From positions 160,001 through 224,000 of IMG/VR virus record IMGVR_UViG_3300014208_000026: a stretch of 64,000 nucleotides of DNA. One strand, written 5' to 3'. A program made the position numbers and the translations under genes. The stretch's first letter is position 1, and each line of letters begins with the position of its first letter. Below the pieces are notes generated by a model that was not told where the DNA came from, did not search any database, and saw only the letters and a program-made list of their open reading frames with translations. This stretch comes from a virus. Lineage: Duplodnaviria; Caudoviricetes. Shown here piece by piece: positions 1-64,000 of this stretch.

Positions 1-10
1 CTTTGGGCTT

Positions 11-352
11 TCAGGCAACATCGTCGAGTCCCCTTTTGAGTTTCTTGGCTCCCGAAGCGGCGGACCTCGCATGGTGGGAATGCCTGGGGGCCTGGAGTTT
101 CCTCGGCGAGTCAGCCCACATGATGGTGATCACCACGCCGTCTTTGCTGGTAACTACTGCCAGACCGTCATAGTCAGAAAGATCGACGTCCTGTTTCTTG
201 GCCGCTTCGATTTCTTTCCTGCCGATGAAATGGACCTCGTCATTCCCGACCTGTCTTACCTGTCGTCCCCAGGAGAGACAGGTTTCGACGGCGTTCTCGG
301 GGATGCTGCGATTCTTGGCTCGTTTCCGAGCGTGGTCGGATAGCGGTGTCAT
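11..352 (-). CDS. Small basic protein, DUF4258-like (RelE-like fold)
   Basis: 113-aa ORF starting LSDHARKRAKNRSIPENAVETCLSWG and with a VVTSKDGVVITI strand near the end. This is the H-A-x-x-R-x-x-x-R-x-I pattern of DUF4258-type proteins. It is divergent from the structural operon. Confidence 0.55.
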   Translation of the reverse strand: MTPLSDHARKRAKNRSIPENAVETCLSWGRQVRQVGNDEVHFIGRKEIEAAKKQDVDLSDYDGLAVVTSKDGVVITIMWADSPRKLQAPRHSHHARSAASGAKKLKRGLDDVA

Positions 353-417
353 TTTTCTTACCCGACCTCCCAGAGTGCCCGTTCCTATATACCCGATCTC
401 AGTCCAAGGGCATAGCC

Positions 418-451
418 CGTTTTTCTGGCTATTGACCCCGTAGAGGTAGGA
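418..451 (+). promoter_or_regulatory. Putative phage late promoter, motif copy 1 (CGTTTTTCTGG-CTATTG-N12-TAGGA)
   Basis: Same bipartite motif and spacing as the copies at 34129, 43371, 43415 and 43457. Lies 24 nt upstream of the GTG at 475. Confidence 0.6.
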
Positions 452-474
452 CTCCTGTGTGAGGTTTCGTACCC

Positions 475-1044
475 GTGAGCCAGCAAATGCTCAATCAGAC
501 TGATGATCTCACCCGAGAAAGTCTAGCGGGGGACCGTTTAGTTGTATCTGCGGGACCCTTTCTGCGAGCTTCGGGTTGGCGTGGCGGCCAGTGGGTCATG
601 TACGTGACTCCTACTGGGGTTGACGATTTCGTGGTCGAGAAGAGTGACGGGAATGATGTCGCTGGGTTCCTGATTTTCTCTTCTGAGAACTATGCCCCTG
701 GTCAGTCGTGGGGTTCGGTGAATAACTACACGGCCGGACAAGTGCGTCAGAGTCCTGCGGCTGCTTCGGGTGCTTCGACGGTCACGATGATGAACGGTGG
801 GGGCAGGTACCTGACTTTCGTTTACGAGACGGTAGCACTTGGGGGAGGAGGGGTACGAAATGGCGGGCCCGCGGTATACACGCTCAACGAGCCGCTCAAG
901 GTTTCGGAAAATGGTCTGCTCTGTAACGACTCCGATCTTTTCCTGGCTGCGGCTGGGGTTGTTAACCCTCATGTGGTGGCTCTGTGCTCAGCCGTTCCGG
1001 CTGCTAGGAACAATCTGAGGTTGGGTTTCGATTCGAAGTGGTAG
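475..1044 (+). CDS. Hypothetical virion structural protein (possible decoration protein)
   Basis: 189-aa Gly/Ala/Val-rich ORF with the backbone codon style, directly after a late-promoter-like motif and before the tube gene. Confidence 0.5.
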   Translation: MSQQMLNQTDDLTRESLAGDRLVVSAGPFLRASGWRGGQWVMYVTPTGVDDFVVEKSDGNDVAGFLIFSSENYAPGQSWGSVNNYTAGQVRQSPAAASGASTVTMMNGGGRYLTFVYETVALGGGGVRNGGPAVYTLNEPLKVSENGLLCNDSDLFLAAAGVVNPHVVALCSAVPAARNNLRLGFDSKW

Positions 1045-1119
1045 GCCCGGAGGGGTGACGCAATAGATAGGTTATAGCCCTTGCTTAGTGAGGGTTGCTT
1101 CGACGGTAGGAGATAAGCC

Positions 1120-1923
1120 ATGGCAGTTAATCAGGACCTGAATTCAGCGAACGGCGTCCAGGGAAGTTCGTACCTTTACCGGTACGGTACGACTCCGAAT
1201 ACTCGTGTCGCTGTGAGCCAGAAGGTTCGTATTCTGACGCCCCAGTATGGGGACTTGCAGACGATGAACCAGATCGGCGTTCTGTCGCAGTTCAGCCCGC
1301 AGGAGAGCCGGAACATTGAGCCGGTGCGTGGTATCGGTTTCGGCGATCAGATCGCTGAACTGGTCCCGTCCGTGACGGAGCCTCTGACGGCCGACTTTGA
1401 GCGAGCCCTTTGCTACCTCGCCAACCTGTGGCAAGCATTCGGTTATGCTTCGGGTACCAGCGGTCCGGTTCGTTCTCTGAGGCACCACAGGTGGCCGTTC
1501 GACGTGGAGATGCAGATTGTGTTCTCCACGTTGGCCGATATGGACCTTGGGGTCGGCAACACCGGCATGAGTGGGGCGGGGACCTTCTCGGGCGGTTTGA
1601 CTCGTGTGTCGTATCCGAAGACTACGATGTCTCAGCAGGCAACGGATAGCGGGCTGGACACCGGAAATCTCGGGCATTCGGCGCTGATTACGGTCTATGA
1701 GGCGTGCTGGTTCAACAACGCTTCGACGACCAACATTGCCAAGGACTCCGGAATGCTGATGGAGTCGGGTTCTGTTACGGTTACGGACGTTCACGACTTT
1801 GCTTCGCAGTACGGTGAGTTCCTGCCGACTGGCAATGACCCGTCGATCGGCCAGCTTGGGTCGGTTAGGTTCCAGACTGGTAGACAGGCGGCGTTTGGTG
1901 GCGTGAATCAGGGACTGGCGTAG
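1120..1923 (+). CDS. Probable tail tube protein
   Basis: 267 aa with a good RBS (GGAG). Contains IGVLSQFSPQESRNIEPVRGIG...IAELVPSVTEPLT and a late VYEACWF, resembling myophage tube proteins. Lies upstream of the chaperone and tape measure genes. Confidence 0.6.
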   Translation: MAVNQDLNSANGVQGSSYLYRYGTTPNTRVAVSQKVRILTPQYGDLQTMNQIGVLSQFSPQESRNIEPVRGIGFGDQIAELVPSVTEPLTADFERALCYLANLWQAFGYASGTSGPVRSLRHHRWPFDVEMQIVFSTLADMDLGVGNTGMSGAGTFSGGLTRVSYPKTTMSQQATDSGLDTGNLGHSALITVYEACWFNNASTTNIAKDSGMLMESGSVTVTDVHDFASQYGEFLPTGNDPSIGQLGSVRFQTGRQAAFGGVNQGLA

Positions 1924-2137
1924 ACGCCGGTATAGTAGGGTTAGTAGAAACCGGGACCGTTACGGTGGTTAGGACTGACAGATTTAGAACGGACAGATAG
2001 CATCGTTGGGCTGTTCCTTTCCCTCTGGGGGCTAGATTGAGATGAGGATGAGAATCCGACGAATGCTTGATTGAAGTTGGGCTGTCTTTCCTTTTACCTT
2101 CCGTGCCGTTCCCTCAACCGAGGGGAGATGCAACAAA

Positions 2138-3325
2138 ATGCTGGATTTCAAGGAACTTGAGGCCGCTCTAGGCTCTATCGAAGCCATTGGTATGGATGAG
2201 CTTGAGTTTCCCATTGAAGGGAAAACGGTTGTGTTGCGGGCTCTTCTGCCCTCAGAAGAGGTGGCTATTCAAAGAGCCGCCCGTAAGGCTCTCGATGAGG
2301 GCGAAAGCTCGGATATGCCCACCAACGTGGACTACCTGGACAAGTTCAAGACTGAGGCGTTGGCCTATTCTATCGTGCAGGTAGGGGATATCGATCTCCG
2401 TAAGGTCACGGAGGTTCCTACCGGAGAGAAGATGAAGGAAGGCACGCCGATCACGATTCAGAAGCACGTCGCCATGCGACAGCTTTTGAGGCGGTGGGGG
2501 CGTCCTGTTGTCAATGTGGTGTTCCGGAAGCTGGGGGAGCTGGCCAGCAAGATCGAAGCCCGAGCGGACAAGGCCGTCAAGTTCGAGCCCTCGGATTTGG
2601 AAGCGGAGAGAGATAGGTTGAAGGCCCGATTGGAAGAGGTGGAGGGGGAGATCGCGGAGCGTGAGAAGCCGCCTGAAGATCCCATGCGGAGTCATTTCAA
2701 GAATGTAGAGGCTCTGGTCGATGCTGAGTCCGAGGGGATGGACGCTCAGAGTATCCCCCAGCAACCGCAACCCTCGCCTGCGGAAGAAGAGATCGAACCA
2801 GACCCCGAAGTCTCGGAACCTGAAGTTCGACGGGCTGTTGAGCCTCGTCCGATCCCTATGCAGCGAACCACGGCTATTCCGGCTTCGGCTCCGCCCCCTC
2901 CACCTGTTTCCCGCCCCGTGCAGGCAGGGACCCAGCCCAAAGTTGCCCCTCCTCAGGAAGTCTACCCTGAGGATCTGCCTACCTATTTTGACGCCAGTAA
3001 TGAGGGCGAGGCAGAAGCTATGCTCGCGGCAGAGCATGAGCGTCAGCTTCGGCTTTTGCGGATGCGAAGAACCGCCGCCCCTGCCCCCTCTCAGGAAATC
3101 CCAAGTCTCCAAATGCGGCCTCCCCATATGGCGGCGGCTGAGGCGGATTTCGGTTCTGCGGAACGTCCCGTCTCCGTGGGCCAGGAGAACGGTCGAGAGG
3201 TCTACCAAATGCCTCCCGCGGTAGTCCCCCTGTTGAAGAAAGCCCCTGCGGGACCCGCCCCGACGGTGAATTCCATGGCGGGCGGAACTGCCAACAAGCG
3301 TTTCCAGAGTCCGCCGAAGTCCTAG
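2138..3325 (+). CDS. Probable tail assembly chaperone with Pro/Glu-rich disordered C-terminus
   Basis: 395 aa. The N-terminal half (ELEFPIEGKTVVLRAL...LAYSIVQVGDIDL) is typical of the gene between tube and tape measure. The C-terminal half is low-complexity. Confidence 0.5.
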   Translation: MLDFKELEAALGSIEAIGMDELEFPIEGKTVVLRALLPSEEVAIQRAARKALDEGESSDMPTNVDYLDKFKTEALAYSIVQVGDIDLRKVTEVPTGEKMKEGTPITIQKHVAMRQLLRRWGRPVVNVVFRKLGELASKIEARADKAVKFEPSDLEAERDRLKARLEEVEGEIAEREKPPEDPMRSHFKNVEALVDAESEGMDAQSIPQQPQPSPAEEEIEPDPEVSEPEVRRAVEPRPIPMQRTTAIPASAPPPPPVSRPVQAGTQPKVAPPQEVYPEDLPTYFDASNEGEAEAMLAAEHERQLRLLRMRRTAAPAPSQEIPSLQMRPPHMAAAEADFGSAERPVSVGQENGREVYQMPPAVVPLLKKAPAGPAPTVNSMAGGTANKRFQSPPKS

Positions 3326-3338
3326 TAGCTATGAAGAG

Positions 3339-4607
3339 GTGGGGACTGTGGCAGAGTTGCAGGAAGACAGGACGGAGGGGGCGCCGGTTGTTATAGCCCC
3401 TCTTCGGCCTGCTCAAATTCTGCTTGAGCGCACTTCCCCCGAAACTCGCAGTCCCTATTACAAAGACATCGAGAGTCTCGTATCCCCAGGATTTCTAACC
3501 CACACGGTCAAGGTCGGGGATGTGGTTCTGGGTTTCAGGTCTTTGACCAGCACCGACCTTTTCATGATCAAGCAAAGGTGTGGGGACGGGGTTGGGGATC
3601 TTTCCTGGCTCACCTGGGTGTTGGCTACTTCTGTTTGGATGGTGGCGGGTTGGAACCTGTTGGAAGAGTCCAATTCCGTTCCTCGACTGGCAAGAACTCT
3701 CCGGCACCTCCCTAAGAGAACTCTGCACGACCTGTTCACGGTAGTAGCGGGGTTGCTAAACCGCCAGAACAAGGCTGTCCGAGGAGCGGAGGCTTACTGC
3801 TACGAAGGTTCCTCCCGTTACTTGTGGAAGTCTTTGGGGAGGGCCCTGCCGGATGATTCCGCACGAGGTATCCCGGGGGCTTCCAGGGTGGGGCTTACGC
3901 ACGTCCAGAAGATGTGGGTCTCTTTCAACATGATGGAAGATGACCGGATGCAATCTTTGCAGGCTTGGGGGCAAGCCAAGCTGGTTGCCTCCGCGTCGAA
4001 CCCCAAGGGGGTTTCAAAGATTTCCCAGGCGGACGAGTCCGCGGCCCAGGAAGAGGAGCAGCGGCGTCAAGAGACGATGGACCGCTACTACTACCGAGCG
4101 GCTGGTTTCTTGACGGAAGAGGAAGCGGAACGGGCGTTCTCACGATTTGATAGACCCAGAGCCAAGTCCGTCGAGGAGCTTGAGGACGAGATGCGGCGTT
4201 GGGTTTCGGGCGAGATGGACGAACACGACCTTCTCGTGGCGGAGTACAAGCGGCAGATCACGGAGCGGATGGCTGCTGAAGAACAGAAACGGGAAGAGCG
4301 GATTCGTCAGCTTCGGGAGCAAGATGCTGAGGTGCAAAGAAACACTGGGTTCGAGCCAACAAAACTTGTGGGCTACACACCCGAGGAATTGCAACGTGTT
4401 TTGGGAGAAAGAAAGTCTGGGGTGGTGACTGTTTACGACGATTCGAGGACAAACCCCGAAGATCCTGTCTATAGGAAACACTTAGTGGGGCAACCGAAGC
4501 TTCCCCCTGGCTACCACGTCGTAGAGGACAAGATCATCTATGAAGGGGACCAGAGTTTGAACGAGCAGATTTCCGGTAGGCAGGTTACGTTTCGTGAGGG
4601 AGACTGA
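3339..4607 (+). CDS. Second pre-tape-measure protein (tail assembly chaperone-like)
   Basis: 422 aa, helical and charged, ending 2 nt before the tape measure start. Confidence 0.45.
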   Translation: MGTVAELQEDRTEGAPVVIAPLRPAQILLERTSPETRSPYYKDIESLVSPGFLTHTVKVGDVVLGFRSLTSTDLFMIKQRCGDGVGDLSWLTWVLATSVWMVAGWNLLEESNSVPRLARTLRHLPKRTLHDLFTVVAGLLNRQNKAVRGAEAYCYEGSSRYLWKSLGRALPDDSARGIPGASRVGLTHVQKMWVSFNMMEDDRMQSLQAWGQAKLVASASNPKGVSKISQADESAAQEEEQRRQETMDRYYYRAAGFLTEEEAERAFSRFDRPRAKSVEELEDEMRRWVSGEMDEHDLLVAEYKRQITERMAAEEQKREERIRQLREQDAEVQRNTGFEPTKLVGYTPEELQRVLGERKSGVVTVYDDSRTNPEDPVYRKHLVGQPKLPPGYHVVEDKIIYEGDQSLNEQISGRQVTFREGD

Positions 4608-4609
4608 GC

Positions 4610-7600
4610 ATGGCGGCTAAGAAGGGCGGGACAGGTAAGCGAGAAGACTCTGTCATGATGAACATGGGGGTGAGTTTTGCCTCCGATATCGTGTCCGCTT
4701 CTCCTGAGTTCAAGAAACTGGCCGAGAGTTTCGGTGCGGATCTGTCTGCCGCTCAGTCTTCGGCTATCAAGCGTTCGTCGACCAAGCACGTCAAGGAACT
4801 GCAAACGTTCATCAAGAAGATGGACACGCAGTATGCCCAGGCTCTTGTTATCGAGGACAAGAAAGCCCAGAAGCTTGCTCTGAATGCCGTCGCCAAGGAG
4901 TTCAAGACCCGTTGGAACAACGAGGAGCGTTTCCTAGGGCACCGTGAGCAAGCGGCCAAGGACGCAGAAGAGACCCTCAAGAAGAACTTTGCAGCTAGGA
5001 CAGAGGAGTTTGGTAACGGGCTTCAGGACGCTTTCTCGCAAGCCACCTCTGGGGATATCGGGGGGTTCGCCAATCTGTTCAAGAAGTTTGGTGGCGGGTT
5101 AGAGAAAAAGGGGATGGGTCTTAAAGATTCCACCAGCAAAACAGAAAAGGGTTTGGGAGAAATTCTGGCGAGATTGGGGCCTCTTGCGATTGGTCTTGGT
5201 GCTGTTGTCGCTGGTTTTGCGGCTATTGCGGGGGTGATCATCCAGGCCGACTCCCAAGCCAAGGAATTCAATAAAAGCATTCTGGATGGTGTGTCTATCG
5301 GGGATCTGGGGGTCAAACAGGCTTACCAGACGGCAGAGGCTTTGGAGGAAGTGCGAAAGGCATCTCTGAATCTGACCGAGTTTGGAACCCTGGCCCAAGA
5401 CAATATAGCTATTCTGAATGCTTATGCCAAGGCTGGTCTTACTTTCCGTGAAATTCGCGGAGAGCTTGACAGTTCTAGTGCCGCAATGATGCGTTACACT
5501 TCTGCCATGAAAACTGCTCTTGTGTATTCGAAACTGTTTGGGGAGGACGTGACTAGCGTTGCTACCTCCTCGGCAGAGTACGTCGAGGATTTGGGGTTGA
5601 CCATTGGGGGTGTCGAGGATCGGTTCGCAACATTGTACAAGAAAGCCCTGCAGTCAGGGTTCGGGGTTCAGCGGTTCTACTCCATGGTGCTGCAGGCAAC
5701 TTCCGGCATGGCCATGTACAACGTCCGAATCGAGGAAGCCGCGGGTTTGTTGCTTAAGATCGGTAAGGTTCTGGGTTCTAAAATGGGGGGTGAGTACCTT
5801 CAGTCTTTGACTAAGGGTTTCATGGACGAGTCCATGACAGATCGTATAAAGAGAATCATGATTACGGGTCCGGAGAAGTTCGCGGGGTACTTTGTTCGCG
5901 ATGCTGACGCCATGGCTACGGATTTCTTGGAGAAACTAGGAGACAAGCTTGGTGAGGATAGCGGTCTGGCGAAGAACGTTGAAGCAGCCTTGCAAGCTGC
6001 GGGTATCGATGTTGCAGGGATAAAGCGATCTGGCACTGGAAAAGATTCTCTCCTCAGCGGTTTGAAAGCCATGAAGAAAACCGACAGGGATTTGATGCTG
6101 TCTGCCATCAGGTCTCAAGGGGGGAGCGGGGAAGCACTGGCACGTCAACTCGGAAAACTCATCCAGTTGACGGATGGTACCAAGGGGGGCATGGAGAACA
6201 TGGCCCAGAACATCGGGGCTTTAGGGATGGGTTCTGTTCTGGCCGCCAAGATGGAACACGGTCAAGCCATTATCGGAAAGTCTATCCAGGATATGACTAG
6301 ACTTGACCGTATAGCTTTCGAGAATATTACAGGTATATCCGGAGAGGCGTTCGAGCAGTTGAAGCAGATTGCGGCCTCGTCAGCGGGGGACTGGGTTCAG
6401 CTACAGAAGTTGGCGAAAGCCGGAGAGTCTCAGACGGACCTGTTCGAGAAATTCGGAGTGATCGCGGAGAAACAGGCTGACGGTACTTTCAAGTATTTTA
6501 AGGCCCAAGATGATGGTGCGGGGAACTTAACCAAAAACGGTCTAGAACTGAAAAATTCGATGGATCTTATGTCGGCTAATGAGCAGAAGTATGGCGATGA
6601 GATGAAACAGATAGTGGACGAACAAACCCTGTTGGCTCGTACGGTAGCTGAGAACACTACTGGTATCATGCAATTTCTCCAGCAGCGGGTCCAGCAAGCT
6701 TTGGAGGGCATCTACGATGCGGTCCAAAGCATTTTAGGTTTCCTTGGGCTTGGAGCTGACGAGGATGAGAAAAAGTTACGGGATCAGGCTTCTCAAGATG
6801 TGAAAAACCAGATTGCAGGTTTGAGAAAACAGCAGGATGCAGCCAACGTTACCGAATCAGAATTGATGAAAAAGATATCGGAAAGTTCAGGAGATGAAAA
6901 GAAATTCTATGAGACGCAGCTTAGTGACCTGAAAGAAGGTAACAAGTTCCGCCAGATGAGCCAGGAGCTTCTAGGGCAGCAACTTTTAGCTTTGAATTCT
7001 TTGCAGGAGGGGGGTTTCGATACGGTAGCGGGAGCTAGAGGTAAAGCTTTGGAGTCTCCAGCAGCGCAGGCGGCCATCAAGGCTATTGCTGAACGCTATG
7101 GCCTTTCAGATAAGCTTCTTGAAGAGGCTACTCGAAGGGGTGAGTTGGGGGGTTCCAGTTTTGAAAAAAAGTATCGGATGGAAAAGTGGAGTGACTTCGA
7201 TACAGATACCTATCGGTCATATAATGTCAAAACCCCAGAAGGTCGTGCTGCAGATATGGCGCGAGGTGTAGCTGATACTATGTCCAATTGGACGGGACAG
7301 AACGCCTCTCCTGTCATGACATTGTCCCCGGAAGATCAAGCCAAGGCTCTCGAAGAGCAGACAGGATTCGTGGAGGAAGCGACCTATGATGCCAAGGACA
7401 ATTCTCCTCAGGGTTTGAAAAGAAAAGCTTGGGCAGTCAAGCAACAAAAGGCTCTGCTGGATATCATCAATCCGAAAGAGATGGCAAAGGCTTGGGGGGA
7501 GAACGAAGATAGACGGGAAGCGGGCAAAATCGCACTGGCTGCAGGTTTGCAGGGGGACGAGTTCAAAGAGGCCGTAGAAGGTTTGATGGCAGGTAAGCTT

Positions 7601-7963
7601 ACGCCTGCTTTGGATTTTGCCTTGGATCGGTCGGTTCGTATCGGGGGCAAACAAATGTCTCTCCGTGAAGCCTCCGCTGAAAAATTGCTAGACAGGGGAA
7701 TCAGTCCAGACGGTATGCCGATGTCTGTTCCTGGAGTCGAAGATTTCATGCTCCGTCTCGGTTCCGATCGTGTCGAGGCCATGCGGATCAATCGCGGGGA
7801 CCAACTGTTCGGGGCTAAACCAAACGGCCCTATATCTCAGGCAGGGAATTCAGGGGGCCCTGGCAAAGGAACAGGCGGGACTGTGAACATTACCATCAAC
7901 GGGAATGAAGAGAAAGCCTATGCCGTAGTGCGTAGGGCTCTCCAGACCGTAGGGATAGTCTAA
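4610..7963 (+). CDS. Tape measure protein
   Basis: 1117 aa, Ala/Lys/Glu/Gly-rich and helical. Has one hydrophobic segment (LGPLAIGLGAVVAGFAAIAGVII) and a C-terminal GTVNITING motif. Canonical position in the tail module. Confidence 0.75.
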   Translation: MAAKKGGTGKREDSVMMNMGVSFASDIVSASPEFKKLAESFGADLSAAQSSAIKRSSTKHVKELQTFIKKMDTQYAQALVIEDKKAQKLALNAVAKEFKTRWNNEERFLGHREQAAKDAEETLKKNFAARTEEFGNGLQDAFSQATSGDIGGFANLFKKFGGGLEKKGMGLKDSTSKTEKGLGEILARLGPLAIGLGAVVAGFAAIAGVIIQADSQAKEFNKSILDGVSIGDLGVKQAYQTAEALEEVRKASLNLTEFGTLAQDNIAILNAYAKAGLTFREIRGELDSSSAAMMRYTSAMKTALVYSKLFGEDVTSVATSSAEYVEDLGLTIGGVEDRFATLYKKALQSGFGVQRFYSMVLQATSGMAMYNVRIEEAAGLLLKIGKVLGSKMGGEYLQSLTKGFMDESMTDRIKRIMITGPEKFAGYFVRDADAMATDFLEKLGDKLGEDSGLAKNVEAALQAAGIDVAGIKRSGTGKDSLLSGLKAMKKTDRDLMLSAIRSQGGSGEALARQLGKLIQLTDGTKGGMENMAQNIGALGMGSVLAAKMEHGQAIIGKSIQDMTRLDRIAFENITGISGEAFEQLKQIAASSAGDWVQLQKLAKAGESQTDLFEKFGVIAEKQADGTFKYFKAQDDGAGNLTKNGLELKNSMDLMSANEQKYGDEMKQIVDEQTLLARTVAENTTGIMQFLQQRVQQALEGIYDAVQSILGFLGLGADEDEKKLRDQASQDVKNQIAGLRKQQDAANVTESELMKKISESSGDEKKFYETQLSDLKEGNKFRQMSQELLGQQLLALNSLQEGGFDTVAGARGKALESPAAQAAIKAIAERYGLSDKLLEEATRRGELGGSSFEKKYRMEKWSDFDTDTYRSYNVKTPEGRAADMARGVADTMSNWTGQNASPVMTLSPEDQAKALEEQTGFVEEATYDAKDNSPQGLKRKAWAVKQQKALLDIINPKEMAKAWGENEDRREAGKIALAAGLQGDEFKEAVEGLMAGKLTPALDFALDRSVRIGGKQMSLREASAEKLLDRGISPDGMPMSVPGVEDFMLRLGSDRVEAMRINRGDQLFGAKPNGPISQAGNSGGPGKGTGGTVNITINGNEEKAYAVVRRALQTVGIV

Positions 7964-7964
7964 G

Positions 7965-8576
7965 ATGGGACAGCCGCTATTCAGGAGTGCTTTCCAATCC
8001 CCCGCTGACGAGTTCAACGGGCAGGGGAAACGCCCCGTCGTGTTCGATATCGTAGCCCCTGACTTCGAAACCAGCCTGTTGCCCGATGACGTAAAGCTGG
8101 TACTGCACGTGAACCCTTCCTCGATGAAGATCACATACAACAAGGTCATTGAAAGAACCCAGACTCTCGGGGGGTTCGTGGAGTTCCACTGGGGGGACGG
8201 AGCCGGAGAGATCACGTTCGAGATGGCTACGGGCGGGCTCATGCGGCTCTATAGTGGACTCTCGAACATTACTGGAGGAACAGGCTCCCTGGATGTAGGT
8301 GGTACGAGAAGGGACACGATAGCCTACGACAAGTACTTGGATATTCTGGCTCTGTTCCACAACAACGGGGCTATCTACGATGTGAACGGCAATATCTTCC
8401 TCCAAGGGGCGATTAAGGTCTCTTTCGACGGAGGAATTTACGTAGGTTGGTTCAACTCGTTCTCTGTCAATGAGGAGGTATCCAAGCCATACCAGTTCGG
8501 TTTGTCTGCCGGATTCACGTTGATGTACGAGATTGTCCGGTTCAGGACCACGGATATCTCTTTGCTGGGGAGTTAG
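7965..8576 (+). CDS. Tail tube initiator / baseplate-tube junction protein (gp48/gp54-like)
   Basis: 203 aa with LVLHVNPSSMKITYNK...TLGGFVEFHWGDGAGEITF. Directly follows the tape measure gene. Confidence 0.55.
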   Translation: MGQPLFRSAFQSPADEFNGQGKRPVVFDIVAPDFETSLLPDDVKLVLHVNPSSMKITYNKVIERTQTLGGFVEFHWGDGAGEITFEMATGGLMRLYSGLSNITGGTGSLDVGGTRRDTIAYDKYLDILALFHNNGAIYDVNGNIFLQGAIKVSFDGGIYVGWFNSFSVNEEVSKPYQFGLSAGFTLMYEIVRFRTTDISLLGS

Positions 8577-8582
8577 TTAGAA

Positions 8583-9845
8583 ATGGCCAGTAACCTTGTC
8601 CCCGCTACCTCCCCGCCGCCTGCCCAGATCTATCAAGTGCCGGTTGGTCCGATTTTCAACCACACCTTTGAGATTCAGGACGGAATGCCGGTCGACGGGT
8701 CTCGGAACCTGTCCCGGGCTCTCTCTCCGTTCGTCATTGAGATTCTGCCCCCGTTGGTGATGGGGACGGACCCAGAAGCGGAGGCAAGCGCAAATACGGG
8801 GTACGTGGACGCTTTCAGCAGAGGGCTGGCGTCAGTGCCTTTCGTGAAGGCCAGGGACCGTTTGCAGACCATGTCCTATATCGGGGTGGACAAGCTTTCC
8901 TCCATGGAGGCATTCGTTTCTTCGGGGCAGGTGATCACCGACCAGATGGTGGTTGGAGACACTCAGAAGTCCCTTAAGAATCCTTATTTGGCGGATGCCA
9001 GAGCGGCTTGCGATATCAGCATACAATTATCGAAGATCCTCAAGACTCCGCCTTTGACACTGCTAATCAATCCGGAGTCCTTATCTCTGCAGTTCACCAA
9101 GATTCAGCAATACTCGGACCGTTCTAGGCATGGGTTGATCTTTCAAAGTTTCGGAGCTGAGCAACCCAAGCTGTCGGTAACCGGTCGCATCGGAGCTTTC
9201 ATAGCGGGTTCTCCTCCTGGCACTTCTGCCTTGGCTTCTGGAAAAACTACGACGCCTACGGGGGTCCAGTTCGCCAGCAAGAGGAACTCGGCTTCGTGGC
9301 AGAACTTGATGGCTCTGTTTAGTTTCTATGCTAACAATGGCTACATCTATGATACCTTGAATAAATCGAATGCTAATTACTTTGTTGGTGCTTTAGCTAT
9401 ACATTATGACAGTTTTAGTTATATTGGGAACTGCAATTCGTTCGGTTTTGGCTACGATGAAACTAACGTTCAGGGAGCGGTGTCCTTTGACTTGGATTTC
9501 ACAGTGTCCATGTTGATTGACAACGCTCAATCAACGGGCGTAGTGCGACCTATGAGAGCCCTCTCGGATTCTCCGGTCACGCCTGGAATGTTTGGCGGGA
9601 TGGCCCCTGCTGGAGCAGATCCGACTAATGACCTTGGTCGGTTGGAGCGGTTCGATAATGCACACGCGATTAGGGCGGCTGCGTCGACCGTCCGTCCGGT
9701 AAATCCGAACGTTCTCCCTGTGTTACAGCAGGTTAGGCAGAGTATAATTGATCTCCCGAGTAGTACGGGAGGTTTCGAGCCGACACAGGCAGTGACCGGT
9801 AGAAATGTTGTAAGGCGAGCTACGCCTTTTATTAAGAGCAGGTGA
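8583..9845 (+). CDS. Second tube-initiator-like paralogue
   Basis: 420 aa. The internal LTLLINPESLSLQFTK...GLIFQSFGAEQPKLSVTG aligns by eye with the 7965-8576 product. Confidence 0.5.
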   Translation: MASNLVPATSPPPAQIYQVPVGPIFNHTFEIQDGMPVDGSRNLSRALSPFVIEILPPLVMGTDPEAEASANTGYVDAFSRGLASVPFVKARDRLQTMSYIGVDKLSSMEAFVSSGQVITDQMVVGDTQKSLKNPYLADARAACDISIQLSKILKTPPLTLLINPESLSLQFTKIQQYSDRSRHGLIFQSFGAEQPKLSVTGRIGAFIAGSPPGTSALASGKTTTPTGVQFASKRNSASWQNLMALFSFYANNGYIYDTLNKSNANYFVGALAIHYDSFSYIGNCNSFGFGYDETNVQGAVSFDLDFTVSMLIDNAQSTGVVRPMRALSDSPVTPGMFGGMAPAGADPTNDLGRLERFDNAHAIRAAASTVRPVNPNVLPVLQQVRQSIIDLPSSTGGFEPTQAVTGRNVVRRATPFIKSR

Positions 9846-9850
9846 GGATT

Positions 9851-10813
9851 ATGGCTGAAAAGAAAAAAAGACAGTACACAGAGGAACAGAAAAAGAAATA
9901 CAGTGATTTGCAGAAGAAAAAGTACCTGGAACAAAAAGCCAGTAAACCAGAGGGGGTCTGTGCTCAACCCTATTGTAACAATCCCATTGAGGATGCAAAG
10001 TATAAGGTCTGTTTGTCTTGCAGAGAGCACAACAGGGAAGCTGTAAAAAAATACCGCAAAGTGCCAAAACCAGAAGGGATTTGTAGCGTTTCGGGTTGTA
10101 AAAATCAAGCCCGTCCAGGTTTAGCTCACTGTGAAGATTGTGCCGCCAAACAGGCTGTCTATGGAAAAAAACCCATCAACAGGAAAAAAGGCCAGGAGAG
10201 AAATCGCCGTCTGCGGGATGAAGTGTTTAATGCTTATGGGGGTCGTTGCTGCTGTTGCGGTGAAAGCAATTTTGCGTTTCTGTCTATTGACCACGAGAAT
10301 GGTTTTGATGGCACAGGCCCGAGAAAAGGGGACCATTTATATGGCTGGTTGAAGGCACAGGGTTTCCCTTCTGGTTTTAGAGTTCTGTGTATGAATTGCA
10401 ATTGTTCTCTCGGGCACAGAGGTTATTGTCCGCATGGGAATTTGACACAAGCGGTAAAGCCAAAGACTCTTTCTCCTACGGAGCAAACATTGGCACGTCG
10501 AGAATATCAGAAAGATCGGCATATTGAACTCAGGAAGAAAGTCTTTGAGGTATATGGGGGTGCTGTTTGTACTTGTTGCGGTGAAACCATTTTTGAGTTT
10601 CTTACGATAGACCATTTGGAGGGCACAGGTGCAGAGCATCGAAGGGAAGATAGAGGAGCACGGGATTTATGTGCTTGGATTGTGAGTCGTGGTTTCCCTC
10701 CGGGTTTTCAGGTTCTCTGCATGAATTGCAATGCTGCAAAGGGACGTCACAACAGCGGGGGAAAGTGCCCCCATGAAAAAGCCAGAGAAGTGTTGTTGGA
10801 GAAGGTTGAATGA
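9851..10813 (+). CDS. Free-standing homing-type endonuclease with two tandem HNH domains and N-terminal Cys motifs
   Basis: Two copies of YGG-x-CxCCGE...FLxIDH...GFxVLCMNCN...CPH (about 10235-10435 and 10553-10774), plus N-terminal CxxxxC...CxxC pairs. The ATG at 9851 with GAGG is preferred over the GTG at 9842. AT-rich. Confidence 0.8.
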   Translation: MAEKKKRQYTEEQKKKYSDLQKKKYLEQKASKPEGVCAQPYCNNPIEDAKYKVCLSCREHNREAVKKYRKVPKPEGICSVSGCKNQARPGLAHCEDCAAKQAVYGKKPINRKKGQERNRRLRDEVFNAYGGRCCCCGESNFAFLSIDHENGFDGTGPRKGDHLYGWLKAQGFPSGFRVLCMNCNCSLGHRGYCPHGNLTQAVKPKTLSPTEQTLARREYQKDRHIELRKKVFEVYGGAVCTCCGETIFEFLTIDHLEGTGAEHRREDRGARDLCAWIVSRGFPPGFQVLCMNCNAAKGRHNSGGKCPHEKAREVLLEKVE

Positions 10814-13800
10814 GTGATAGCTTAAGCTCGCGCCCATATATTGGCACATATAGGCTGAACAATCGAACTCTTGTTCAGTATACTCCTGACTGTTTGGTAT
10901 TTGTTAACGGCGATCAAACCATTCCTGGTTGTCCTAAATGCAATGGGCGTATTGATATTCAGCCTTACGTAACCCAAGTTTCTGTTGATGCTGGCGTTGA
11001 CGCTGGTTCTCATCAAGCCAATTTCAACCTATCTGTGCCCAAAACACTTATGTCATCTTTTTCTCGTGATGCCAAATATTTGGTCCGTCCAAGCATGGAA
11101 ATTCACATATATATGAAAGGTTTTTTTGCCCTTAAAGGCATGTATGCCAACCTTAATTCCGAAGAATTAGGTCTAGGCGATGTTGATCTTACAGGTGTGT
11201 TAAACTATCCCTACTATCATGTTTTTCACGGTGTAATCACTCAAGTTGATGTGAACGAAGCAGGGGGTTTCCAGCAGTTCACGGTAAACTGTGCTTCTAT
11301 GTTGTATTTCTGGCAGTATCAGGATATCTCTACCAATGCATCTTACTTTGGTGCTAGACCTGATAATGGTATGCTCAGGATGTCCTATGTGGGCCACACG
11401 CTTACGGGCAAAACACCATATCAGATTGTTTATCAGATGTTTCATGACGTCGCGGGTGCTGCTTCTGGTGTGGCCCAGGTTTTCTCGGACCAGACCAACG
11501 TGGCGTCCGTATCCGAGACGGGGAGAACAATGTTCTCGGTTGCCCTGGAGTATTGGAAGAGGCGTTTCAGCACCAAGATAAACAACCTCCGGATGTTCGG
11601 GGCCAGCGGGAAACTGTTCAACACGGCCCAGGCCGCATGGCTAGGGCAGGCCTCGTTAGACAGCGTGCTTTCTGTGATGAAGTTCCGGTTTGACACTCAG
11701 GGGTCTGGTCAGACCGAAGTCTATCCGGCGAACGATCAGGCAAATCGTCAGAAGGCGATCATCGCAGGCCAGTTGTCTGAAGCTGAGAAGTCTAGTCCCA
11801 CTGGAGGCCCTATCAACGTTGCGGAGAAGCTGGCCTTCATTAACGATATTGGCCAGTGGGGGCAGATCAACATTTTCGAATCTTCCTACGAGCCGAAGCT
11901 GGATATCATCAACCGCGTAGTAGAGGTTACGGGTTGGGAGTTCTTCCAGGACGTCGACGGTGACTTCGTTTTTAAGCCGCCTTTTTATAATTTGGATACC
12001 TCCACGAGTCGTGTCTACAGGTTGGAGGATGGGGATATCATCGACATTTCCCATTCGACCAAGGAGCCTGAAGCGACCTTCGTGACCCTCAAGGGTTCCC
12101 AGGTTAAGAACTACACTGGCACGGGGATGGAGAACGAGTGGGGGGTCAGAGGCCAGTATATCGACTACCGGTTGGTGGCTCAGTATGGGTGGCGGCCCCA
12201 CAACTTCGACACGGCCTATTTCAACGATCCCAAGAGCATGTTCTTCGCGGCTGTGAATCGGCTGGACGTGTTGAATGCTAAGATCAACTCCGGTTCTGCT
12301 ACAATTCCTATCCGTCCAGAGATTCGTCCTGGATATCCTGTTTACGTGCCTAGGTACGACTGTTATTTCTATGTCGAAAATTTGAGTCATTCATACCAGC
12401 CCGGGGGGTCGTGTACGACCACTCTGACCCTGACAGCGAAACGGGGGAAGTTCTACCCCCCGGGGGACCTAGAGGCTCCGGACGACAGTATTTCGAAGAC
12501 CGTGAAGCTGGATAAGCTGTGGATGCCTGAGCGTCCGATCCGAGTAGAGAACGACGCAGGGGAGTCCCGACTTTCTGGTTTCCCGAACGTGGTCATGGCT
12601 CTCGACACGGAGCATATCAATCCCATGACGGCTATTCTGGGTTCGGATGCTGAGGACTACCTTCGGGATGCTGACTCTTTGAGGCTGTTCATTGATGCTG
12701 CTGTCGAGTTGGGTAACGTGCTGAGAAAAGTAGATAATGAGCCCGGCGTCTACGAGATGATTGACTCGGAGACAACGAAGAAAAGATTCTCCCTCGGTAC
12801 TACGGTCCCTGGTGCTGTTGATTTGCAGAAAGCGGCCAATGACTACGTGTCGGCTCAAGGTATGATAGTGTCGATCAATACCGGTAAGCAAAAGGATATA
12901 GTTACTTTAAATAAGAAAATAGCCGCCCTGTCTAAGTCGAAAGATGAGGCCGAGGTTAAAGGGGACACTAAAAAAGTCGAGGCACTACAGAAACAGATCG
13001 ATACTGCCCAAACCAACGTCGAGGATATTAATGCCGGTCTCATAACTTCTAAAGCGGCATCTGGACTAGTAGGGGACGGGGCCGAAGATATGAACGCGCT
13101 GATCTCCCTCATCAACGCCGTAACCAAGTCCATGGAAGGGAGTAGCGACTACCCGAAGGCCAACAGTACTGCCAACCTGCTTGATATTCTCAGTGACAAG
13201 AAAGCTTCGATGAGCTGTGGGACCCAGCCTGGATATTACCGGTACTTCTCGGCTTCGCACCCCGATGCAGAACAGCAGGGTCAGAAGAAGGTGATCTACG
13301 ATAAGGACGGGAAGACTCTGGTTGCTGTCACGGTTGCGGGTTCTACTCGCCTAATGAGGTTCCACGGTGCTGCGGAGCCGTATAGGATGGAACCTGAAGA
13401 GGTGAGCGGGATTCGGGGGATTGAGATTCTGAGCAATGACCCTAAGTTTCAGCCTACCAAGATCGTGCCGACAAACGAAATCCGAACCCTGGAGTTCGCC
13501 GTGAACTCGATTCGGAAGCCGCAGTACCGCACGGCTCTCGATCAGAGTGAATCGCCGGTTGCCATTGCCGATAGAACGGCTCAGGACGTAGCCAATCGGG
13601 CTCCTGGGGAAGTTCCGGGTGAGACGGATATACTCAGCGAGGCTTTTGCTGACTGTTTGGGGGCTTTTGAAGTGCCGCCTACGGCGGTTCAGGTCAAAGG
13701 CAAGACCTTGTTGATGACGAGTACTTTCGGTGACGCCAAAACCGCCTTGGGAGAAGCTGGGAAGAACGGGGCTTACGTCAGAGACGCTATCGCTCAGGCT

Positions 13801-15018
13801 TTTGGGGCGCTGCGAAAGAAACAGCTCCAGAGCACGTTTGCCAGTACCTACGCAGCGACGGTGCAACCAAAGGTGGGATCAGCACAGGAGGCCACAGCGA
13901 CCACAGAGCAAGCAAAAACGGCTAGTCGGTCTACAAAGGATCTGAACAGCACTGCGGCGTCAGCCACTAAGGAGGGTCAGAGGCTTGCAGTATTGGGTAG
14001 TCCTACGGCGGATCCTGACACTCTGGCAAATCTCAATTCTCTAACAAATCCGACTTCGGCTACCTCGGCCGAAGTCCAGGCAGTCTGGGATGCACAGGCA
14101 GCGAAGATAAAGCAGCAAGAGGCGTACCTTTATGCTCTTGAGCACAAGCTGCCCCTACCGCAGGCTCCTGCAAGCCCCGCTGCATCTTCAACCAGCGGAG
14201 CAGGCGCCGCTGTCCCCATATCCCCAAAGACAACCAACCACCCTCAGAAAACCTCTCCCAAGAAGGTTCAAGTCCCGATGGACCTGAATGTTCCTAGTCC
14301 CGTATTCCCCGTCTCGGACGGCAGAGGCTACGAGGTTATTGGGTCTTATCGCTACGGTAGAGACGTGAGTATCGAACCTGGGGGGTCTTTGGATCAGATT
14401 GCCCGCTATGACCCCTTTGGTTTAGCGGACAGGGAAGCAACCGAAGCGTTCATGGAGTCCTTGATGGCTGGACGTGCCGATATCTCTGGTAAAGAGGACG
14501 CTCTTATCGCCTCCATTCGGAACAACAGCTTGATGTCAGGCCGTAGCGGGGATGTTCTGGACGCTCCGCTCACGGGCTCTCCTGACACCGCCGCTATCAA
14601 CCAAGGTTTGCGGAACATGATTGCGACTTCGTTGAAGGGCGAGGCTAAGCAGCCTATCACGAATACCGCCTACTCCCTGGCTGCTTTGCAGATTCACAGC
14701 AGCCAGAAACCTTGTGCCTGCCGTGCTTCTGAGGCGAACGTCATGGTTGCCGCTCTGTCCAACAACTTCTCGGATATCTCGGTCGAATCCGTTCCTGCGG
14801 GGATGGACGCCATTACGGGTAAGTACCGCGAGGAAATGCTGGCTAAGGCTCTGGCTTGGAAGCAGCAGCAAGACGCCCTGCGGGGTACCGGAGCACCGGA
14901 AAACAGTTTCATCGATACAATCAAGGGAGAGGCAGACAAGCTGTGGCGGTCTCCTGAGAACGTGGATGCTATCATGCGGGAAAAAGATGCTCTCCTAGCT
15001 AAAGCGAGGGAATTGTAA
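10810..15018 (+). CDS. Baseplate hub protein (gp27/VgrG-N-like), greatly extended
   Basis: 1402 aa with FFQDVDGDFVFKPPFY and GSATIPIRPEIRPGYPVY...YFYVENLSHSY...TTTLTL hub motifs. Immediately precedes the spike gene. Confidence 0.65.
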   Translation: MSDSLSSRPYIGTYRLNNRTLVQYTPDCLVFVNGDQTIPGCPKCNGRIDIQPYVTQVSVDAGVDAGSHQANFNLSVPKTLMSSFSRDAKYLVRPSMEIHIYMKGFFALKGMYANLNSEELGLGDVDLTGVLNYPYYHVFHGVITQVDVNEAGGFQQFTVNCASMLYFWQYQDISTNASYFGARPDNGMLRMSYVGHTLTGKTPYQIVYQMFHDVAGAASGVAQVFSDQTNVASVSETGRTMFSVALEYWKRRFSTKINNLRMFGASGKLFNTAQAAWLGQASLDSVLSVMKFRFDTQGSGQTEVYPANDQANRQKAIIAGQLSEAEKSSPTGGPINVAEKLAFINDIGQWGQINIFESSYEPKLDIINRVVEVTGWEFFQDVDGDFVFKPPFYNLDTSTSRVYRLEDGDIIDISHSTKEPEATFVTLKGSQVKNYTGTGMENEWGVRGQYIDYRLVAQYGWRPHNFDTAYFNDPKSMFFAAVNRLDVLNAKINSGSATIPIRPEIRPGYPVYVPRYDCYFYVENLSHSYQPGGSCTTTLTLTAKRGKFYPPGDLEAPDDSISKTVKLDKLWMPERPIRVENDAGESRLSGFPNVVMALDTEHINPMTAILGSDAEDYLRDADSLRLFIDAAVELGNVLRKVDNEPGVYEMIDSETTKKRFSLGTTVPGAVDLQKAANDYVSAQGMIVSINTGKQKDIVTLNKKIAALSKSKDEAEVKGDTKKVEALQKQIDTAQTNVEDINAGLITSKAASGLVGDGAEDMNALISLINAVTKSMEGSSDYPKANSTANLLDILSDKKASMSCGTQPGYYRYFSASHPDAEQQGQKKVIYDKDGKTLVAVTVAGSTRLMRFHGAAEPYRMEPEEVSGIRGIEILSNDPKFQPTKIVPTNEIRTLEFAVNSIRKPQYRTALDQSESPVAIADRTAQDVANRAPGEVPGETDILSEAFADCLGAFEVPPTAVQVKGKTLLMTSTFGDAKTALGEAGKNGAYVRDAIAQAFGALRKKQLQSTFASTYAATVQPKVGSAQEATATTEQAKTASRSTKDLNSTAASATKEGQRLAVLGSPTADPDTLANLNSLTNPTSATSAEVQAVWDAQAAKIKQQEAYLYALEHKLPLPQAPASPAASSTSGAGAAVPISPKTTNHPQKTSPKKVQVPMDLNVPSPVFPVSDGRGYEVIGSYRYGRDVSIEPGGSLDQIARYDPFGLADREATEAFMESLMAGRADISGKEDALIASIRNNSLMSGRSGDVLDAPLTGSPDTAAINQGLRNMIATSLKGEAKQPITNTAYSLAALQIHSSQKPCACRASEANVMVAALSNNFSDISVESVPAGMDAITGKYREEMLAKALAWKQQQDALRGTGAPENSFIDTIKGEADKLWRSPENVDAIMREKDALLAKAREL

Positions 15019-17417
15019 TGGCTCCCAAACTCCCTGAATACCTGTCGAAGGTTCTCCCTGGCCGGATGAGCGTGGACTTCAAACCTAAGCTCTCGAAGAA
15101 GCGGGCCTCTCCCAGCAGCGGGTATTCGACGTGGGGTTTTGGGCTGGCCCGTGTCAAGATTGTCAACTACGAAGAGTTCACGGTTACGCTTCAGGTTGTC
15201 TCGGGAGAGGATAACCTGTTCCAGCACGTTCCGGTTCCGATCGGAATGTCGGGGGCGGGGGCCCGGCACATTTCAGGTTCCATGCCGATGGTTGGGGACC
15301 ACTGTTTCGTGGGTTGGATGGCCCAGGAAAGTTCTGGCGGGAATCGGACGCCTGTCATCATCAACTGGGTTGTGCCTGGGGCATGGCCTGGACACGATTG
15401 GCTCCCTACGCAGCCTTTCACGCCCGATGAATTCGGTTTCACGCATGCTGACAACGCCTTCACAGGGAATGCATACCAGAGGGAAAGGCACAAGCTCCGT
15501 CATTACCGGCCCGGGAATGAGTTTGCTTCTTCTGCCCAAGGGGCTGATTTCCTGTTGAATGAGGGTGTTTTGCTCTCCGACCGTAGAGGGGATGAGCTTC
15601 GTTTGAGGGACCAGGACCAAGCCCTGGTCGTTAGATCCCTTCAGCAGTTCCACGCCATGGCGGGCGTCCGTGTTTATGGGGGCATGGTCCAGAGGGATGC
15701 TACGTTCCTGCCCACTCAAATGTTCTCTGACGGTTTTGATTGGGCTGGACCCCGACAATCCGCAAATCGGAATCCCGTCCCCGAATGGGAACTTGGGCCC
15801 ATGATGGGTTTTCCTGCGGGGTTCTTGACTCCCGATCTCTCCATGCAACGTCTTCCTCTGGGAACCACGCAGACCGGGGTTTCAGGGGCCAGCCTAACGG
15901 ATCCTTTGGACCCGTTCAAGTTCCTGCAGCGGGGCCTGTTCGTCGACGCCAAGGGGTATGCCGATGGGCTCACCCTTGGGGACACTGTTCTCCAGAAGGC
16001 CGTATACGGGGGAAAGACTATCTATCGGGTGTCTCTCCCCGACTCTACGAACCGGCCTGACAATGCCGTTACGGAGTTCCAGAAGCCCGCTTTGACGGAG
16101 TATCGCATCGAAGTGGCCCACACGGCGGATGGGAAGTTGCCTGTTACGGAACAGACTGACGGGTTCGATGCTGAGAGGTTGCCTGACGCCAGCGGCAAGT
16201 CTGCGAATGCTCCTTTCATCGAGATGGTGTGGGGCAGTGTCGTGGGCAACGACCCCTATACGGCTATGGGTCGCCTCCAGTACGCAATTCCCCTGAAGCC
16301 TGTTATCGTGAATGAAGCAGGACAGACCGAGCCGGATATGCGGATCGCTCTTGGGTCGGAACTCAAGGACTACGCCGCTACCCTGTTCCGGCTCCGTCCC
16401 CCCATGCCCGACCCGCCGAAGACCACGTTCTGGTCGACTACAATGGATGGGCGGTTCAAGGCTTTCATCGGGGGATCTCCCGATGATTTCTCGGTAGATG
16501 CAGCTTTGGAAGGCGGGTTGCGTCTCCGTGTGGGCGGGCGAGTTGAGTTGGGGTTCGATGGTGGTTTCAACCTGTCGACGAGAAGCGGAAGCCCCTCGAA
16601 CAATAACGTCGGGTTGGGGCTCAGTTCCCAGACCGGAGCCGTGCATGTTTACGGTGGCGGGGAGATGACCGGTGACTCCGTGATCTTGGGTAAGGGGTCC
16701 GGGGTAGCCGCCTACAGTCTGATCATGGAAGGGCGGCTCAATGCTCTTGTAAAGGCGTCGAGGCAGGTTCAGATCCAGAGCGCCGATATCACTCTCGGGT
16801 CGGACACGCAGAAGCTTTCGGCCAAGTCAAACATCTCTATCGAGGCAGGGGATAGGATCGGGCTCACCGCTAAGACCCTGGATCTCTCGACCAGCGGGAA
16901 GTGCTCCATGTCGTTCGGCGGGCCGAAGGACCAACTGCCTCCTAATGGGCCTTTGCGGGACACTACTTTCACGACCTTGATTCCTAACCCTGAAGCGGTA
17001 GTAGACAAATATTTTGTGCTGGCAGGTAGCAGAGAAGAGAAGTTCATTGCAGGAAGCCACTCCACTACGATTCTTGTCGGGAACTTGTCTTTTGCCACCC
17101 TTGCCGGAGAGTGGAAAGCTACTGCTGGATTGAATTCTCTTGCCGTAGAAACCGCTTCGGGGCTGAAAGCCAATGTACAGTTGGGGGACGTTCTGTTACA
17201 GGCTCTTGTCGGGGACGCTACCCTAAAAGGGTTGAAATCCGTGACGGTGAAATCGGTGGGAAACGCTACTGTCAGCGGAGGTACCGGCCTGTATCTGGGC
17301 GGCCCTGGCAAGGTTGGGGGTATAGTAAGCGGGGCGGATTTGGATCCGCTGACGGGAGCCCTTTTGTCTTCCTATTTCATGGGGAGCCCTGGACACCAGC
17401 TAACGGCGCCAAGTTAA
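15018..17417 (+). CDS. Central baseplate spike (gp5/VgrG-C-like)
   Basis: 799 aa. N-terminal OB-fold-like LARVKIVNYEEFTVTL...GSMPMVGDHCFVGW, and a C-terminal run of short Val/Gly/Ser/Thr beta-repeats (STTILVGNLSF...VTVKSVGNATVSGGTGLYLGG). Confidence 0.65.
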   Translation: MAPKLPEYLSKVLPGRMSVDFKPKLSKKRASPSSGYSTWGFGLARVKIVNYEEFTVTLQVVSGEDNLFQHVPVPIGMSGAGARHISGSMPMVGDHCFVGWMAQESSGGNRTPVIINWVVPGAWPGHDWLPTQPFTPDEFGFTHADNAFTGNAYQRERHKLRHYRPGNEFASSAQGADFLLNEGVLLSDRRGDELRLRDQDQALVVRSLQQFHAMAGVRVYGGMVQRDATFLPTQMFSDGFDWAGPRQSANRNPVPEWELGPMMGFPAGFLTPDLSMQRLPLGTTQTGVSGASLTDPLDPFKFLQRGLFVDAKGYADGLTLGDTVLQKAVYGGKTIYRVSLPDSTNRPDNAVTEFQKPALTEYRIEVAHTADGKLPVTEQTDGFDAERLPDASGKSANAPFIEMVWGSVVGNDPYTAMGRLQYAIPLKPVIVNEAGQTEPDMRIALGSELKDYAATLFRLRPPMPDPPKTTFWSTTMDGRFKAFIGGSPDDFSVDAALEGGLRLRVGGRVELGFDGGFNLSTRSGSPSNNNVGLGLSSQTGAVHVYGGGEMTGDSVILGKGSGVAAYSLIMEGRLNALVKASRQVQIQSADITLGSDTQKLSAKSNISIEAGDRIGLTAKTLDLSTSGKCSMSFGGPKDQLPPNGPLRDTTFTTLIPNPEAVVDKYFVLAGSREEKFIAGSHSTTILVGNLSFATLAGEWKATAGLNSLAVETASGLKANVQLGDVLLQALVGDATLKGLKSVTVKSVGNATVSGGTGLYLGGPGKVGGIVSGADLDPLTGALLSSYFMGSPGHQLTAPS

Positions 17418-17433
17418 GGGAGATTGAAACCAT

Positions 17434-18006
17434 ATGCCTCTTTCTGGACCGCAAATAGCCGCTGAGATTCAGGCCGCTGGAGGCAGTTGGTCGGGGCTAT
17501 CCTTTCCGTCGATTGCTCAGGCGATTGGATCGGCAGTCCAGCAGTGGTCCATGTCTCCCGCCAGCTTGGCTCTCTCAGGGACTACCAGTGGTTCTCCTGG
17601 GGCGGGGGTTGTGACGGGAAAGCTGACGTTGAATTCCGCTCCCTCTCGTGTGTATGACGGTTTGCTTTCGGCGGGAGTGGCAGGACTTATCGCGTCCGAC
17701 TTGGCCGCTTTCGTGTCGATTGGTCTGGCCAAAACGGTTACGTCCGCTGGTTACTACACGGGTTCTTCCGTGGGAGTGGCTTTAGGGTCTGACGTGTCCG
17801 CGGTTTCTATTTCCGATCCTGTTACGCTTACAATGCTATTGAACGCCTATTTGAAACCAGGGCTCACGGCTCCTATGCTGGCTTCTGGTTTGGGGTTGGG
17901 GATCAGTAGCCTGTTTCGAACCATGACGGGATCGGGGGGCGTGGCCGGTACTCCTCTTTCAGGGCCCCCCGCAGTAGGGAGTAGCCCTTTGAGTAAGGTG
18001 ATTTGA
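17434..18006 (+). CDS. Small Gly/Ala/Ser-rich protein after the spike (possible non-PAAR spike tip)
   Basis: 190 aa in the position of tip genes. No PAAR motif. Confidence 0.4.
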   Translation: MPLSGPQIAAEIQAAGGSWSGLSFPSIAQAIGSAVQQWSMSPASLALSGTTSGSPGAGVVTGKLTLNSAPSRVYDGLLSAGVAGLIASDLAAFVSIGLAKTVTSAGYYTGSSVGVALGSDVSAVSISDPVTLTMLLNAYLKPGLTAPMLASGLGLGISSLFRTMTGSGGVAGTPLSGPPAVGSSPLSKVI

Positions 18007-21000
18007 TGGGTAAGTTCGTCTACAAGGCAGTTCGGGCGGCGGCTTCTAATGCCAAAACCACAGAGGTTCCGACTGGCGGAGTTCTGCGGGACTACAAGGT
18101 TCTGCCTCAAGCTTTCGCCTATGCGGATCCTGTTCAATTCGTCGACGTGCCTGGAGAGCAGTATCGCACGGCTATCCTGAATAGCTCTGTCCAGGGGGAT
18201 ACGGAGTACCTGCTTTGGGCCGCGAATGGCGGGAGCCTGTCCATTGGAGATCCTACGTGGGTGTTGGAGGATGGGGCCGGAACCATCCCCACGGGGATGC
18301 TAGTAGATACGGGGGCTGTTCATACCGACGGATCTGATTCCATTATCGTGACGGGTGGAGACGGAAGAACCGTTACTTCCGTAGTCCGGGTTGAAGTGGT
18401 GCGGGGAGATGTTCCTGGCTCTGTTATCACGGTTGTTGCATTTGGTTCCGTGAGCCTGACGGGTCGCGTTACATTCGACGGGGCTACACTCCTGTCGTTG
18501 GACGGCGGAGTGTTCCAATCCAGGGGGGACTATATCAAGTCGGTCTGGTACCAGACCGAGCCCGTGAAGTTCTGGTGGTCCCGCAACGATCCTCAACGGA
18601 CTCGCTTCGGTTGGAACAATCAAGTCCAGCGGTGGGAGCCCTACAAGGGCTCTTCGGTCAAAGACTTGGGGCTACTTACCCCCGACGGACGTTACCTCCT
18701 ATCCCCCCGACCCAACCAGTTGAACAGGGGGGAGACGCTACCTGGGGAATTCGCTACTCCCGATACTTACGCAATGGTTCGTTTGGGGCAGTACCCCGAC
18801 AGTAACAGTGACCCTGTAGCTGCGGACGGCCCCGGGGCTTTCACGGGTATTGAAATCGTGTCCGATGAAGAAGCACAGGGCACGGGGTTTGTCTGGGGCA
18901 CTCAGGCGGGTATTGTCGGGGAGACGGGCGGGGTCCTGCAATGGAACCCTGTTTTCCTTAATACCTATGCTGGAAAGACTGTTTGGTACACTCCGCAGGA
19001 CTTCGAGACGGACGTAAACGGTTTTGTTGGAAACATTTCTGTTGGGAACCACCTGCATATCGCCCCTATTCCCGGCCCCACGGACTACCCTTTCATTCGG
19101 GTCGGGACTTGTCGGTACTTGAACGTTCTTGTTGTGGCCGATGAGGCGACGCAAGCTGGCGTGTCTCCCGCTCTCGATGAAGTGGTGGTGGCACTGTCGA
19201 CGGGTAAGCTGAAGTTCAATTCTGGTTTGCTCGCAAAAGCGGACCCGACTGATCCCGCTTTCGATATTCAGTATCTGGGGGCAGAGGTCTACTACGATGG
19301 TGTGGCTCTAACTCAGCAGCCTGTTCCTACCGTAGCCCCTGCCGCTCTTACGGGACCCCTGGACGATCTGTATGCCCCCCTCGCGGACTTTGCTACCGAC
19401 CTCGGTACAAGTGGTGTGCTGTACCTCCCCGATCAGACAGGATTGGTTCCTCAGCCTGGAACCCCTGGTATTCGCCCTGGTGGAGATACCCTGGCGGCTA
19501 CGGCTACGGGGTTGGTTCGTCAGGCCGAGACTTTCGGGGATCTGCTTATTTTCGGTAGTACCCGTGTGTTGGAGAAGGTCATTGTAGTGGATACGGAGAA
19601 CGACGCTCCGAAGCACGCTTTCAAGATCCCCGCGGGGACAGCTTATCTTTCTCGGGACACCGGTCGAGTGTTCCTGTCCCGTAAGGACCAGCATGACTTT
19701 GCCGGACAGCAGTTGTATATCCTTCAGGCTCTCTGTCGTCCGGCGGTTTCGGTTCCTAGGGCCGTTCTCTACTCTCGGCTGGCTTCTCCTTTCACATTGG
19801 AGGGGGCAGATAAACTGTACTTTGCTCTGGACAGCACCTCTTATGTTTGGACCAGTACGCTTGGGGCGGGTACATTCACGGCCCAGCAGATAGTTACGAA
19901 CATCCAAGCCAATACGGCCCCCGCGATTGCCGCTTGGCAGGTCGCGGTTGTTGGGGACCAGATCATTTTGCAGGACGCTCTGGCGGTCGAGATCGGTTGG
20001 GGGGCTTCGCTGACGGACAAGGACTTGTCTGGAGCCAGGGCCCTTGGTTTCCTCCCTGGTTGGAGAGCAACTGCCGCGGGTGGCTGGCTCCCCGACTCTG
20101 GATTCGCTTTCGGGTTGGAACGTAGTCCTGTCAATCTTGACCGTACGGGACCGGAGTCGGACGCTCTGGCCGAGTACAGGACCGAGGACCTGACTCTCTC
20201 CAAGTCCGTGAAGGCCCAGCCGTTCATGTTCTTGGATCAGATTCCTATTCAGGACGTGGCGGGCTACGATGATGACGTGTTTTATCGCTTGACTTCTACG
20301 GTCCAGCGTGGTTCCACGTCCTATACCGTGACTCGACAACTCCAGAACTTCGTGAACGTGAAGTACGATTTCGGGCAGAAGAAGTTGCTCTGGCTGGACA
20401 GTTACGAGAGCACCTCCTTGATCCAGCAGCCTACCTCCGCTTTCTACCTCGGGCAGTTGAACGTCATTCCAGAGACTATGTATCTACCCAGTAACGGGGT
20501 GTGGGTTTCCCGTACGGGAGGGCCGTTACAAAAGCTGGTATACGGAGAGGATTTTATCCTTCCCAACTCCGGAGTGCCTGGAGTGGCTCAGCTAATCCGC
20601 AGGGTCGGGGATACTGAAATGTCCGGTGCGAGAGGACAGTTCACGGCTCTTTCCTCCTCCTTCACGGATCCCGACGCCGATTTCACTTCGGTCCAAGACG
20701 GGTACATTCTGAAGATTCTCGTTGGGGAAGCGGAGGGCTCTTATGTTGTGACTTCAGCGGTTCCGGCATTCCTGACGGTTACTCCGGCTTTTGCTGTCTC
20801 GTCCCCCAGTGCGACCCCTACTGAGTGGGTGGTCTACAAAGCCCATCGCAGGGACGTGTACGATGCGTCGGCTCCGGTTGTATTGGCGGACGTGACCTAT
20901 CGGGAGTTCAACCACCTGACCTCAGAGCCTTTCAAGATTCATGCTCTTTCCTACGTGGGGGACGTACCGGTCGACGCGACTGCGCAGTTTGCGCATCGGC

Positions 21001-24000
21001 TGGTTGCGGATGCGGGGGAAGCACTAGAAAAGGGTCGGGATATCGAAGTGCGGATTGGTTTGGTTTCTCCCGCGGCGTGGGCAGTTTACGTGCTTCAGAA
21101 AGCTCTCCTGGGCAAGATTGCCAACAACTCTTTGCTTGTGAACCTGACCAGCCCCCGAGTGCTGGTTGAAAGCTTCGGTTTGAGGTTGGGGGCTCAGCTT
21201 TTCTCTTTTACGGATCCTGGACACCCGATTTCTATGGTGGGGGCTTTTTCCGTTCCGATTCCGGTCGGCACGATCGAATGCTTGACTACGACGGGTGAGA
21301 TTGGTTTTGCATCGGATCTCCTGGTCGACTACCAGGAATCGGACGTGTACTTCACTGAGACGTTCTTGGACCCGACGGCTTTCCTGACGGGCACCGTAGA
21401 ACTTGACCCTGAGACGGGCGGGTTGAATTTCAGTTCTGTTGACATGACAAGTTTTGGTGGACAGGAAGCTTACTTTGTCGAGCGGATGATTACCGAAGGT
21501 AGAGAGGACGTGGCGATCAGCCCTGTGGTAGGGACGTTCGCTTTCAACACGCCTTTGAAGGCTTGGCAGGTTGTCCAGGCGGACTATTACTTGGCGGACT
21601 CCTCGGGGAACAAGGCTCTCGACGATGCGGGGAATGAGATTCACGTTCTGGAGTACCTCCCCGTCTACATTCAGCGGGAAATCTGTACCGCTACGGCCAA
21701 TCCGAACGTCTATGCCTTCAATCCGACGGGGCGCTACGTGTTCCCGAATATCGTGCCGACGGTGTACGTCGGGGCTGTAATGATGAACTATGCTAGCGAA
21801 ACCGCTACCTTCGACGGCAACACTGTGCTCCTCTCCGAGATTCCGGCCGTGGGGGACGTGGTTACGATTAGCTATGCCGTACTGCATTCCTTTGGCGGGG
21901 AGTCTACGTACACCTCTTCTCAGAAGCCCATTTACCGGCCGCCGTTTTTCCTGCAACAGGGACAGGATACCTTCACGCTCGCAGGAGATCGGACTTCTGA
22001 AGTCCAGACCGGTTGTTTGCTCCGACTCGGGGAGGCCCCTTTCTATATCACGTCCTCCGCTTATGCTAGTGGGGTCACGACCGTAATGGTGTCTCCCACT
22101 CCGGTAGCTGAGGCTGGTTCTCGCGCCCCTGGCAACGATTCTTTGACACTTCTGAGTTCCGAGCCGGTCAATGTTCCGAATTTCATTTGGGTCACCCCTG
22201 GAATCCCCTTCGAGAAGGTTCCGAAGAACGGGCGTTCGGTTACTGTGTTGGGGGATATTCTCTCCTACGCCGTGCCTGGACACTTGATGGAGATCGGCGG
22301 GATTCCGTTCATCATTGCAGGGGCTAGAAGGGACGACACGGGAACCAAGACGATCGTCGAATGGACTTCCGTGGCCCCCTATGAGTTGCAGGGCTCTTTG
22401 CTGCGGATTTCCGTACGACCGATCTATCCGCCGAGTGCTAGCGTTTTCCTGGGCTTGGGGGGCTTGATTCCCGATGAGCCCTATGAACTCATCCTGTTCG
22501 GAAACGGTGTTCCTGGACGTTCTCTGGTGCCGAACATCGAGTACGGGATAGATCCGGCTACCGGTGGGGTTTCTCTCCTGCGGGATACACTACAGCCTAA
22601 CCAGTGGTTATATTTCCGGTACACCGGTCTGGACACTCTGGCTCCCACTTACCAGTCAGGCGTTTTCGTTCTGCCCCGAGTGAAGTCGAAGTTCTCTTAC
22701 ATGACAACTCCCTCGGAGGACAACGGTATCCTCGACGGGTACTTGCAGGCTTCTTTCTCTTTCCGGAATCCGGACACCTTCTACGCCAAGGTCACTCCTT
22801 TGCTGGATTTCATGAGCGAGGTTAGCCGGAATGCCGTAGAAGCTGTAAAGAGCCGACAACCTACCAGCGGCCCTATGTTGCCCTCGAACACTACAAGTGA
22901 ACCTGGGGGCGTGTCTCTGGTAGGAGAGAAGCAGGAGTTGCAGAATGAGGACCGTGCAGCTCGTGCTTTCCTGTCTTTCTACAACCAAGTGATCTCCACG
23001 TTCGAACAAGTCCAGGAAACCATTGGATCGGGTATCGTAGGGGACCGAGACGGCAAGTTCAAGTTCTCTCTCGGGCCGGAGACAGAGGTCGCGGGTCCTG
23101 GCTCTGAAGATGATATTTCGGGACTGCTCAATCCCAAGAACCTCTGGACCAATGTTTTCATGCAGCTTCTAGTCGGGCCTCCCGTCTACGGCTCTCCGGT
23201 TTACGTGACGTCGAAGGATCCGTTGGTTCATCCCCTTGGGCTCTCTTTGACCGGCGGGGTGCTGGACGGAAGTCTCCCGAGCATCGACTACCTGAATGAG
23301 TGGATTCAGCTTCAGAAGGGGTTCGTCGAGAACGAAGTAGATGATGTGATCTTGACCGGCGTTTCCCGTTTGCAAAGGACTCGCGGGTCGTGGCCTCCTG
23401 GCCTCCACCTCAAGGCGTTCGGTAAGTTCCTGTCCTTGGCCGACCCCAGCCGGTTCTCCAGGATTTTCCCCGAAGAGACTACGGTGTTCACGACTACTGG
23501 CCCTGGTATCGGTGCGGATGAACTGACCGGAGATCCCGGAGAGTACGCTTACGCCAAGGTTGTGGATTCGGACGGTACGATCGCCTCTACCTTCCTGACG
23601 GCTATCGGAGAAGTGTCGAATCCTGTTTTGGGTACGGTCGAGAATATCCAGTCGATCGTGACGAAAGACCGTTACCCGAGAGCTAGGATCTGGGCTTACT
23701 CAGCTATTGGTTTCCCTGAGTTGGACGCTCAGATCTTCGCTTACGAACCTGCCCTGGGCCCGACTTATTTCGCCAGTGACCCCAGGCCAGCGGTTATCGC
23801 GACCCCCCTCCCGCTCAAGGATTTCCCGTTGACCACGGGCGGTTTGCCCGACGTAACCCAATTCGTTTCCTTGGGCGGTACTGTTTCGGATCTGGCGAGC
23901 GGGGACTACGATCTGCACATCTCTGGATTTGAAGGGTTCCCTACGGCTCAGGTCGGGTTCGGGCGTCCGGACGGGACGTTGTTCGACGTTGGGTATGGGG

Positions 24001-27000
24001 CAATTGTGATCCCGTTCTCCTCTCCCACGACGGCACCTGTTTACGTGGCGGACGTCATTTTGGGTTGCATCCTGACGTTCAAAGCCCGTCATGGCACGAA
24101 CGAGATGGACGTTACGAACGGGAACCTCTTTGTCCAGTTCGACGGGGGGATCGGAGGTCCGGCTCTTTCCTTGAATGAGGGGGATACCGTTTACCTGCAT
24201 ACCCCTGGTCGCGAGGAAATGGAGAACACGACCGATCCGCTCACTACGGATGATATGGAACGGGTTTCTCAGGGTCTTCCCGCTTACAGGGATGGGGTTG
24301 ACGTCGGGGTCAATAAGAAGAACGGCGAGTTCCTGGACCTGACGTTCCCCAGGTCTTTCCAGAAGTTGTTTGGACAGAAGACGCCTCAGCCCGTGAGCCC
24401 GATTGAGGCAAAGGTTCAATTCACAAGCGGGAACATGAGCCCGCTGGAGATTCCGGCTCTGACTGGACAGGACAAGAACGACAGCGGGGATTACACGCTC
24501 CCCTACCTCAAGACTCAGAACACGGAATTGGATCGGCTCGGAAACGTGGACCCTTACGTCGGGGAACTGTTCGCAGACAATTTCGTGGTGAGCAGCGGTG
24601 TCTATCCCGACGAGTTCGTAGGGACGGACGGGGCTGTTTTCATTGGGGGGTTACTATATCCCGCGTCTCTCCAGACTGCGGTTGACGTGGCTCCTGCTTT
24701 CACCCCCGGGTCCGGTTTGGGGACGCTGGCTCCCTTTGATCTGCTTCTGACTGAGGTTGGAGGTTCTGCGCTCCCTGTTGGTTGTCAGGGGATTCTGTCG
24801 GTTGGTCGTGTCGAGAGAATCGGTGCCACTACCTATATTGAGCCCCCTAGATTTATCACGCCTACGGTTCGGGGGGATGTTATCCGGTACACGTTCGACA
24901 ATGCTCAAGCGTTTGTGCAGGACCCTCAGCCGGTAGGTCCCTTCACGCCCGGGAACACCGAGGGTGTGAAGGTTGAAATCGACTACGTGGCTCACACGAC
25001 TACCTTTGATTTCAGCAGTGTGCCTGCTCTGGAATGGGCTCAGTTGCATGACGGTCTGGCTGCAGGTGTCGGTGGGTTGAACTCCATTTGGGGGTTAGGT
25101 GCCAATTCTAACCGGATTATCCTCAAGCTGTACCAGCGGGAACTTGGGGCCGGAGAAGGCGCTGTTGTAGAGACCGTTGTGATTGAGGGTCTTACGGTTA
25201 CGGGTAGCTCCGGAACCGTGGCTATCACGAGTGCTCAGTTCGGCGTAGGTCCTGGGGAGAGGCAGTTGGTGATTGGAGGCTGGCCTCTGCCTTTCCTCGA
25301 CGTCACACGGGTTGAAATGCCATTTACGGTTGTGCCTCTGGTGTCCGCTATTTCGGATTACCAGTATGACTACACAATCTCTCTCGACACTTACAATGCC
25401 GGAACGGGGCAATCCACCACGGCGTATGTAGACAGGGATCGTTTGACTTTTGTAGAGGTCGTCGACTTCACGACGGTCAAGGTTAGAGGTGCCGTCCATC
25501 CGAAAAACGCGGGGACCTCGATCGAGGGGCGCTTGAAGGTGGATACCATAACGGGCACTCTCGGGAGTGACCTGACAATCAATGCTATCGTGAACACGGG
25601 GATCCCGTTCACGTTCCTCCAGAGGGCTTATGGAACGGGCACCTGGATTCCCGCCGCCTTGGGCGGGGATGAACTCGGAACCATTCGGGTCATGGCTTTT
25701 GAGGGGTCTGGCAATACCGAACTCCCCGCTGACGTTTCCGACGTAGTTTTCTCCGCTCTGCCTTCCTCTATCTGCAACACGACAGGGCTCATTTGCGATA
25801 GTAGCGGCATGGCGTTGAAGGGTTCCGATTGGGTTTCTGCTGTTCCTCCCGCTACGGGTGTGTTGAATGTAGAGGCGGGGGACACTCTCGTTATCAAGAG
25901 TGCGTGTGCTAAGGCGGGCACTTACCTTGTCCGGCATGGGGTGGAGTCCAATAACCTGTCTGACACCCGTGAAGTTGTTCTGGAAGCGGCGGCTGGAGTT
26001 TCGTCCAGTTGGGTAGATATCCAGTTCCCGACTCTCGTGTCTTGGGACTCCCTGGCAGGAACTGTAACGATTTCTGACACGTTCCTTTTCTCCTTGTCCC
26101 CGACGGGACACGCTTTCAGGACCGCAGGCTTCACGCAGATTTACTTCCTGACCCAAGTGGACGGCCCCGACACCAAGCTGGTGTACGCTTCCTACGCGGG
26201 CATTGCGGGGAATACTTTCAACGGCTTGAACCTGTTCAGAGATGAGAACGACAATCCTGTCTCAGCTACGGACTTTTGGAACTCCCTGTCCGCAGGTATG
26301 TCTATCTCCGGCATGGTCTATCTTCCGATTCATGTTGGAGGAGAACAGGGACTCCCCAATAACAACGTAGTCGGGGGTGCGGGGGTTTGCGGTTTCACGG
26401 GGATCTCCATCCAGAACGGAACAGCACTGCCCCGGGATTTCGATGCCATTAGTGCTTATCCGGTTGCGGTGGGGGATGAGATCGGGGTGGGGCCTGCAAT
26501 TCAGGAACCCAGCAACGTTTTCCAATCGGACCCCGACACGGTTGTCTATCCCAATGTTGCAGGGCTTCTGGACGTCAGTGTCGTTGTGACGTGGCCTTGT
26601 CACACGGGACCTGGAGTTAGATGTTTTGTTCCTGGAGACCGCCTTGTCACTTCTACTGTGGCTACTCCAATCGGTTTCGAGGCTCAGGCGGGTATCTTCC
26701 TGGAGCCTTCTTTCCCCATGCCTGCCTTGCCCTTGGGCGGAGGCAGTGCTCTGGTGGTCGACGCCACCCACGGCATGGCGGCCAACCATATCGGTTTCAG
26801 GGAGGATGCAGCTTACGTAGGAGTTGCCGAACCTGTTGCCTTCGAGGTCCGGCGAATCCGTCGTTTCCATGAAGTCCAGAACCTTATCGGAGAAGCCCTA
26901 TACCCCCTTCGGTACACCTACCTCATTCGTCGAGGTACCGTTACAGGGTACGCGATAGACCCCGACAACAAAGGATTCATGGTCGTAGCCGCCGGAGGGA

Positions 27001-28337
27001 CAAATCTGGGATATTTCGACGATCCCGATGTGAATATTCAGGCGGGGGACACTTTCAGGGTCCGCTATTCTGGTAGTGTTTATGAGGCTACGATCGGTAG
27101 CGTGGTGAGCGGGACTTTCTTGATGCTCTCCGTTCCTGGTTTGGGCATTCCGGTCAGTCCTGTTGGGATGGAGTTTGAGGTCTACCTGAAACGGGTTCCT
27201 GTTCCCCACGTCCAGTCGAACGAACAGCTTTTCTCTCTCATTCAGAGTGAACTGCTAGTCGATAGAACCGCAGATTATACAACAGGAGCGGGCGGTTCTG
27301 TCGCTACGACGAATGAACTGGCCGACTCAGGGATTGATTTCGTGACGGCTCAGGTCCAGCCTGGGGATATTCTGGTTGTGGACCCCGCAGGTGCCCTTTC
27401 AGGACAAACCGGTCTGGCTGTTCCTCCGGAGTATGGGATGCGCCCCTACGGGGACTTGTCCGTATTCGGACGTGTTCCGTACGTAGCGGGCAAGCCAAGC
27501 GAGATGGACGACAACAGAGGGTTCTACAAGGTACAGACTGTAAATGCTGGAAGCCTTGTGGTTTCCCCCGAGACGTCTTTCTCCGGCACCGCCGCTCCGG
27601 TTGTGTTCGGCGGGGCGGGTTACGAGTACGCTGTTTACCCCACGGTTCACGATTCGGATATTCCGGTGCCAGGGAGTCCCGAAGGGCAAATGGACCTGCG
27701 TCTTACCGCACCCGCAGGAATCGTGACCAATTCCTTCAAGGGAACTCCGTACTCGGTCCAGCCCTTCTCTTATAGGGTGATTCGGCCTTCGGGCCAGTTC
27801 TCTGAAGAGGCCGTGTACCTCGTGCTGTTCATGCGGGAGCGTATGCTCTCCTGGATTGAACAGATCGGTGTGTTCCTCGACGGCAACAAGCACGGTTCGT
27901 ATTTCGTGTTCCAGCGGGATGAGCATATCGAGGATCTGGGCGACCCCGCAATCCCGGAACTTGGCCTTGGGGTTATCTTCAATGCTTTGGTCTATGGACT
28001 GCGCGGGGTTGTGGGAGCGACGCCGTTTGCGAATGACGCAGACTGTCTTTCCCTACTGGACCGACGTTTCTGGATTCTTGACAGGCGCCTGGACTTCTTG
28101 AACTACACGGATTACGAGGGCGTGGGTGCTTCTGTCCGGCCCGTTCTGCCAGACCTTATCGACCTTGTGTTGGAGTTCCGCGACGCTATGCGGCAACAGC
28201 GTTACTTCTGGCTGGACTATCGAACCAATCGGATTTCTGGTACACTGGCTGCAATGAAGCGTTTTGACGAAGAGTACCCGAGAAGAGTGAAAGAGAAAGA
28301 AGACCTTCTGTTGATGCTCAAAGGAAGCGCTCAATGA
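18003..28337 (+). CDS. Giant 3444-aa virion structural protein (baseplate/fibre scaffold-like)
   Basis: Uninterrupted 10.3-kb ORF with backbone codon style, coupled to both neighbours by 4-nt overlaps. Beta-rich with repeated modules and a helical C-terminus. Confidence 0.7.
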   Translation: MMGKFVYKAVRAAASNAKTTEVPTGGVLRDYKVLPQAFAYADPVQFVDVPGEQYRTAILNSSVQGDTEYLLWAANGGSLSIGDPTWVLEDGAGTIPTGMLVDTGAVHTDGSDSIIVTGGDGRTVTSVVRVEVVRGDVPGSVITVVAFGSVSLTGRVTFDGATLLSLDGGVFQSRGDYIKSVWYQTEPVKFWWSRNDPQRTRFGWNNQVQRWEPYKGSSVKDLGLLTPDGRYLLSPRPNQLNRGETLPGEFATPDTYAMVRLGQYPDSNSDPVAADGPGAFTGIEIVSDEEAQGTGFVWGTQAGIVGETGGVLQWNPVFLNTYAGKTVWYTPQDFETDVNGFVGNISVGNHLHIAPIPGPTDYPFIRVGTCRYLNVLVVADEATQAGVSPALDEVVVALSTGKLKFNSGLLAKADPTDPAFDIQYLGAEVYYDGVALTQQPVPTVAPAALTGPLDDLYAPLADFATDLGTSGVLYLPDQTGLVPQPGTPGIRPGGDTLAATATGLVRQAETFGDLLIFGSTRVLEKVIVVDTENDAPKHAFKIPAGTAYLSRDTGRVFLSRKDQHDFAGQQLYILQALCRPAVSVPRAVLYSRLASPFTLEGADKLYFALDSTSYVWTSTLGAGTFTAQQIVTNIQANTAPAIAAWQVAVVGDQIILQDALAVEIGWGASLTDKDLSGARALGFLPGWRATAAGGWLPDSGFAFGLERSPVNLDRTGPESDALAEYRTEDLTLSKSVKAQPFMFLDQIPIQDVAGYDDDVFYRLTSTVQRGSTSYTVTRQLQNFVNVKYDFGQKKLLWLDSYESTSLIQQPTSAFYLGQLNVIPETMYLPSNGVWVSRTGGPLQKLVYGEDFILPNSGVPGVAQLIRRVGDTEMSGARGQFTALSSSFTDPDADFTSVQDGYILKILVGEAEGSYVVTSAVPAFLTVTPAFAVSSPSATPTEWVVYKAHRRDVYDASAPVVLADVTYREFNHLTSEPFKIHALSYVGDVPVDATAQFAHRLVADAGEALEKGRDIEVRIGLVSPAAWAVYVLQKALLGKIANNSLLVNLTSPRVLVESFGLRLGAQLFSFTDPGHPISMVGAFSVPIPVGTIECLTTTGEIGFASDLLVDYQESDVYFTETFLDPTAFLTGTVELDPETGGLNFSSVDMTSFGGQEAYFVERMITEGREDVAISPVVGTFAFNTPLKAWQVVQADYYLADSSGNKALDDAGNEIHVLEYLPVYIQREICTATANPNVYAFNPTGRYVFPNIVPTVYVGAVMMNYASETATFDGNTVLLSEIPAVGDVVTISYAVLHSFGGESTYTSSQKPIYRPPFFLQQGQDTFTLAGDRTSEVQTGCLLRLGEAPFYITSSAYASGVTTVMVSPTPVAEAGSRAPGNDSLTLLSSEPVNVPNFIWVTPGIPFEKVPKNGRSVTVLGDILSYAVPGHLMEIGGIPFIIAGARRDDTGTKTIVEWTSVAPYELQGSLLRISVRPIYPPSASVFLGLGGLIPDEPYELILFGNGVPGRSLVPNIEYGIDPATGGVSLLRDTLQPNQWLYFRYTGLDTLAPTYQSGVFVLPRVKSKFSYMTTPSEDNGILDGYLQASFSFRNPDTFYAKVTPLLDFMSEVSRNAVEAVKSRQPTSGPMLPSNTTSEPGGVSLVGEKQELQNEDRAARAFLSFYNQVISTFEQVQETIGSGIVGDRDGKFKFSLGPETEVAGPGSEDDISGLLNPKNLWTNVFMQLLVGPPVYGSPVYVTSKDPLVHPLGLSLTGGVLDGSLPSIDYLNEWIQLQKGFVENEVDDVILTGVSRLQRTRGSWPPGLHLKAFGKFLSLADPSRFSRIFPEETTVFTTTGPGIGADELTGDPGEYAYAKVVDSDGTIASTFLTAIGEVSNPVLGTVENIQSIVTKDRYPRARIWAYSAIGFPELDAQIFAYEPALGPTYFASDPRPAVIATPLPLKDFPLTTGGLPDVTQFVSLGGTVSDLASGDYDLHISGFEGFPTAQVGFGRPDGTLFDVGYGAIVIPFSSPTTAPVYVADVILGCILTFKARHGTNEMDVTNGNLFVQFDGGIGGPALSLNEGDTVYLHTPGREEMENTTDPLTTDDMERVSQGLPAYRDGVDVGVNKKNGEFLDLTFPRSFQKLFGQKTPQPVSPIEAKVQFTSGNMSPLEIPALTGQDKNDSGDYTLPYLKTQNTELDRLGNVDPYVGELFADNFVVSSGVYPDEFVGTDGAVFIGGLLYPASLQTAVDVAPAFTPGSGLGTLAPFDLLLTEVGGSALPVGCQGILSVGRVERIGATTYIEPPRFITPTVRGDVIRYTFDNAQAFVQDPQPVGPFTPGNTEGVKVEIDYVAHTTTFDFSSVPALEWAQLHDGLAAGVGGLNSIWGLGANSNRIILKLYQRELGAGEGAVVETVVIEGLTVTGSSGTVAITSAQFGVGPGERQLVIGGWPLPFLDVTRVEMPFTVVPLVSAISDYQYDYTISLDTYNAGTGQSTTAYVDRDRLTFVEVVDFTTVKVRGAVHPKNAGTSIEGRLKVDTITGTLGSDLTINAIVNTGIPFTFLQRAYGTGTWIPAALGGDELGTIRVMAFEGSGNTELPADVSDVVFSALPSSICNTTGLICDSSGMALKGSDWVSAVPPATGVLNVEAGDTLVIKSACAKAGTYLVRHGVESNNLSDTREVVLEAAAGVSSSWVDIQFPTLVSWDSLAGTVTISDTFLFSLSPTGHAFRTAGFTQIYFLTQVDGPDTKLVYASYAGIAGNTFNGLNLFRDENDNPVSATDFWNSLSAGMSISGMVYLPIHVGGEQGLPNNNVVGGAGVCGFTGISIQNGTALPRDFDAISAYPVAVGDEIGVGPAIQEPSNVFQSDPDTVVYPNVAGLLDVSVVVTWPCHTGPGVRCFVPGDRLVTSTVATPIGFEAQAGIFLEPSFPMPALPLGGGSALVVDATHGMAANHIGFREDAAYVGVAEPVAFEVRRIRRFHEVQNLIGEALYPLRYTYLIRRGTVTGYAIDPDNKGFMVVAAGGTNLGYFDDPDVNIQAGDTFRVRYSGSVYEATIGSVVSGTFLMLSVPGLGIPVSPVGMEFEVYLKRVPVPHVQSNEQLFSLIQSELLVDRTADYTTGAGGSVATTNELADSGIDFVTAQVQPGDILVVDPAGALSGQTGLAVPPEYGMRPYGDLSVFGRVPYVAGKPSEMDDNRGFYKVQTVNAGSLVVSPETSFSGTAAPVVFGGAGYEYAVYPTVHDSDIPVPGSPEGQMDLRLTAPAGIVTNSFKGTPYSVQPFSYRVIRPSGQFSEEAVYLVLFMRERMLSWIEQIGVFLDGNKHGSYFVFQRDEHIEDLGDPAIPELGLGVIFNALVYGLRGVVGATPFANDADCLSLLDRRFWILDRRLDFLNYTDYEGVGASVRPVLPDLIDLVLEFRDAMRQQRYFWLDYRTNRISGTLAAMKRFDEEYPRRVKEKEDLLLMLKGSAQ

Positions 28338-28555
28338 AAGCTGAAGAACTGAAAAAGAAGCTAGAAGAACAGGGGATGGAGCCCAAGTGGATTTCCTCCC
28401 CTGAGCGTACGGTCGAGTTGATTCCAGGCGGGGTCGATAAAGACACCCTGTTGCGGGTGAAGTCTCTTCTGGCGGGGGAGTTGCAAAAGCTGCGAGGACA
28501 GGCGGATACTCTGAGAAGTGAGTCCAATAGAATTCGTCATGGTGGAGGAAAGTAA
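28334..28555 (+). CDS. Small coiled-coil hypothetical protein
   Basis: 73 aa. ATGA overlap with the upstream gene, ending 5 nt before the next start. Confidence 0.55.
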   Translation: MKAEELKKKLEEQGMEPKWISSPERTVELIPGGVDKDTLLRVKSLLAGELQKLRGQADTLRSESNRIRHGGGK

Positions 28556-28560
28556 AGAAA

Positions 28561-31317
28561 ATGCCCGCACCGCCTCCTGTTATCACTACTGTGGCTGACG
28601 CTAACAAGGCTTCGGATGATGGTAAATGGCTTACCCTTAGTGTCGGGTTGCCCGATTACCTGAAGGACGCCAAGGACAAGTTTCATAGTGGGGCTTCCAC
28701 TCTCATTACGTTGATGGATATTGCCCTGGCGGCTCTCCGGCTGGCCAAGGCACTGTCTCTGTCCTACCTCGATCCCTTGATCGCTATTCTGGAAGCGATT
28801 GTCAACGAGCTTCAAGGGTACATCAACGATCTCACGAAGGGTGGGATTTTCATTTCGGGGGACTGGAAGTATTTCGTGGCTCCCTTCGAGGACCTGCGGG
28901 GCGGGTTCTCTGCTTATGAGCGTCGGATGGTGTCCCGTTTCGCCGATCCGACGGACCCGACACGCCCGAATCTGTCCCCCTCGTCGGCGGCTATGGCGGT
29001 GTTTGTGTACTCCGAAGAGGACCTGACGGCGGTCATGAATATCGTGCGGCTGGTCAAGCTGCTCATGAAGTTCTTTGGGCAGGATTTCCTTCCGAAGGGC
29101 CTACCGGCCGTTTCGAACTTGAAGGTTGCTTACGGGCTTGCGGATATGAACGCTTTCGACTATTTCCGAAGCTTGGGGGATTACTTCGACTCGTCGAACG
29201 CGGGCAAGGTTCCAAACGTCGCCCGAGTAACCTGGAACGCGAATATCACCCCGAACAGCATGGGCTTGACTCTCCCCAATATCACTGTCGGCGGGTACTT
29301 GATTCAGGTTTCGACGGTGAAGGATGGGTTGCCTATCTACTACGAGAGGAACGTGGACAACGTTCCCAAGACGATTCTGCCCTCGGGTGGGACAGCGACT
29401 CAGAAAGTCGTGGGCAGGGTTCTTGACCCCTCGGGACAGCCTCTCACTCTTTATGGCGGTGCAGATCAGATTTTCGTCGAAGGAGCTTTGGGTTTCAACT
29501 CGAACATCGACGCGAATGGTGTTTTGAGGCCCGGGGCCGCTCGTGTGTTCGCCAAGAAATCTCAGGCGGATGACGTTGCTATCCCTCTGGATTTGTTGAA
29601 GGACGGGGACGATTACCTGTACCAGAAGACCTTTTTCCTGGATGCTACGACAGCGGCCTTCTATCCAGGGGACGGGTTTGGTTTCCCGTTGGCTTATGAC
29701 CAAATGCCCTTTGATGCTACGGCAAAGCAGGAGTCTGACGGGACTGTGATTTTGGTGAAGGGGGAGCGACCCCTCAATTACTACGTGCGGGTCACTCCGA
29801 CCAGTACCGGTGTTACAAGTGCTGCGGGGGAAAAGGGTGTGACAGGGGAGGGTTCTTTCTATTTCTGGCTCAGCTCAGATACGATAAGTGCCCCGCAACC
29901 GTTTAGAGCGACCGCCGCGGGGGTGAACTCTAAGGGTGAGCGTTTGGAAATGGGGGCGGACTATGGCCAGACTTCCGACGCCCTCCCGATTCTGTTCCCG
30001 AGCATCAACACCAAGACCTACATGGATCGCGTAGCTATTGCCCTCGCAGTGCTGGTTCTGAGCCGCTCGGATCTTTCCGTGTACGAAGGAACGGATCCCG
30101 CCAGTGAGTTCAATACCAAAGGTATGGCCAGGACCCCCACGGGGTTGGAGCCTTTCGGGTCTTTGGTCAACTGGATTTACTCTGGCCCCAACAACGTTTT
30201 CGAAAGCCCCGATACTTCTCCAGATAGTTTCCGCAGTGACCTGTGGAGTCGGTGTCGACAACTGGCCTATGACCTGTACCAGAAAACGGGCCCTATGCCC
30301 GCTATCGAAGAGTTTGTCGTGGCCCAGACAGGGTTGCTGGACACCTGGACTTGGGGGCAGGATTCTGGAAACTTTCTCCTGGCAGGGACGAAAGCGACTA
30401 TCGTAGAGTCTTTGAATGCTAACGCAAAAGCCGGAGAATACGAGGGGCTTGCTCTCAACCCTTGGTGCCTTGCTCCGCTAAGCGTGGTGCAGGGCACTTA
30501 TCTTGCCCCTACGGGAAGTCCTATCAATTCCAGGGAGCCAGGATTCTTTGCTTTCCTGCCTGAACGGGTTTTTACCAAGGACGGCTATACCCAGGAGGAA
30601 TTGCATTCGACGCTGGCTCCGTACCCCCCGCTACAGGCTCAGTTCCGGATGTCTATTGAAATGGGGTCTTGGCCGATAAATCAGGTGGACAGGCTCTACT
30701 ATTTGCCTCCGCAGTTCGTTTCTGGAGACTCGGGCAAGCTAGAAGGTTCGGAAGACCATTCGCCTATCTATTACACGAACTGGGGCGCTTTGAAGACCGG
30801 AACGGGAGGGCAGATTTTCTTCTGCCGGAACCTGTTCTCCGCCGAGGTGTATAAGCAGGCGGCCGTGGCTTTGAACATAGCGGCTTCTTCTTTCGGGCGG
30901 CGTAAGGATAAGGGCGAGTGGATTGCCATTCGGCCTTTCCAAGCCATGCCCGACCTGTTCGGAATGCTGGACACCATCGTCATGTGGGCTCAGGGACTGA
31001 CCGCAGGGTTGAAATCTATTGCGGATGCTCTCGATTCCTACATTGAGTTCATCGAGGCCCGTATCCTGGAAATCCAGCAGTTGATTCGGCGCATTGACGC
31101 CCTCGTGCAGTCCATCGAGATGATTCAGGTTCCGAGTTTCAGTGGGTTGATAGTGCATGGTAACGGGACGGACGGGCTCCTCTCGGGGTTCCTTTCGGCT
31201 CAGGACAAGCCCTCTAGTAGCGGTGCCGATGTGTACGGGGCGGGGGTCGTAATTGTCATGGGCGGGATTCCGGCTGCGAGTGTTCCTCTCCTGGAACTGT
31301 TGTTGGCGAAGGTGTAG
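28561..31317 (+). CDS. Hypothetical virion protein with amphipathic helical N- and C-termini
   Basis: 918 aa. Helical ends (LIAILEAIVNELQGYINDL; YIEFIEARILEIQQLIRRIDAL) flank a beta-rich core. Confidence 0.6.
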   Translation: MPAPPPVITTVADANKASDDGKWLTLSVGLPDYLKDAKDKFHSGASTLITLMDIALAALRLAKALSLSYLDPLIAILEAIVNELQGYINDLTKGGIFISGDWKYFVAPFEDLRGGFSAYERRMVSRFADPTDPTRPNLSPSSAAMAVFVYSEEDLTAVMNIVRLVKLLMKFFGQDFLPKGLPAVSNLKVAYGLADMNAFDYFRSLGDYFDSSNAGKVPNVARVTWNANITPNSMGLTLPNITVGGYLIQVSTVKDGLPIYYERNVDNVPKTILPSGGTATQKVVGRVLDPSGQPLTLYGGADQIFVEGALGFNSNIDANGVLRPGAARVFAKKSQADDVAIPLDLLKDGDDYLYQKTFFLDATTAAFYPGDGFGFPLAYDQMPFDATAKQESDGTVILVKGERPLNYYVRVTPTSTGVTSAAGEKGVTGEGSFYFWLSSDTISAPQPFRATAAGVNSKGERLEMGADYGQTSDALPILFPSINTKTYMDRVAIALAVLVLSRSDLSVYEGTDPASEFNTKGMARTPTGLEPFGSLVNWIYSGPNNVFESPDTSPDSFRSDLWSRCRQLAYDLYQKTGPMPAIEEFVVAQTGLLDTWTWGQDSGNFLLAGTKATIVESLNANAKAGEYEGLALNPWCLAPLSVVQGTYLAPTGSPINSREPGFFAFLPERVFTKDGYTQEELHSTLAPYPPLQAQFRMSIEMGSWPINQVDRLYYLPPQFVSGDSGKLEGSEDHSPIYYTNWGALKTGTGGQIFFCRNLFSAEVYKQAAVALNIAASSFGRRKDKGEWIAIRPFQAMPDLFGMLDTIVMWAQGLTAGLKSIADALDSYIEFIEARILEIQQLIRRIDALVQSIEMIQVPSFSGLIVHGNGTDGLLSGFLSAQDKPSSSGADVYGAGVVIVMGGIPAASVPLLELLLAKV

Positions 31318-31319
31318 AG

Positions 31320-32195
31320 ATGGGAACTTTTGGGGCAATCAGTACGTTCCGAGTTGGATACTGGAAAGGCATTCGCGGGTTTCTTCTTGGAGAACGCAGG
31401 GACGTGATCCGTCGAATTGCTGTGATCGATGCGGAACTGGCTCGAATCGGCAAGGTGCATGTTCAGTACAAAAAGACCGAGGTAGACGGGGAGGTTCGGG
31501 CCACTGAGGAACGCACCGCAATGTTTGTCGACGCAGGCACCTCTCTGGAAAGACTCATGCAGGCGTACATTGCTCAGGGCGGGAATCCCTTCGATATCTC
31601 CCACTTCTTTATGCCTGACGAGACCATGGCAGTCGGGCAAGATTCCGCAGGGAATACCATTCTGGCCGATGCTTTCCCTTATGGGGGTGTGGCTGCTCCG
31701 CAAAATGCAGAGTACAACGAGCCGCTAACCTACGACGGGTACAAGGGCGGGTATCTGCCTATGCACAAGTATCCTCCGAATCGGACAGGGGACAGGACGG
31801 ATCGAAGCTCAGCGGCGGAGCCGGTGACGGCTTTGATGATTGAAGCTCGACGTTGGGTTGGGCAGGAGATTTCGGAGAAGCTCCACAACCTCGAAGCCCG
31901 CATCATCAAGTTGTGTGACCTTCGGGAGCAACTGGAAAAGGAAAAGGAACTCCTGAAGGCTATGCACGGAGGCACGCTGTCTAGTCTGCCCGAGACCTAT
32001 CACCAGCCTGGGGGAATGTACGCCAACGCCTTGAGACTACAGAATATCGTAGGGCAGATGGATGCGATCTTTTTCGTGACCAACGACGAGGGGGCTGTCA
32101 CACAATGGTCTCCTGCAGGAGGGCAGTTGAGCCCCTATCACGGAATCTTCTGGGAAGATCACCCTGCGGAGAAGACTCTGACGATGATGGCCTAG
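31320..32195 (+). CDS. Hypothetical virion protein, coiled-coil C-terminus
   Basis: 291 aa, starting 2 nt after the previous stop, backbone codon style. Confidence 0.55.
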   Translation: MGTFGAISTFRVGYWKGIRGFLLGERRDVIRRIAVIDAELARIGKVHVQYKKTEVDGEVRATEERTAMFVDAGTSLERLMQAYIAQGGNPFDISHFFMPDETMAVGQDSAGNTILADAFPYGGVAAPQNAEYNEPLTYDGYKGGYLPMHKYPPNRTGDRTDRSSAAEPVTALMIEARRWVGQEISEKLHNLEARIIKLCDLREQLEKEKELLKAMHGGTLSSLPETYHQPGGMYANALRLQNIVGQMDAIFFVTNDEGAVTQWSPAGGQLSPYHGIFWEDHPAEKTLTMMA

Positions 32196-32470
32196 TCCGA
32201 TTCTGGTGGGGCCCAATCACCCATCTCACCCTCAATCTCGGCAACCAGTTCGACCAGACCCCTGGGAGTCGGAACTCCGTCTCCGGTTTGGTAGAACGTG
32301 CAGATCAGGGCTTGAGTCGTCTTGTGTAGGAGCCCTTTCAGAGTGTGGATTTCGGCCTCCTTGGCCACTAGGGCAGTGGCCATGCACTCACTTCCCCCAG
32401 GGGATACGCACGTGTAGAGGTCTGTGCCAAAGGGGCGCCCGCAAATGTTGCAACGGTCCTGGTCGGTCAT
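32192..32470 (-). CDS. Small hypothetical protein with an N-terminal CxxC
   Basis: 92 aa (MTDQDRCNICG...). Has an AGAGG RBS and its own upstream promoter-like motif at 32504-32532. Overlaps the end of the + strand gene convergently. Confidence 0.55.
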   Translation of the reverse strand: MTDQDRCNICGRPFGTDLYTCVSPGGSECMATALVAKEAEIHTLKGLLHKTTQALICTFYQTGDGVPTPRGLVELVAEIEGEMGDWAPPESD

Positions 32471-32503
32471 GTTCTGAGGTTCCTCTTTGTGAAGGCCCGC
32501 TCT

Positions 32504-32532
32504 TACTATACTCTATCGCCGCGATCCCTCGA
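32504..32532 (-). promoter_or_regulatory. Putative promoter TCGA-N12-ATAGAGTATAGTA (copy 1)
   Basis: 13-bp core and TCGA spacing identical to the copy at 33995-34023. Contains a TATAGT -10-like hexamer about 35 nt upstream of the ATG at 32470. Confidence 0.55.
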
Positions 32533-32541
32533 CTGGTTTGA

Positions 32542-33966
32542 TCAGCGTCGGGTCGGAGCACCCCAGTGGACTCTTTGCGGGTACTGTTGTACAGTTTTTT
32601 TGTTGCGCATTGGGTCTCTGCTAGTCGTAGGTTCTAAGCCGTTCTCCGAAACTGACCCGATCGAGGCCCCCTGGGGGTTTCCCTCAGAATCGGTGTTCGG
32701 TTCCTGCTTCACTGAGACTAGTTTCACTCCCTCCCCCGTAGGTACATAAGAGCCAGAGCTTGTCTCTCCACAGGCTTTATCCCGTTTCCTCTTCCTCTTT
32801 GCCTTAGGCACGGGAGGAAGGAGAACGGAGCACACGGGGGAACTCCCCGCAATTTTCACTAATTCCGCTAACTGAACTAAGTTAATAGCTGCGTTGTGAT
32901 CCCTGTCAGCTTCAAAACCACAAGCCTCGCAAATGAACGTCCTGTCCTTTAGGGACTGGTCTTTCTTTACCTCTCCACAGGCCGAACACCTCTTACTACT
33001 CGGAAAGAATCGGTTCGCCTTTACGACAGTTCCGCCCGCCATCCACATCTTGTATGTGATCATCCGATGCAGACTGCTAGGAGAGGCGTCGAAGAGAGCC
33101 TTTGCCAAGCAATGGTTTTTTGTCATTCCAGCAACGTTCAGCGTCTCTAACACAACCGTACTCGAACGCTTGGCTATCGCGTCCGAGACCTTATGTAGAG
33201 CGTCGTTGCGCTGACAGGCGACTTTGTAGTGCTGCTTGGCTAGCTTGTCCTTGGCCTTCTTGGAGTTCTCGGATCCTTTCTTCTTACGAGAGAGGGACTT
33301 TTGTAAAAGGCGAAGCCTCCTTTCGGATCGTTTTAGTGCTTTAGGGTTTTCGAAGACCGTTCCGTCGGATAAAACCGCGAGGGATTTGATCCCCACGTCG
33401 ACTCCCAGGGTTTCTACCCCGAGAGGGCGGGTGTGAGGTTCATCCGTCTTGATCGAGACAAACCACCTACCTGCTCTTTCCGAGACCGTCGCAGAGATAA
33501 TTCTTGCGTCGGTAGGGAAGTAGCCATGCTCTTTCAACCGGAGCCAGCCGAGTCTGGGAAGCTTGATCTTTTTCTCAGTTACGTGAATCTGACCGGTGAG
33601 CGTGAAAGATCCGATCCCGTCTTTCTTTTTCTTGAATTTAGGGTAGCCTTTTTTCTTACATTTAGGATCCCTACATCGGCGGAAATATTGGTCGAACCCA
33701 TTGTCTAAGTTCCGAAGTGCTTCCTGTACAACGCACTTCGAGACTTCATACATCCAAGAGAACCCTCCCTCCTCTTTAGGGAGCTTCTTGAGGACGTTAA
33801 GTTCCTTATGAAGATCAATGGCTGTATGGTACTTTTCACCATTCTTATAAGTCTCGTTCTTACGTCCTAGCCCCCAGTTATAGGCAACCCGAGCCGCACC
33901 TGCGTGCTGCTTGCATCCGGTGATCTGGACTTTGTTCAAATCCAGCTCTGTGAAGTAGGCTCTCAT
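32542..33966 (-). CDS. tnpB: IS607-type TnpB RNA-guided endonuclease, orphan (no tnpA in view)
   Basis: 474 aa with N-terminal HAGAARVAYNWGL and GYPKFKKK. RuvC-I LGVDVGI, RuvC-II VVLETLNV, zinc finger SSKRCSACG...FICEACG, RuvC-III DRDHNAAINL. Long C-terminal tail (ACGE...VKLVSVKQEPNT) of the kind that overlaps the omegaRNA. Confidence 0.92.
   Translation of the reverse strand: MRAYFTELDLNKVQITGCKQHAGAARVAYNWGLGRKNETYKNGEKYHTAIDLHKELNVLKKLPKEEGGFSWMYEVSKCVVQEALRNLDNGFDQYFRRCRDPKCKKKGYPKFKKKKDGIGSFTLTGQIHVTEKKIKLPRLGWLRLKEHGYFPTDARIISATVSERAGRWFVSIKTDEPHTRPLGVETLGVDVGIKSLAVLSDGTVFENPKALKRSERRLRLLQKSLSRKKKGSENSKKAKDKLAKQHYKVACQRNDALHKVSDAIAKRSSTVVLETLNVAGMTKNHCLAKALFDASPSSLHRMITYKMWMAGGTVVKANRFFPSSKRCSACGEVKKDQSLKDRTFICEACGFEADRDHNAAINLVQLAELVKIAGSSPVCSVLLPPVPKAKRKRKRDKACGETSSGSYVPTGEGVKLVSVKQEPNTDSEGNPQGASIGSVSENGLEPTTSRDPMRNKKTVQQYPQRVHWGAPTRR
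32618..32860 (-). ncRNA. Predicted TnpB omegaRNA: scaffold ending ...GTCAGTTTCGGAGAACGG at 32639, then a guide beginning CTTAGAACCTACGACTAGCAG
   Basis: Overlaps the tnpB 3' tail. The scaffold end resembles IS607 right ends and terminates in GG, the IS607 core dinucleotide. Both boundaries are approximate. Confidence 0.5.
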
Positions 33967-33994
33967 TTGGTTTAGACTCTAGCCTCCTGGATCC

Positions 33995-34023
33995 TACTAT
34001 ACTCTATTTGGGCACTTGATCGA
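33995..34023 (-). promoter_or_regulatory. Putative promoter TCGA-N12-ATAGAGTATAGTA (copy 2), upstream of tnpB
   Basis: Exact match of core and spacing to 32504-32532. Lies 29 nt upstream of the tnpB ATG, with GGAGG in between. Confidence 0.55.
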
Positions 34024-34128
34024 AAGTGGGACCAGGGTCGGCTGATCCACCTAGTTCTAGTTTGAGGTTATTCTGGACGGCTGTTACGTGCCCATGCTCA
34101 GGTAGAATGAAACTGAAATCGACCGGCA

Positions 34129-34163
34129 CGGTTTTTCTGCCTATGGTCTCAGCTTAGATAGGA
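34129..34163 (+). promoter_or_regulatory. Putative late promoter copy (CGGTTTTTCTGC-CTATGG-N12-TAGGA)
   Basis: Same bipartite motif. It would restart + strand transcription after the antisense tnpB block. Confidence 0.6.
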
Positions 34164-34185
34164 ACCTCTGCGTGGAGTCCCTCGT

Positions 34186-35271
34186 TTGAGCCAGGATTTT
34201 CAGATCGCCCATAGCTGTTCCCATGAGACTTTGGAGGAATGGGCACAGCTAGATACCGACCGGCAGACGTTGATAACTCGTCAGCCAGTCGGGTCCGAGT
34301 TGTCTGTCCGTATTCTATTGAATGACGATTGGGTGATTCCTCGTGGGGGGTTGCTATCCCCCGCCCAGATCACGAGCGGGCAGTCGGGGCCCTTCAAGAT
34401 TCTGCCGAACGAAACCACGTTGACGGTTCGGACGGCGGATGAAGTTGTGACCTTGGACCTCCCTACGGGTTCCCGCGTTCCTACCTCTACGGTAGTCAGC
34501 AGGTTCCAGGCTTTGACGTCGAATGTTCTGGCGGAGAATGTGAATGGCTCCTTGGTGTTCACCGACCTGTCCAGGGTAGGACCTGGAGCGGTGATCAAGG
34601 TGGAGGGTACAGCGGCAACCTCTTTGGGGTTCGGAACGGACCAGCAGAGGGGGGCCCGAGGAAAAGAGATCATGCCAGGGTGGAACTTGACGAAGCGGGC
34701 AGGGGCTCTTTTCAGTCGCAGTCCGAAGTTCTTGAAGCCGATCAAGTCCAATCCTGTGTTCAAGGTTTCCTACGTGACCGCCCCTGAGTTTTGTCTCCGG
34801 TGTGGAGGTACTCGGGTCGAGAATGATTTCCAAATCGACTCGCAGGGTTCTTACCTGATCATCGAGAACGAGAACCTCCTGTATCAAGCGTCGATGAAGA
34901 TCATTCTCACCGACAAGGGCTCGAATCCTTTCCATACTTGGTACGGGACTTCCATCAGTTCCCGGATTGGGAGCAAGGCTGTCGGTAACATTGCGGGGGC
35001 TTTGGCAGAAGATGTACGGCAGGCCCTCACGAACTTGCAGAACATTCAGACCCAGAAGTCCAAGTGGCAACCGGTTACATTCAAGGAACGGCTGTACCAG
35101 ATTTTGCAAGTCCAGGTGTACCCCGACCCGCAAGATCAGACAGCCTTTACGATTGACGTGGTGGTACAGAATGCCGCCAGAGAACCGGTTCAGCTATCTA
35201 TCGTTTACACAACTCCGGGGACGGTGTCCAGGATGACTTCTAACGGACGAACTCTAGCTTTAGGGGCCTAA
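34186..35271 (+). CDS. Baseplate wedge subunit with C-terminal gp25/gpW-like domain
   Basis: 361 aa, TTG start. C-terminal NLLYQASMKIILTDKGSNPFHTWYGTSI...DVRQAL...FTIDVVVQNA is gp25-like. Confidence 0.7.
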   Translation: MSQDFQIAHSCSHETLEEWAQLDTDRQTLITRQPVGSELSVRILLNDDWVIPRGGLLSPAQITSGQSGPFKILPNETTLTVRTADEVVTLDLPTGSRVPTSTVVSRFQALTSNVLAENVNGSLVFTDLSRVGPGAVIKVEGTAATSLGFGTDQQRGARGKEIMPGWNLTKRAGALFSRSPKFLKPIKSNPVFKVSYVTAPEFCLRCGGTRVENDFQIDSQGSYLIIENENLLYQASMKIILTDKGSNPFHTWYGTSISSRIGSKAVGNIAGALAEDVRQALTNLQNIQTQKSKWQPVTFKERLYQILQVQVYPDPQDQTAFTIDVVVQNAAREPVQLSIVYTTPGTVSRMTSNGRTLALGA

Positions 35272-35274
35272 GCC

Positions 35275-38200
35275 ATGGCAACTCCAAAGTTTCTAGGTCC
35301 CGATGGGATTCTGCGAGAAGAATTCAATTTTTCGACTACGCTTGCGTTCCGGTTCTTCTCCGGCACTACGGATGCAGATACCGTGGATATGCAAGTGTCG
35401 GTCCGCGGGGACCCTTTCGTAAGCGATGCGGATCTGATCTCGTTCGAGGGGACAACGTTTTCTATTCCTAATCCGACGGTCTATCCTGACGGGCTCCCCC
35501 TGGACGCTGGGTTGAATGAGATTCGAGTTCGGGCGGTGCTCACGAACGGTAGTGTGACTCCGGAAGCGGTCATTCGGGCCCGTTTGGTCCAGGAAAGTGA
35601 TCTCGGGATGATCGTGCTCCCGCCCACTGGCATTTCGGCGGAGAGGAAAAGTGGTCTTGTTGTCGTTACGGTAGAGGGGCTCGACGATTCTCATATCCTG
35701 GGTTACAATTTCTACGCTTCGACGCAAGAGGGCGGAGGGATTGCAGGGTACTCCAAGATCAACTCCGCTCTTGTGTCCTCCGGTGTCACGGCAGAGGAGG
35801 AAACCAGTCTCTCCTCATTGGATACTGATATCATTGTCGCTGTAGGCGGGGATTTGCTCCCTCTCGCGGATCCTCAGTATCTGAACATCCTGGGTACTCA
35901 GCAGGATCGGGAAGGTGTGGTACTGACAACTGATTTCAATGAGTCTTTGGAGATTCCAGAGACGGCACGTAAACTGAGGTTTGCGGCCACCATCAACACT
36001 GTCCGTAACGTCACGTCTTACTCGTTTACCCATAGTCGCACGGCTACGTTGCAGTCTGTTTATCCCGCGATTCCGAATAGCAGTTTCGGGACGATTGCTG
36101 AGACAGACCCTCTCTACTACGTAGCCTCTGCGGTCTATTACGATGACGTAGCCGGTGTAGAGACTGAGTCCTCCTATTCCCCCGAAGTGACCGGAGCGCC
36201 TATTGTCGTGACTTCGGCTGTGGGGGCTTTCCCGACCGTGAATCGCACGCAGATCGTGCAGGATATGTCCCTTTCGGTGTTCCGCTCAAATCCCGGACTC
36301 TCGATCGAACCTGGGTCCGTTCTTAGAGACACCGTCATGGACCCCGCTTCTGTCGAAATGGCACGAGTTCGTTTCGTCATTGACTTTATGCATCGGGCTC
36401 AGAGTCCCGCTTCGTTGCTGGCTATCGACGACCCGAATCGTACGGGGGCTTCTGTTCCTGTCAGTGCTTCTGCTTACAAGTTGGATCTGAAAAAGGCTTT
36501 CTACCTGACGGCGGATGCTGATGTACAGGCTCTCATTGATGACTCCTTTGATATCCTTGGCAACAGGTATGGTCTGACTCGTGACCCTGGCAATTATGCC
36601 CGAGGCGAGGTCACGTTCTACACCAAGTCCCGTCCGACTCGCTCCAAGACTTTCCCTGTGGGGACTCTGGTTAGTAGCGGTGTCCAATTCAGGACGACGA
36701 CTACGGCCCAGGTTACCCTATCTAACGTCGCTTCGATCTACAGTGCCTCTACGGGCAGGTATTCCGTTCGAGCTTCTATCAAGGCAACCGATCGGGGTGC
36801 CGCTGGAAATCTCACTGAAGGTCAGATCCGGAAGATCGTGACGGCAGGCTACGAAGATTTCTCCGTCACGAATGAGGGTCGAATTTCTGGAGGCACGGAG
36901 CGAGAATCCAATCTCCGTTTTGCAGAGAGAATCGGGACCGCTCTGGCTATGATCAGCGGGGACACAGAGTGGGCTTATCGCCAGACAGCAATCGGCGTTT
37001 CCAGCGTAGAAGAGGTCAAGGTTATTAGTGCCGGAGACGCTAATATGCTGCGGGACTTCGATGGTGCTATCCACCGCGGGGGGAAGGTAGACGTTTGGGT
37101 TCGAGGGAGCCAGACCGCAAGCGTGACGGACGATTTTGCCTTCTCTTACGAGATTGCAAAGGGGATGGCTTTTGCGGTTGTCGGGGATCCTCAGAACCTT
37201 ACTTTCATTGCCCTCGATAGCAATCTCTCGGTGAACAATCCAATCATTGAGGTGTTGGATATCCCTGCGTGGGGGTACGAGTTCGTGAATGCCAATACCG
37301 GCGTGGCCATGAACCTGACAGGGGTTGTGATTCAGGACTATCGGACCATCGTCCTGTCCTCGACGTACAATGACCCTGTGACCTATTATTTGACTGACGT
37401 GTTCCATGGCAGTTACCGGTATCGAACCAGTGACAGGTTCGTGTTCCCCAGACAGCCGGTGGAATCTATCGAGTCTCTGACCGGAACGGTTACGGGTGTC
37501 GTGAACTCCAGTGCCTATGCTCTGTATCGGGCGGCCTCTCCTCTCCAGCTTGGCCGTTCGGAGTGGGCGGGGGATTACCTGAAGGTTACGGATACCCAGG
37601 CAACCGGAATCACCATTCCTTCAGGGACGCCCATCACTGTTGCCAGTGAGGAGCATGTCATTCTTGCGGGGTATACGGAGTACCTGTTTGAGATTGGGGC
37701 GAACGTTCTCACCTTGGAAGTCTGGGACTCCTCCCACACTACGATGTACATCAGCCCTTATGCTGATTCCGTCAATAATGACTACACGGTCATCATGGGT
37801 ACAGACACGTCTCCTGTCGGTGTTCGGTTGACTACGGGGAGCGCCATCGTTTCGGGGTCTTCCGTTCTGTTCGATTACAGCCACGATGAGCGGTTTACGG
37901 TGCGGTATTCTTTGGATAGCATGACCCGAGAGACCCAGACTGCCTTGGATCAGAATCGGAATCTCCATGCTGACGTGTTGGCTAAGAAGGCTGTGCCGAT
38001 TCCCGTAGATTTGGGTATGACGGTGATTTTGCAGCAGAACACGGATTTGACTCCCGACAAAGCGGATACTGCTATTCGTACTGCTCTTTATAACTACGAG
38101 AATCGGTTGCGGGTGGGTCAACGACTCCGGCCTTCGGACGCTATTGGGGTTGTGGAAAAGATTACGGGTGTGTCCCATGTGCTGGTGCCGTTGACAAAAC

Positions 38201-38688
38201 TTGTTCTAACCGAGGGGGCTTTGGTACTTCGGGAGCCTCTCACTGTGGCAACTGTTGCCGACGTGTTCAAGGTTCCTTCGTGGTCCACTTCGACTGTGGA
38301 CGTCTACCTGTTGCGGTCCGAACTGGCGGCGGCAACTACGGACCGCGGAGGTCCCAGTAACGAGTATCGAAGCGTTTACCAGAACGACAACGAGCTGGAT
38401 TTGCAGGAGATGAACCCGAATCTTCAGAGCATTCCCTTGAAGAGGAAGGCTGGAAACGCCTATATTATCGGTAACGGAGGAATGACCATTCCAGGGTATA
38501 CGGGGGACACGGCCAATCGGGTATTAGTATCTGTCCCCATGGGGGACACTCCGCTGAATTACAGCTATGCGGTAACCTACATTGCGTCCGAGGGTACAGG
38601 GATGAAATCTGAGATTCGTCCTGGGCCGTTGGGGTATGTGGTGTTCCAGAACATCGAACTGGTTTTTGACGAAGAGGTGCCTGAATAA
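35275..38688 (+). CDS. Baseplate J / gp6-like wedge protein
   Basis: 1137 aa with ARGEVTF...FPVGTLV...FRT, ATDRGAAGN...GQI, VTNEGRISGGTERESN and GGKVDVWV baseplate-J motifs. Confidence 0.8.
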   Translation: MATPKFLGPDGILREEFNFSTTLAFRFFSGTTDADTVDMQVSVRGDPFVSDADLISFEGTTFSIPNPTVYPDGLPLDAGLNEIRVRAVLTNGSVTPEAVIRARLVQESDLGMIVLPPTGISAERKSGLVVVTVEGLDDSHILGYNFYASTQEGGGIAGYSKINSALVSSGVTAEEETSLSSLDTDIIVAVGGDLLPLADPQYLNILGTQQDREGVVLTTDFNESLEIPETARKLRFAATINTVRNVTSYSFTHSRTATLQSVYPAIPNSSFGTIAETDPLYYVASAVYYDDVAGVETESSYSPEVTGAPIVVTSAVGAFPTVNRTQIVQDMSLSVFRSNPGLSIEPGSVLRDTVMDPASVEMARVRFVIDFMHRAQSPASLLAIDDPNRTGASVPVSASAYKLDLKKAFYLTADADVQALIDDSFDILGNRYGLTRDPGNYARGEVTFYTKSRPTRSKTFPVGTLVSSGVQFRTTTTAQVTLSNVASIYSASTGRYSVRASIKATDRGAAGNLTEGQIRKIVTAGYEDFSVTNEGRISGGTERESNLRFAERIGTALAMISGDTEWAYRQTAIGVSSVEEVKVISAGDANMLRDFDGAIHRGGKVDVWVRGSQTASVTDDFAFSYEIAKGMAFAVVGDPQNLTFIALDSNLSVNNPIIEVLDIPAWGYEFVNANTGVAMNLTGVVIQDYRTIVLSSTYNDPVTYYLTDVFHGSYRYRTSDRFVFPRQPVESIESLTGTVTGVVNSSAYALYRAASPLQLGRSEWAGDYLKVTDTQATGITIPSGTPITVASEEHVILAGYTEYLFEIGANVLTLEVWDSSHTTMYISPYADSVNNDYTVIMGTDTSPVGVRLTTGSAIVSGSSVLFDYSHDERFTVRYSLDSMTRETQTALDQNRNLHADVLAKKAVPIPVDLGMTVILQQNTDLTPDKADTAIRTALYNYENRLRVGQRLRPSDAIGVVEKITGVSHVLVPLTKLVLTEGALVLREPLTVATVADVFKVPSWSTSTVDVYLLRSELAAATTDRGGPSNEYRSVYQNDNELDLQEMNPNLQSIPLKRKAGNAYIIGNGGMTIPGYTGDTANRVLVSVPMGDTPLNYSYAVTYIASEGTGMKSEIRPGPLGYVVFQNIELVFDEEVPE

Positions 38689-38849
38689 TGGAAACCCCGG
38701 ACGTCGAGATCTTCGTGCCGGTGCTGGAAAACGGACAATGGGAACTGTATTTGGTTAGGGAGGGGAACGGTTTGGATTTTGGGTTGGACAACACGGACCA
38801 TTTGATGGCCGAAATGTTGCGGGAGATAAGGTCATGCTCTCTGCAATGA
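38688..38849 (+). CDS. Small acidic ORF (53 aa), not in the ORF track
   Basis: METPDVEIFVPVLENGQWELYLVREGNGLDFGLDNTDHLMAEMLREIRSCSLQ. Starts in a TAATG overlap with the J-like stop. Confidence 0.5.
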   Translation: METPDVEIFVPVLENGQWELYLVREGNGLDFGLDNTDHLMAEMLREIRSCSLQ

Positions 38850-38947
38850 TCCTCAGCCAGCGGCCGTGGCAGGTTATCGCCGTGATTCTCTTGGTGCTGT
38901 TCTGTGTCGGACTTCGTGGTGGGGGCGGAAAAAATGGCCACGTCTAG
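38834..38947 (+). CDS. Small single-transmembrane ORF (37 aa), not in the ORF track
   Basis: MLSAMILSQRPWQVIAVILLVLFCVGLRGGGGKNGHV. GGAG upstream of the ATG at 38834, with an alternative ATGA-coupled start at 38846. Overlaps the next start. Confidence 0.4.
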   Translation: MLSAMILSQRPWQVIAVILLVLFCVGLRGGGGKNGHV

Positions 38948-40241
38948 CAAAATCATTCCTGGGTCTGTTGAACAGAATCCGTCGTGGGTCACGCCCAAGG
39001 GGCAGGACTACAAAGATCGGATTCAGGAACAGACCAGTCAGATCATGAGTGCTTTCATGCAGATGCTCCCGTCTAACTACGTTTCTCAGGTTACAGGGCC
39101 TTTCTACACTATGCAGTTCCAGGCCATTGCCGAACGGCTGGCCGAATTTCAAATGGTGGCTCAGGAAGTGTTCTCTGACGCCGATTACGACTTCACTCGA
39201 CCTGAGTTTCTGTACCAGATCCTTGGAACCCTGGTGTTCCCAGATATCAGTGAGGGCATTCCGCAGATTGATGGAGACGTGACCTATCGTACTTTTCTTA
39301 AGAGGATGGTGGCTTTGCTTCTCAGGGGGGCTACGAAGGAGGCTTCTGAAGAAGGGGTGCAACTGCTGACAGACCACGTTGTTAAGGTTATCGAGAAGAA
39401 CATTGCTGCTCGGGGGGATGCAAATTCGGGTTGGGGGTTTGACGACCAGTTCACTTTTGAAGTAGATATCTATGCAGACGCCAACGGGAATTTTCCGGAG
39501 GATCCGGTACAACTACAGGAGAATGCAAGGCTGGTTCTCAAGGCGCTGAAACCCGCTCATCTGCTTTACGATTTTCGTTTCGTGTTTCAGGATATTGCCA
39601 GGGCGGCTTCGGATGCTTGGTACACGGACGTCATCCCCAATCCCTATTGGGAGATGGAAGTTTTCGACTATGAGGATGCTAGGAGTTACTGGCACGGAGC
39701 CAAGAACATTATCGGAACCAACGGAGTGACTTGGACGGATAGGGGCCTGTTTTCGGACGTGACCCGAAGTTTCGCTTCAGTTCAACCCGGAGCTTCCCTC
39801 ACAATCGCAGCCGGGATTAATACCGGGACTTACAGGGTGAGAGAGGTCAGGACGTTCCCCTTGGGGGATGATAGCACTGCCCGTCCCTACACGACCGCTC
39901 CTACGGGGTTGTCTGGATGGGCAAGTGTGGAGGACGGGGCTTTTGTAGACTCTTCTCAGGATTTTTCGGCTGCGGTTGAAGGTGAAGTTCTGGTTTTTAC
40001 CGCAGGAGCCAACGCTGGATCTTATCGGTTGGGGGTTTTGTTGGGCACTCAGGGAGGACCTGTTGGGTTTGCCTCTGGACCGGCAACGCAAGTTCGACCT
40101 ACCCCGTCTATTTTGCGTCTTGAGTCTCGAATGAAGCAAGCGGGTATGGGCCAGAGATATATTGTTGAAGTGGATCGGTTGGGTAAGTCTGAAGAGAAGA
40201 CAGTGACTGGAGAAGACGTAACTTCTCCGTTTTTATCTTAG
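38934..40241 (+). CDS. Baseplate wedge gp7 / P2 gpI-like protein
   Basis: About 435 aa (ATG at 38934 preferred). YRTFLKRMVALLLRGAT and LKALKPAHLL (KPAH motif). Follows baseplate J. Confidence 0.7.
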   Translation: MATSSKIIPGSVEQNPSWVTPKGQDYKDRIQEQTSQIMSAFMQMLPSNYVSQVTGPFYTMQFQAIAERLAEFQMVAQEVFSDADYDFTRPEFLYQILGTLVFPDISEGIPQIDGDVTYRTFLKRMVALLLRGATKEASEEGVQLLTDHVVKVIEKNIAARGDANSGWGFDDQFTFEVDIYADANGNFPEDPVQLQENARLVLKALKPAHLLYDFRFVFQDIARAASDAWYTDVIPNPYWEMEVFDYEDARSYWHGAKNIIGTNGVTWTDRGLFSDVTRSFASVQPGASLTIAAGINTGTYRVREVRTFPLGDDSTARPYTTAPTGLSGWASVEDGAFVDSSQDFSAAVEGEVLVFTAGANAGSYRLGVLLGTQGGPVGFASGPATQVRPTPSILRLESRMKQAGMGQRYIVEVDRLGKSEEKTVTGEDVTSPFLS

Positions 40242-40251
40242 ATAAAATCTG

Positions 40252-40332
40252 TCAGAGCCGGATGGCCGACGCGGACAGGCCGATGGTGGCGAGTCCTGCG
40301 AGGGCGGCGATAGTGCTTCCTGAGCGGCCCAT
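40252..40332 (-). pseudogene. Truncated 26-codon gene start (MGRSGSTIAALAGLATIGLSASAIRL*)
   Basis: Has the same AGGAGGCCAGCATG initiation region as the 40833 gene and a similar N-terminus. Stops exactly where GC-rich DNA meets the backbone. Confidence 0.45.
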
Positions 40333-40341
40333 GCTGGCCTC

Positions 40342-40833
40342 CTATGCGATCTCGTACCAGAACGACTTCTTCGCGCTGGTCGTCCAGGTCTTGTCACCGA
40401 CGCCCGTGTTTGCCTCGAAGCGGTTAGATGCGGCGTTGAAGTTCACCGCCACGAAGTTGACGCCGTCGGCACTGCACCCGGCCGAGTAATTCGTCGCGAG
40501 GTGGCGCCCCGACGACGTTTCCACGCCGATGTTGCCGTTGATGCTGTCCTGGTACAGCCCGCCGAAAGGCGCTGTCTTGCGCGTGTAAAGCGCGTGCGTT
40601 CCGGCGTCGTTCGCCACCGGCACGATCTCGGTCAACGGGGTGGCAAGGCACGCCCCGCCATTGGCCGCCGCGCACAGCGCCGTGCCACCAGAATTGAGTT
40701 TCAGGGCCGCACCGCCAGGGATGGCGATGTCGAATATCGTGTAGGTCGCATGGATCGTCACCAGGATATTGTCTGCCCCGCCGCCGCCTCCAGCCGCGAT
40801 GTCCGCGGCGATCTTGCTTGCCGACTGTCCCAT
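40342..40833 (-). CDS. Cassette paralogue A (163 aa, starts MGQSASKIAADIAA)
   Basis: The true start is the ATG at 40833 with an AGGAGG RBS; the track's 41025 start is an artefactual extension. Shares AIPGG, GRxL and NxxAxxRFEA motifs with paralogues B and C. Confidence 0.7.
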   Translation of the reverse strand: MGQSASKIAADIAAGGGGGADNILVTIHATYTIFDIAIPGGAALKLNSGGTALCAAANGGACLATPLTEIVPVANDAGTHALYTRKTAPFGGLYQDSINGNIGVETSSGRHLATNYSAGCSADGVNFVAVNFNAASNRFEANTGVGDKTWTTSAKKSFWYEIA

Positions 40834-40849
40834 GCTGGCCTCCTTACGC
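40793..40849. repeat. 57-bp direct repeat, copy 1 (upstream stop + RBS + first 14 codons)
   Basis: 54/57 identical to 41289-41345. Confidence 0.9.
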
Positions 40850-41329
40850 CGTGGCGAAGTCTGCGGCGCGCGTGGCCGACGTGCTGAATGTGCGGTTCGC
40901 GCCCAGGGCCGCCTCGAACCGCGACGTGGCCTGCACGTAGTTGAGCGTCGTGTTGTCAGGGTTGGCCGCCGCGCCTGCGTCGTAGGGGATCGCGATTTGC
41001 CTCCCGGTGAAGGTCGAGATCGCAATCGTGACAGGGACGCCTGCTTGCGACAACGCGCCCGTGCTCTTGCTGATGTACACGACGCTGGACAAGGCCGACG
41101 TGTCGACGACCACCAGCAGGTCCGTAGCCCCGGCCGTGGCGAAGGCGTTGCCGCCCTGGCCGTCTACGCCGAAGCACTTCACAATGCCGGCGGCGTAATG
41201 GAGTTTCACCTGGCCGCCGACTGGGATGGCCGCGTCGAACACGGTGAACGTCGCGGGGGACGCCATCAGCGCGTTCGGCGCACTGCGGGCCGCGATGTCC
41301 GCGGCGATCTTGCTTGCAGACTGTCCCAT
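40844..41329 (-). CDS. Cassette paralogue B (161 aa, starts MGQSASKIAADIAA)
   Basis: AGGAGG RBS. First 14 residues identical to paralogue A; the body is diverged. Confidence 0.7.
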   Translation of the reverse strand: MGQSASKIAADIAARSAPNALMASPATFTVFDAAIPVGGQVKLHYAAGIVKCFGVDGQGGNAFATAGATDLLVVVDTSALSSVVYISKSTGALSQAGVPVTIAISTFTGRQIAIPYDAGAAANPDNTTLNYVQATSRFEAALGANRTFSTSATRAADFATA

Positions 41330-41345
41330 GGTGACCTCCTTACGC
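41289..41345. repeat. 57-bp direct repeat, copy 2
   Basis: 54/57 identical to 40793-40849, spaced 496 bp apart. Confidence 0.9.
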
Positions 41346-42662
41346 GAGCGGCAGGACGTACAGCCGCAGTGCCCCCGCGACGGCCGGGAGGCTCTTCAGG
41401 ACGCTCATAGCCTTGGAGGCAGTGAGATCGTAGGGCTGCGTCGCGAAGCCGTCGTTCCACCCGCGCTCACCGACGACAGCCGCAGGAATGGTCTCGGCGC
41501 CGAGCAGGATCGACGCACCACCGCCGCCAGCGGCGTCTTGCACCGTGATGGTCTCGCCGACGTTCGCGACGTTCGGCCAAAATTCGACCGACAGAAGGCG
41601 GCAGGCGTAGGAAGGCCCGGTGAAGTCGACAAATACGGGGATCGCCGAGGCCTGGATGTCGTACTCCCAGCACTCCACCACTGCATGGCGTGGGCTGCCG
41701 GCGGAGGCGATGTACTTCAGGCCGGTGTCGGCCTGCGCCTTGTCCGCGGCGGGCGTGCCGAGAATGCCGTTGACGGCGCCGTTGGCAGCCTGCGTCGGCG
41801 TCACCGACTGGCGCGGCACCTGGAACCATCCGATCGAGCCGTCGTTGGCGAAGTAGTATTCGCCGACGGGACGCCCGGAGATCGCCTCCAGCGCCATGAC
41901 GTGGTCGCCCTGCGCGGGGGTCGTCTCGGCCCACACGTCGGCGGGGGTGTCCGCGGTCAGCGTGTAGATGCGGTTGATCGTGAACCCATTGGCCGAGTTG
42001 TAGGCGATGACCCGCGTACCGACCGGCAGGCCGGGAGCGGGCTCGCCGCCCAGGACGAAGAACTTCACGGGCTGCAGGTAGGAGGCGATGGCGGCCTTCT
42101 CGCTCGTGGTGGGCAACGTGGCGTGCGTGTGGCCGGTCGCCGAATACAGCGTGTCGTAGTAGCCCTTCAGGTCGGCGACACCAACGGCAATCCAGCGGCC
42201 CGCGATGTCAGTCGGGGATACGATCCCAGGCAGTGCTTCGGCCGCCACGCTGGTTGCGTCATAGCGGTATAGATCCGCCATGGCAGCACCGTTGTTTTTG
42301 ACAAGACAGAGCATCCCTTCGCCACGGGCTGCTGCGATTATGGCTTTGAGGCCCGCAATGTCTGCGACGGGTAGGTGGATGCCCATATCTTTTGCTACTG
42401 TAATGTGGTACACACCGCCCGCGTCGGTGGCGTCATAAGTGTTGGGTGGGTCCTCTGAACCCACCGCTTCACCAAGATTGAATCTATAGAGTACGCCGGT
42501 AGACTCGACGGGGACCAGAGTTCCATCTTTGAAATTGGTTGTTGACAGTGCTTTGAGTGCAGCCACATTAGCTACGGCGGCGTGGATCAATCCTTCAAGA
42601 GCGGCTACTTGAAGAGCCAGTGCAGTGAACTGTTCCTTGGGAATGAATTGAAGATTTGCCAT
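41340..42662 (-). CDS. Probable fibre/decoration protein with a duplicated N-terminal VAxxAxLKAx motif
   Basis: 440 aa. Two repeats (VANVAALKAL...LYRF; VADIAGLKAI...LYRYDATS...GRW) of a type seen at the N-termini of phage fibres and spikes. AGGAG RBS. Confidence 0.55.
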   Translation of the reverse strand: MANLQFIPKEQFTALALQVAALEGLIHAAVANVAALKALSTTNFKDGTLVPVESTGVLYRFNLGEAVGSEDPPNTYDATDAGGVYHITVAKDMGIHLPVADIAGLKAIIAAARGEGMLCLVKNNGAAMADLYRYDATSVAAEALPGIVSPTDIAGRWIAVGVADLKGYYDTLYSATGHTHATLPTTSEKAAIASYLQPVKFFVLGGEPAPGLPVGTRVIAYNSANGFTINRIYTLTADTPADVWAETTPAQGDHVMALEAISGRPVGEYYFANDGSIGWFQVPRQSVTPTQAANGAVNGILGTPAADKAQADTGLKYIASAGSPRHAVVECWEYDIQASAIPVFVDFTGPSYACRLLSVEFWPNVANVGETITVQDAAGGGGASILLGAETIPAAVVGERGWNDGFATQPYDLTASKAMSVLKSLPAVAGALRLYVLPLA

Positions 42663-42678
42663 GGTATTCTCCTCTTAA

Positions 42679-43344
42679 CTAGCGAATGTCATAAAGGAAA
42701 ACGGCGTTTGCATCGGTGTCGATGTCAACGTTCGTCCCTGGAACGAACGTTGCTTCTGCACGGTGCGAAGCGGCTGCAACGTAATTGCACGCTACACCGC
42801 CCGCAGCCGCGTAAGCGATGCAGAGGGCTTTGCCATTCAGCATTCTCACGAGAACGTCATTGGTGCCAAAAGCCCCGGTCGTGTTGTGATGAAGTAATTT
42901 AGACCGCAGGGTTCCGGTGTTGTTACAGAAAACCTGTTCGCCCACAACGGCGGAATCAATTACGTAGGCTTTGTCCAGACCGAGGAGTCCGGACCACAGA
43001 TCATCTGCGGCTCCAATGGCACTGATTAGGACAGGACCCGACGCGGAGGGGGTCACATACAGAGCGGCCCCGCCTGGAACTGCGGCATGGGTCACACGGA
43101 GCGTCTCAGCCGTGAAAAAACGGGCGGTGAGCATTCCATGGTCGATCATCCCTTTGATCGTGCCGTTGTTGTATGACTCAGCCACCAGAGAGGTATAGAT
43201 CAGGGTGATTGTCTGTCCCGGGTCAATGTACATCGGACCAGGGCGGTTTTGGGGACGAACGTTCAGACTTCCAATATCGGGGAGAGTCAACTGGGCGTTT
43301 GGGGTACCCGTATGGGTAAGTTGAATTCGGATTCCGGTAGCCAT
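42679..43344 (-). CDS. Cassette paralogue C: ~80-aa N-terminal domain fused to the A/B-type domain
   Basis: 221 aa. C-terminal AVPGGAAL...NGKALCIAYAA...NYVAAASHRAEA...FLYDIR aligns by eye with paralogues A and B. First gene after the tandem promoters. Confidence 0.6.
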   Translation of the reverse strand: MATGIRIQLTHTGTPNAQLTLPDIGSLNVRPQNRPGPMYIDPGQTITLIYTSLVAESYNNGTIKGMIDHGMLTARFFTAETLRVTHAAVPGGAALYVTPSASGPVLISAIGAADDLWSGLLGLDKAYVIDSAVVGEQVFCNNTGTLRSKLLHHNTTGAFGTNDVLVRMLNGKALCIAYAAAGGVACNYVAAASHRAEATFVPGTNVDIDTDANAVFLYDIR

Positions 43345-43370
43345 TCTATTTCTCCTTTGAGGAAGTGTTT

Positions 43371-43449
43371 TCCTACTTAGAGGAACCCTATAGAGAGAAA
43401 ACCGAACCTCTATCTCCTTACCTAAAGGAACCCTATAGAGGGAAAACCG
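43371..43449 (-). promoter_or_regulatory. Two tandem late-promoter-like motifs (45-bp period) facing the antisense operon
   Basis: Minus strand reads CGGTTTTCCCT-CTATAG-N12-TAAGG (43449-43415) and CGGTTTTCTCT-CTATAG-N12-TAGGA (43404-43371). Confidence 0.6.
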
Positions 43450-43456
43450 GAGCCCA

Positions 43457-43490
43457 CGGTATTATGTCTATGGGAAGTCCTCTTGTAGGA
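43457..43490 (+). promoter_or_regulatory. Late-promoter-like motif, divergent copy (CGGTATTATGT-CTATGG-N12-TAGGA)
   Basis: Same spacing, 19 nt upstream of the ATG at 43509. Confidence 0.55.
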
Positions 43491-43508
43491 TCTCCAGAGG
43501 CATTTCAC

Positions 43509-45941
43509 ATGGCTGTGAACATAAAGACCACTATTCTTCGTGGGGTTTCTCCCGTAGGAGATCCTCTTCAGACCGGAAGTCGACCTAAGGCGTCAGAGAC
43601 TTTTGTGGTTCGGCCTGGAGATGTAATTGAAGCAGAGGAGGCTTCCGCTACCGTAGTAAACTGGACTCTGGAAGATGCTCCTATTACTTTGGATGGGACC
43701 CGTTCTTCTGCTGTTCCTTCTCCCGTTTCTGGAGCGTCCACTTCTTTCATTCTCGATTTCGAGGGGGCATACCTCTTGAAGGCAACAAACCCTCTGAACG
43801 TCAATGATAACCAGACCGTTCGTATTCGGGTGGATTCTCTTACAGCAGGGCTATCTTTTGTCGCTTGGGGAGAACAGAACACAGGTTCTTTGCTGGTTCC
43901 TTTCGATATCGGGGCTCACGGATGGTCTGAGACCATAAGTCTCGGTTTCGAAAAGACATTGGCTATTTTGCGAAGATCGAAGGTGACTGGGAGAGTGGTT
44001 CGAGTAGATGCTAATCGTGGGTTCGATTACACGCAGTCTCCTGATGACCCTGCCTTCACGAACACCTACCCCGGGATTCCTGTTTACGAAGCAGGGGTGT
44101 GGACAACTTTGCCTCATTCCGAACTCACCGCCCCGTCTTCGGGGGCGGGGGATTTTGGGTCGGTGCAACAAGCCATCAATTGGATTGCCGCCTCTTCTTA
44201 TGTCCCCTCAGAGGAGTACCCCTGGGTTGTCGAAGTTGCGGACGGGATATATGAAGAGGACGTGGCTTTCCAGCCTTTCATCCATGTTGTATCTGCTCGC
44301 TCCCCGATGCAGAATCCTCTGAATCCAGGCTTGTTGTCCTTCGGAAAATGCGTGACCCTTCGTGGCAATCATCTTTTTGTGGGGACCTCTGCGACAGATG
44401 CAGTGTTCCTGTCTGGGCTTTTCCTGGACAACTACGGTATCGACAACGCTTTTCCAGTTCTGAAAGCCAGTGGGGGCCAAGGAGTTCTGTGCATTCATGA
44501 CACCGTTATCGACCAGAGTTTCGTTTCCGGAGTCAGGGGGGATACCGTTTCTGTTGAAGGGCCTTACACCCTGCTATTCGTAGAGGCAGGGGTCTACAAC
44601 CGGACCACTAATGTTACAAGCGGGCCTTTGAGAGTCGAGGGAGGCGCTAGTCCTGCTTCCGTGGTGAGTCGTCGTTCTTCTTTCATCGGTTTCGGTGGGA
44701 GTATAGACCTCAATCTCGTTTCTAAAGTTGGGGGGGGTATTTTCTATTTCTCGGACAGCAGCATCAGAGCCGGTTTAGGGGGCGCCCTCCCCGCCGTTCA
44801 GATAATAGGGGAACTCCAACTGGTTATTTCTGAGACAGTGAATTCTGGGGGTCCCGTGCTTGTCTTTAACCCCGACGATTCTGGAGGGGGGCTCAGCCAA
44901 ACGTGTTTATTGCGGGGGTCTGAGATAGACGGGGATATCCGGATCAACGACGGGAATACTGGAGGAGTCTGTCAGGCTCTCGTTTCGTCTTCTTCTTTTG
45001 GTGCCCTTACAGGAACGTCGGTTACCCACGGCATTCTTACAGTTATAGGCGGGACAAATGGGCTGTCTGTAGCTTTTGATCCCGCTACTTCCGGGATGGC
45101 CGCAAATACAGTGCAGGCGGCTCTTTTAGAACTACATACCTCCAAGATGGCTTTAGTTCCGACAGCTACTGAAAATAATTTAGCTACATTTAACGCTGCT
45201 GGACAAGTAAAAGACGGGGGTGCTTTACCAACCAATGCCGCGACAGTTACCGTTGTGGATACAGCTAGCACGACTTGCTGGCTGACACTTTTTGAGGCTG
45301 CCACAGGGAATTGTGCGGCTAAGACCGATGCAGCCCTCAAGTACAATGCCGCTACGGGTGAACTTGAGGCTACTAGTTTCAAAGGACCCCTAACGGGCAA
45401 CGCCTCCTCAGCGACTACTGCTTCAGCATGTAGTGGAAATGCAGTGACAGCTACTGCTGCGGGAACTATTTCGGGAGTCGCGGATACTGCTAGTGCCACT
45501 TGTTGGTTGGCACTGTTCGAGGCCGCTACAGGAACTTGTGCAGCTAAGACTGACGGTTCGTTGCTTTACAATGCCTCGACAGCTCTGCTCAGTATTGCCA
45601 AATTGTACTTGTCCTCGATGGTTTCTGCCATGGAGGTCGACGCGGGAGTTTCTGGCGCTAACAAGACTATTGACTGGAACTCCGGTAATAACCAGAAGGT
45701 TACGTTTGACAATTCCTGTATTTTCGCTTTTACGGCTCCCTCTACGGGAGTAGCGCACCTGACACTTCGTATGATTCAACCTGTGGCTGGAGGGAAAACG
45801 GTGACTTGGCCAGCTACGGTCAAGTGGAGTGGTGGAACGCAGCCTACTTGGGACACAACTGCCAGTAGAGAGAACTACGCCTTTTTTTACTGGAATGGGA
45901 GTTTTTATGTGGGATCTGGTGTCACTAATATAACGCCGTAG
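43509..45941 (+). CDS. Fibre/tailspike-like protein: Ig-like N-terminus, beta-helix-like core, duplicated 33-aa repeat, conserved phage fibre C-terminal domain
   Basis: About 810 aa. The start was moved from 43365 because that extension runs through the promoter repeats. Contains GDFGSVQQAI...VADGIYEE (beta-helix cap) and a C-terminal IDWNSGNNQKVT...TVTWPATVKWSGGTQPT. Confidence 0.6.
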   Translation: MAVNIKTTILRGVSPVGDPLQTGSRPKASETFVVRPGDVIEAEEASATVVNWTLEDAPITLDGTRSSAVPSPVSGASTSFILDFEGAYLLKATNPLNVNDNQTVRIRVDSLTAGLSFVAWGEQNTGSLLVPFDIGAHGWSETISLGFEKTLAILRRSKVTGRVVRVDANRGFDYTQSPDDPAFTNTYPGIPVYEAGVWTTLPHSELTAPSSGAGDFGSVQQAINWIAASSYVPSEEYPWVVEVADGIYEEDVAFQPFIHVVSARSPMQNPLNPGLLSFGKCVTLRGNHLFVGTSATDAVFLSGLFLDNYGIDNAFPVLKASGGQGVLCIHDTVIDQSFVSGVRGDTVSVEGPYTLLFVEAGVYNRTTNVTSGPLRVEGGASPASVVSRRSSFIGFGGSIDLNLVSKVGGGIFYFSDSSIRAGLGGALPAVQIIGELQLVISETVNSGGPVLVFNPDDSGGGLSQTCLLRGSEIDGDIRINDGNTGGVCQALVSSSSFGALTGTSVTHGILTVIGGTNGLSVAFDPATSGMAANTVQAALLELHTSKMALVPTATENNLATFNAAGQVKDGGALPTNAATVTVVDTASTTCWLTLFEAATGNCAAKTDAALKYNAATGELEATSFKGPLTGNASSATTASACSGNAVTATAAGTISGVADTASATCWLALFEAATGTCAAKTDGSLLYNASTALLSIAKLYLSSMVSAMEVDAGVSGANKTIDWNSGNNQKVTFDNSCIFAFTAPSTGVAHLTLRMIQPVAGGKTVTWPATVKWSGGTQPTWDTTASRENYAFFYWNGSFYVGSGVTNITP

Positions 45942-45952
45942 GAGTATTCTGA

Positions 45953-47062
45953 ATGGCTACTAGACTTGTTCCAGCAACGTATGCATCGCCTCAGATAGCA
46001 CTTGCTGCATGTGCTGCCTGGGACACGATTCTCGTTACGTCTGGATCATATACGCTTCAGAACTTGTCTAGAAGTATATACGTAATATGGGAGTGGACGA
46101 ACGATGTCTCGATAGGCTTGACCGCTGTAGGGTTACAAGGTGCATACGCGCAGAACTGGCGGCCGGCGGCTGGCAGTGCGAGCAAGCGCATGTCCTTGGC
46201 TAGTGGTGCATCTATTCACAGGCAGAGCGCCCCGTCTTCGAGTAACGAGAGTACGTGGACCAATGTGGATTTCACTATTTCTGCTGACCAGCCGGCACTC
46301 TGGTGTACCGGGCCTTGGGCAAGCACGATAAATGTCAATAACTGCACGTTTACGCAAACGGTAGCCGGGGTTGCGTATGCCACAAGGATCGGTATAGAGC
46401 TTTTTGGTAGTGGGACGTATGTAAATGCTAATAACTGCACGTTTACCAAATGTGGTTCCGGGGTTCATGTCGAAAATACATGGTCATGGGCAAAGACATA
46501 CCGGTGTAAGTTTATAGGGTGTTACTGCACGCACTCGGCGATAGCCGCCGCGGATCAGTATTCATCGCTATGGAGCACACTCGACGTTGCGTATTCTGGC
46601 AGCGGCGGCACCGCTCAGTATGGAATGTACTATAATGGCGGCGATTCTGCGCGTCCGACGTACATTGCTAAAAGGTGTACGTGGGATGTAACAGCGGGCG
46701 CTTTTTACAACATTGGCGGAGTCAGATCTACAGTGCAGGGGTGCTGGGCCGACGCAATGACGCGCACGGGAGCGGGTGGCACCTGGGACCACAATGGGAG
46801 CCGAGTATACACCGGAACACCCGGAACGGGGGACGTTACAACGCTAGCAGACCCAGGATTCATGAATAAAGCGGGTAACGTCTACACCCTGGCATTGTCT
46901 ACCTGTGTTCTTGTTGGAGCGGGCGTAGATATCTCGGAAGTAACCGACCACGCAGGTTTAGCAATACCGAATTCTCACGGAACCTATAGTATTGGCGCAT
47001 ACGAGTTCTGGGGATCATGGGGTGGCGGGGACACAGGCGTAGTCGTAGGCATAACCTTCTGA
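45953..47062 (+). CDS. Right-handed parallel beta-helix (pectin-lyase-like) protein
   Basis: 369 aa. Starts VPATYASPQIALAACAAWDTILVTSGSY, has repeated NNCTF turns, and ends DPGF...Y.L...LVGAG...SIGAYEF. AT-richer DNA. Confidence 0.65.
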   Translation: MATRLVPATYASPQIALAACAAWDTILVTSGSYTLQNLSRSIYVIWEWTNDVSIGLTAVGLQGAYAQNWRPAAGSASKRMSLASGASIHRQSAPSSSNESTWTNVDFTISADQPALWCTGPWASTINVNNCTFTQTVAGVAYATRIGIELFGSGTYVNANNCTFTKCGSGVHVENTWSWAKTYRCKFIGCYCTHSAIAAADQYSSLWSTLDVAYSGSGGTAQYGMYYNGGDSARPTYIAKRCTWDVTAGAFYNIGGVRSTVQGCWADAMTRTGAGGTWDHNGSRVYTGTPGTGDVTTLADPGFMNKAGNVYTLALSTCVLVGAGVDISEVTDHAGLAIPNSHGTYSIGAYEFWGSWGGGDTGVVVGITF

Positions 47063-47090
47063 GGCAGTTTGATTGTGAGGGAAAAATAAA

Positions 47091-50000
47091 TTGAACCCCC
47101 GACGGGTAATCTACACTCAGTACGGCCCCCTCACCAAAGGTTGGGGAGACGGCACTCCTGCGACCGTCGAAGACGTCCATGTCTATATTGATACGGGGGG
47201 CGGACCAGTTGAGGTCACGGTTTCGGAAGTGAATCCCTACGAGGGCAAGATCATTCTGGCCCTCCCTGTTCCCCCGAACCCTGTTTCCGTTACAGTCGAC
47301 TATAAGTGGATGAACAATCCGCAAGAGTCTCTTCGGTTGAACACCCTCGGGCTCACGCTCAACAAATGGGGTTCTGCTAATCATTTGTCTTCCCCCAGCC
47401 ACGGATCCCGACACTCTTTCAACGTTACTCTTGGCCCTGGAAATCGGGCTCGCCGGACTCCTTTCCTCGTCGGGCACCGTTTCCTTGGTCTGGAAAGGGC
47501 ATACACTTCGGCTCTAAATAGCCCGACTACCTTACGTTTGAATGCCCCCGATGCACGGCGCCTGAAGTATGACCCGATCGGTTTCTCTATTCCCTATGAA
47601 TGCATCACCACTCCGCAATCCGAAGGTTGGGCTCTTCTCGGGGACGATACGGGGTCGGTTGTCAATGGAAATGGAACCTACACTTTGGTCGATGCTACGA
47701 CCGGTTCTTACGGCCACGGGGAGGGAGCCTGTTACACCCAGGGAGTTGATCTTTCCATTCCCGCTACGGTGTATTTGGCAGGGCGCCTTCGTGTGACGGA
47801 TTACACCTTGAATGGGGTGTTCTCCGGCTTGGGTTTAGGGGTGCATGACAACAACAGGCTCTACCTCGCAGGGCTCCTTGAGGTGAATGGGCTGAAGCAT
47901 GTAGGTATTCTCCGGAACGTCGGACGTCCTTACGAGGTGGATTCCTGGATTCTAGGGCCGACCACAACCGCCACGATTCTCACCACTACGACAATGACGA
48001 TCCCTGCCGCCAGCACTCCCGTGTCCTTGGCACCCGGGAATCGGTTCCAGGTTCTGTCAGGGGCCCAGGTCGGGGTCTATACTATCGCCTCTATTGTCCA
48101 TCAGACTACGGGTGTGACAACTATCACTGTCGTGTCTCCGTTCCCTGACGACCCGACCAAATGGGATAACTCCCATGCCGCTGTCATTTTCGAGGCTCTC
48201 TGGGATACCAACCCTATGACCTATAGGATGGTCGTGGACACGAGCACTCACACGGCCCAACTGTTTATCAGCGGGGACGTGTCGGGCACCGTAGTTGACC
48301 TAACGGCTGCGGACGTCCAGGATTTGGCTATTACCCCCAAGACGGTCCTCATGCTGACCACGACCGGTAGGGGTCAGATTTTCTGGGGGTCTTTGAGTCG
48401 AGAGGCCACCAGCACCAGTATTTGGTCTTTCTATCGGGCGGGTTCAGTGCCTGCCGCTAACAGATTCCAAGCTCAGAATCTGGTTATAGACACAGAAATG
48501 ACGGTGACTCCGGAGTATGACACCGATGAATGGTTCGTGACTCAGGATTTCGGGTACTCCGCAATTCTGGGTGGGGAGATGCTGTTGAAATCCTCGGCCG
48601 CTGATACGGCCTTGGATTTCACCTTTGGCTATGGAAGAACCGAGCCCTTCATTACCGAAAGAACCAACCTGAATCTCACGACCAGCCTGAAGGTGGACAG
48701 CGGGACTCTCGGGGTCGGGGATGCTCTTATTGTGTTGCAGGACTCCAAACGGCAGGTGAATTTAGGTACGGTTCAGTACCTGGAAGACCCTCTGGCTACG
48801 CCTTACCGCCAGTTTCTCGATTTGCCGCATGTATCGATGTCAGGTCTCTGGCTGCCTGACGAGGAGAACTGGATTCAGTCCGCCGTGTTCGATATGGCCG
48901 AAGAGGTTCGAGGACACGACTTTTTCTCTACTCAGACAGTGGGTGAGGAAGGGGGGCTGTACTACAAGAACCTGTTTTCCCTGCCCACTTGGGATGAGGG
49001 GGGCAGAATCATCGAGAGCCGTCTAGCGGTTCTCAGCTACATTGCTAACGGGCTCGGGGAGACGGGGATTTATTTCGGGGGGCGTGTCAGCCATCCCGGG
49101 GGTGGCGGGGGTGGTATGTGGGGGGCTCCCTTCGGAGGAGGCCCCTTTGGTGGTGTGCCTTTTGGAGGGTTGGGTCCCATTCCTGGAGTTTGCAGAGGTG
49201 TAAACCTCACCCTGCGGGCTTCTGTAGGGGGGGCTTCGCCGAAGGTGCTGGTACTCGATGAAGCTAACACTCTCATCCAGGACTACGATTTCGATTGGAC
49301 AGACGGGGGGGATCATACCTATCGTCTTATCGCGGACCCCATAGCCCTCACTGTAACTTTGGCGATCGATGGGGTTGTGTATCTGCCTGTGATGAACCTG
49401 CTGGCTTTTGATACCGTGACCACCAATGACCTGTGTTGGTTCGGTTCTTGGACTCCCGCGGTAGATACCGCTTCGGATGTTCGCTGGACCGATATGGCCT
49501 ATGCAGTTTTGGCCCCCTCCTCCGCAAAACGGACTTTTGGTGTGTATGTTTCCGGGGACTGGAACGATATCGATTCTTGGCGTGTCCCTCGAATTGATTC
49601 ATTCGATGTACCTAACTCAGATGTTTCAGCGGACGTCAAACCGATCGATTGGAATAGCTGGACCGACGTGATGGTCAACCGCGATCCGGTCTGGGGTGTC
49701 TCTGTTGTATTCCCGTTGGAAGCTCCACCTCCTGGTTGGACAGGAGACCCTTCGGACTTCGCAACCTATCTGACCAACCCGAAAGCAGGTTGGATCAACG
49801 TAGAGCAGGAAGAGCTTCCGAGGGTTACGGCTACGTTCGGTTACGTGAAGTTCGGGGCTCTGAGTTCAGATTCCATTACCCAGCAGTGGTGGGATTACCT
49901 TAGGTATCGGATTTTCAACCGGCCCGTTGTTACCTCCCTGCCTTCGTCCAAGATGGTGCTGAATAGGTACAACGCGATCAGTAGCGGAGAACGAGGGACA

Positions 50001-50717
50001 GATACTACGGTCGAGTCCGTCGCTGTGACCTCTATGTCCAGTACCCTGGTTTCTTTAATTCCGGCGGATATGAGGGCGGACAGGGTGTTCGTGGTTTCCG
50101 AAGGGGGGATTCCGATCTCAGTGGATTACTGGACGTTCGACGTGGCGTCGCAGTCAATCACCATCGACTCCGAACACCCGCTGTCAGGAGACCACGTTCC
50201 TGTAACAGTCAGTTTCTCTCCTGGAAAGCCGATCACGGAAACTTATCTCAAGGGGCAACCTCTCCTGGATAGCCTCAACCTGTTAAATGCGGGCACTCCC
50301 CCGTTCGTCATGAGCCAAATGGGGCAGGCTACGCCCGTAGTAGTTACGTCTCCGGTTGATTTCGTGGATTTCGTCGACACTCCCGGGTCTTTGTACGATT
50401 ACGTCAAGAATTTCTCGGTGAATAATGTCGGTTTACAGAACCTGCTCGCGGATGCTGAGGACGGTCGTGTGCCTCATGATATGGCGTTTGAGGGGCCACT
50501 GTTCCGAGAGGAGCCCCTTTTGCCCCGAGAGGTGGAGTTGGAGGGGGTTCCTATTCTGTTTGCCAGCGGGGGTTCTTTCGAGGACGGGGCCTGGAATCTT
50601 GCTAAATCGGCTCCGACTTGGAAACAGGGGATGAACCGCGGGCTGGTAACTGTTCGTCGGTTGACGATTCCGACTCCAAGTATCGAGGTCTTTTGGGACG
50701 GCACCCAGGTAGAATAG
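47091..50717 (+). CDS. Large virion protein with repeated lectin/ConA-like beta-sandwich domains
   Basis: 1208 aa, TTG start with GAGG. Repeated xxGW...Y and DWTDGGDHTYRL / WDTNPMTYRM motifs. Confidence 0.5.
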   Translation: MNPRRVIYTQYGPLTKGWGDGTPATVEDVHVYIDTGGGPVEVTVSEVNPYEGKIILALPVPPNPVSVTVDYKWMNNPQESLRLNTLGLTLNKWGSANHLSSPSHGSRHSFNVTLGPGNRARRTPFLVGHRFLGLERAYTSALNSPTTLRLNAPDARRLKYDPIGFSIPYECITTPQSEGWALLGDDTGSVVNGNGTYTLVDATTGSYGHGEGACYTQGVDLSIPATVYLAGRLRVTDYTLNGVFSGLGLGVHDNNRLYLAGLLEVNGLKHVGILRNVGRPYEVDSWILGPTTTATILTTTTMTIPAASTPVSLAPGNRFQVLSGAQVGVYTIASIVHQTTGVTTITVVSPFPDDPTKWDNSHAAVIFEALWDTNPMTYRMVVDTSTHTAQLFISGDVSGTVVDLTAADVQDLAITPKTVLMLTTTGRGQIFWGSLSREATSTSIWSFYRAGSVPAANRFQAQNLVIDTEMTVTPEYDTDEWFVTQDFGYSAILGGEMLLKSSAADTALDFTFGYGRTEPFITERTNLNLTTSLKVDSGTLGVGDALIVLQDSKRQVNLGTVQYLEDPLATPYRQFLDLPHVSMSGLWLPDEENWIQSAVFDMAEEVRGHDFFSTQTVGEEGGLYYKNLFSLPTWDEGGRIIESRLAVLSYIANGLGETGIYFGGRVSHPGGGGGGMWGAPFGGGPFGGVPFGGLGPIPGVCRGVNLTLRASVGGASPKVLVLDEANTLIQDYDFDWTDGGDHTYRLIADPIALTVTLAIDGVVYLPVMNLLAFDTVTTNDLCWFGSWTPAVDTASDVRWTDMAYAVLAPSSAKRTFGVYVSGDWNDIDSWRVPRIDSFDVPNSDVSADVKPIDWNSWTDVMVNRDPVWGVSVVFPLEAPPPGWTGDPSDFATYLTNPKAGWINVEQEELPRVTATFGYVKFGALSSDSITQQWWDYLRYRIFNRPVVTSLPSSKMVLNRYNAISSGERGTDTTVESVAVTSMSSTLVSLIPADMRADRVFVVSEGGIPISVDYWTFDVASQSITIDSEHPLSGDHVPVTVSFSPGKPITETYLKGQPLLDSLNLLNAGTPPFVMSQMGQATPVVVTSPVDFVDFVDTPGSLYDYVKNFSVNNVGLQNLLADAEDGRVPHDMAFEGPLFREEPLLPREVELEGVPILFASGGSFEDGAWNLAKSAPTWKQGMNRGLVTVRRLTIPTPSIEVFWDGTQVE

Positions 50718-50724
50718 AGGACGG

Positions 50725-50760
50725 CGGTTTTTAGGCTATTGATCGGTCTACCATGAGAGG
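50725..50760 (+). promoter_or_regulatory. Degenerate late-promoter-like motif (CGGTTTTTAGG-CTATTG...)
   Basis: The upstream half matches copy 1; the downstream TAGG is degenerate. Lies just before the ATG at 50779. Confidence 0.4.
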
Positions 50761-50778
50761 CTGAGGAAGGTTTTCGCA

Positions 50779-51423
50779 ATGACGATTCTCACGGAACGTA
50801 CGAAGCAGCCCCGAGAGCAGTGCTTGTGGGGCATGAGTATGCTGGAGCAGGAGACTGTCTCCAAGCCTAAGGGGCATTATTTTTGCCACATGGAAGATGC
50901 CACTACCGGAGAGGTGCTGGCCCATTTCGAGGGGGACAATATCATCACCCTCGACGAGGGGATCGCAATGTCCCGCCTTTGTGCCAGTCCCGCGGCTACT
51001 TACCCTGGGATTCGGATGCTTGCTGTAGGTACGGGCGGCTCAGGGGCCGCTACAAGCAGCCAGCGATCGTTGAACGCGGAGATTTTCCGTAAGGCTCTTT
51101 CTAACCGCCAGTACCGGGATGCGTCAGGGAACGCTACGGGCATTCCGACGAATGTGGTGGACTACACTTGTACTTTGGGTGTTGGGGAAGCTGCGGGGGC
51201 TGCGCTCAACGAGATGGGGTTGCTGTTGCCTTTCGATTTGATAACCCCCGCTCCTGGAAATCCCATTGGGGCGCCGACTCCCTGGTTGTACAATCCTCCG
51301 AATCCGTATGACCCGACCTTTGACGTGACAAGGTACGATATCCTGTTCAACTACGCCACTTTCGGGGTTGTCACGAAACCGGCAGGGGCTGTTCTGACGT
51401 GGACGTGGCGAATCACGCGATAA
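50779..51423 (+). CDS. Tail-collar/fibre-attachment protein (P2 gpH N-terminus-like)
   Basis: 214 aa with NIITLDEG...MLAVGTGG...SLNAEIFRK...LNEMGLL...KPAGAVLTWTWRI. Confidence 0.6.
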   Translation: MTILTERTKQPREQCLWGMSMLEQETVSKPKGHYFCHMEDATTGEVLAHFEGDNIITLDEGIAMSRLCASPAATYPGIRMLAVGTGGSGAATSSQRSLNAEIFRKALSNRQYRDASGNATGIPTNVVDYTCTLGVGEAAGAALNEMGLLLPFDLITPAPGNPIGAPTPWLYNPPNPYDPTFDVTRYDILFNYATFGVVTKPAGAVLTWTWRITR

Positions 51424-51440
51424 GCGGGGAGTAGAAGTCG

Positions 51441-54400
51441 ATGGGTGTCAGCGATAAGACTAAGTTTTTCGACTATGACCTGCTCATTCCGAACACTACG
51501 GCTCAGGTTCGGGCTCCGGGGGACAGGTCATTTTCTCAGGTTGTGGTTCAGTCGGGTAAGTTGGTTCTCGACAGTGAGCTGAACCTTAGCCAGGACTTGG
51601 CCACGTTCACCCGCCAACTCCTTGCTGGGCAGTCTACGCCTTCTGGTTTCCTCATCAACTCGACCCATGCCGAGCAGTTTTCGAATTTCTCGTTCAGAGT
51701 TCCCAGCGACCCTGATTTTCTGCCAAACTCTTTCCACATGGACCGGAGAGAGGCGATTGTCGCAGGGTTCCCTATTGTCGTGGAATACACCCTCTCCGAT
51801 ACCCCGAACGACAATATCATCCCGCTCTCGGCGGCAACTCTTTACGATCCTTCCGGGGAGGTCAACCGCACGGACTTTGTGTTCCTCGAAGTCTGGCAGG
51901 CCCTGATTGCCCCATCCCCTCATGCTTTCGGGACCATTACGGTCAATACTCCTATCGTCGGGTCCGCGATTACGGTTGAGGGGCCGTTCCCAGGAACAAC
52001 AACGTTCTCGGCAGTTGCGGCTCTCCCCGCCCCGAACGAGTTCGAAATTGGGGGAGATGATGTTGCTACTGCCGTCAATCTCGCAGCAGCTATCAATGCT
52101 TTCCCTGGTTTGTTGGTTTATGCCAAAGCCGCGGGTGATGTGGTTTACGTGATCGCGATTGACGGAGGGGCTGCGGGGAACCTTTTCAATTTCTCCTCTG
52201 CTGATCCTGTTACACTCATTCCCGACCCCGTAGGCGGGTTCCTGGCTGGTGGCGTCGACATGCCCAACAAGCCGGACCAAACACACCTTTACCGGCACGG
52301 TAACGTATATTCTTCGTCGTCGGTTGCTTTGGGTGATGATCTAATCGACCCCACGATAGCTAGGGAGACGGCTCAACGGGTTCAGGTCCAGTATCGGATT
52401 CGAGCTACGGGCTCTTTTGAGGCAGTCAACTTTAAGACTCAGATGGACGGGTTTTCTTCTGGGGTTCTGGCTCAGGGTTCGCAGGTTGGAGGAACTGTAG
52501 CGGGTTATCCTTTTGTCCCTGCAGATGGTTCCACGGTGAGTGGAAATTCCAGTGCTGTGGCCTATGGGACAGTAGATACAGGCCTTTGGATTGCAGGGAA
52601 TGGGACCGATACTGCAGCAGCCGCGCTAGGGACGGTAGATGGTTTTGTTTATGCAATCCCTATGGCTTTCGTGTTTCGGCACAATGACGCTTCGACTCCG
52701 CTGGTCAACCAGGGTTGGGGTCCTGTCAGCAACGCTAATGGTGCTCCTGTCTCCAATCACGGTGGGTACACGGGGGCGGAGACGGGTTGGCTTGTCCCTC
52801 CTGCGACGTCCGACCGGCCGGACGGTGCTTTCTGTGATGCCATTTCCGAGACAATGGTGCTGGACCTTCGGCGCCACGTGAGCCCTGTTGGGTTCGATTT
52901 CAAGGCCGTTCTGCACCAGCAGTTCCAGTCCCTCATGGACGGGTCTTTCAGGACTTGGGCTATCAACACACAGGATAAGCAGGAGTTGGGGCTTTCGGGG
53001 GACGTGTCTACCAAGTTCCTGGTTTGTAATGAGGTTGGTCGTGGTGCAGAGGGTGGTGCGGGGGACAGTTTCGTCGGGGATACCCCCCGCGGAGTGACAA
53101 TAGGACAGTTTGATCATATCCGACGCCGTTTTGCCGATCAGGCGGTTGTCGAGCGGGCGGTGTTTGCTTTCTATCCTACTGACCTGTGGGTTGCGAATCC
53201 TGGTAAGTACGTGAGCGGAGCGGCTCCCTGGTGGCAAGAAGATTCGACGTTGGTGCTAGATCTGGACCATTTCAACGTGACCGGTCAGGGCGGTGTCTTT
53301 CACGGGTTGGCCCCGAGTGACACCTCTACAGAGGTATTCACGGACGTGTGCCCTCCCGGTACTCGCATCACGGATCTTTTGTCCATTTACCACGATGATG
53401 GTAACTGGAATCTGGTTGGCGGTTTCCCTGTAGACCAGACAGTTCAGATCAAGACCGCTACTGGACTAGGAACTCCGAAGCTCGAAGTGGTTCTGGATTT
53501 CAATGACACCCCTATGACCGGTGGTTTGAATGTTGCTCCCTATGGGGTTGTCGATGGGGTTCTTGGGGATGCTCATTCTACTCGACGTATTTTCATGGAA
53601 GTTGAGATTACCTACCCTCTCGGAGTAGGTTTGACCGACACTCCGACTCAGGAAGTCGTCCCTACAGTTATTCCGGGCGTGGCTTGGGAAGAAGGGCCCC
53701 TTGTGCAGAATGACGTGGGCCAACGTCCTGCCGACATGTATGACCCGACAGGAGGTATTAATTACCAGCCCCTGCCTCCAGCTTTCAGAGAGGGCTACAG
53801 AGAAACGGATCTGGAGTATGTAGCTTCGTTAGAGGGAAGCCCCGCAGATCGAGTTGTGGATCAGATCGTGAGCCGAGATCCGCTCAGTCTGGTGTTCCCT
53901 CGTCGTCTATGGTCTTGGGGCCCTGCTATCCAGGACTTGGAAGATATGGACTTCAGGGCTGCTGACACGGCAAACTGTGAGTATGGCTCAAGTTCCCGTT
54001 TGGTTGCGGTAGATGCGGGAGGTCTTAACGGTCCTCTCAGCGGGGCAGGCCAGACTCTCTGTTCTGTCGCTTACTACGCCCAGGACGCCATTCCGAATTA
54101 TGGGCTTTCAGGCTATCAGGTTTCGGTATACTTCAGGGCCAATGCCCCTCAAACTTTCGGGACGAAGGCCGGAGTGTTGTCTGACCCTGTGAACGGGACC
54201 CTGCCTGTGACGCTGACGGTTGAGCCCCTGGCTATGTCTGAGTCTCTGTGGACGGGACAGGTCGGCAAGGGGTCCCAGGACCTGCCGTATCCCTATGTTT
54301 CTCCGTTGGACCAGATCCCACACTATGACGGGATGGTTCCTGCTATTGCAGAAGAGTGGTTCTACTGTGCTACGGCGATGATCTCCGTGGCAGATTTCAA

Positions 54401-54821
54401 TGCGGACGTGGGTCTTCTGTCCTTGCATCCTTTCGTTCAAGCGGACGGATCTAGTGAGATCGCTTTCGGCGGGGGCGTAGCTCCCTTGCGAGATGCCGAA
54501 TTCCGGTCCCTGTATCGGGTGGTTGATACTAATACCTATCGCCCGACTATTATGGCCCAGCCTTTGGCTGGATCGGTTCGCCACAAGGTGTTTTTCCCCT
54601 TCTTGGCTCGCATCCCCGAGGACGTGAAAAACGCTAACGGGGGGATTTCGTGGCGATCGGGTGAGTTGGTGTTAATCGTCATTTCCCGTTTGGCGGAGCT
54701 GGACGACCAGAACACCATTCGGTTCCTCGACCTGAACAACCGGACTTGTGCGGCCGTTTATCGTACACGGAATCTGTTGCTGACAGTGGGTAAAGGTTTG
54801 AACTTGCCTATGCCGGTGTAG
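51441..54821 (+). CDS. Large baseplate-associated/fibre protein with a DUF4815/DUF6519-like N-terminus
   Basis: 1126 aa. N-terminal FSQVVVQSGKLVLDSELNLSQD matches the F..V..Q.G...LD.ELN..Q fibre-anchoring motif. Confidence 0.55.
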   Translation: MGVSDKTKFFDYDLLIPNTTAQVRAPGDRSFSQVVVQSGKLVLDSELNLSQDLATFTRQLLAGQSTPSGFLINSTHAEQFSNFSFRVPSDPDFLPNSFHMDRREAIVAGFPIVVEYTLSDTPNDNIIPLSAATLYDPSGEVNRTDFVFLEVWQALIAPSPHAFGTITVNTPIVGSAITVEGPFPGTTTFSAVAALPAPNEFEIGGDDVATAVNLAAAINAFPGLLVYAKAAGDVVYVIAIDGGAAGNLFNFSSADPVTLIPDPVGGFLAGGVDMPNKPDQTHLYRHGNVYSSSSVALGDDLIDPTIARETAQRVQVQYRIRATGSFEAVNFKTQMDGFSSGVLAQGSQVGGTVAGYPFVPADGSTVSGNSSAVAYGTVDTGLWIAGNGTDTAAAALGTVDGFVYAIPMAFVFRHNDASTPLVNQGWGPVSNANGAPVSNHGGYTGAETGWLVPPATSDRPDGAFCDAISETMVLDLRRHVSPVGFDFKAVLHQQFQSLMDGSFRTWAINTQDKQELGLSGDVSTKFLVCNEVGRGAEGGAGDSFVGDTPRGVTIGQFDHIRRRFADQAVVERAVFAFYPTDLWVANPGKYVSGAAPWWQEDSTLVLDLDHFNVTGQGGVFHGLAPSDTSTEVFTDVCPPGTRITDLLSIYHDDGNWNLVGGFPVDQTVQIKTATGLGTPKLEVVLDFNDTPMTGGLNVAPYGVVDGVLGDAHSTRRIFMEVEITYPLGVGLTDTPTQEVVPTVIPGVAWEEGPLVQNDVGQRPADMYDPTGGINYQPLPPAFREGYRETDLEYVASLEGSPADRVVDQIVSRDPLSLVFPRRLWSWGPAIQDLEDMDFRAADTANCEYGSSSRLVAVDAGGLNGPLSGAGQTLCSVAYYAQDAIPNYGLSGYQVSVYFRANAPQTFGTKAGVLSDPVNGTLPVTLTVEPLAMSESLWTGQVGKGSQDLPYPYVSPLDQIPHYDGMVPAIAEEWFYCATAMISVADFNADVGLLSLHPFVQADGSSEIAFGGGVAPLRDAEFRSLYRVVDTNTYRPTIMAQPLAGSVRHKVFFPFLARIPEDVKNANGGISWRSGELVLIVISRLAELDDQNTIRFLDLNNRTCAAVYRTRNLLLTVGKGLNLPMPV

Positions 54822-54832
54822 GGAGATAGGGC

Positions 54833-57800
54833 ATGCCTAGGTCAATCAATCCTGGTTCGCTACAAGTCGGGTCTGGCACTCTGCGCCCCGACCCTTTGAA
54901 TCTCAGTTTGTCCTCCGGAGCTTTGGGCGGGACTCTGCCTTTCCTGTCTGGCGGGGGGCTGCAAGGTCTGGATGTTCATGTGCATGACCCAAAAGGGGCT
55001 CATCCTGCGTCGGCTATTTCGGTGGATGAGTATCCCCCGCTGTTCTTTGCCAAGAACGTAGAGGATGCTCTGGACGAACTGGCGGCCCTCATTCCGCCTC
55101 GTCCCGCAGGAGTTGGTTTCTGGAACACTACCATTACGCCCTATTACAACAGCCTCCCCGATTGGGGCAGTTTGAAAGAGGCGGACGCCCCGTTGACGGT
55201 GCGGGACCCTGGTTCTTTTCCTACGTGGCTAACTACTACGCCGGATGAGATCTACCCTTACTACTGGATTCAACCCTCTCCTGCAAACGTGACTCCGCCG
55301 TTCAACCCGTTGGGTAGCGATCCGGATTCGGATTTGACGTTCAACGTTGCGGATGGGGTTTACACGGGTGGTGGCTCGGGGCAGTGTTTCATCGGGGCCT
55401 TTACAAGGGGCAACCCCGGACCCGTGGTGCAGACCGTTCGCATCACGACCCGGGATTTGATTCCTACTGCTTGGCCTGTTGTTGTGTCTGGTACCGTGTC
55501 TCCGGCTGATCGGGGAGTTCTCGCTCTCTTGTACTGGCCTTTCGGGGCAACAGTTCCGGCTGATTTCACTAACCAGAACCTGGAGGACAGGGTTATTGCG
55601 GCCATACTGTTAGGGCAAGGGATCGACCACAAAGAGGGATCGACGGATTGCGACGGAGGTCCTGGCGGGATTTTCTCGATGGGGGAAACGTCGGGGGAGT
55701 ATGATCCTTTTGCATTCCCTGGTCAGGCTTCGGGCCAGTATGACCTGTCGGAACTCACGGCTTTGGACCCCGCCGCCGGTCAGGTGCGTTTGGGAATAGA
55801 CCCGAATGCGGAGCCTACGGGAATCACTATCCCTGGAGGTTTTCCTGTTCTGGGGGCTTCGGCCATTTCTGCCGGAGGCGGGGACGATAACAACTTTTTC
55901 CGTTACCGTCTGCCCTACCTGAAAAATTACTCCGCTCTGAAGTGGACGCCTGCGGTTGAGCAGACCCGCTACTTTGCAAAGCCCCCAGTGTCGTTGAACC
56001 CTGGAACGGATTTGGCACAGGCAGGGGATTTCTCTAATTTCGATGCCGACTACCGGACGTTCCAGGTTGCTCGATACCGGCACCGTTTCGAGCTTCCAAA
56101 TACCGCTATTGCGGGAGACATGGAGGACGCTGGGACGGTGATCCTGGTCCATTTCAAGAAAGAAGCAGACTTCGAGTCCTACGTTGCCTATGGCACCATG
56201 CCCGGACCTCTGACGTACAGCGTCTACAGTGCCTCGCAGGTCTCCGGTACTGTTCCGCCTGAGTTGGACAACGTCGAGGACTCAGTGACGAATCTCGCCG
56301 CTGTGCCTTATCATGTTTTGCGGTCTGACATCGTGAATGACCCGGACGGTGCCACGGAACCAGCGACTATACTCACGACTGCGACCTATGACGGTGTGGA
56401 CAAAATGTGGGTGTCTGGTATTGAGTACTTTACCCCGACCGACACCCTGGGAAACCTGACTTTCACCATTTCTGATGCCTACCTAGAAATGCAGAATTTC
56501 TATAACCGGACTTACCTGTTGTCCCCTCTGACAACGGTACTGCATACCGCCTATCCTGTAACTTTCGGCGTTGCACCTTTTGCTTACGAGGTCGGAAACG
56601 TCAACGTTTCTGGTGGTATTCTCTCAACAGTGCAAGAACGTCAAAGGATTGAAGTTACTTTTGAAACTATGGGCGGGTCTATGTTGGCAGGACCCCAGCC
56701 CGCCGATTGGGCTTATGTGGACTGGACCGGAGAAACCGTTACTTTCAACGGAGACCTGAATTCCCCCAGTTTCTCCAGTAACGCTTTGGCCCGTTTTTTC
56801 ATCCGCAGGCCTCTCGGTCAGGCTTTGGTCGGGACTGCTGTAATGCCTGCGGCAACTAACGGGTCTGTAGCCGTGAACCAGGACGCGGGGAACCCCATTG
56901 TCCTGTATCACTCTACGGTCCAGCCTGCTCCAGTTTACGGCAACTTTGTGTTCCCTCCTGGCGGACCCGCTCTCCCCACTTTGGAGACTTCTCTGAAGGA
57001 CACCGAAGAGAGGTTCCTCGATGAAGTGTACCGGTACTGCTCCGACTGGAGCGGCTCCGGCGGGGTAGACCCCACAATTACGGCCGAACTCTTGGGTCCT
57101 GGCATCTCGAATTTCAGCGCCATTCCGGTTCCGGTTAGGGCTGGAACCGCGGTCGATGCAGACTTTTCGCTTGTGTCTTATCTTCAGCAGGGGTTCTATG
57201 CTCTGACTCTGGTGGGAACGCCCGAGTTGCAGGTTGCAGGGCTCCCTGACCGGAATCCCTACCTGACTGAAGGGGTTATATCTCCGTTCCCGTCGGCGGG
57301 CGTGCTCCTATACCCCAAGACGGACTATTCGGGAGGAGGGGTGGATTATAACCCTGTGGGGTTGGATTACTCTGGTTGTAGCGGGGACCGTGAGTACGTC
57401 AGAGCTTTCGACGCTGCTTTCTCTCAGAGCGGTACTCCGGTGGCTGCTGCGGGTCAGCCCTTTGTGACGTTCCGCATCGACGGAATCAAGCGGGAGGATT
57501 TCGCTTACGTAGCCCCTGGTCCCGGCTCCTATCACTTGTCAGGTGTTGCTATTTTCGTGAAGGTGCCGGGGCTCACGACCTGGATGGATATCGGTCGGGC
57601 GGATGGCAGTGGGCCTAGCAAACAGGACCCGTTCCTGGACGGGGCTGGTTGTGCCGTGATCGGGACTGGGACCCGTGATGGGGTAGACAGTTTTACGGGG
57701 CAGGTTTACACACAGGTCAAGATAAACGTGGGGCCGGTTGCCAATCTGGCCGTGGGGGAGGGGGACGAGGTTCCGGTTCTCGTGAAGGTGCTGATGCGGG

Positions 57801-57961
57801 ATCCTTCCACTATGGCAGACCCCACTTTGACTCCCCTGTACTATGACTTTGACCACGAGTCCGTTGGGGGTCCAGGGTTTGTCAATCCCCCGAGTACGGG
57901 ACCGTTGCTGTCCCCTGGTGTAATTCGCGGGATTATCGGGATCAAGCTAGAGCGGCCCTAA
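54833..57961 (+). CDS. Large virion protein with a fibre-type HxxDxxxAHPASAIS motif
   Basis: 1042 aa. N-terminal HVHDPKGAHPASAISV...NVEDALDEL, then a beta-rich body. Confidence 0.55.
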   Translation: MPRSINPGSLQVGSGTLRPDPLNLSLSSGALGGTLPFLSGGGLQGLDVHVHDPKGAHPASAISVDEYPPLFFAKNVEDALDELAALIPPRPAGVGFWNTTITPYYNSLPDWGSLKEADAPLTVRDPGSFPTWLTTTPDEIYPYYWIQPSPANVTPPFNPLGSDPDSDLTFNVADGVYTGGGSGQCFIGAFTRGNPGPVVQTVRITTRDLIPTAWPVVVSGTVSPADRGVLALLYWPFGATVPADFTNQNLEDRVIAAILLGQGIDHKEGSTDCDGGPGGIFSMGETSGEYDPFAFPGQASGQYDLSELTALDPAAGQVRLGIDPNAEPTGITIPGGFPVLGASAISAGGGDDNNFFRYRLPYLKNYSALKWTPAVEQTRYFAKPPVSLNPGTDLAQAGDFSNFDADYRTFQVARYRHRFELPNTAIAGDMEDAGTVILVHFKKEADFESYVAYGTMPGPLTYSVYSASQVSGTVPPELDNVEDSVTNLAAVPYHVLRSDIVNDPDGATEPATILTTATYDGVDKMWVSGIEYFTPTDTLGNLTFTISDAYLEMQNFYNRTYLLSPLTTVLHTAYPVTFGVAPFAYEVGNVNVSGGILSTVQERQRIEVTFETMGGSMLAGPQPADWAYVDWTGETVTFNGDLNSPSFSSNALARFFIRRPLGQALVGTAVMPAATNGSVAVNQDAGNPIVLYHSTVQPAPVYGNFVFPPGGPALPTLETSLKDTEERFLDEVYRYCSDWSGSGGVDPTITAELLGPGISNFSAIPVPVRAGTAVDADFSLVSYLQQGFYALTLVGTPELQVAGLPDRNPYLTEGVISPFPSAGVLLYPKTDYSGGGVDYNPVGLDYSGCSGDREYVRAFDAAFSQSGTPVAAAGQPFVTFRIDGIKREDFAYVAPGPGSYHLSGVAIFVKVPGLTTWMDIGRADGSGPSKQDPFLDGAGCAVIGTGTRDGVDSFTGQVYTQVKINVGPVANLAVGEGDEVPVLVKVLMRDPSTMADPTLTPLYYDFDHESVGGPGFVNPPSTGPLLSPGVIRGIIGIKLERP

Positions 57962-57975
57962 GTAAGGAGAGACGA

Positions 57976-60900
57976 ATGACAACGGTTCCGAACGACACTT
58001 TGGGTGCAAGTCGAGACACGACACCGACCACGCCGACCAGGGACCCGTGGCAAGAAATGATGGAGAGGTTTTCTCCGGTTCCGGCGTCGAAGATGGTGCA
58101 GGCCGCTGAAGTCATTCAGGGGCTGGCCGGATCGTGGGCTAATAGTTATGTTCTCGGTTCCGGTTCGATCATGGACGACAATCGGGCTCAGGAGCCCGGG
58201 GCTCCGAGTCAGGTCCAGGCCGTGCTCAACACCCTGGGTCTGCCTGGAATGCCCGAGATCAATTTTGCTCCCTATGCCCATAGGACCAATCGCATGGGGT
58301 CTAAGGGCGGTTCCCTCATCGGGCACCCGATCTCTTTCTCTGTTGTCGGACCTACGCTGAAAAACCCGAGAACCAACTGGCAGTGGGTTATCACGGACAA
58401 TAGCGGGTCGGCTAATGGAGACGTTCTCCAGTTGGATTCTGTAGAGACGTTCAACCTGGACCCAACCATGGCTCCAGGGGCTTTCGCTAAAACGTTGGAA
58501 GACTGTTATGGGTTTGCCAATCTGGCGGGGTTCCAAGGGGGCTTGTACGTCACGATCACGCAGACCGGTGCTCCGGTGACTTTGACGGGGGATGTTTATA
58601 ACACGGCTGGCGGTATGGGCGACGGGCCTCTCAACACTGCACTCAATCGTGAGCCTCTGGTCCCGAAGACCTCCTACTCTAAGTCGGAGATTTTCAGGGT
58701 GATCGCAATGGACGACACCCCGGGGAATCACACCCTTACGCTCGATCCGAACAAGAGGCTGGCGGACTATTTCATCATCCCTGCGTTCCCTGACAATCCG
58801 GCTATTCGCGGTATCACGCTCCTGAAGCCCGAGGCTACCCGTTGTCTGGCGATTCCTGATTCTGGAGATAAGACTTTCGAGAAAGCTTTCATCATTGTGT
58901 CTCCCGAGCGGGCTCTGAATGCTGATAACTTGTACCCGCACTATGATTGGATTGATCCCGCTTTCCAGGAAGACGGGCTTCCTTTTATTTCTGCTGGATT
59001 GGTAGCTTACTACTCTTTGCCGCCGCACCTTCCGGTTCCGAGGTCGGTTGCGGTTATTGAAGGCCGTTTGTGGGGTGAGTCATTAGACGCCCCTTCTATC
59101 GCTGACCTGTCTGCCCGTATGTCAGTGGTTCTGGACGAGACTCTTTTGAGCAATCCTGGTGATTGGGCGGGGAAAATTATTCAGATTCGAGAGGTTAAGG
59201 TCAGAGGGAGCGCAAAGCTAACTATTGACCCAGGTACAGGTTGGCAAGCGGACCTGAAATCTCTGGTCGGTTGGTTTGAGGTCCTTTCCTGGACGGGGGC
59301 CGATAGCAAATACATTGTCCGTCGTATCGATGAGACAGATCCGGTTACGGGCAGAGCCTATTTTTACCCATCCCAGGCTTTCGAACTCGACCAGACAGTT
59401 CCTCCGGTGGCTGGAGACGGGATTGATCTCGCGATCACGGTCCATGAGCCGATTTCTTCCCTCTGGTCTTCTTCCTACTTTGATTATGATGCGGTGGACT
59501 CGGCCCGTTTGACCAATATCATCGACCCGAAGTGGTCGCCCAGGGCTCTCAAGTCCAGCGGGGCTTTTCCGGGAACTAGGCCTAATAGGGCGGACCGTTC
59601 TGTGTTCGACACTGAGGGAGATTCGGGGACGGGGCTGTATGCCAATCCTGGTAGTATGGCCGACCTCGGGTTCCGGATGGTGTTGTTCCCTGCGACTATT
59701 GATGCGGTGACGGGGTCCATCATTCCCGATTGGAGTAGGCCGGTTACTTCGAATGAGGTTGTGCTCGACCCCGCTATCACGACGGAGAAGCAGTGGGTCG
59801 AGATCGACTATGCCAACGGCATGATTCGTCTTTCGCATGCTCCTGCACGGACGGGGGCGCTGTGGCCGGGAGACCCTGGTGTTTTCACACACCCTACGGA
59901 AAATCCTCGTGGAGAACTCGTCATTTTCTGTTCTTGTGTGCCCTACTCTATGGAAGAGGGACAACTCGGGGGTGGTACGAGAGTTACGGGGTCCACGACG
60001 CTGGAGGGGATCTCTATGCCCCTCGGGGCAGGCCAGACCACGGAAATGGTTGACGTCTACGGGGAGCGGGTCGTAGTCCCCGTAGCGGCCCATGATATCC
60101 CCTCGTCGAATGGGTACACGGGTGCTGCGGCTTCGTTCATTCAGTTGGTCGGTTCGGTAGCTTCTCAGATTCCGGCCACAGGGTTCGTGGAGATCCTGGC
60201 AGGGCAGAATGCCGCGGGGGATCCGGTCTTTGCGGATTTGACCGTACGGGCTTCTACCTGGGGGTACAACGGGGTTACGGAGGACGGGACCTATACTTAC
60301 CTGAATAACATTTACGGTGGGGCACGGTACGCAGGTCCCGACACTGTAGCTGTCGCTACTGCGGATACTCACGTTGCTGTTTTCCGGAAGCAGGTGAGCT
60401 TGCCTTCTCAGGAGAACGGTCGGACCCTCGTCGACTACCAGCACGACACTACGTATGGTTCTGCGAAGCGTCCGAAGGTGCTTCGGTTCGAGGATGCAGA
60501 GCCGGTCGCTAACGTGGACGGTTCGGTTACGATCAAGCCTCGGCAGACCTTGCCCCTGAGTCAGGTTGAGCTGTTCAATGACCTGTTCTCTTCCTGGTTG
60601 CTTGAGGGCGGGACTCTAGGGACTCCCGCACTGGTGGGGGCTGATTGGGTTATACCCTATACTGCTTCGGTCGTTCTCTGGAAAGGTCGACGGTATGCTT
60701 TGCCGAAGGGGGAGATCCATCTTCCGGCGGCGGCTACTACGGTGTACCTGTACATCGGGGATACGGCTGGGATTTACCCCGCGTGGAATTATGCTGCAAC
60801 GCTCCCTCTGGGAGACTACGATCATATCCTCATGCATCGGGTGGATACTACGGTTCTCGCCCCTATCGGGGTTCGCGTAGATTTGCGATACCCCCTGGCC

Positions 60901-63336
60901 GACGTGGACAAGAGGGACTGCATTTACGTAGGCAACGTGGAGGGGATGGAAGCGTACACTCCGCATTTCACAACTCTCGTGGATGCGGTTGACTACGTCA
61001 ATGAGATTTATAACCCTGCCAATGGAAACTACCCGGGTCGGCGGCTTCGTATCCGAGTGGTTGGCTACACAGACGAGCCTGGGGACAGGTTGCCGATCAC
61101 GTTCAACGCCGATGGGATCATCATCGAAGGTGAGCCCTCCGCAAGTGTTGCGGGGGAAAAGAAAGAAGTTCGTTGGGACGGCGGGACAACTCCTGGGTCT
61201 GAAGGGGAAATGCCCCTCATCGATTTCAATGGCAGAGATGACATCATCATTCGGGATGTAGCTTTCAGGTGCACCCTGGATGAGACCACCTATCCGCCCA
61301 CTGATCCAGTGCGAGATCAGGCTACTATGCTCAGGGTGCTCTTTACGAACACGGGGGGCGTGTGCCAGCGTCTGGTTATCGACAACTGCCGCCTGTACGG
61401 ACCCGCACAGGGGTTCCTGTCTATTGACGCAGCACATCCCGGGAGTGGTCTGTCTGGCGCCCACATCACCAGGAACTATGCTGCTGAGGTGTTGGATGCA
61501 GGCATTCGTATTTCTCGGAACGTAGAGGTAGCGAACTACAGCGTATTCGAGAACAACACTTTCACTGTCAATGCTTTCCCCGGGGGGGACTATTCAGGGA
61601 ATGGTGGGATTTATCTGAATTCCACTTTAGGGGGAGCTAAGGGAGAGGGAATTCGAGTTTCCGGTAACACGCTGACGGGTTTCCACTTTGGAGTGCTTGT
61701 CAATCCCCTCACCGGGGGGTCTGTGACGGATAATACTCTTCTCGGAAGCTACGCTACAGGACTTCAAGTCCTCAGCGGAGATTCAAGCGCTGTTTCCAGA
61801 AACCGGTTGGTGGATGTCTGTACGGGTATTGCGGGGGGCCCGGGTCTGAGTGTAACTGGATCTAACTGCCATGTGGAGGATAACGCCGTTACCATTCAGA
61901 CCCCCGCTCCTGGAAACGTTGGTATAGCCGTTTCTTCTGGGGCAGGGAATAGCTTTTCGGGCAACACCAGCAATTCGGACATCACCTGGGCGAATTCCGT
62001 GGATGGGATTCTTCATGGGAATACGGGTACAGTTTTGGGGGTGTCAGGGGTTTCAACAAACCTCGTACTTTCCGCAAATGCCATTCAAACGGTCACGCTA
62101 GCTGCGGCTGCTACGGGGTGTCGTATTACGGATTGTCAGGGTACGGATTTCACCGTAGAAGCTAACTACACTTCTTTGAAAGGGGTCGTTTTCACCGGGG
62201 ATATGACCATCAATGGCGATAACGTGAAAGTGGCCGACTGCCAGGGAGGTGCCCTGAAATTGTTCGGGGGCTACGCCAGTGTGGTGGATACTTCAGTGTC
62301 TACTTTGGAAGCAGGGTACAACGCGGGCACTGCCGCTATGGTCTCGACCAACCACAGCCTGACCAACGTGGTTGCTTCGGGTTTGGTCTATTTCGGGGTT
62401 GACGTTCAGGCAGTCAATTGCCGGTTCCTCGATGACACCTACCTGACTTGGTTTGGCTCTCTTCAGAACTGTATTCTGGCGGATGTTCATGACTACGTTT
62501 GGGATTCCCCGACTGCGATAGCCCTCTCTCTTACTTTGATCGGGAATACCATTACCTTAGTGATGGGAGGTGCAGGAGCCTTGTCGTGTTCGGGCGGGGT
62601 TTTCAAGGGGAACCATTTCCTCGGGGACTTCAAAGTCACGGGTAATTCCGATGCACCTCCTTTGGCCGGGGTGTCCCATATCATCGACGGGAATACCGTT
62701 GGCGGAGATTTGTTTGTTGGTACCGCGGTGCTGTCCGCAAACAACTCCAGGGTGTGTAACAACATCGTCACAGGGGGCCTGGAGGCATACGGAGAGGACC
62801 TTTGCGTTATGGGGAATCATGTGACGGGTAGTGTTGTTGTCGGGGCTGGAGCTTTGGTTGCTGACGGCTCAAAAGTTTCCAGTAACACCGTGGGAGTGAA
62901 TTTGACTTTCTGTGGGGATGATGCTTGTGTAAGTGAGAACCGTGTCGTGGGAAATATCTCTATTCAGACGGGACCGGATGGGTCTGATGTGATCTCTAAC
63001 AATCAGGCTGTGAACATGGATTTCCCAAACGTAAAGGGAGATTGTTTTGTCCAGGGTAACGTTTTGAGCGGGAACCTGACGAACATTGGTTTGGGGGGTG
63101 TCTATATTGGTAATCGTGTGGCAGGGTTTATGCAGGCTCCGGGTACGAGTGCTGTCGTGATGGGAAACAAAGTGAGCGGAGCACTGGGGGCCGGAGGTGG
63201 GGTTATCGGGACTGCGATAGTCATGGGTAACCGTGCAGCTAGTGTTTTTGGAGTTACGGCTCCCGCTCTGCCCGGGGGTGCTATGGATGCGGAGCTTGCT
63301 GCTGGTGGAACTTACTACAACGTCACGGAGCCCTAG
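57976..63336 (+). CDS. Very large tailspike-like protein with a long C-terminal parallel beta-helix
   Basis: 1786 aa. HFTTLVDAVDYVN cap, followed by about 700 aa of xxGNxx / VxxNxV repeats (about 61240-63300). Confidence 0.65.
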   Translation: MTTVPNDTLGASRDTTPTTPTRDPWQEMMERFSPVPASKMVQAAEVIQGLAGSWANSYVLGSGSIMDDNRAQEPGAPSQVQAVLNTLGLPGMPEINFAPYAHRTNRMGSKGGSLIGHPISFSVVGPTLKNPRTNWQWVITDNSGSANGDVLQLDSVETFNLDPTMAPGAFAKTLEDCYGFANLAGFQGGLYVTITQTGAPVTLTGDVYNTAGGMGDGPLNTALNREPLVPKTSYSKSEIFRVIAMDDTPGNHTLTLDPNKRLADYFIIPAFPDNPAIRGITLLKPEATRCLAIPDSGDKTFEKAFIIVSPERALNADNLYPHYDWIDPAFQEDGLPFISAGLVAYYSLPPHLPVPRSVAVIEGRLWGESLDAPSIADLSARMSVVLDETLLSNPGDWAGKIIQIREVKVRGSAKLTIDPGTGWQADLKSLVGWFEVLSWTGADSKYIVRRIDETDPVTGRAYFYPSQAFELDQTVPPVAGDGIDLAITVHEPISSLWSSSYFDYDAVDSARLTNIIDPKWSPRALKSSGAFPGTRPNRADRSVFDTEGDSGTGLYANPGSMADLGFRMVLFPATIDAVTGSIIPDWSRPVTSNEVVLDPAITTEKQWVEIDYANGMIRLSHAPARTGALWPGDPGVFTHPTENPRGELVIFCSCVPYSMEEGQLGGGTRVTGSTTLEGISMPLGAGQTTEMVDVYGERVVVPVAAHDIPSSNGYTGAAASFIQLVGSVASQIPATGFVEILAGQNAAGDPVFADLTVRASTWGYNGVTEDGTYTYLNNIYGGARYAGPDTVAVATADTHVAVFRKQVSLPSQENGRTLVDYQHDTTYGSAKRPKVLRFEDAEPVANVDGSVTIKPRQTLPLSQVELFNDLFSSWLLEGGTLGTPALVGADWVIPYTASVVLWKGRRYALPKGEIHLPAAATTVYLYIGDTAGIYPAWNYAATLPLGDYDHILMHRVDTTVLAPIGVRVDLRYPLADVDKRDCIYVGNVEGMEAYTPHFTTLVDAVDYVNEIYNPANGNYPGRRLRIRVVGYTDEPGDRLPITFNADGIIIEGEPSASVAGEKKEVRWDGGTTPGSEGEMPLIDFNGRDDIIIRDVAFRCTLDETTYPPTDPVRDQATMLRVLFTNTGGVCQRLVIDNCRLYGPAQGFLSIDAAHPGSGLSGAHITRNYAAEVLDAGIRISRNVEVANYSVFENNTFTVNAFPGGDYSGNGGIYLNSTLGGAKGEGIRVSGNTLTGFHFGVLVNPLTGGSVTDNTLLGSYATGLQVLSGDSSAVSRNRLVDVCTGIAGGPGLSVTGSNCHVEDNAVTIQTPAPGNVGIAVSSGAGNSFSGNTSNSDITWANSVDGILHGNTGTVLGVSGVSTNLVLSANAIQTVTLAAAATGCRITDCQGTDFTVEANYTSLKGVVFTGDMTINGDNVKVADCQGGALKLFGGYASVVDTSVSTLEAGYNAGTAAMVSTNHSLTNVVASGLVYFGVDVQAVNCRFLDDTYLTWFGSLQNCILADVHDYVWDSPTAIALSLTLIGNTITLVMGGAGALSCSGGVFKGNHFLGDFKVTGNSDAPPLAGVSHIIDGNTVGGDLFVGTAVLSANNSRVCNNIVTGGLEAYGEDLCVMGNHVTGSVVVGAGALVADGSKVSSNTVGVNLTFCGDDACVSENRVVGNISIQTGPDGSDVISNNQAVNMDFPNVKGDCFVQGNVLSGNLTNIGLGGVYIGNRVAGFMQAPGTSAVVMGNKVSGALGAGGGVIGTAIVMGNRAASVFGVTAPALPGGAMDAELAAGGTYYNVTEP

Positions 63337-64000
63337 TTAGCCGGAGCGGTCACGTCAGCGCAACCGTTTCCCGAGAGGTAGGCACACCAAGGGGTCTGGC
63401 TCTCGGGAGCCAGACTTTCGATCGACACTTCTTTTTCCGTCACGGTGAGATTGAAGAGGTCCACTGCAGCCCCGCTAATCAGGTTGAACGAGGTCAGGTT
63501 CACGGGCTGACGTACCACGAGGTTCCCTTTGTTCCAGAGTTCGACGGTCATGTTCACGTCAGGGTAGAAGTACACACGGGGAGTGACGGTGCTGGGGGAT
63601 TCGAGAGAGGCGCCCTGCTGCAAGGTCACGAGGTACGTCGCGGGGTCCGTGACGATCTCCTTGGGGTAGGTGTTCGTCCCACTGCCGGGGTCGCATACGC
63701 CGTTCCCGTGGACCTTGGGGTCGAACTTCACGGAGTCCTTGTACAGATTCGTCTCGACCAGAACGGTGTCGTTCTCGGTGTCCACTTTCGCATGAAAGGT
63801 TTCGATGGTGTCCTCGTCGGTGCCCTTGAGAAGGTGCAGGCGGGGGCGGTACTCATACCCCGTCTTGTCGGTGCAGTCGAAGACCAACCGAATCTCGATA
63901 CCATCGCTCACGGGCACGGGGGACACGCTCAGGTTCTCTTCCTCGTGGAGGCACTCGCCGGTTTCCAGTTCACAGGAGTCCAGCGTCATGGGGTTGCCGT
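63333..64000 (-). CDS. Hypothetical acidic beta-rich protein, probably 5'-truncated by the window edge
   Basis: The frame stays open from the ATG at 63989 to the end of the window. Strong C/G third-position bias. Overlaps the tailspike stop convergently by 4 nt. Confidence 0.55.
   Translation of the reverse strand, partial: GNPMTLDSCELETGECLHEEENLSVSPVPVSDGIEIRLVFDCTDKTGYEYRPRLHLLKGTDEDTIETFHAKVDTENDTVLVETNLYKDSVKFDPKVHGNGVCDPGSGTNTYPKEIVTDPATYLVTLQQGASLESPSTVTPRVYFYPDVNMTVELWNKGNLVVRQPVNLTSFNLISGAAVDLFNLTVTEKEVSIESLAPESQTPWCAYLSGNGCADVTAPAN

Follow-up and report, generated by a model that had tools for sequence, protein, structure and literature searches.

What maintains a tnpB gene with no transposase gene at its side in the genome of a huge groundwater phage? 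The gene lies on the minus strand of a 64,000-nucleotide stretch of DNA (the window), and a sequence-only reading of this stretch had offered two answers, that the gene was domesticated by the phage or that it acts as an RNA-guided homing element. The coding region is laid out as follows:

32542 to 33966, minus strand: tnpB open reading frame P0001, 474 amino acids, studied by Pfam, PDB alignment, relatives, and dN/dS.
32866 to 33966, minus strand: TnpB-homologous part of P0001, approximately residues 1 to 367; the later codons overlap the guide RNA and continue past it.

P0001 matches the Pfam families HTH_OrfB_IS605, OrfB_IS605, and Cas12f1-like_TNB, all above the cut-offs, and contains the N-terminal HTH/WED-REC region of TnpB proteins. 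The best natural TnpB among solved structures is that of ISDra2 (8exa), which aligns over the full length with an E value of 1e-55. This alignment confirms the earlier claim that the catalytic and zinc-binding residues are intact: the RuvC triad is complete (D190, E274, and D356, DRD motif) and coincides with the catalytic residues of ISDra2 TnpB, and all four cysteines of the CxxC..CxxC zinc finger within RuvC (C327, C330, C346, and C349) are kept. The reading frame exceeds those of its relatives by approximately 45 to 65 codons, since it continues across the guide-RNA scaffold and for about 97 nt past the scaffold end.

The closest relative of P0001 is P0124 at locus L132, with 80% amino acid identity. 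The dN/dS ratio, whose calculation had been proposed along with the sequence-only reading, is approximately 0.13 (omega of 0.13 to 0.15, dN of 0.149, and dS of about 1.0 to 1.1), as an average over two lineages with dS near saturation, and dS falls to 0.53 where the frame overlaps the guide RNA. The protein is thus under purifying selection, which may date from before the loss of TnpA.

The 3′ end of the gene overlaps the scaffold of a guide RNA, which is followed by a variable guide, as in other TnpB systems. Three features were delimited here:

32639 to 32850, minus strand: omegaRNA (reRNA) scaffold, which opens with the first conserved hairpin and closes with the conserved 3′ end ...GGGUCAGUUUCGGAGAACGG, defined by a 19-relative alignment and RNAalifold.
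32780 to 32832 (approximate bounds), minus strand: extra hairpin in the scaffold linker, CUCCUUCCUC.../...GAGGAAGAGG, defined by its own fold and by comparison with relatives.
32619 to 32638, minus strand: predicted guide, or native target flank, CTTAGAACCTACGACTAGCA, directly 3′ of the scaffold, placed by the loss of conservation among relatives, with a length taken from published TnpBs.

RNAalifold on the 19-sequence alignment gives 23 base pairs for the scaffold, 20 of which show compensatory changes. By minimum free energy, the complete 262-nt RNA folds no more stably than shuffled sequences (z of −0.29), so that the structural support comes from covariation and not from folding energy. 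The Rfam family RAGATH-18 (RF03064) matches positions 32701 to 32774 weakly, at 29.1 bits (E value of 0.013; gathering score of 44.9). Conservation among relatives stops at ...GAACGG at position 32639, and similarity to the closest relative, whose scaffold ends in ...AACGA, breaks off at ...GAACG. The right end, ...GGAGAACGG at 32647 to 32639, finishes in CGG and thus has the GG core dinucleotide of IS607 elements; its ...ACGG is like the published IS607 scaffold end ...UCGG (PMC10690162). The extra hairpin folds independently, is common to the window and L132, and is missing from L009, L011, L012, and L013. The DNA of this hairpin also codes for a K/R-rich peptide, PKAKRKRKR.

The IS607 label of the sequence-only reading is upheld by clade membership and gene neighbors and not by protein family models, since NCBIfam scores P0001 higher for IS200_TnpB (303 bits) than for IS607_TnpB (250 bits), both below the cut-off. 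In the tree, the window TnpB and that of L132 (support of 100/100) fall inside a clade with the TnpA-bearing L014 and L018 (100/97), so that by its phylogenetic position the protein nests in an IS607-associated clade. The relatives L014, L015, and L020 carry a MerR-plus-Resolvase TnpA directly upstream of tnpB, while at L132 only a 105-amino-acid MerR-HTH stub of TnpA is left, 53% identical to the TnpA N terminus. The tree also contains an entire TnpA-less TnpB subclade present in phage contigs. These loci form a degradation series, from the full IS607 element through MerR stub plus tnpB to tnpB alone behind a resident promoter.

The earlier observation that no tnpA or serine recombinase lies next to the gene extends to all 257,181 bp of the record (estimated completeness of 49%), in which neither Y1 TnpA (PF01797) nor serine recombinase (PF00239) has a match and tblastn with the TnpAs of the relatives retrieved no IS607 TnpA remnant. 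DNA similarity to L132 begins 2 nt before the ATG and runs to the scaffold end, and this comparison reveals no recognizable IS left end. A second copy is likewise absent from the record, where the best paralogue has 40% identity; counting that of the window, the record holds four different TnpA-less TnpB genes. The element is therefore not an ordinary multicopy IS, as the sequence-only reading had supposed; the left end and distant tnpA that it proposed to look for were not found in the 257-kb record, and neither were identical copies. By these comparisons, the gene appears to be part of a TnpA-less IS607-family derivative made of tnpB and the overlapping guide RNA, spanning approximately 32639 to 33982 on the minus strand, with a left boundary that we infer.

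Such a derivative could be a stranded IS607 remnant that transposed beside the small neighboring gene (P0002), lost tnpA and its left end, and persists as an undecayed passenger, either inactive or moved in trans by a TnpA from the host or from another element. It is indeed common for tnpB to lack a TnpA partner, and pseudogenes make up 30% of IS607 TnpAs (PMC11061315). The closest relative, with its MerR stub, has the look of an intermediate stage, and the open reading frame lacks a normal stop, running 97 nt past the scaffold. Against this stand an omega near 0.13 in a protein with a complete set of catalytic and zinc-binding residues, the fully kept guide-RNA structure, and the maintenance of four TnpA-less TnpB genes in one record alongside a TnpA-less subclade in phage contigs. 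With the evidence from the insertion site, promoter, and guide given below, a stranded remnant is considered unlikely.

The surroundings of the element comprise two conserved phage genes and one small gene:

31320 to 32195, plus strand: conserved phage gene of 291 amino acids, left flank; in 56 of 75 related loci, a homologue stands immediately before the gpW-like gene.
34186 to 35271, plus strand: baseplate gpW-like gene of 361 amino acids, right flank, with homology over the full 361 amino acids and a weak Pfam match to Sheath_initiator.
32192 to 32470, minus strand: small ORFan gene P0002, 92 amino acids, with an N-terminal CxxC..C..C, read from its translation.

The gpW-like gene has 297 homologues at approximately 50% identity, some of them named baseplate assembly protein W. 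P0002 lies outside the TnpB element and inside the same insertion, and the open reading frame opposite to it looks noncoding. No family or homologue of P0002 was found in Pfam, NCBIfam, or two very large protein searches; the few long repetitive matches look spurious.

Together, tnpB and P0002 form a 2-kb antisense insertion between two conserved genes of the baseplate module. The comparison of occupied and empty alleles that the sequence-only reading had called for shows a site that is mostly empty, as the two flanking genes are 7 to 71 nt apart in those 56 loci (with a 43-nt gap in L042, for example). Insertions of more than 550 nt occupy the site in 12 of the 75 loci. Six loci (L053, L059, L080, L087, L102, and L103) hold genes for GIY-YIG homing endonucleases with NUMOD3, in sense orientation, whereas tnpB is antisense, and L040 holds an unrelated TnpB (26% identity) with an RHH gene. 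Judged by its contents across these related loci, which were recovered from viral contigs by an alignment-based search, the site is a homing-endonuclease hotspot. The presence of different TnpB and GIY-YIG endonucleases at the same site in relatives also weighs against a stranded remnant.

Contigs from a second groundwater study contain both insertion junctions without a single difference. In the parts of the region that contigs covered, none of them bridged the site without the element or represented an empty allele. A blastn search of positions 30000 to 37000 against a phage GenBank collection returned no match, and the proteins of the two flanking genes, each searched on its own against viral contigs, retrieved nothing.

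Upstream of both tnpB and P0002 lies the same promoter-like motif, exactly as the sequence-only reading had described it:

33995 to 34023, minus strand: motif A, TCGA-N12-ATAGAGTATAGTA, with a −10-like TATAGT inside, 28 nt upstream of the tnpB ATG (TCGA at 34020 to 34023, N12, and the 13-mer at 33995 to 34007).
32504 to 32532, minus strand: motif B, TCGA-N12-ATAGAGTATAGTA, 33 nt upstream of the ATG of the 92-amino-acid open reading frame (TCGA at 32529 to 32532, N12, and the 13-mer at 32504 to 32516).

The N12 spacers of the two motifs agree at 3 of 12 bases, which shows that only the motif positions are conserved. The exact 13-mer occurs twice in the window (shuffles gave a mean of 0.36 with up to two mismatches allowed). 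In the genome, ATAGRGTATAGTW occurs five times, against approximately 0.02 expected by arithmetic from base composition, and every one of the five copies of the box lies 28 to 62 nt ahead of a start codon. Enrichment is confined to the full 13-mer, as GTATAGTW alone was seen 12 times with about 10 expected. The box is common to tnpB and four non-TnpB genes of this phage, one of which is a LAGLIDADG-HTH-methylase open reading frame. It is absent from approximately 125 other fetched loci, most of them from related phages.

A textbook promoter, TTGACA-N17-TATAGTA, is present elsewhere in the genome, and this shows that TATAGT serves as a −10 element in this phage. A consensus sigma70 scan of positions 31800 to 34400 returned no promoter, because the −35 parts are poor. 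The search for a phage sigma factor in the record gave HTH-like region-4 matches only and no region-2 match. The proposed phage-type promoter is better regarded as a sigma70-like one with an extended −10 box specific to this phage. From these features, tnpB is probably expressed from a resident sigma70-like promoter. A promoter box 28 nt upstream of the gene is a further point against a stranded remnant.

The motif might instead be the mobile element's own promoter, carried in an IS left end, in which case nothing would be wired to the phage. This account draws on the TATAGTAG-N5-AGGAG upstream of the MerR stub of L132, which resembles the TATAGTAG-N5-AGGAG in the window. However, the DNA upstream of the tnpB ATG resembles that of L132 in generic −10 and Shine-Dalgarno letters and in nothing else, and since the homology begins 2 nt before the ATG, the promoter region is not common to the closest relative. 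The full 13-mer is instead found at the four TnpB-unrelated genes of this phage, is absent upstream of all 31 fetched TnpB relatives and from every other fetched locus, and is lacking at the other three TnpB-like genes of the genome. An element-borne promoter is accordingly regarded as very improbable.

What the nuclease might cut would depend on its guide and on a transposon-adjacent motif (TAM). The guide-matching flank falls in nonconserved inserted DNA, outside any conserved phage gene, and potential homing targets may therefore be rare or gone. No second target exists within the window or the 257-kb record, where the best match is a 12-mer with one mismatch. The guide 17-mer has no match in viral contigs and eight in metagenome contigs, none with extended similarity and all at chance level. 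A match of 20 to 22 nt in L137/L140 was rejected as a target, because its contig is AT-rich and unrelated and because such a match is expected by chance in a collection of this size. Viral and metagenome contigs yielded no allele that lacks TnpB and contains the guide-matching sequence, nor was any sequence with this target found outside this phage; no relative exceeds approximately 54% identity in the flanking protein. This lack of a guide target is what a stranded remnant would also show.

The protein contacts do not allow the TAM to be called, since P0001 keeps two of the seven TAM-contact residues of ISDra2 TnpB (K76 and Q80) and neither of the two ISFba1 lysines checked, K80 and K83 being C and Q in P0001. 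One candidate was read from the sequence:

33983 to 33988, minus strand: AGGAGG, candidate TAM and GG left junction of the IS607-derived segment.

At 16 nt before the tnpB ATG, it is more distant than ribosome-binding sites usually are. AGGAGG can be put forward as a candidate TAM or left junction on its resemblance to the IS607 TAMs in the literature, which are AGGAG/GAGGG (PMC11061315) and, with a GG core, TGGG (PMC10690162).

The guide also bears on domestication, by which TnpB would serve the phage from the phage's own promoter class, either by attacking or excluding competing phages or host DNA under RNA guidance or as a TldR-like RNA-guided regulator. The promoter box shared with other phage genes, including the LAGLIDADG-HTH-methylase open reading frame, would suit such a role, as would retention without a transposase under purifying selection and an identical allele in two studies. 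However, TldR-type regulators have an inactivated RuvC, and the triad is intact here. The guide is the DNA beside the right end, as in any IS, and has no other match in the 257 kb or in viral contigs, its sole 20-nt match elsewhere being the chance-level one noted above; the insertion is absent from most relatives and hence dispensable. Domestication is thus judged improbable. Of the two answers offered by the sequence-only reading, it is not supported, because the nuclease is intact, the guide matches its own flank only, and the insertion is dispensable in the family, whereas a homing-type selfish element is favored, because the site is mostly empty and elsewhere holds GIY-YIG genes or another TnpB.

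The explanation preferred here, which is held with moderate confidence, is that the locus carries a TnpA-less IS607 tnpB/guide-RNA module of a huge groundwater phage, a selfish element of the homing type that is independent of TnpA and transcribed from a resident promoter. Host sigma70-type RNA polymerase would transcribe tnpB from this promoter, and TnpB would mature the guide RNA from the 3′ portion of its own transcript. When element-free relatives infect the same cell, the complex would then cut their copy of the locus, where a G-rich TAM abuts the guide-matching sequence, and recombinational repair would copy the element over. The resulting process would be a TnpA-independent, nonrestorative homing, comparable to the spread of free-standing homing endonuclease genes. 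Homing driven by TnpB is established (PMC10690162; 10.1101/2023.03.14.532601), and its TnpA-independent form between co-infecting phages has been proposed, so far mainly on theoretical grounds (PMC13565253). For this element, homing is what we infer from the comparisons, which indicate that it is most likely selfish and of the homing type, not a domesticated phage gene. It is possible, though put forward only tentatively, that the gene represents a phage-adapted TnpB lineage without transposase, an RNA-guided free-standing homing endonuclease that competes with GIY-YIG genes for the hotspot and shares its promoter class with the LAGLIDADG gene.

TnpB-driven homing has been demonstrated in laboratory plasmids and chromosomes, and this locus offers a natural test case for transposase-free homing between co-infecting phages. 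A single intergenic site is empty in most phages, holds GIY-YIG genes in some, and holds two unrelated TnpB genes in others, the pattern expected of TnpB and classical homing endonucleases that share one niche. Carrying the element would benefit the phage if the cut also excludes the markers of competing phages. Compact self-contained TnpB/guide-RNA units of this kind are candidate small genome-editing tools, once the TAM is measured.

Among known systems, the element most resembles the IS607 TnpBs with a RAGATH-18-derived guide RNA (ISFba1 TnpB, PDB 8IAZ, and CboIStron TnpB), which have the same domain set, RuvC triad, and zinc finger, and a scaffold finishing in ...CGG that overlaps the gene at its 3′ end (PMC11061315, PMC10690162); its TnpB also belongs to a clade with elements bearing a serine-recombinase TnpA. 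Unlike IS607 elements, it is single copy, lacks tnpA and a recognizable left end, and resides in a phage behind a phage-specific promoter box. Its guide RNA differs from theirs by a subthreshold RAGATH-18 score and an extra scaffold hairpin, and its TAM-reading residues match neither those of ISFba1 nor, in full, those of ISDra2 (PMC10097598). ISDra2 TnpB (IS200/IS605; PDB 8EXA/8H1J) has the same catalytic residues and likewise takes its guide from the right-end flank. However, ISDra2 is mobilized by a Y1 TnpA and uses the TAM TTGAT, whereas the clade of the window TnpB goes with serine TnpAs, and five of the seven TAM-contact residues differ. The TldR proteins, nuclease-dead TnpB-like repressors, are also TnpB relatives kept without a transposase (PMC10705468), but the RuvC site of P0001 is intact, and neither a promoter nor any other sequence in the genome offers its guide a second target. 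The element shares with the free-standing homing endonuclease genes of phages (T4 seg/mob GIY-YIG, HNH) a small size, a nuclease product, a promoter of its own, and an insertion site between conserved genes that is occupied in some relatives and not in others (PMC13565253); in contrast to these, it would recognize its target by RNA guide and TAM and not by protein.

The TnpB under study (P0001, 474 amino acids) lies with a small ORFan in a 2-kb insertion between two phage genes, arranged in the window as follows:

31320-32195 (+), 291-aa phage gene
32192-32470 (-), small ORFan, 92 aa
32504-32532 (-), promoter-like motif, copy B
32542-33966 (-), tnpB ORF
32580-32606 (+), short hairpin ACTGT-TGT-ACAGT followed by seven T
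32638-32619, predicted guide
32639, 3' end of the RNA scaffold (...ACGG)
32701-32774, Rfam RAGATH-18 match
32780-32832 (-), extra scaffold hairpin
33995-34023 (-), promoter-like motif, copy A
34186-35271 (+), gpW-like baseplate gene

P0001 contains the Pfam domains HTH_OrfB_IS605, OrfB_IS605, and Cas12f1-like_TNB and aligns with ISDra2 TnpB across residues 3 to 367 (E = 1e-55). In this alignment, D190, E274, and D356 match the catalytic positions and the zinc-finger cysteines C327, C330, C346, and C349 are kept, bearing out the intact RuvC triad and zinc finger described in the sequence-only reading. The lack of a neighboring tnpA or serine recombinase, described there as well, extends to the entire 257,181-bp record, in which a domain search detected neither a Y1 transposase nor a serine recombinase and tblastn queries with relatives' IS607 TnpAs returned only noise. 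NCBIfam by itself is ambiguous on the family (IS200_TnpB, 303 bits, versus IS607_TnpB, 250 bits, each under its cut-off), and it is genomic context that settles the assignment. Among 31 TnpB relatives compared from viral contigs, L014, L015, and L020 carry a TnpA with MerR-HTH and Resolvase domains immediately upstream of tnpB. Ahead of the gene of the closest relative anywhere (P0124 on locus L132, 80% identity) lies a 105-aa ORF that matches the TnpA N-terminal HTH (53% identity) and has no catalytic domain. In a maximum-likelihood tree, P0001 and P0124 pair (support 100/100) within a TnpA-less group (L009, L011, L012, and L013; 99/97), itself nested in a clade (100/97) that also contains L014 and L018, both with a TnpA. 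The upstream TnpAs, the P0124 stub, and this nesting identify P0001 as a TnpB of IS607 lineage whose transposase has been lost.

In the nearest TnpA-less relatives, a tiny ribbon-helix-helix (RHH) or zinc-ribbon ORF abuts the tnpB start, at the place of TnpA (L009 5849-5995; L013 5867-6004; L011 and L012 about 5810-6004; L017 5855-5995); such ORFs could be regulators or partners of phage solo TnpBs. On L133, a groundwater phage-like contig, two TnpB genes (6001-7191, +; 8960-10141, -), one of them 66% identical to P0001, bracket a PARP-domain gene and three small ORFs.

Alignment of the relatives shows that the DNA past the DRDHNAAIN motif is conserved in a pattern typical of omegaRNA. The scaffold runs in the order GC hairpin, GCCUGUGGAGAG, GUGAAGCAGGAA, and GU(C/A)AGUUU...GGAACGG, where all similarity ends. 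RNAalifold predicted 23 pairs from 19 sequences, with compensatory changes in 20 of them, and the Rfam match, although sub-threshold, is to RAGATH-18, an RNA family that has been shown to guide IS607 TnpBs (PMC11061315). The scaffold end resembles that of the IS607 guide RNA from Clostridium, ...UCGG (PMC10690162). The 20 nt that follow, the predicted guide, have no other match in the window or the 257-kb genome; a 20- to 22-nt match within a coding region of an unrelated AT-rich metagenome contig (L137 2018-2040; L140 5772-5794) was judged a chance hit, given the size of the collection. The extra hairpin of about 55 nt is a subclade feature and not damage, because it sits in a linker and the closest relative has it too. 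It also codes for a K/R-rich peptide (PKAKRKRKR; PKRKKKR in the closest relative), and selection may act here on the RNA, the peptide, or both. The P0001 ORF has no stop at the position used by its relatives, and translation crosses the scaffold and 97 nt more; the C-terminal tail is dispensable in ISDra2 (PMC10097598).

The dN/dS check proposed earlier points to purifying constraint on the protein, with dN of 0.149, dS of 1.0 to 1.1, and omega of 0.13 to 0.15 over codons 1 to 365 against P0124. Where tnpB overlaps the RNA, dS is lower (0.53) and omega higher (0.42), the shift expected when the RNA is under constraint as well.

At the DNA level, the closest relative is 77% similar between 33968, just 2 nt ahead of the ATG, and the end of the scaffold, and nothing aligns beyond either limit. 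The segment shared with it therefore excludes the promoter motif and the small gene, along with everything else in the insertion. AGGAGG stands 16 nt before the tnpB ATG, farther than the 5- to 9-nt ribosome-binding spacing of other genes in this genome. This spacing, together with the published IS607 TAMs (AGGAG, GAGGG, or TGGG) and GG crossover dinucleotide (PMC11061315, PMC10690162), suggests the GG of AGGAGG as candidate left junction, which would place a resident promoter box 12 nt upstream of the element. Contigs from a second groundwater study reproduce both element junctions exactly. Four TnpB-like genes with no more than 40% identity to the window TnpB are present in the record, none of them with a TnpA, and it lacks the identical copies with a motif-bearing left end that an ordinary insertion sequence would leave.

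The motif TCGA-N12-ATAGAGTATAGTA occurs exactly as first described, 28 nt before the tnpB ATG and 33 nt before that of the small ORFan. All 17 motif positions are the same in both copies, against just 3 of the 12 in the spacer, a pattern to be expected from selection on a bipartite site and not from a decaying duplication. ATAGRGTATAGTW occurs five times in 257 kb (about 0.02 expected from composition), each copy pointing at a start codon 28 to 62 nt away. Besides tnpB and the small ORFan, the genes behind it are three ORFs of 445, 1230, and 100 aa. In the 1230-aa ORF, which lies beyond the window (record positions 109900-113667; L129 101-3868), a LAGLIDADG endonuclease domain occurs together with HTH and DNA methylase domains. 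ATAGRGTATAGTW is absent from all ~125 other loci fetched, including the 31 TnpB relatives and ~80 syntenic related-phage loci. It includes TATAGT, which serves as -10 in a perfect TTGACA-N17-TATAGTA promoter between two divergent TnpB-like genes (record positions 93350-93420; L007 900-960), and the record encodes no sigma factor with region 2. ATAGRGTATAGTW is best described as a predicted sigma70-like promoter with a phage-specific extended -10 box. The hairpin between the small gene's promoter and the guide, too weak to be called in a terminator scan, could be a terminator-like signal that stops late-operon transcripts running antisense into tnpB.

The record, of which the window is positions 160001-224000, is 49% complete by CheckV, and the runs holding this phage are groundwater metagenomes. 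The long plus-strand structural genes of the window, including a Baseplate_J protein (Pfam) and the gpW-like protein, whose ~300 homologues are on contigs as long as 528 kb, identify a huge phage. Alignment of gpW homologues gave 80 related loci, 75 with both flanking genes, for the suggested comparison of occupied and empty sites. The 291-aa gene and gpW are 7 to 71 nt apart in 56 of the 75 (43 nt in L042, a clean example) and 1,993 nt apart in the window. Insertions above 550 nt occur in 12 loci, six with GIY-YIG+NUMOD3 homing endonuclease genes. L040 carries a different TnpB-family gene (4594-5849, -; 366 aa; TNB as only Pfam match), 26% identical to P0001 and 31% to a gene elsewhere in the same record (92031-93323), its start preceded and overlapped by a 52-aa RHH gene (-); other loci hold unrelated ORFs. 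The short gaps in most relatives and the nuclease genes in others indicate that this spot is a recurrent landing place of selfish nuclease genes and that the phage family can dispense with the tnpB insertion. This picture of TnpB and GIY-YIG genes in one hotspot is a useful addition. GIY-YIG+NUMOD3 genes at the site (L053 5246-6004; L059 5285-6004; L080 1111-1902; L102 5199-6002; L103 2101-2904; all +) start with MSxDxQLAWP, the first ten residues of the gpW-like gene just downstream, as if their insertion had duplicated the gpW 5' end and start signals.

These parts add up to a single-copy TnpB/guide-RNA unit, predicted to be expressed and nuclease competent, that has no transposase and occupies a homing-endonuclease niche. 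The simplest interpretation is TnpA-independent homing: in a mixed infection, the complex would cleave the corresponding locus of a relative at a TAM next to guide-matching sequence, and the unit would be copied into the break during repair. The flank matching the guide falls in non-conserved DNA and no element-free allele with guide-matching sequence was found in the viral or metagenome contigs searched, so the unit may instead be stranded. The earlier observations are thus confirmed and their interpretation, domestication or homing, partly supported: the nuclease hotspot favors a homing-type element, whereas a domesticated role for the phage is unlikely, since the guide has no second target, the insertion is missing from most relatives, and the active site is intact, unlike that of TldR (PMC10705468). 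TnpA-independent homing would accord with the TnpB homing established in bacteria (10.1101/2023.03.14.532601; PMC10690162) and with the TnpA-independent form proposed for phages (PMC13565253).

Follow-up and report, generated by a model that had tools for sequence, protein, structure and literature searches.

A probable accessory fibre module with a new triple-repeat domain family, encoded antisense among the baseplate genes of an uncultivated groundwater phage

The 257-kb genome of an uncultivated groundwater phage carries an extra fibre operon, which runs antisense inside its baseplate genes. Our preferred reading, to which we give a probability of roughly 55%, is that the operon constitutes an accessory virion-fibre (receptor-binding) module specific to this lineage, with the history and the leader function proposed below. 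It encodes a fibre-like protein (F440) and three smaller proteins, A, B, and C, which share a domain made of three internal repeats. The family defined by this domain is new and previously undescribed. All positions refer to the window, that is, the whole stretch of 64,000 nucleotides that was analysed (table 1).

Table 1. Features of the antisense operon and of its surroundings, with positions in the window
Feature	Positions	Strand	Description
Cassette	40252-43344	-	C (221 aa), F440 (440 aa, fibre-like), B (161 aa), A (163 aa), 26-codon stub
Gene C	42679-43344	-	221 aa; N-terminal extension and one triple-repeat tip domain; GC3 0.59
F440, whole gene	41340-42662	-	440 aa
F440, codons 1 to ~150	42213-42662	-	Coiled-coil-like N-terminus and first part of "shoulder" domain; GC3 0.35-0.65, phage-like
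F440, codons ~150-440	41340-42212	-	Distal fibre-like part; GC3 0.8-1.0, compositionally foreign
Gene B	40844-41329	-	161 aa; 14-residue leader and triple-repeat tip domain; GC3 0.88
Gene A	40342-40833	-	163 aa; 14-residue leader, Gly5 linker, triple-repeat tip domain; GC3 0.83
Stub	40252-40332	-	26 codons, begins MGRSGS; ends the putatively imported GC-rich block
Junction repeat, copy 1	41289-41345	-	Last F440 codon, TAA overlapping GGAGG, spacer, ATG, 14 leader codons of B
Junction repeat, copy 2	40793-40849	-	Same elements, between B and A
Third junction copy	40292-40348	-	61% identical; heads the 26-codon stub
Tandem repeats, 2 x 31 nt	43374-43404 and 43419-43449 (region 43373-43449)	-	Divergent intergenic region
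Island	40242-47090	.	6.85 kb, between 445-aa and 1208-aa baseplate-cluster genes; antisense cassette and two plus-strand genes
Fibre or spike genes of island	43509-45941 and 45953-47062	+	Two genes beside the antisense cassette

The minus-strand open reading frames and their coordinates are those given in a preliminary description of this DNA, which had placed them within a baseplate and fibre cluster; the surrounding genes do encode a Baseplate_J protein (PF04865, E-value 4.9e-22) and a tail-fibre protein (phrog_6942 and phrog_9017). Gene C, whose composition matches that of the phage, has an AAGGAG ribosome site 7 nt before its ATG and possesses the N-terminal extension initially described, which is however about 66-70 residues long, not about 80. 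For gene A, a start at TTG 41025 was rejected, the true start being ATG 40833.

A and B are 39% identical (E-value 3e-23) and remain clearly related when the leader is removed (shuffle z-score 19.5; 35% identity between the gene bodies). Pairwise scores of C against A or B were weak (z-scores 4.1 and 2.8), as was an hhalign comparison of A plus B with C alone (E-value 0.029). A profile search of 1.84 billion representatives identified 18 outside members, each covering the whole domain. Despite the weak pairwise scores of C, all three proteins scored on profiles made only from such outside sequences, with 63.8 (C), 36.5 (B), and 29.7 bits (A) for the profile of nine core proteins and 78.0 (B), 75.3 (C), and 65.5 bits (A) for that of all 18 members, and they therefore belong to one family, as their initial description as homologous copies of one domain implied. 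No further copy of the domain occurs in the genome. The domain spans about 145 residues, is all beta, and contains three internal repeats of about 45 residues, which were identified by comparing segments of the core alignment with each other (hhalign E-values 1.2e-6, 3.6e-5, and 8.5e-7); this test was run on the core members, to whose columns A, B, and C align. The domain had no match in Pfam, PHROG, NCBIfam, or the PDB. At E-values up to 1, A, B, C, and F440 had no Pfam match, Mtd_N, mtd_2nd, and lectin domains included, and A and B matched no family of Pfam, PHROG, or NCBIfam, including the chaperone and gp38 adhesin families. Word-based homolog searches with B and C returned self matches only, and tblastn searches of 50,697 phage records with B and with protein P0018 returned nothing. 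The AF2 model of B, obtained from a 22-sequence alignment (pLDDT 86.3, pTM 0.80), is all beta, with the leader as a low-confidence helix (residues 5-14), and aligns to an Atlas cluster labelled "phage major tropism determinant" with a TM score of 0.73 over 145 residues. The model of A, from a 3-sequence alignment, was unusable (pLDDT 32), and the Atlas models of A and C were poor. The outside core of the family has a conserved His-Asp motif, which A, B, and C lack, so that no binding site can be named in them.

In other phages, fibre proteins have the domain at their distal end and Mtd-like receptor-binding proteins contain it as an insertion in their lectin domain; it was found at fibre ends in at least four protein architectures. 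Protein P0024 carries an mtd_2nd domain (PF21916, E-value 5.8e-24), belongs to phrog_11262 ("tail protein"), and matches the Mtd of Bordetella phage BPP-1 (tblastn to BPP-1 mtd, E-value 2e-7); in P0016, a collagen-like Gly-X-Y stalk precedes the domain. Some family members follow giant tail proteins and close the tail module, and others lie directly downstream of a protein judged Baseplate-J-like by eye. All contigs that carry the family have a GC content of 64-69%. The presence of the same domain in fibre and Mtd-like proteins supports the virion-fibre or receptor-binding context initially assumed for A, B, and C. It also bears on the possibility that A and B are fibre assembly chaperones of the Tfa or T4 gp38 type, nonvirion proteins that would attach to the fibre tip through their shared N-terminus while the fibre folds. 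Tfa-type chaperones combine a variable part with a conserved one that binds the fibre, and the two small genes lie directly 3' of a fibre gene, apparently cotransferred with its distal part. However, the domain is an integral part, C-terminal or inserted, of fibre and Mtd-like proteins elsewhere, and A and B resemble no chaperone family in Pfam, PHROG, or NCBIfam, which makes a chaperone function unlikely.

Between residues 29 and 192, F440 shares 79% identity with P0007, which is encoded on a siphovirus-like contig of 68.7% GC and has 758 aa; F440 is homologous over its length to a 432-aa protein of contig L008 (score 89, z-score 6.6, 0/500 shuffles). L008 contains the same gene set, that is, an F440-like fibre gene and an A/B-like gene, with a 250-aa gene positioned between them. 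Because the distal half of F440 has no close relatives, the role of this protein is deduced from its position and from weak homology. Homologs of its shoulder domain adjoin capsid genes in two contigs, and the fibre could thus be head-associated in some phages.

Related loci were retrieved with a two-sequence alignment of the 445-aa gene, which found nothing when used as a single query. Neither the cassette nor the tip domain was present in any of the 33 loci, and in the closest relatives the island contains plus-strand genes only. In LR745208.1, the 445-aa and 1208-aa flanking genes correspond to one 1763-aa open reading frame, with three residues between the aligned parts. Within the cassette, GC3 shows a step inside F440, at codons ~150-160, and the distal 2 kb, from codon ~150 of this gene through B and A to the stub, has a GC3 of 0.8-1.0 versus 0.4-0.65 nearby, from which we infer that this block was imported from a high-GC phage. 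The stub that ends it is similar to the N-terminus of the 250-aa protein of L008 (13/26 identical residues, z-score 7.7-10, 0/5000 shuffles), whereas it does not significantly resemble the A/B leader (z-score 1.2-1.5); we therefore rejected it as a third leader copy and consider it to be the truncated start of a different gene, a homolog of the L008 250-aa gene. The absence of the cassette from related loci and the GC3 step agree with one part of the initial proposal of a swappable or expandable array, namely an accessory and horizontally exchanged module; the step, however, lies inside F440 and not at the junction repeats. There were no inverted repeats flanking the cassette in 39500-44000, which makes an invertible segment unlikely.

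The same data raise the question of whether B and A are mere passengers of the replacement of distal F440, with no role in this phage and with a leader identity inherited from the donor. The block ends in a truncated gene, the leader MGQSASKIAADIAA has no counterpart in the genome outside this cassette, and the genes are missing from all related loci examined. However, neither reading frame is disrupted, and a strong ribosome site overlaps the stop codon in front of each. Contigs from two further studies contain their sequence without any difference, and the leader has remained identical at 14/14 residues while the gene bodies diverged to 35% identity. We thus regard a passenger status as improbable.

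The shared start of A and B and the similarity of the two junctions, both reported in the preliminary description, are exact: the first 14 residues are the same, and the junction copies are identical at 54/57 positions (95%), the copies differing at two bases of the spacer and, synonymously, in one Ser codon. Similar situations recur in the family. In L008, the fibre protein and its A/B-like neighbour share 31/37 N-terminal residues, 14/31 of which use the same codon, and a tandem pair in contig L009 shares MG[TS]VPYEP and an identical stop/RBS stretch, while five other family contexts have no shared leader. Because shared N-termini recur in these two unrelated contigs, in L008 with mostly different codons, an attachment role is favoured. 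The leader is probably an attachment handle, and its identity would be maintained at the protein level; of the docking peptide suggested earlier, the protein-level role finds support, and docking itself is putative. The 57-bp repeat is probably a by-product, made up of a stop codon, a ribosome site, and leader codons whose third positions are strongly biased towards GC, and it shows no sign of a recombination role. Initially, these junctions were proposed as possible recombination handles, by which single cassettes would be deleted, amplified, or swapped in an expandable array. They are indeed direct repeats, 496 bp apart, and the leader codons of A and B are identical at 11/13 positions versus 52% at identical residues of the gene bodies (p about 0.02), a moderate excess that makes some gene conversion possible; the identical stop/RBS stretch of the L009 pair points in the same direction. 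On the other hand, a 57-bp repeat that contains three mismatches is short if homologous recombination is to be efficient. In addition, the identity is largely explained by the identical peptide, the GC3 of 0.83-0.88, and the common ribosome site, the L008 leader differs at most synonymous sites, and the only traceable exchange maps within F440 and not at a junction. Contigs from three public runs, in which rare variants are invisible, were free of joints, insertions, and deletions over 37000-48000 and gave no indication of the 496-bp deletion or amplification that had been considered. A role as handles is accordingly quite unlikely. Finally, it is very improbable that the leader serves as a tag for addressing or cleavage (a Lys/Arg-x-Ala-Ala/Ser site for capsid loading), since its one matching tetrapeptide (K-I-A-A) has to be weighed against its restriction to this cassette, its location in an apparently imported GC-rich block and not in native sequence, and the fibre-end nature, in other phages, of the domain that follows it.

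Upstream of C, the 31-nt repeats carry on the minus strand a phage-type promoter-like motif, CTATAG-N-RTAG, an exact copy of which starts at 43393, its end lying 29 nt upstream of the C start codon. The genome contains 16 copies of the motif versus 3.7 expected, most of them located 5-29 nt upstream of a same-strand open reading frame of at least 100 aa, and the motif may act as a promoter for the operon. RNA folds at the three junctions were not more stable than those of shuffled sequences (z-scores +1.2, -0.1, and +0.75), and there was no Rfam match in 39800-43700; a 6-bp hairpin in the leader codons results from the palindromic coding of A-A-D-I-A-A.

An accessory fibre module could have arisen in two steps. 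An antisense fibre operon, with F440 as its putative fibre or shoulder protein, would first have entered the baseplate cluster between its 445-aa and 810-aa genes. In a later recombination event, located within the conserved shoulder domain of F440, the distal 2 kb would have been replaced as a single block by that of a high-GC phage; this block extends from F440 codon ~150 across B and A into the beginning of a fourth gene. The 14-residue N-terminus of A and B is most likely a short attachment or coassembly helix, which would fix two alternative small knobs at one site; the most economical candidate for this site is the coimported distal part of F440. The outcome would be additional binding specificities for the phage. 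A bolder scenario, which we put forward tentatively and consider possible but rather doubtful, is that the triple-repeat domain represents a new fold and a minimal, self-contained receptor-binding knob. A and B, with a docking helix of about 10 residues and a knob of about 145 residues, would then be the smallest plug-in receptor-binding proteins (RBPs) known, several of them being carried per fibre, and the set would move as a host-range kit between siphovirus-like contigs, Mtd-bearing phages, and a huge myovirus-like phage.

Receptor-binding modules set the host range of phages and are almost entirely unannotated in uncultivated huge phages. The present data define a family of phage domains that is confidently modelled (pLDDT 86) and matches no solved structure, together with a traceable, if inferred, import of a module into the baseplate cluster of a huge phage. 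The recurrence of shared N-terminal peptides suggests that very small binding proteins may be attached through a small code, which is testable and could serve modular fibre engineering in laboratory phages.

Several known systems resemble this module in part. Mosaic tail-fibre genes, such as lambda stf/tfa, P2 H/G, and Mu S/U, exchange their distal part together with the accessory genes that follow it. As proposed here, recombination takes place inside a conserved proximal fibre domain, and the distal part and the small genes move together; unlike in these systems, an invertible segment is unlikely, and the downstream genes encode a fibre-end domain and not a known chaperone family. A T4gp10-like branching domain had no Pfam match in F440, C, or the neighbouring genes, and F440 gave a subthreshold Atlas feature lead to PF07880 (score 0.79). 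A second comparison is with BPP-1 Mtd and Mtd-like C-type-lectin RBPs, in which the new domain can be inserted (P0024) and whose Atlas cluster the B model matches (TM score 0.73). A, B, and C lack Mtd_N, mtd_2nd, the lectin part, and a variable-region repeat, and thus correspond to the inserted domain standing alone; a search for a diversity-generating retroelement in 39500-44000 found no template repeat near-identical to a variable region. T2/T6-type gp38, an adhesin located on the gp37 tip (Trojet et al. 2011, PMC3157838), is likewise encoded by a small gene just 3' of the distal fibre gene and combines a conserved N-terminal attachment part with a variable binding part; the small protein is coexchanged with the fibre tip. 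However, there is no sequence or fold relation between them, gp38 being a single gene with glycine-rich motifs and the present proteins two beta paralogs with three repeats.

A parallel in design is offered by multi-RBP systems (K1-5/K1E/SP6, G7C, and the Klebsiella KP32, KP34, Menlow, and PhiK64-1 groups; PMC6872550), in which RBPs are also encoded side by side, otherwise dissimilar proteins also begin with a short conserved peptide (from 7-11 residues upwards), and modules are exchanged horizontally. In K1-5/SP6-like and Klebsiella phages, secondary RBPs are docked through such peptides, which have 7-11 residues (Latka et al. 2019, PMC6872550), and a further article reports experimental validation of such a docking interaction (PMC13352976). 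The mark of these systems, at least two coencoded RBP-like proteins with a common N-terminal peptide, is also found in A and B (14/14 residues), with parallels in L008 and L009. They differ in that their RBPs are depolymerase spikes of 600-1200 aa, whereas A and B are about 160 aa long and have a nonenzymatic triple-repeat domain, and in that the peptide, with its putative docking role, is here common to two paralogs within one phage. The initial statement that the arrangement is not recognised from a named system is thus fair for the domain but not for the design, which matches known docking peptides (PMC6872550). Mosaic fibres, docking peptides, and the multi-RBP design were already established; what the present module adds to them is a new domain family.

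The 257-kb contig, from a groundwater metagenome, of which the window covers bases 160001-224000, belongs to a huge phage with a baseplate cluster of the contractile-tail type. The cluster has a Baseplate_J domain (PF04865, E 4.9e-22) and a tail-fibre protein that matches phrog_6942 and phrog_9017; a match to a sheath initiator is weak. The plus strand carries nearly all long ORFs; a tightly packed minus-strand operon lies between a 445-aa gene (38904-40241) and an 810-aa fibre gene (43509-45941). It encodes three proteins with a triple-repeat domain of ~145 residues (A, B and C), the fibre-like protein F440 and a short ORF. GGAGG overlaps the preceding stop, and each downstream gene begins 6 nt later. 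Groundwater and freshwater metagenomes of two further studies (2022 and 2024) contain contigs identical to the phage over 40911-41177 and other pieces of 37000-48000; the phage with its cassette is thus not limited to one sample.

Genes of the minus-strand operon (window positions)
Feature	Position	Strand	Product
C	42679-43344	minus	221 aa
F440	41340-42662	minus	440 aa
B	40844-41329	minus	161 aa
A	40342-40833	minus	163 aa
26-codon ORF	40252-40332	minus	

The genome has 16 copies of the motif CTATAG with RTAG 8-13 nt further on, where 3.7 are expected; a same-strand ORF begins 5-29 nt downstream of most of them. Two tandem 31-nt repeats (43374-43449), 45 nt apart, hold this promoter-like motif on the minus strand, in one exact and one near copy directed at C, 29 nt downstream; a related copy faces the opposite way, toward the 810-aa gene. 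The 14-nt core of the tandem repeats, GGAACCCTATAGAG, has no other copy in the 257-kb contig. We regard the motif as a candidate promoter, whose function and timing are read from sequence.

That A and B are paralogs is clear from 39% identity (E 3e-23) and from a z of 19.5 with the leader, their common N-terminus, left out; as the preliminary description had reported, their first 14 residues are the same and their 57-nt junctions (stop, ribosome-binding site and leader codons) are identical at 54 of 57 positions. The pairwise similarity of C to A and B is weak (z 4.1 and 2.8; hhalign E 0.029), and homology was therefore tested through outside sequences. Searching 1.84 billion representatives with a profile of A, B and the domain of C yielded 18 more proteins, each spanning the entire domain. 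A second profile, made from nine mutually obvious outside relatives only, scored C at 63.8, B at 36.5 and A at 29.7 bits, and F440 and the 26-aa peptide at about zero. Because this outside-only profile scores all three, A, B and C form one family, as first proposed. C groups with a "core" subgroup, and A and B with the outside proteins P0010, P0012, P0015, P0016 and P0022; beyond these three, the genome contains no copy of the domain.

No Pfam, PHROG or NCBIfam family was found for this domain, nor any PDB relative by sequence profile. Its core alignment displays three internal repeats of ~45 residues each, which match one another in hhalign (E 1.2e-6, 3.6e-5 and 8.5e-7). For the suggested fold check, AlphaFold2, from a 22-sequence alignment, modelled B with confidence as all beta (pLDDT 86.3, pTM 0.80) and the leader as a helix of low confidence over residues 5-14; Foldseek matched this model to no solved structure in the PDB (best E 1.1). 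BFVD and the AlphaFold DB clusters gave no match either. The sole good match was an ESM Atlas cluster, "phage major tropism determinant" (TM 0.73 over 145 residues), all members of which contain PF21916, in agreement with the sequence data on the outside protein P0024. The domain family is new, and its predicted fold is without a match to solved structures in the searches made.

P0024 (488 aa) is similar to Mtd of Bordetella phage BPP-1; it matches phrog_11262 "tail protein" and contains mtd_2nd (E 5.8e-24). The new domain is inserted before its C-terminal segment, which by eye looks C-type-lectin-like and for which no Pfam lectin match was obtained. In the Mtd-like proteins P0013, P0020 and P0024, the insertion lies directly before the C-terminal segment, which resembles variable regions in the targets of diversity-generating retroelements. 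Elsewhere, the domain follows a collagen-like Gly-X-Y stalk (P0016) or a fibre-type motif (P0022 and a 183-aa protein of contig L009), and in small family proteins it is preceded by ~30-45 residues. Genes of family members close tail modules, after 1840-2310-aa tail proteins, and one directly follows a gene whose product was read by eye as Baseplate-J-like. Member architectures and these end-of-module positions indicate that the domain is a phage fibre-end module, a location from which a ligand-binding role may be supposed.

F440 is, on our reading, the set's fibre or shoulder protein. Its residues 29-192 share 79% identity with the N-terminal part of P0007 (758 aa) and have further relatives, P0008 and P0009, in phage contigs of 67-69% GC, and a 432-aa protein of contig L008 is homologous along the full length (score 89, z 6.6). 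Its Atlas feature matches are all phage fibre-type clusters, all under trust level. The shoulder-domain homologs in L001 (4021-6297) and L002 (1984-3864), siphovirus-like contigs of 67-69% GC, are found two genes past a ~310-330-aa gene, possibly the capsid gene; head fibres or decoration proteins are more usual at such a position than tail fibres.

We collected 33 loci in which the flanking baseplate genes have homologs. The seven closest relatives have an 810-like gene after the 445-like one and, in the three with contigs long enough, a longer 1208-like gene after that, all on the plus strand. In more distant relatives, the 445-like gene directly adjoins the 1208-like gene or is fused to it; LR745208.1 (L004, 11938-17229) has both counterparts in one continuous 1763-aa ORF, in which only three residues separate the aligned parts. 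In the phage, the 445-aa and 1208-aa (47091-50717) genes are separated by 6.85 kb of fibre genes, and the 1208-aa half restarts at TTG. The LR745208.1 gene may be a fusion, or else the island may have entered a large baseplate gene at a border between domains and divided it. The proposed comparison of cassette number in related contigs met with no cassette to count: A, B, C, F440 and the domain are absent from all 33 loci, so the antisense operon is specific to this phage among available relatives.

The 810-aa protein and the same-position gene products in L016, L017, L018, L020, L021, L022 and L028, the seven closest relatives, have only the N-terminal ~320 residues in common (28-32% identity) and differ in the remainder, as is usual where a conserved anchor carries a variable binding part. 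A TnpB gene (32542-33966) lies between 291-aa and 361-aa genes and is absent there in the 24 related loci extending this far; L043 has a 41% identical tnpB elsewhere, between 1208-like and 214-like genes.

The GC3 of C (0.59) and of F440 codons 1-150 (0.35-0.65) is like that of the rest of the phage (0.48-0.60), unlike that of F440 from codon ~150 (0.8-1.0), B (0.88) and A (0.83), and the step falls inside the shoulder domain conserved with P0007. Contigs carrying family or F440-like genes all have 64-69% GC. The same set recurs in L008, where an F440-like fibre, a 250-aa gene and P0012, an A/B-like protein, follow one another. The 26-codon ORF matches the N-terminus of the 250-aa protein (13/26 identical, z 7.7-10, 0/5000 shuffles); considered as a copy of the A/B leader, it gave no significant match. 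We infer that the distal 2 kb was imported as a single block from a high-GC phage, by recombination that would have occurred inside the conserved shoulder domain of F440, the far end of the block cutting a fourth gene.

The leader is identical at 14/14 residues, versus 35% identity for the bodies of A and B. Its degenerate codons are the same in 11/13 cases, versus 26/50 (52%) at identical body residues, a modest excess (binomial p 0.016, Fisher p 0.03). Since most nucleotide identity of the 57-bp repeat comes from the identical peptide, very high GC3 and the common stop/ribosome-site arrangement, the idea that these repeats are recombination handles is not supported. RNA folds of the junctions are unremarkable, Rfam gave no match, and the leader has no other occurrence in the genome. 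Two independent contigs likewise have N-terminal peptides in common between co-encoded genes. In L009, two tandem family genes both begin MG[TS]VPYEP and have in common 14 identical nt of stop and ribosome site. The F440-like fibre and A/B-like gene of L008 are identical at 31/37 N-terminal residues, with the same codon at 14/31 only, which points to selection on the peptide and not to recent gene conversion. It is established that short N-terminal peptides common to co-encoded receptor-binding proteins serve for docking (PMC6872550), and PMC13352976 reports experimental validation of an interaction of this type. Leader conservation, the L008 and L009 parallels and this precedent favour an attachment or co-assembly role. 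As the leader would have arrived with the imported block, its partner may most simply lie within it, as distal F440, or A and B themselves.

The observation is real and can now largely be explained. On present comparisons, the cassette is an accessory, horizontally acquired fibre module with a new domain family, and the docking idea for the leader is plausible, with comparative support. Multi-RBP phages already display the design features of this module.
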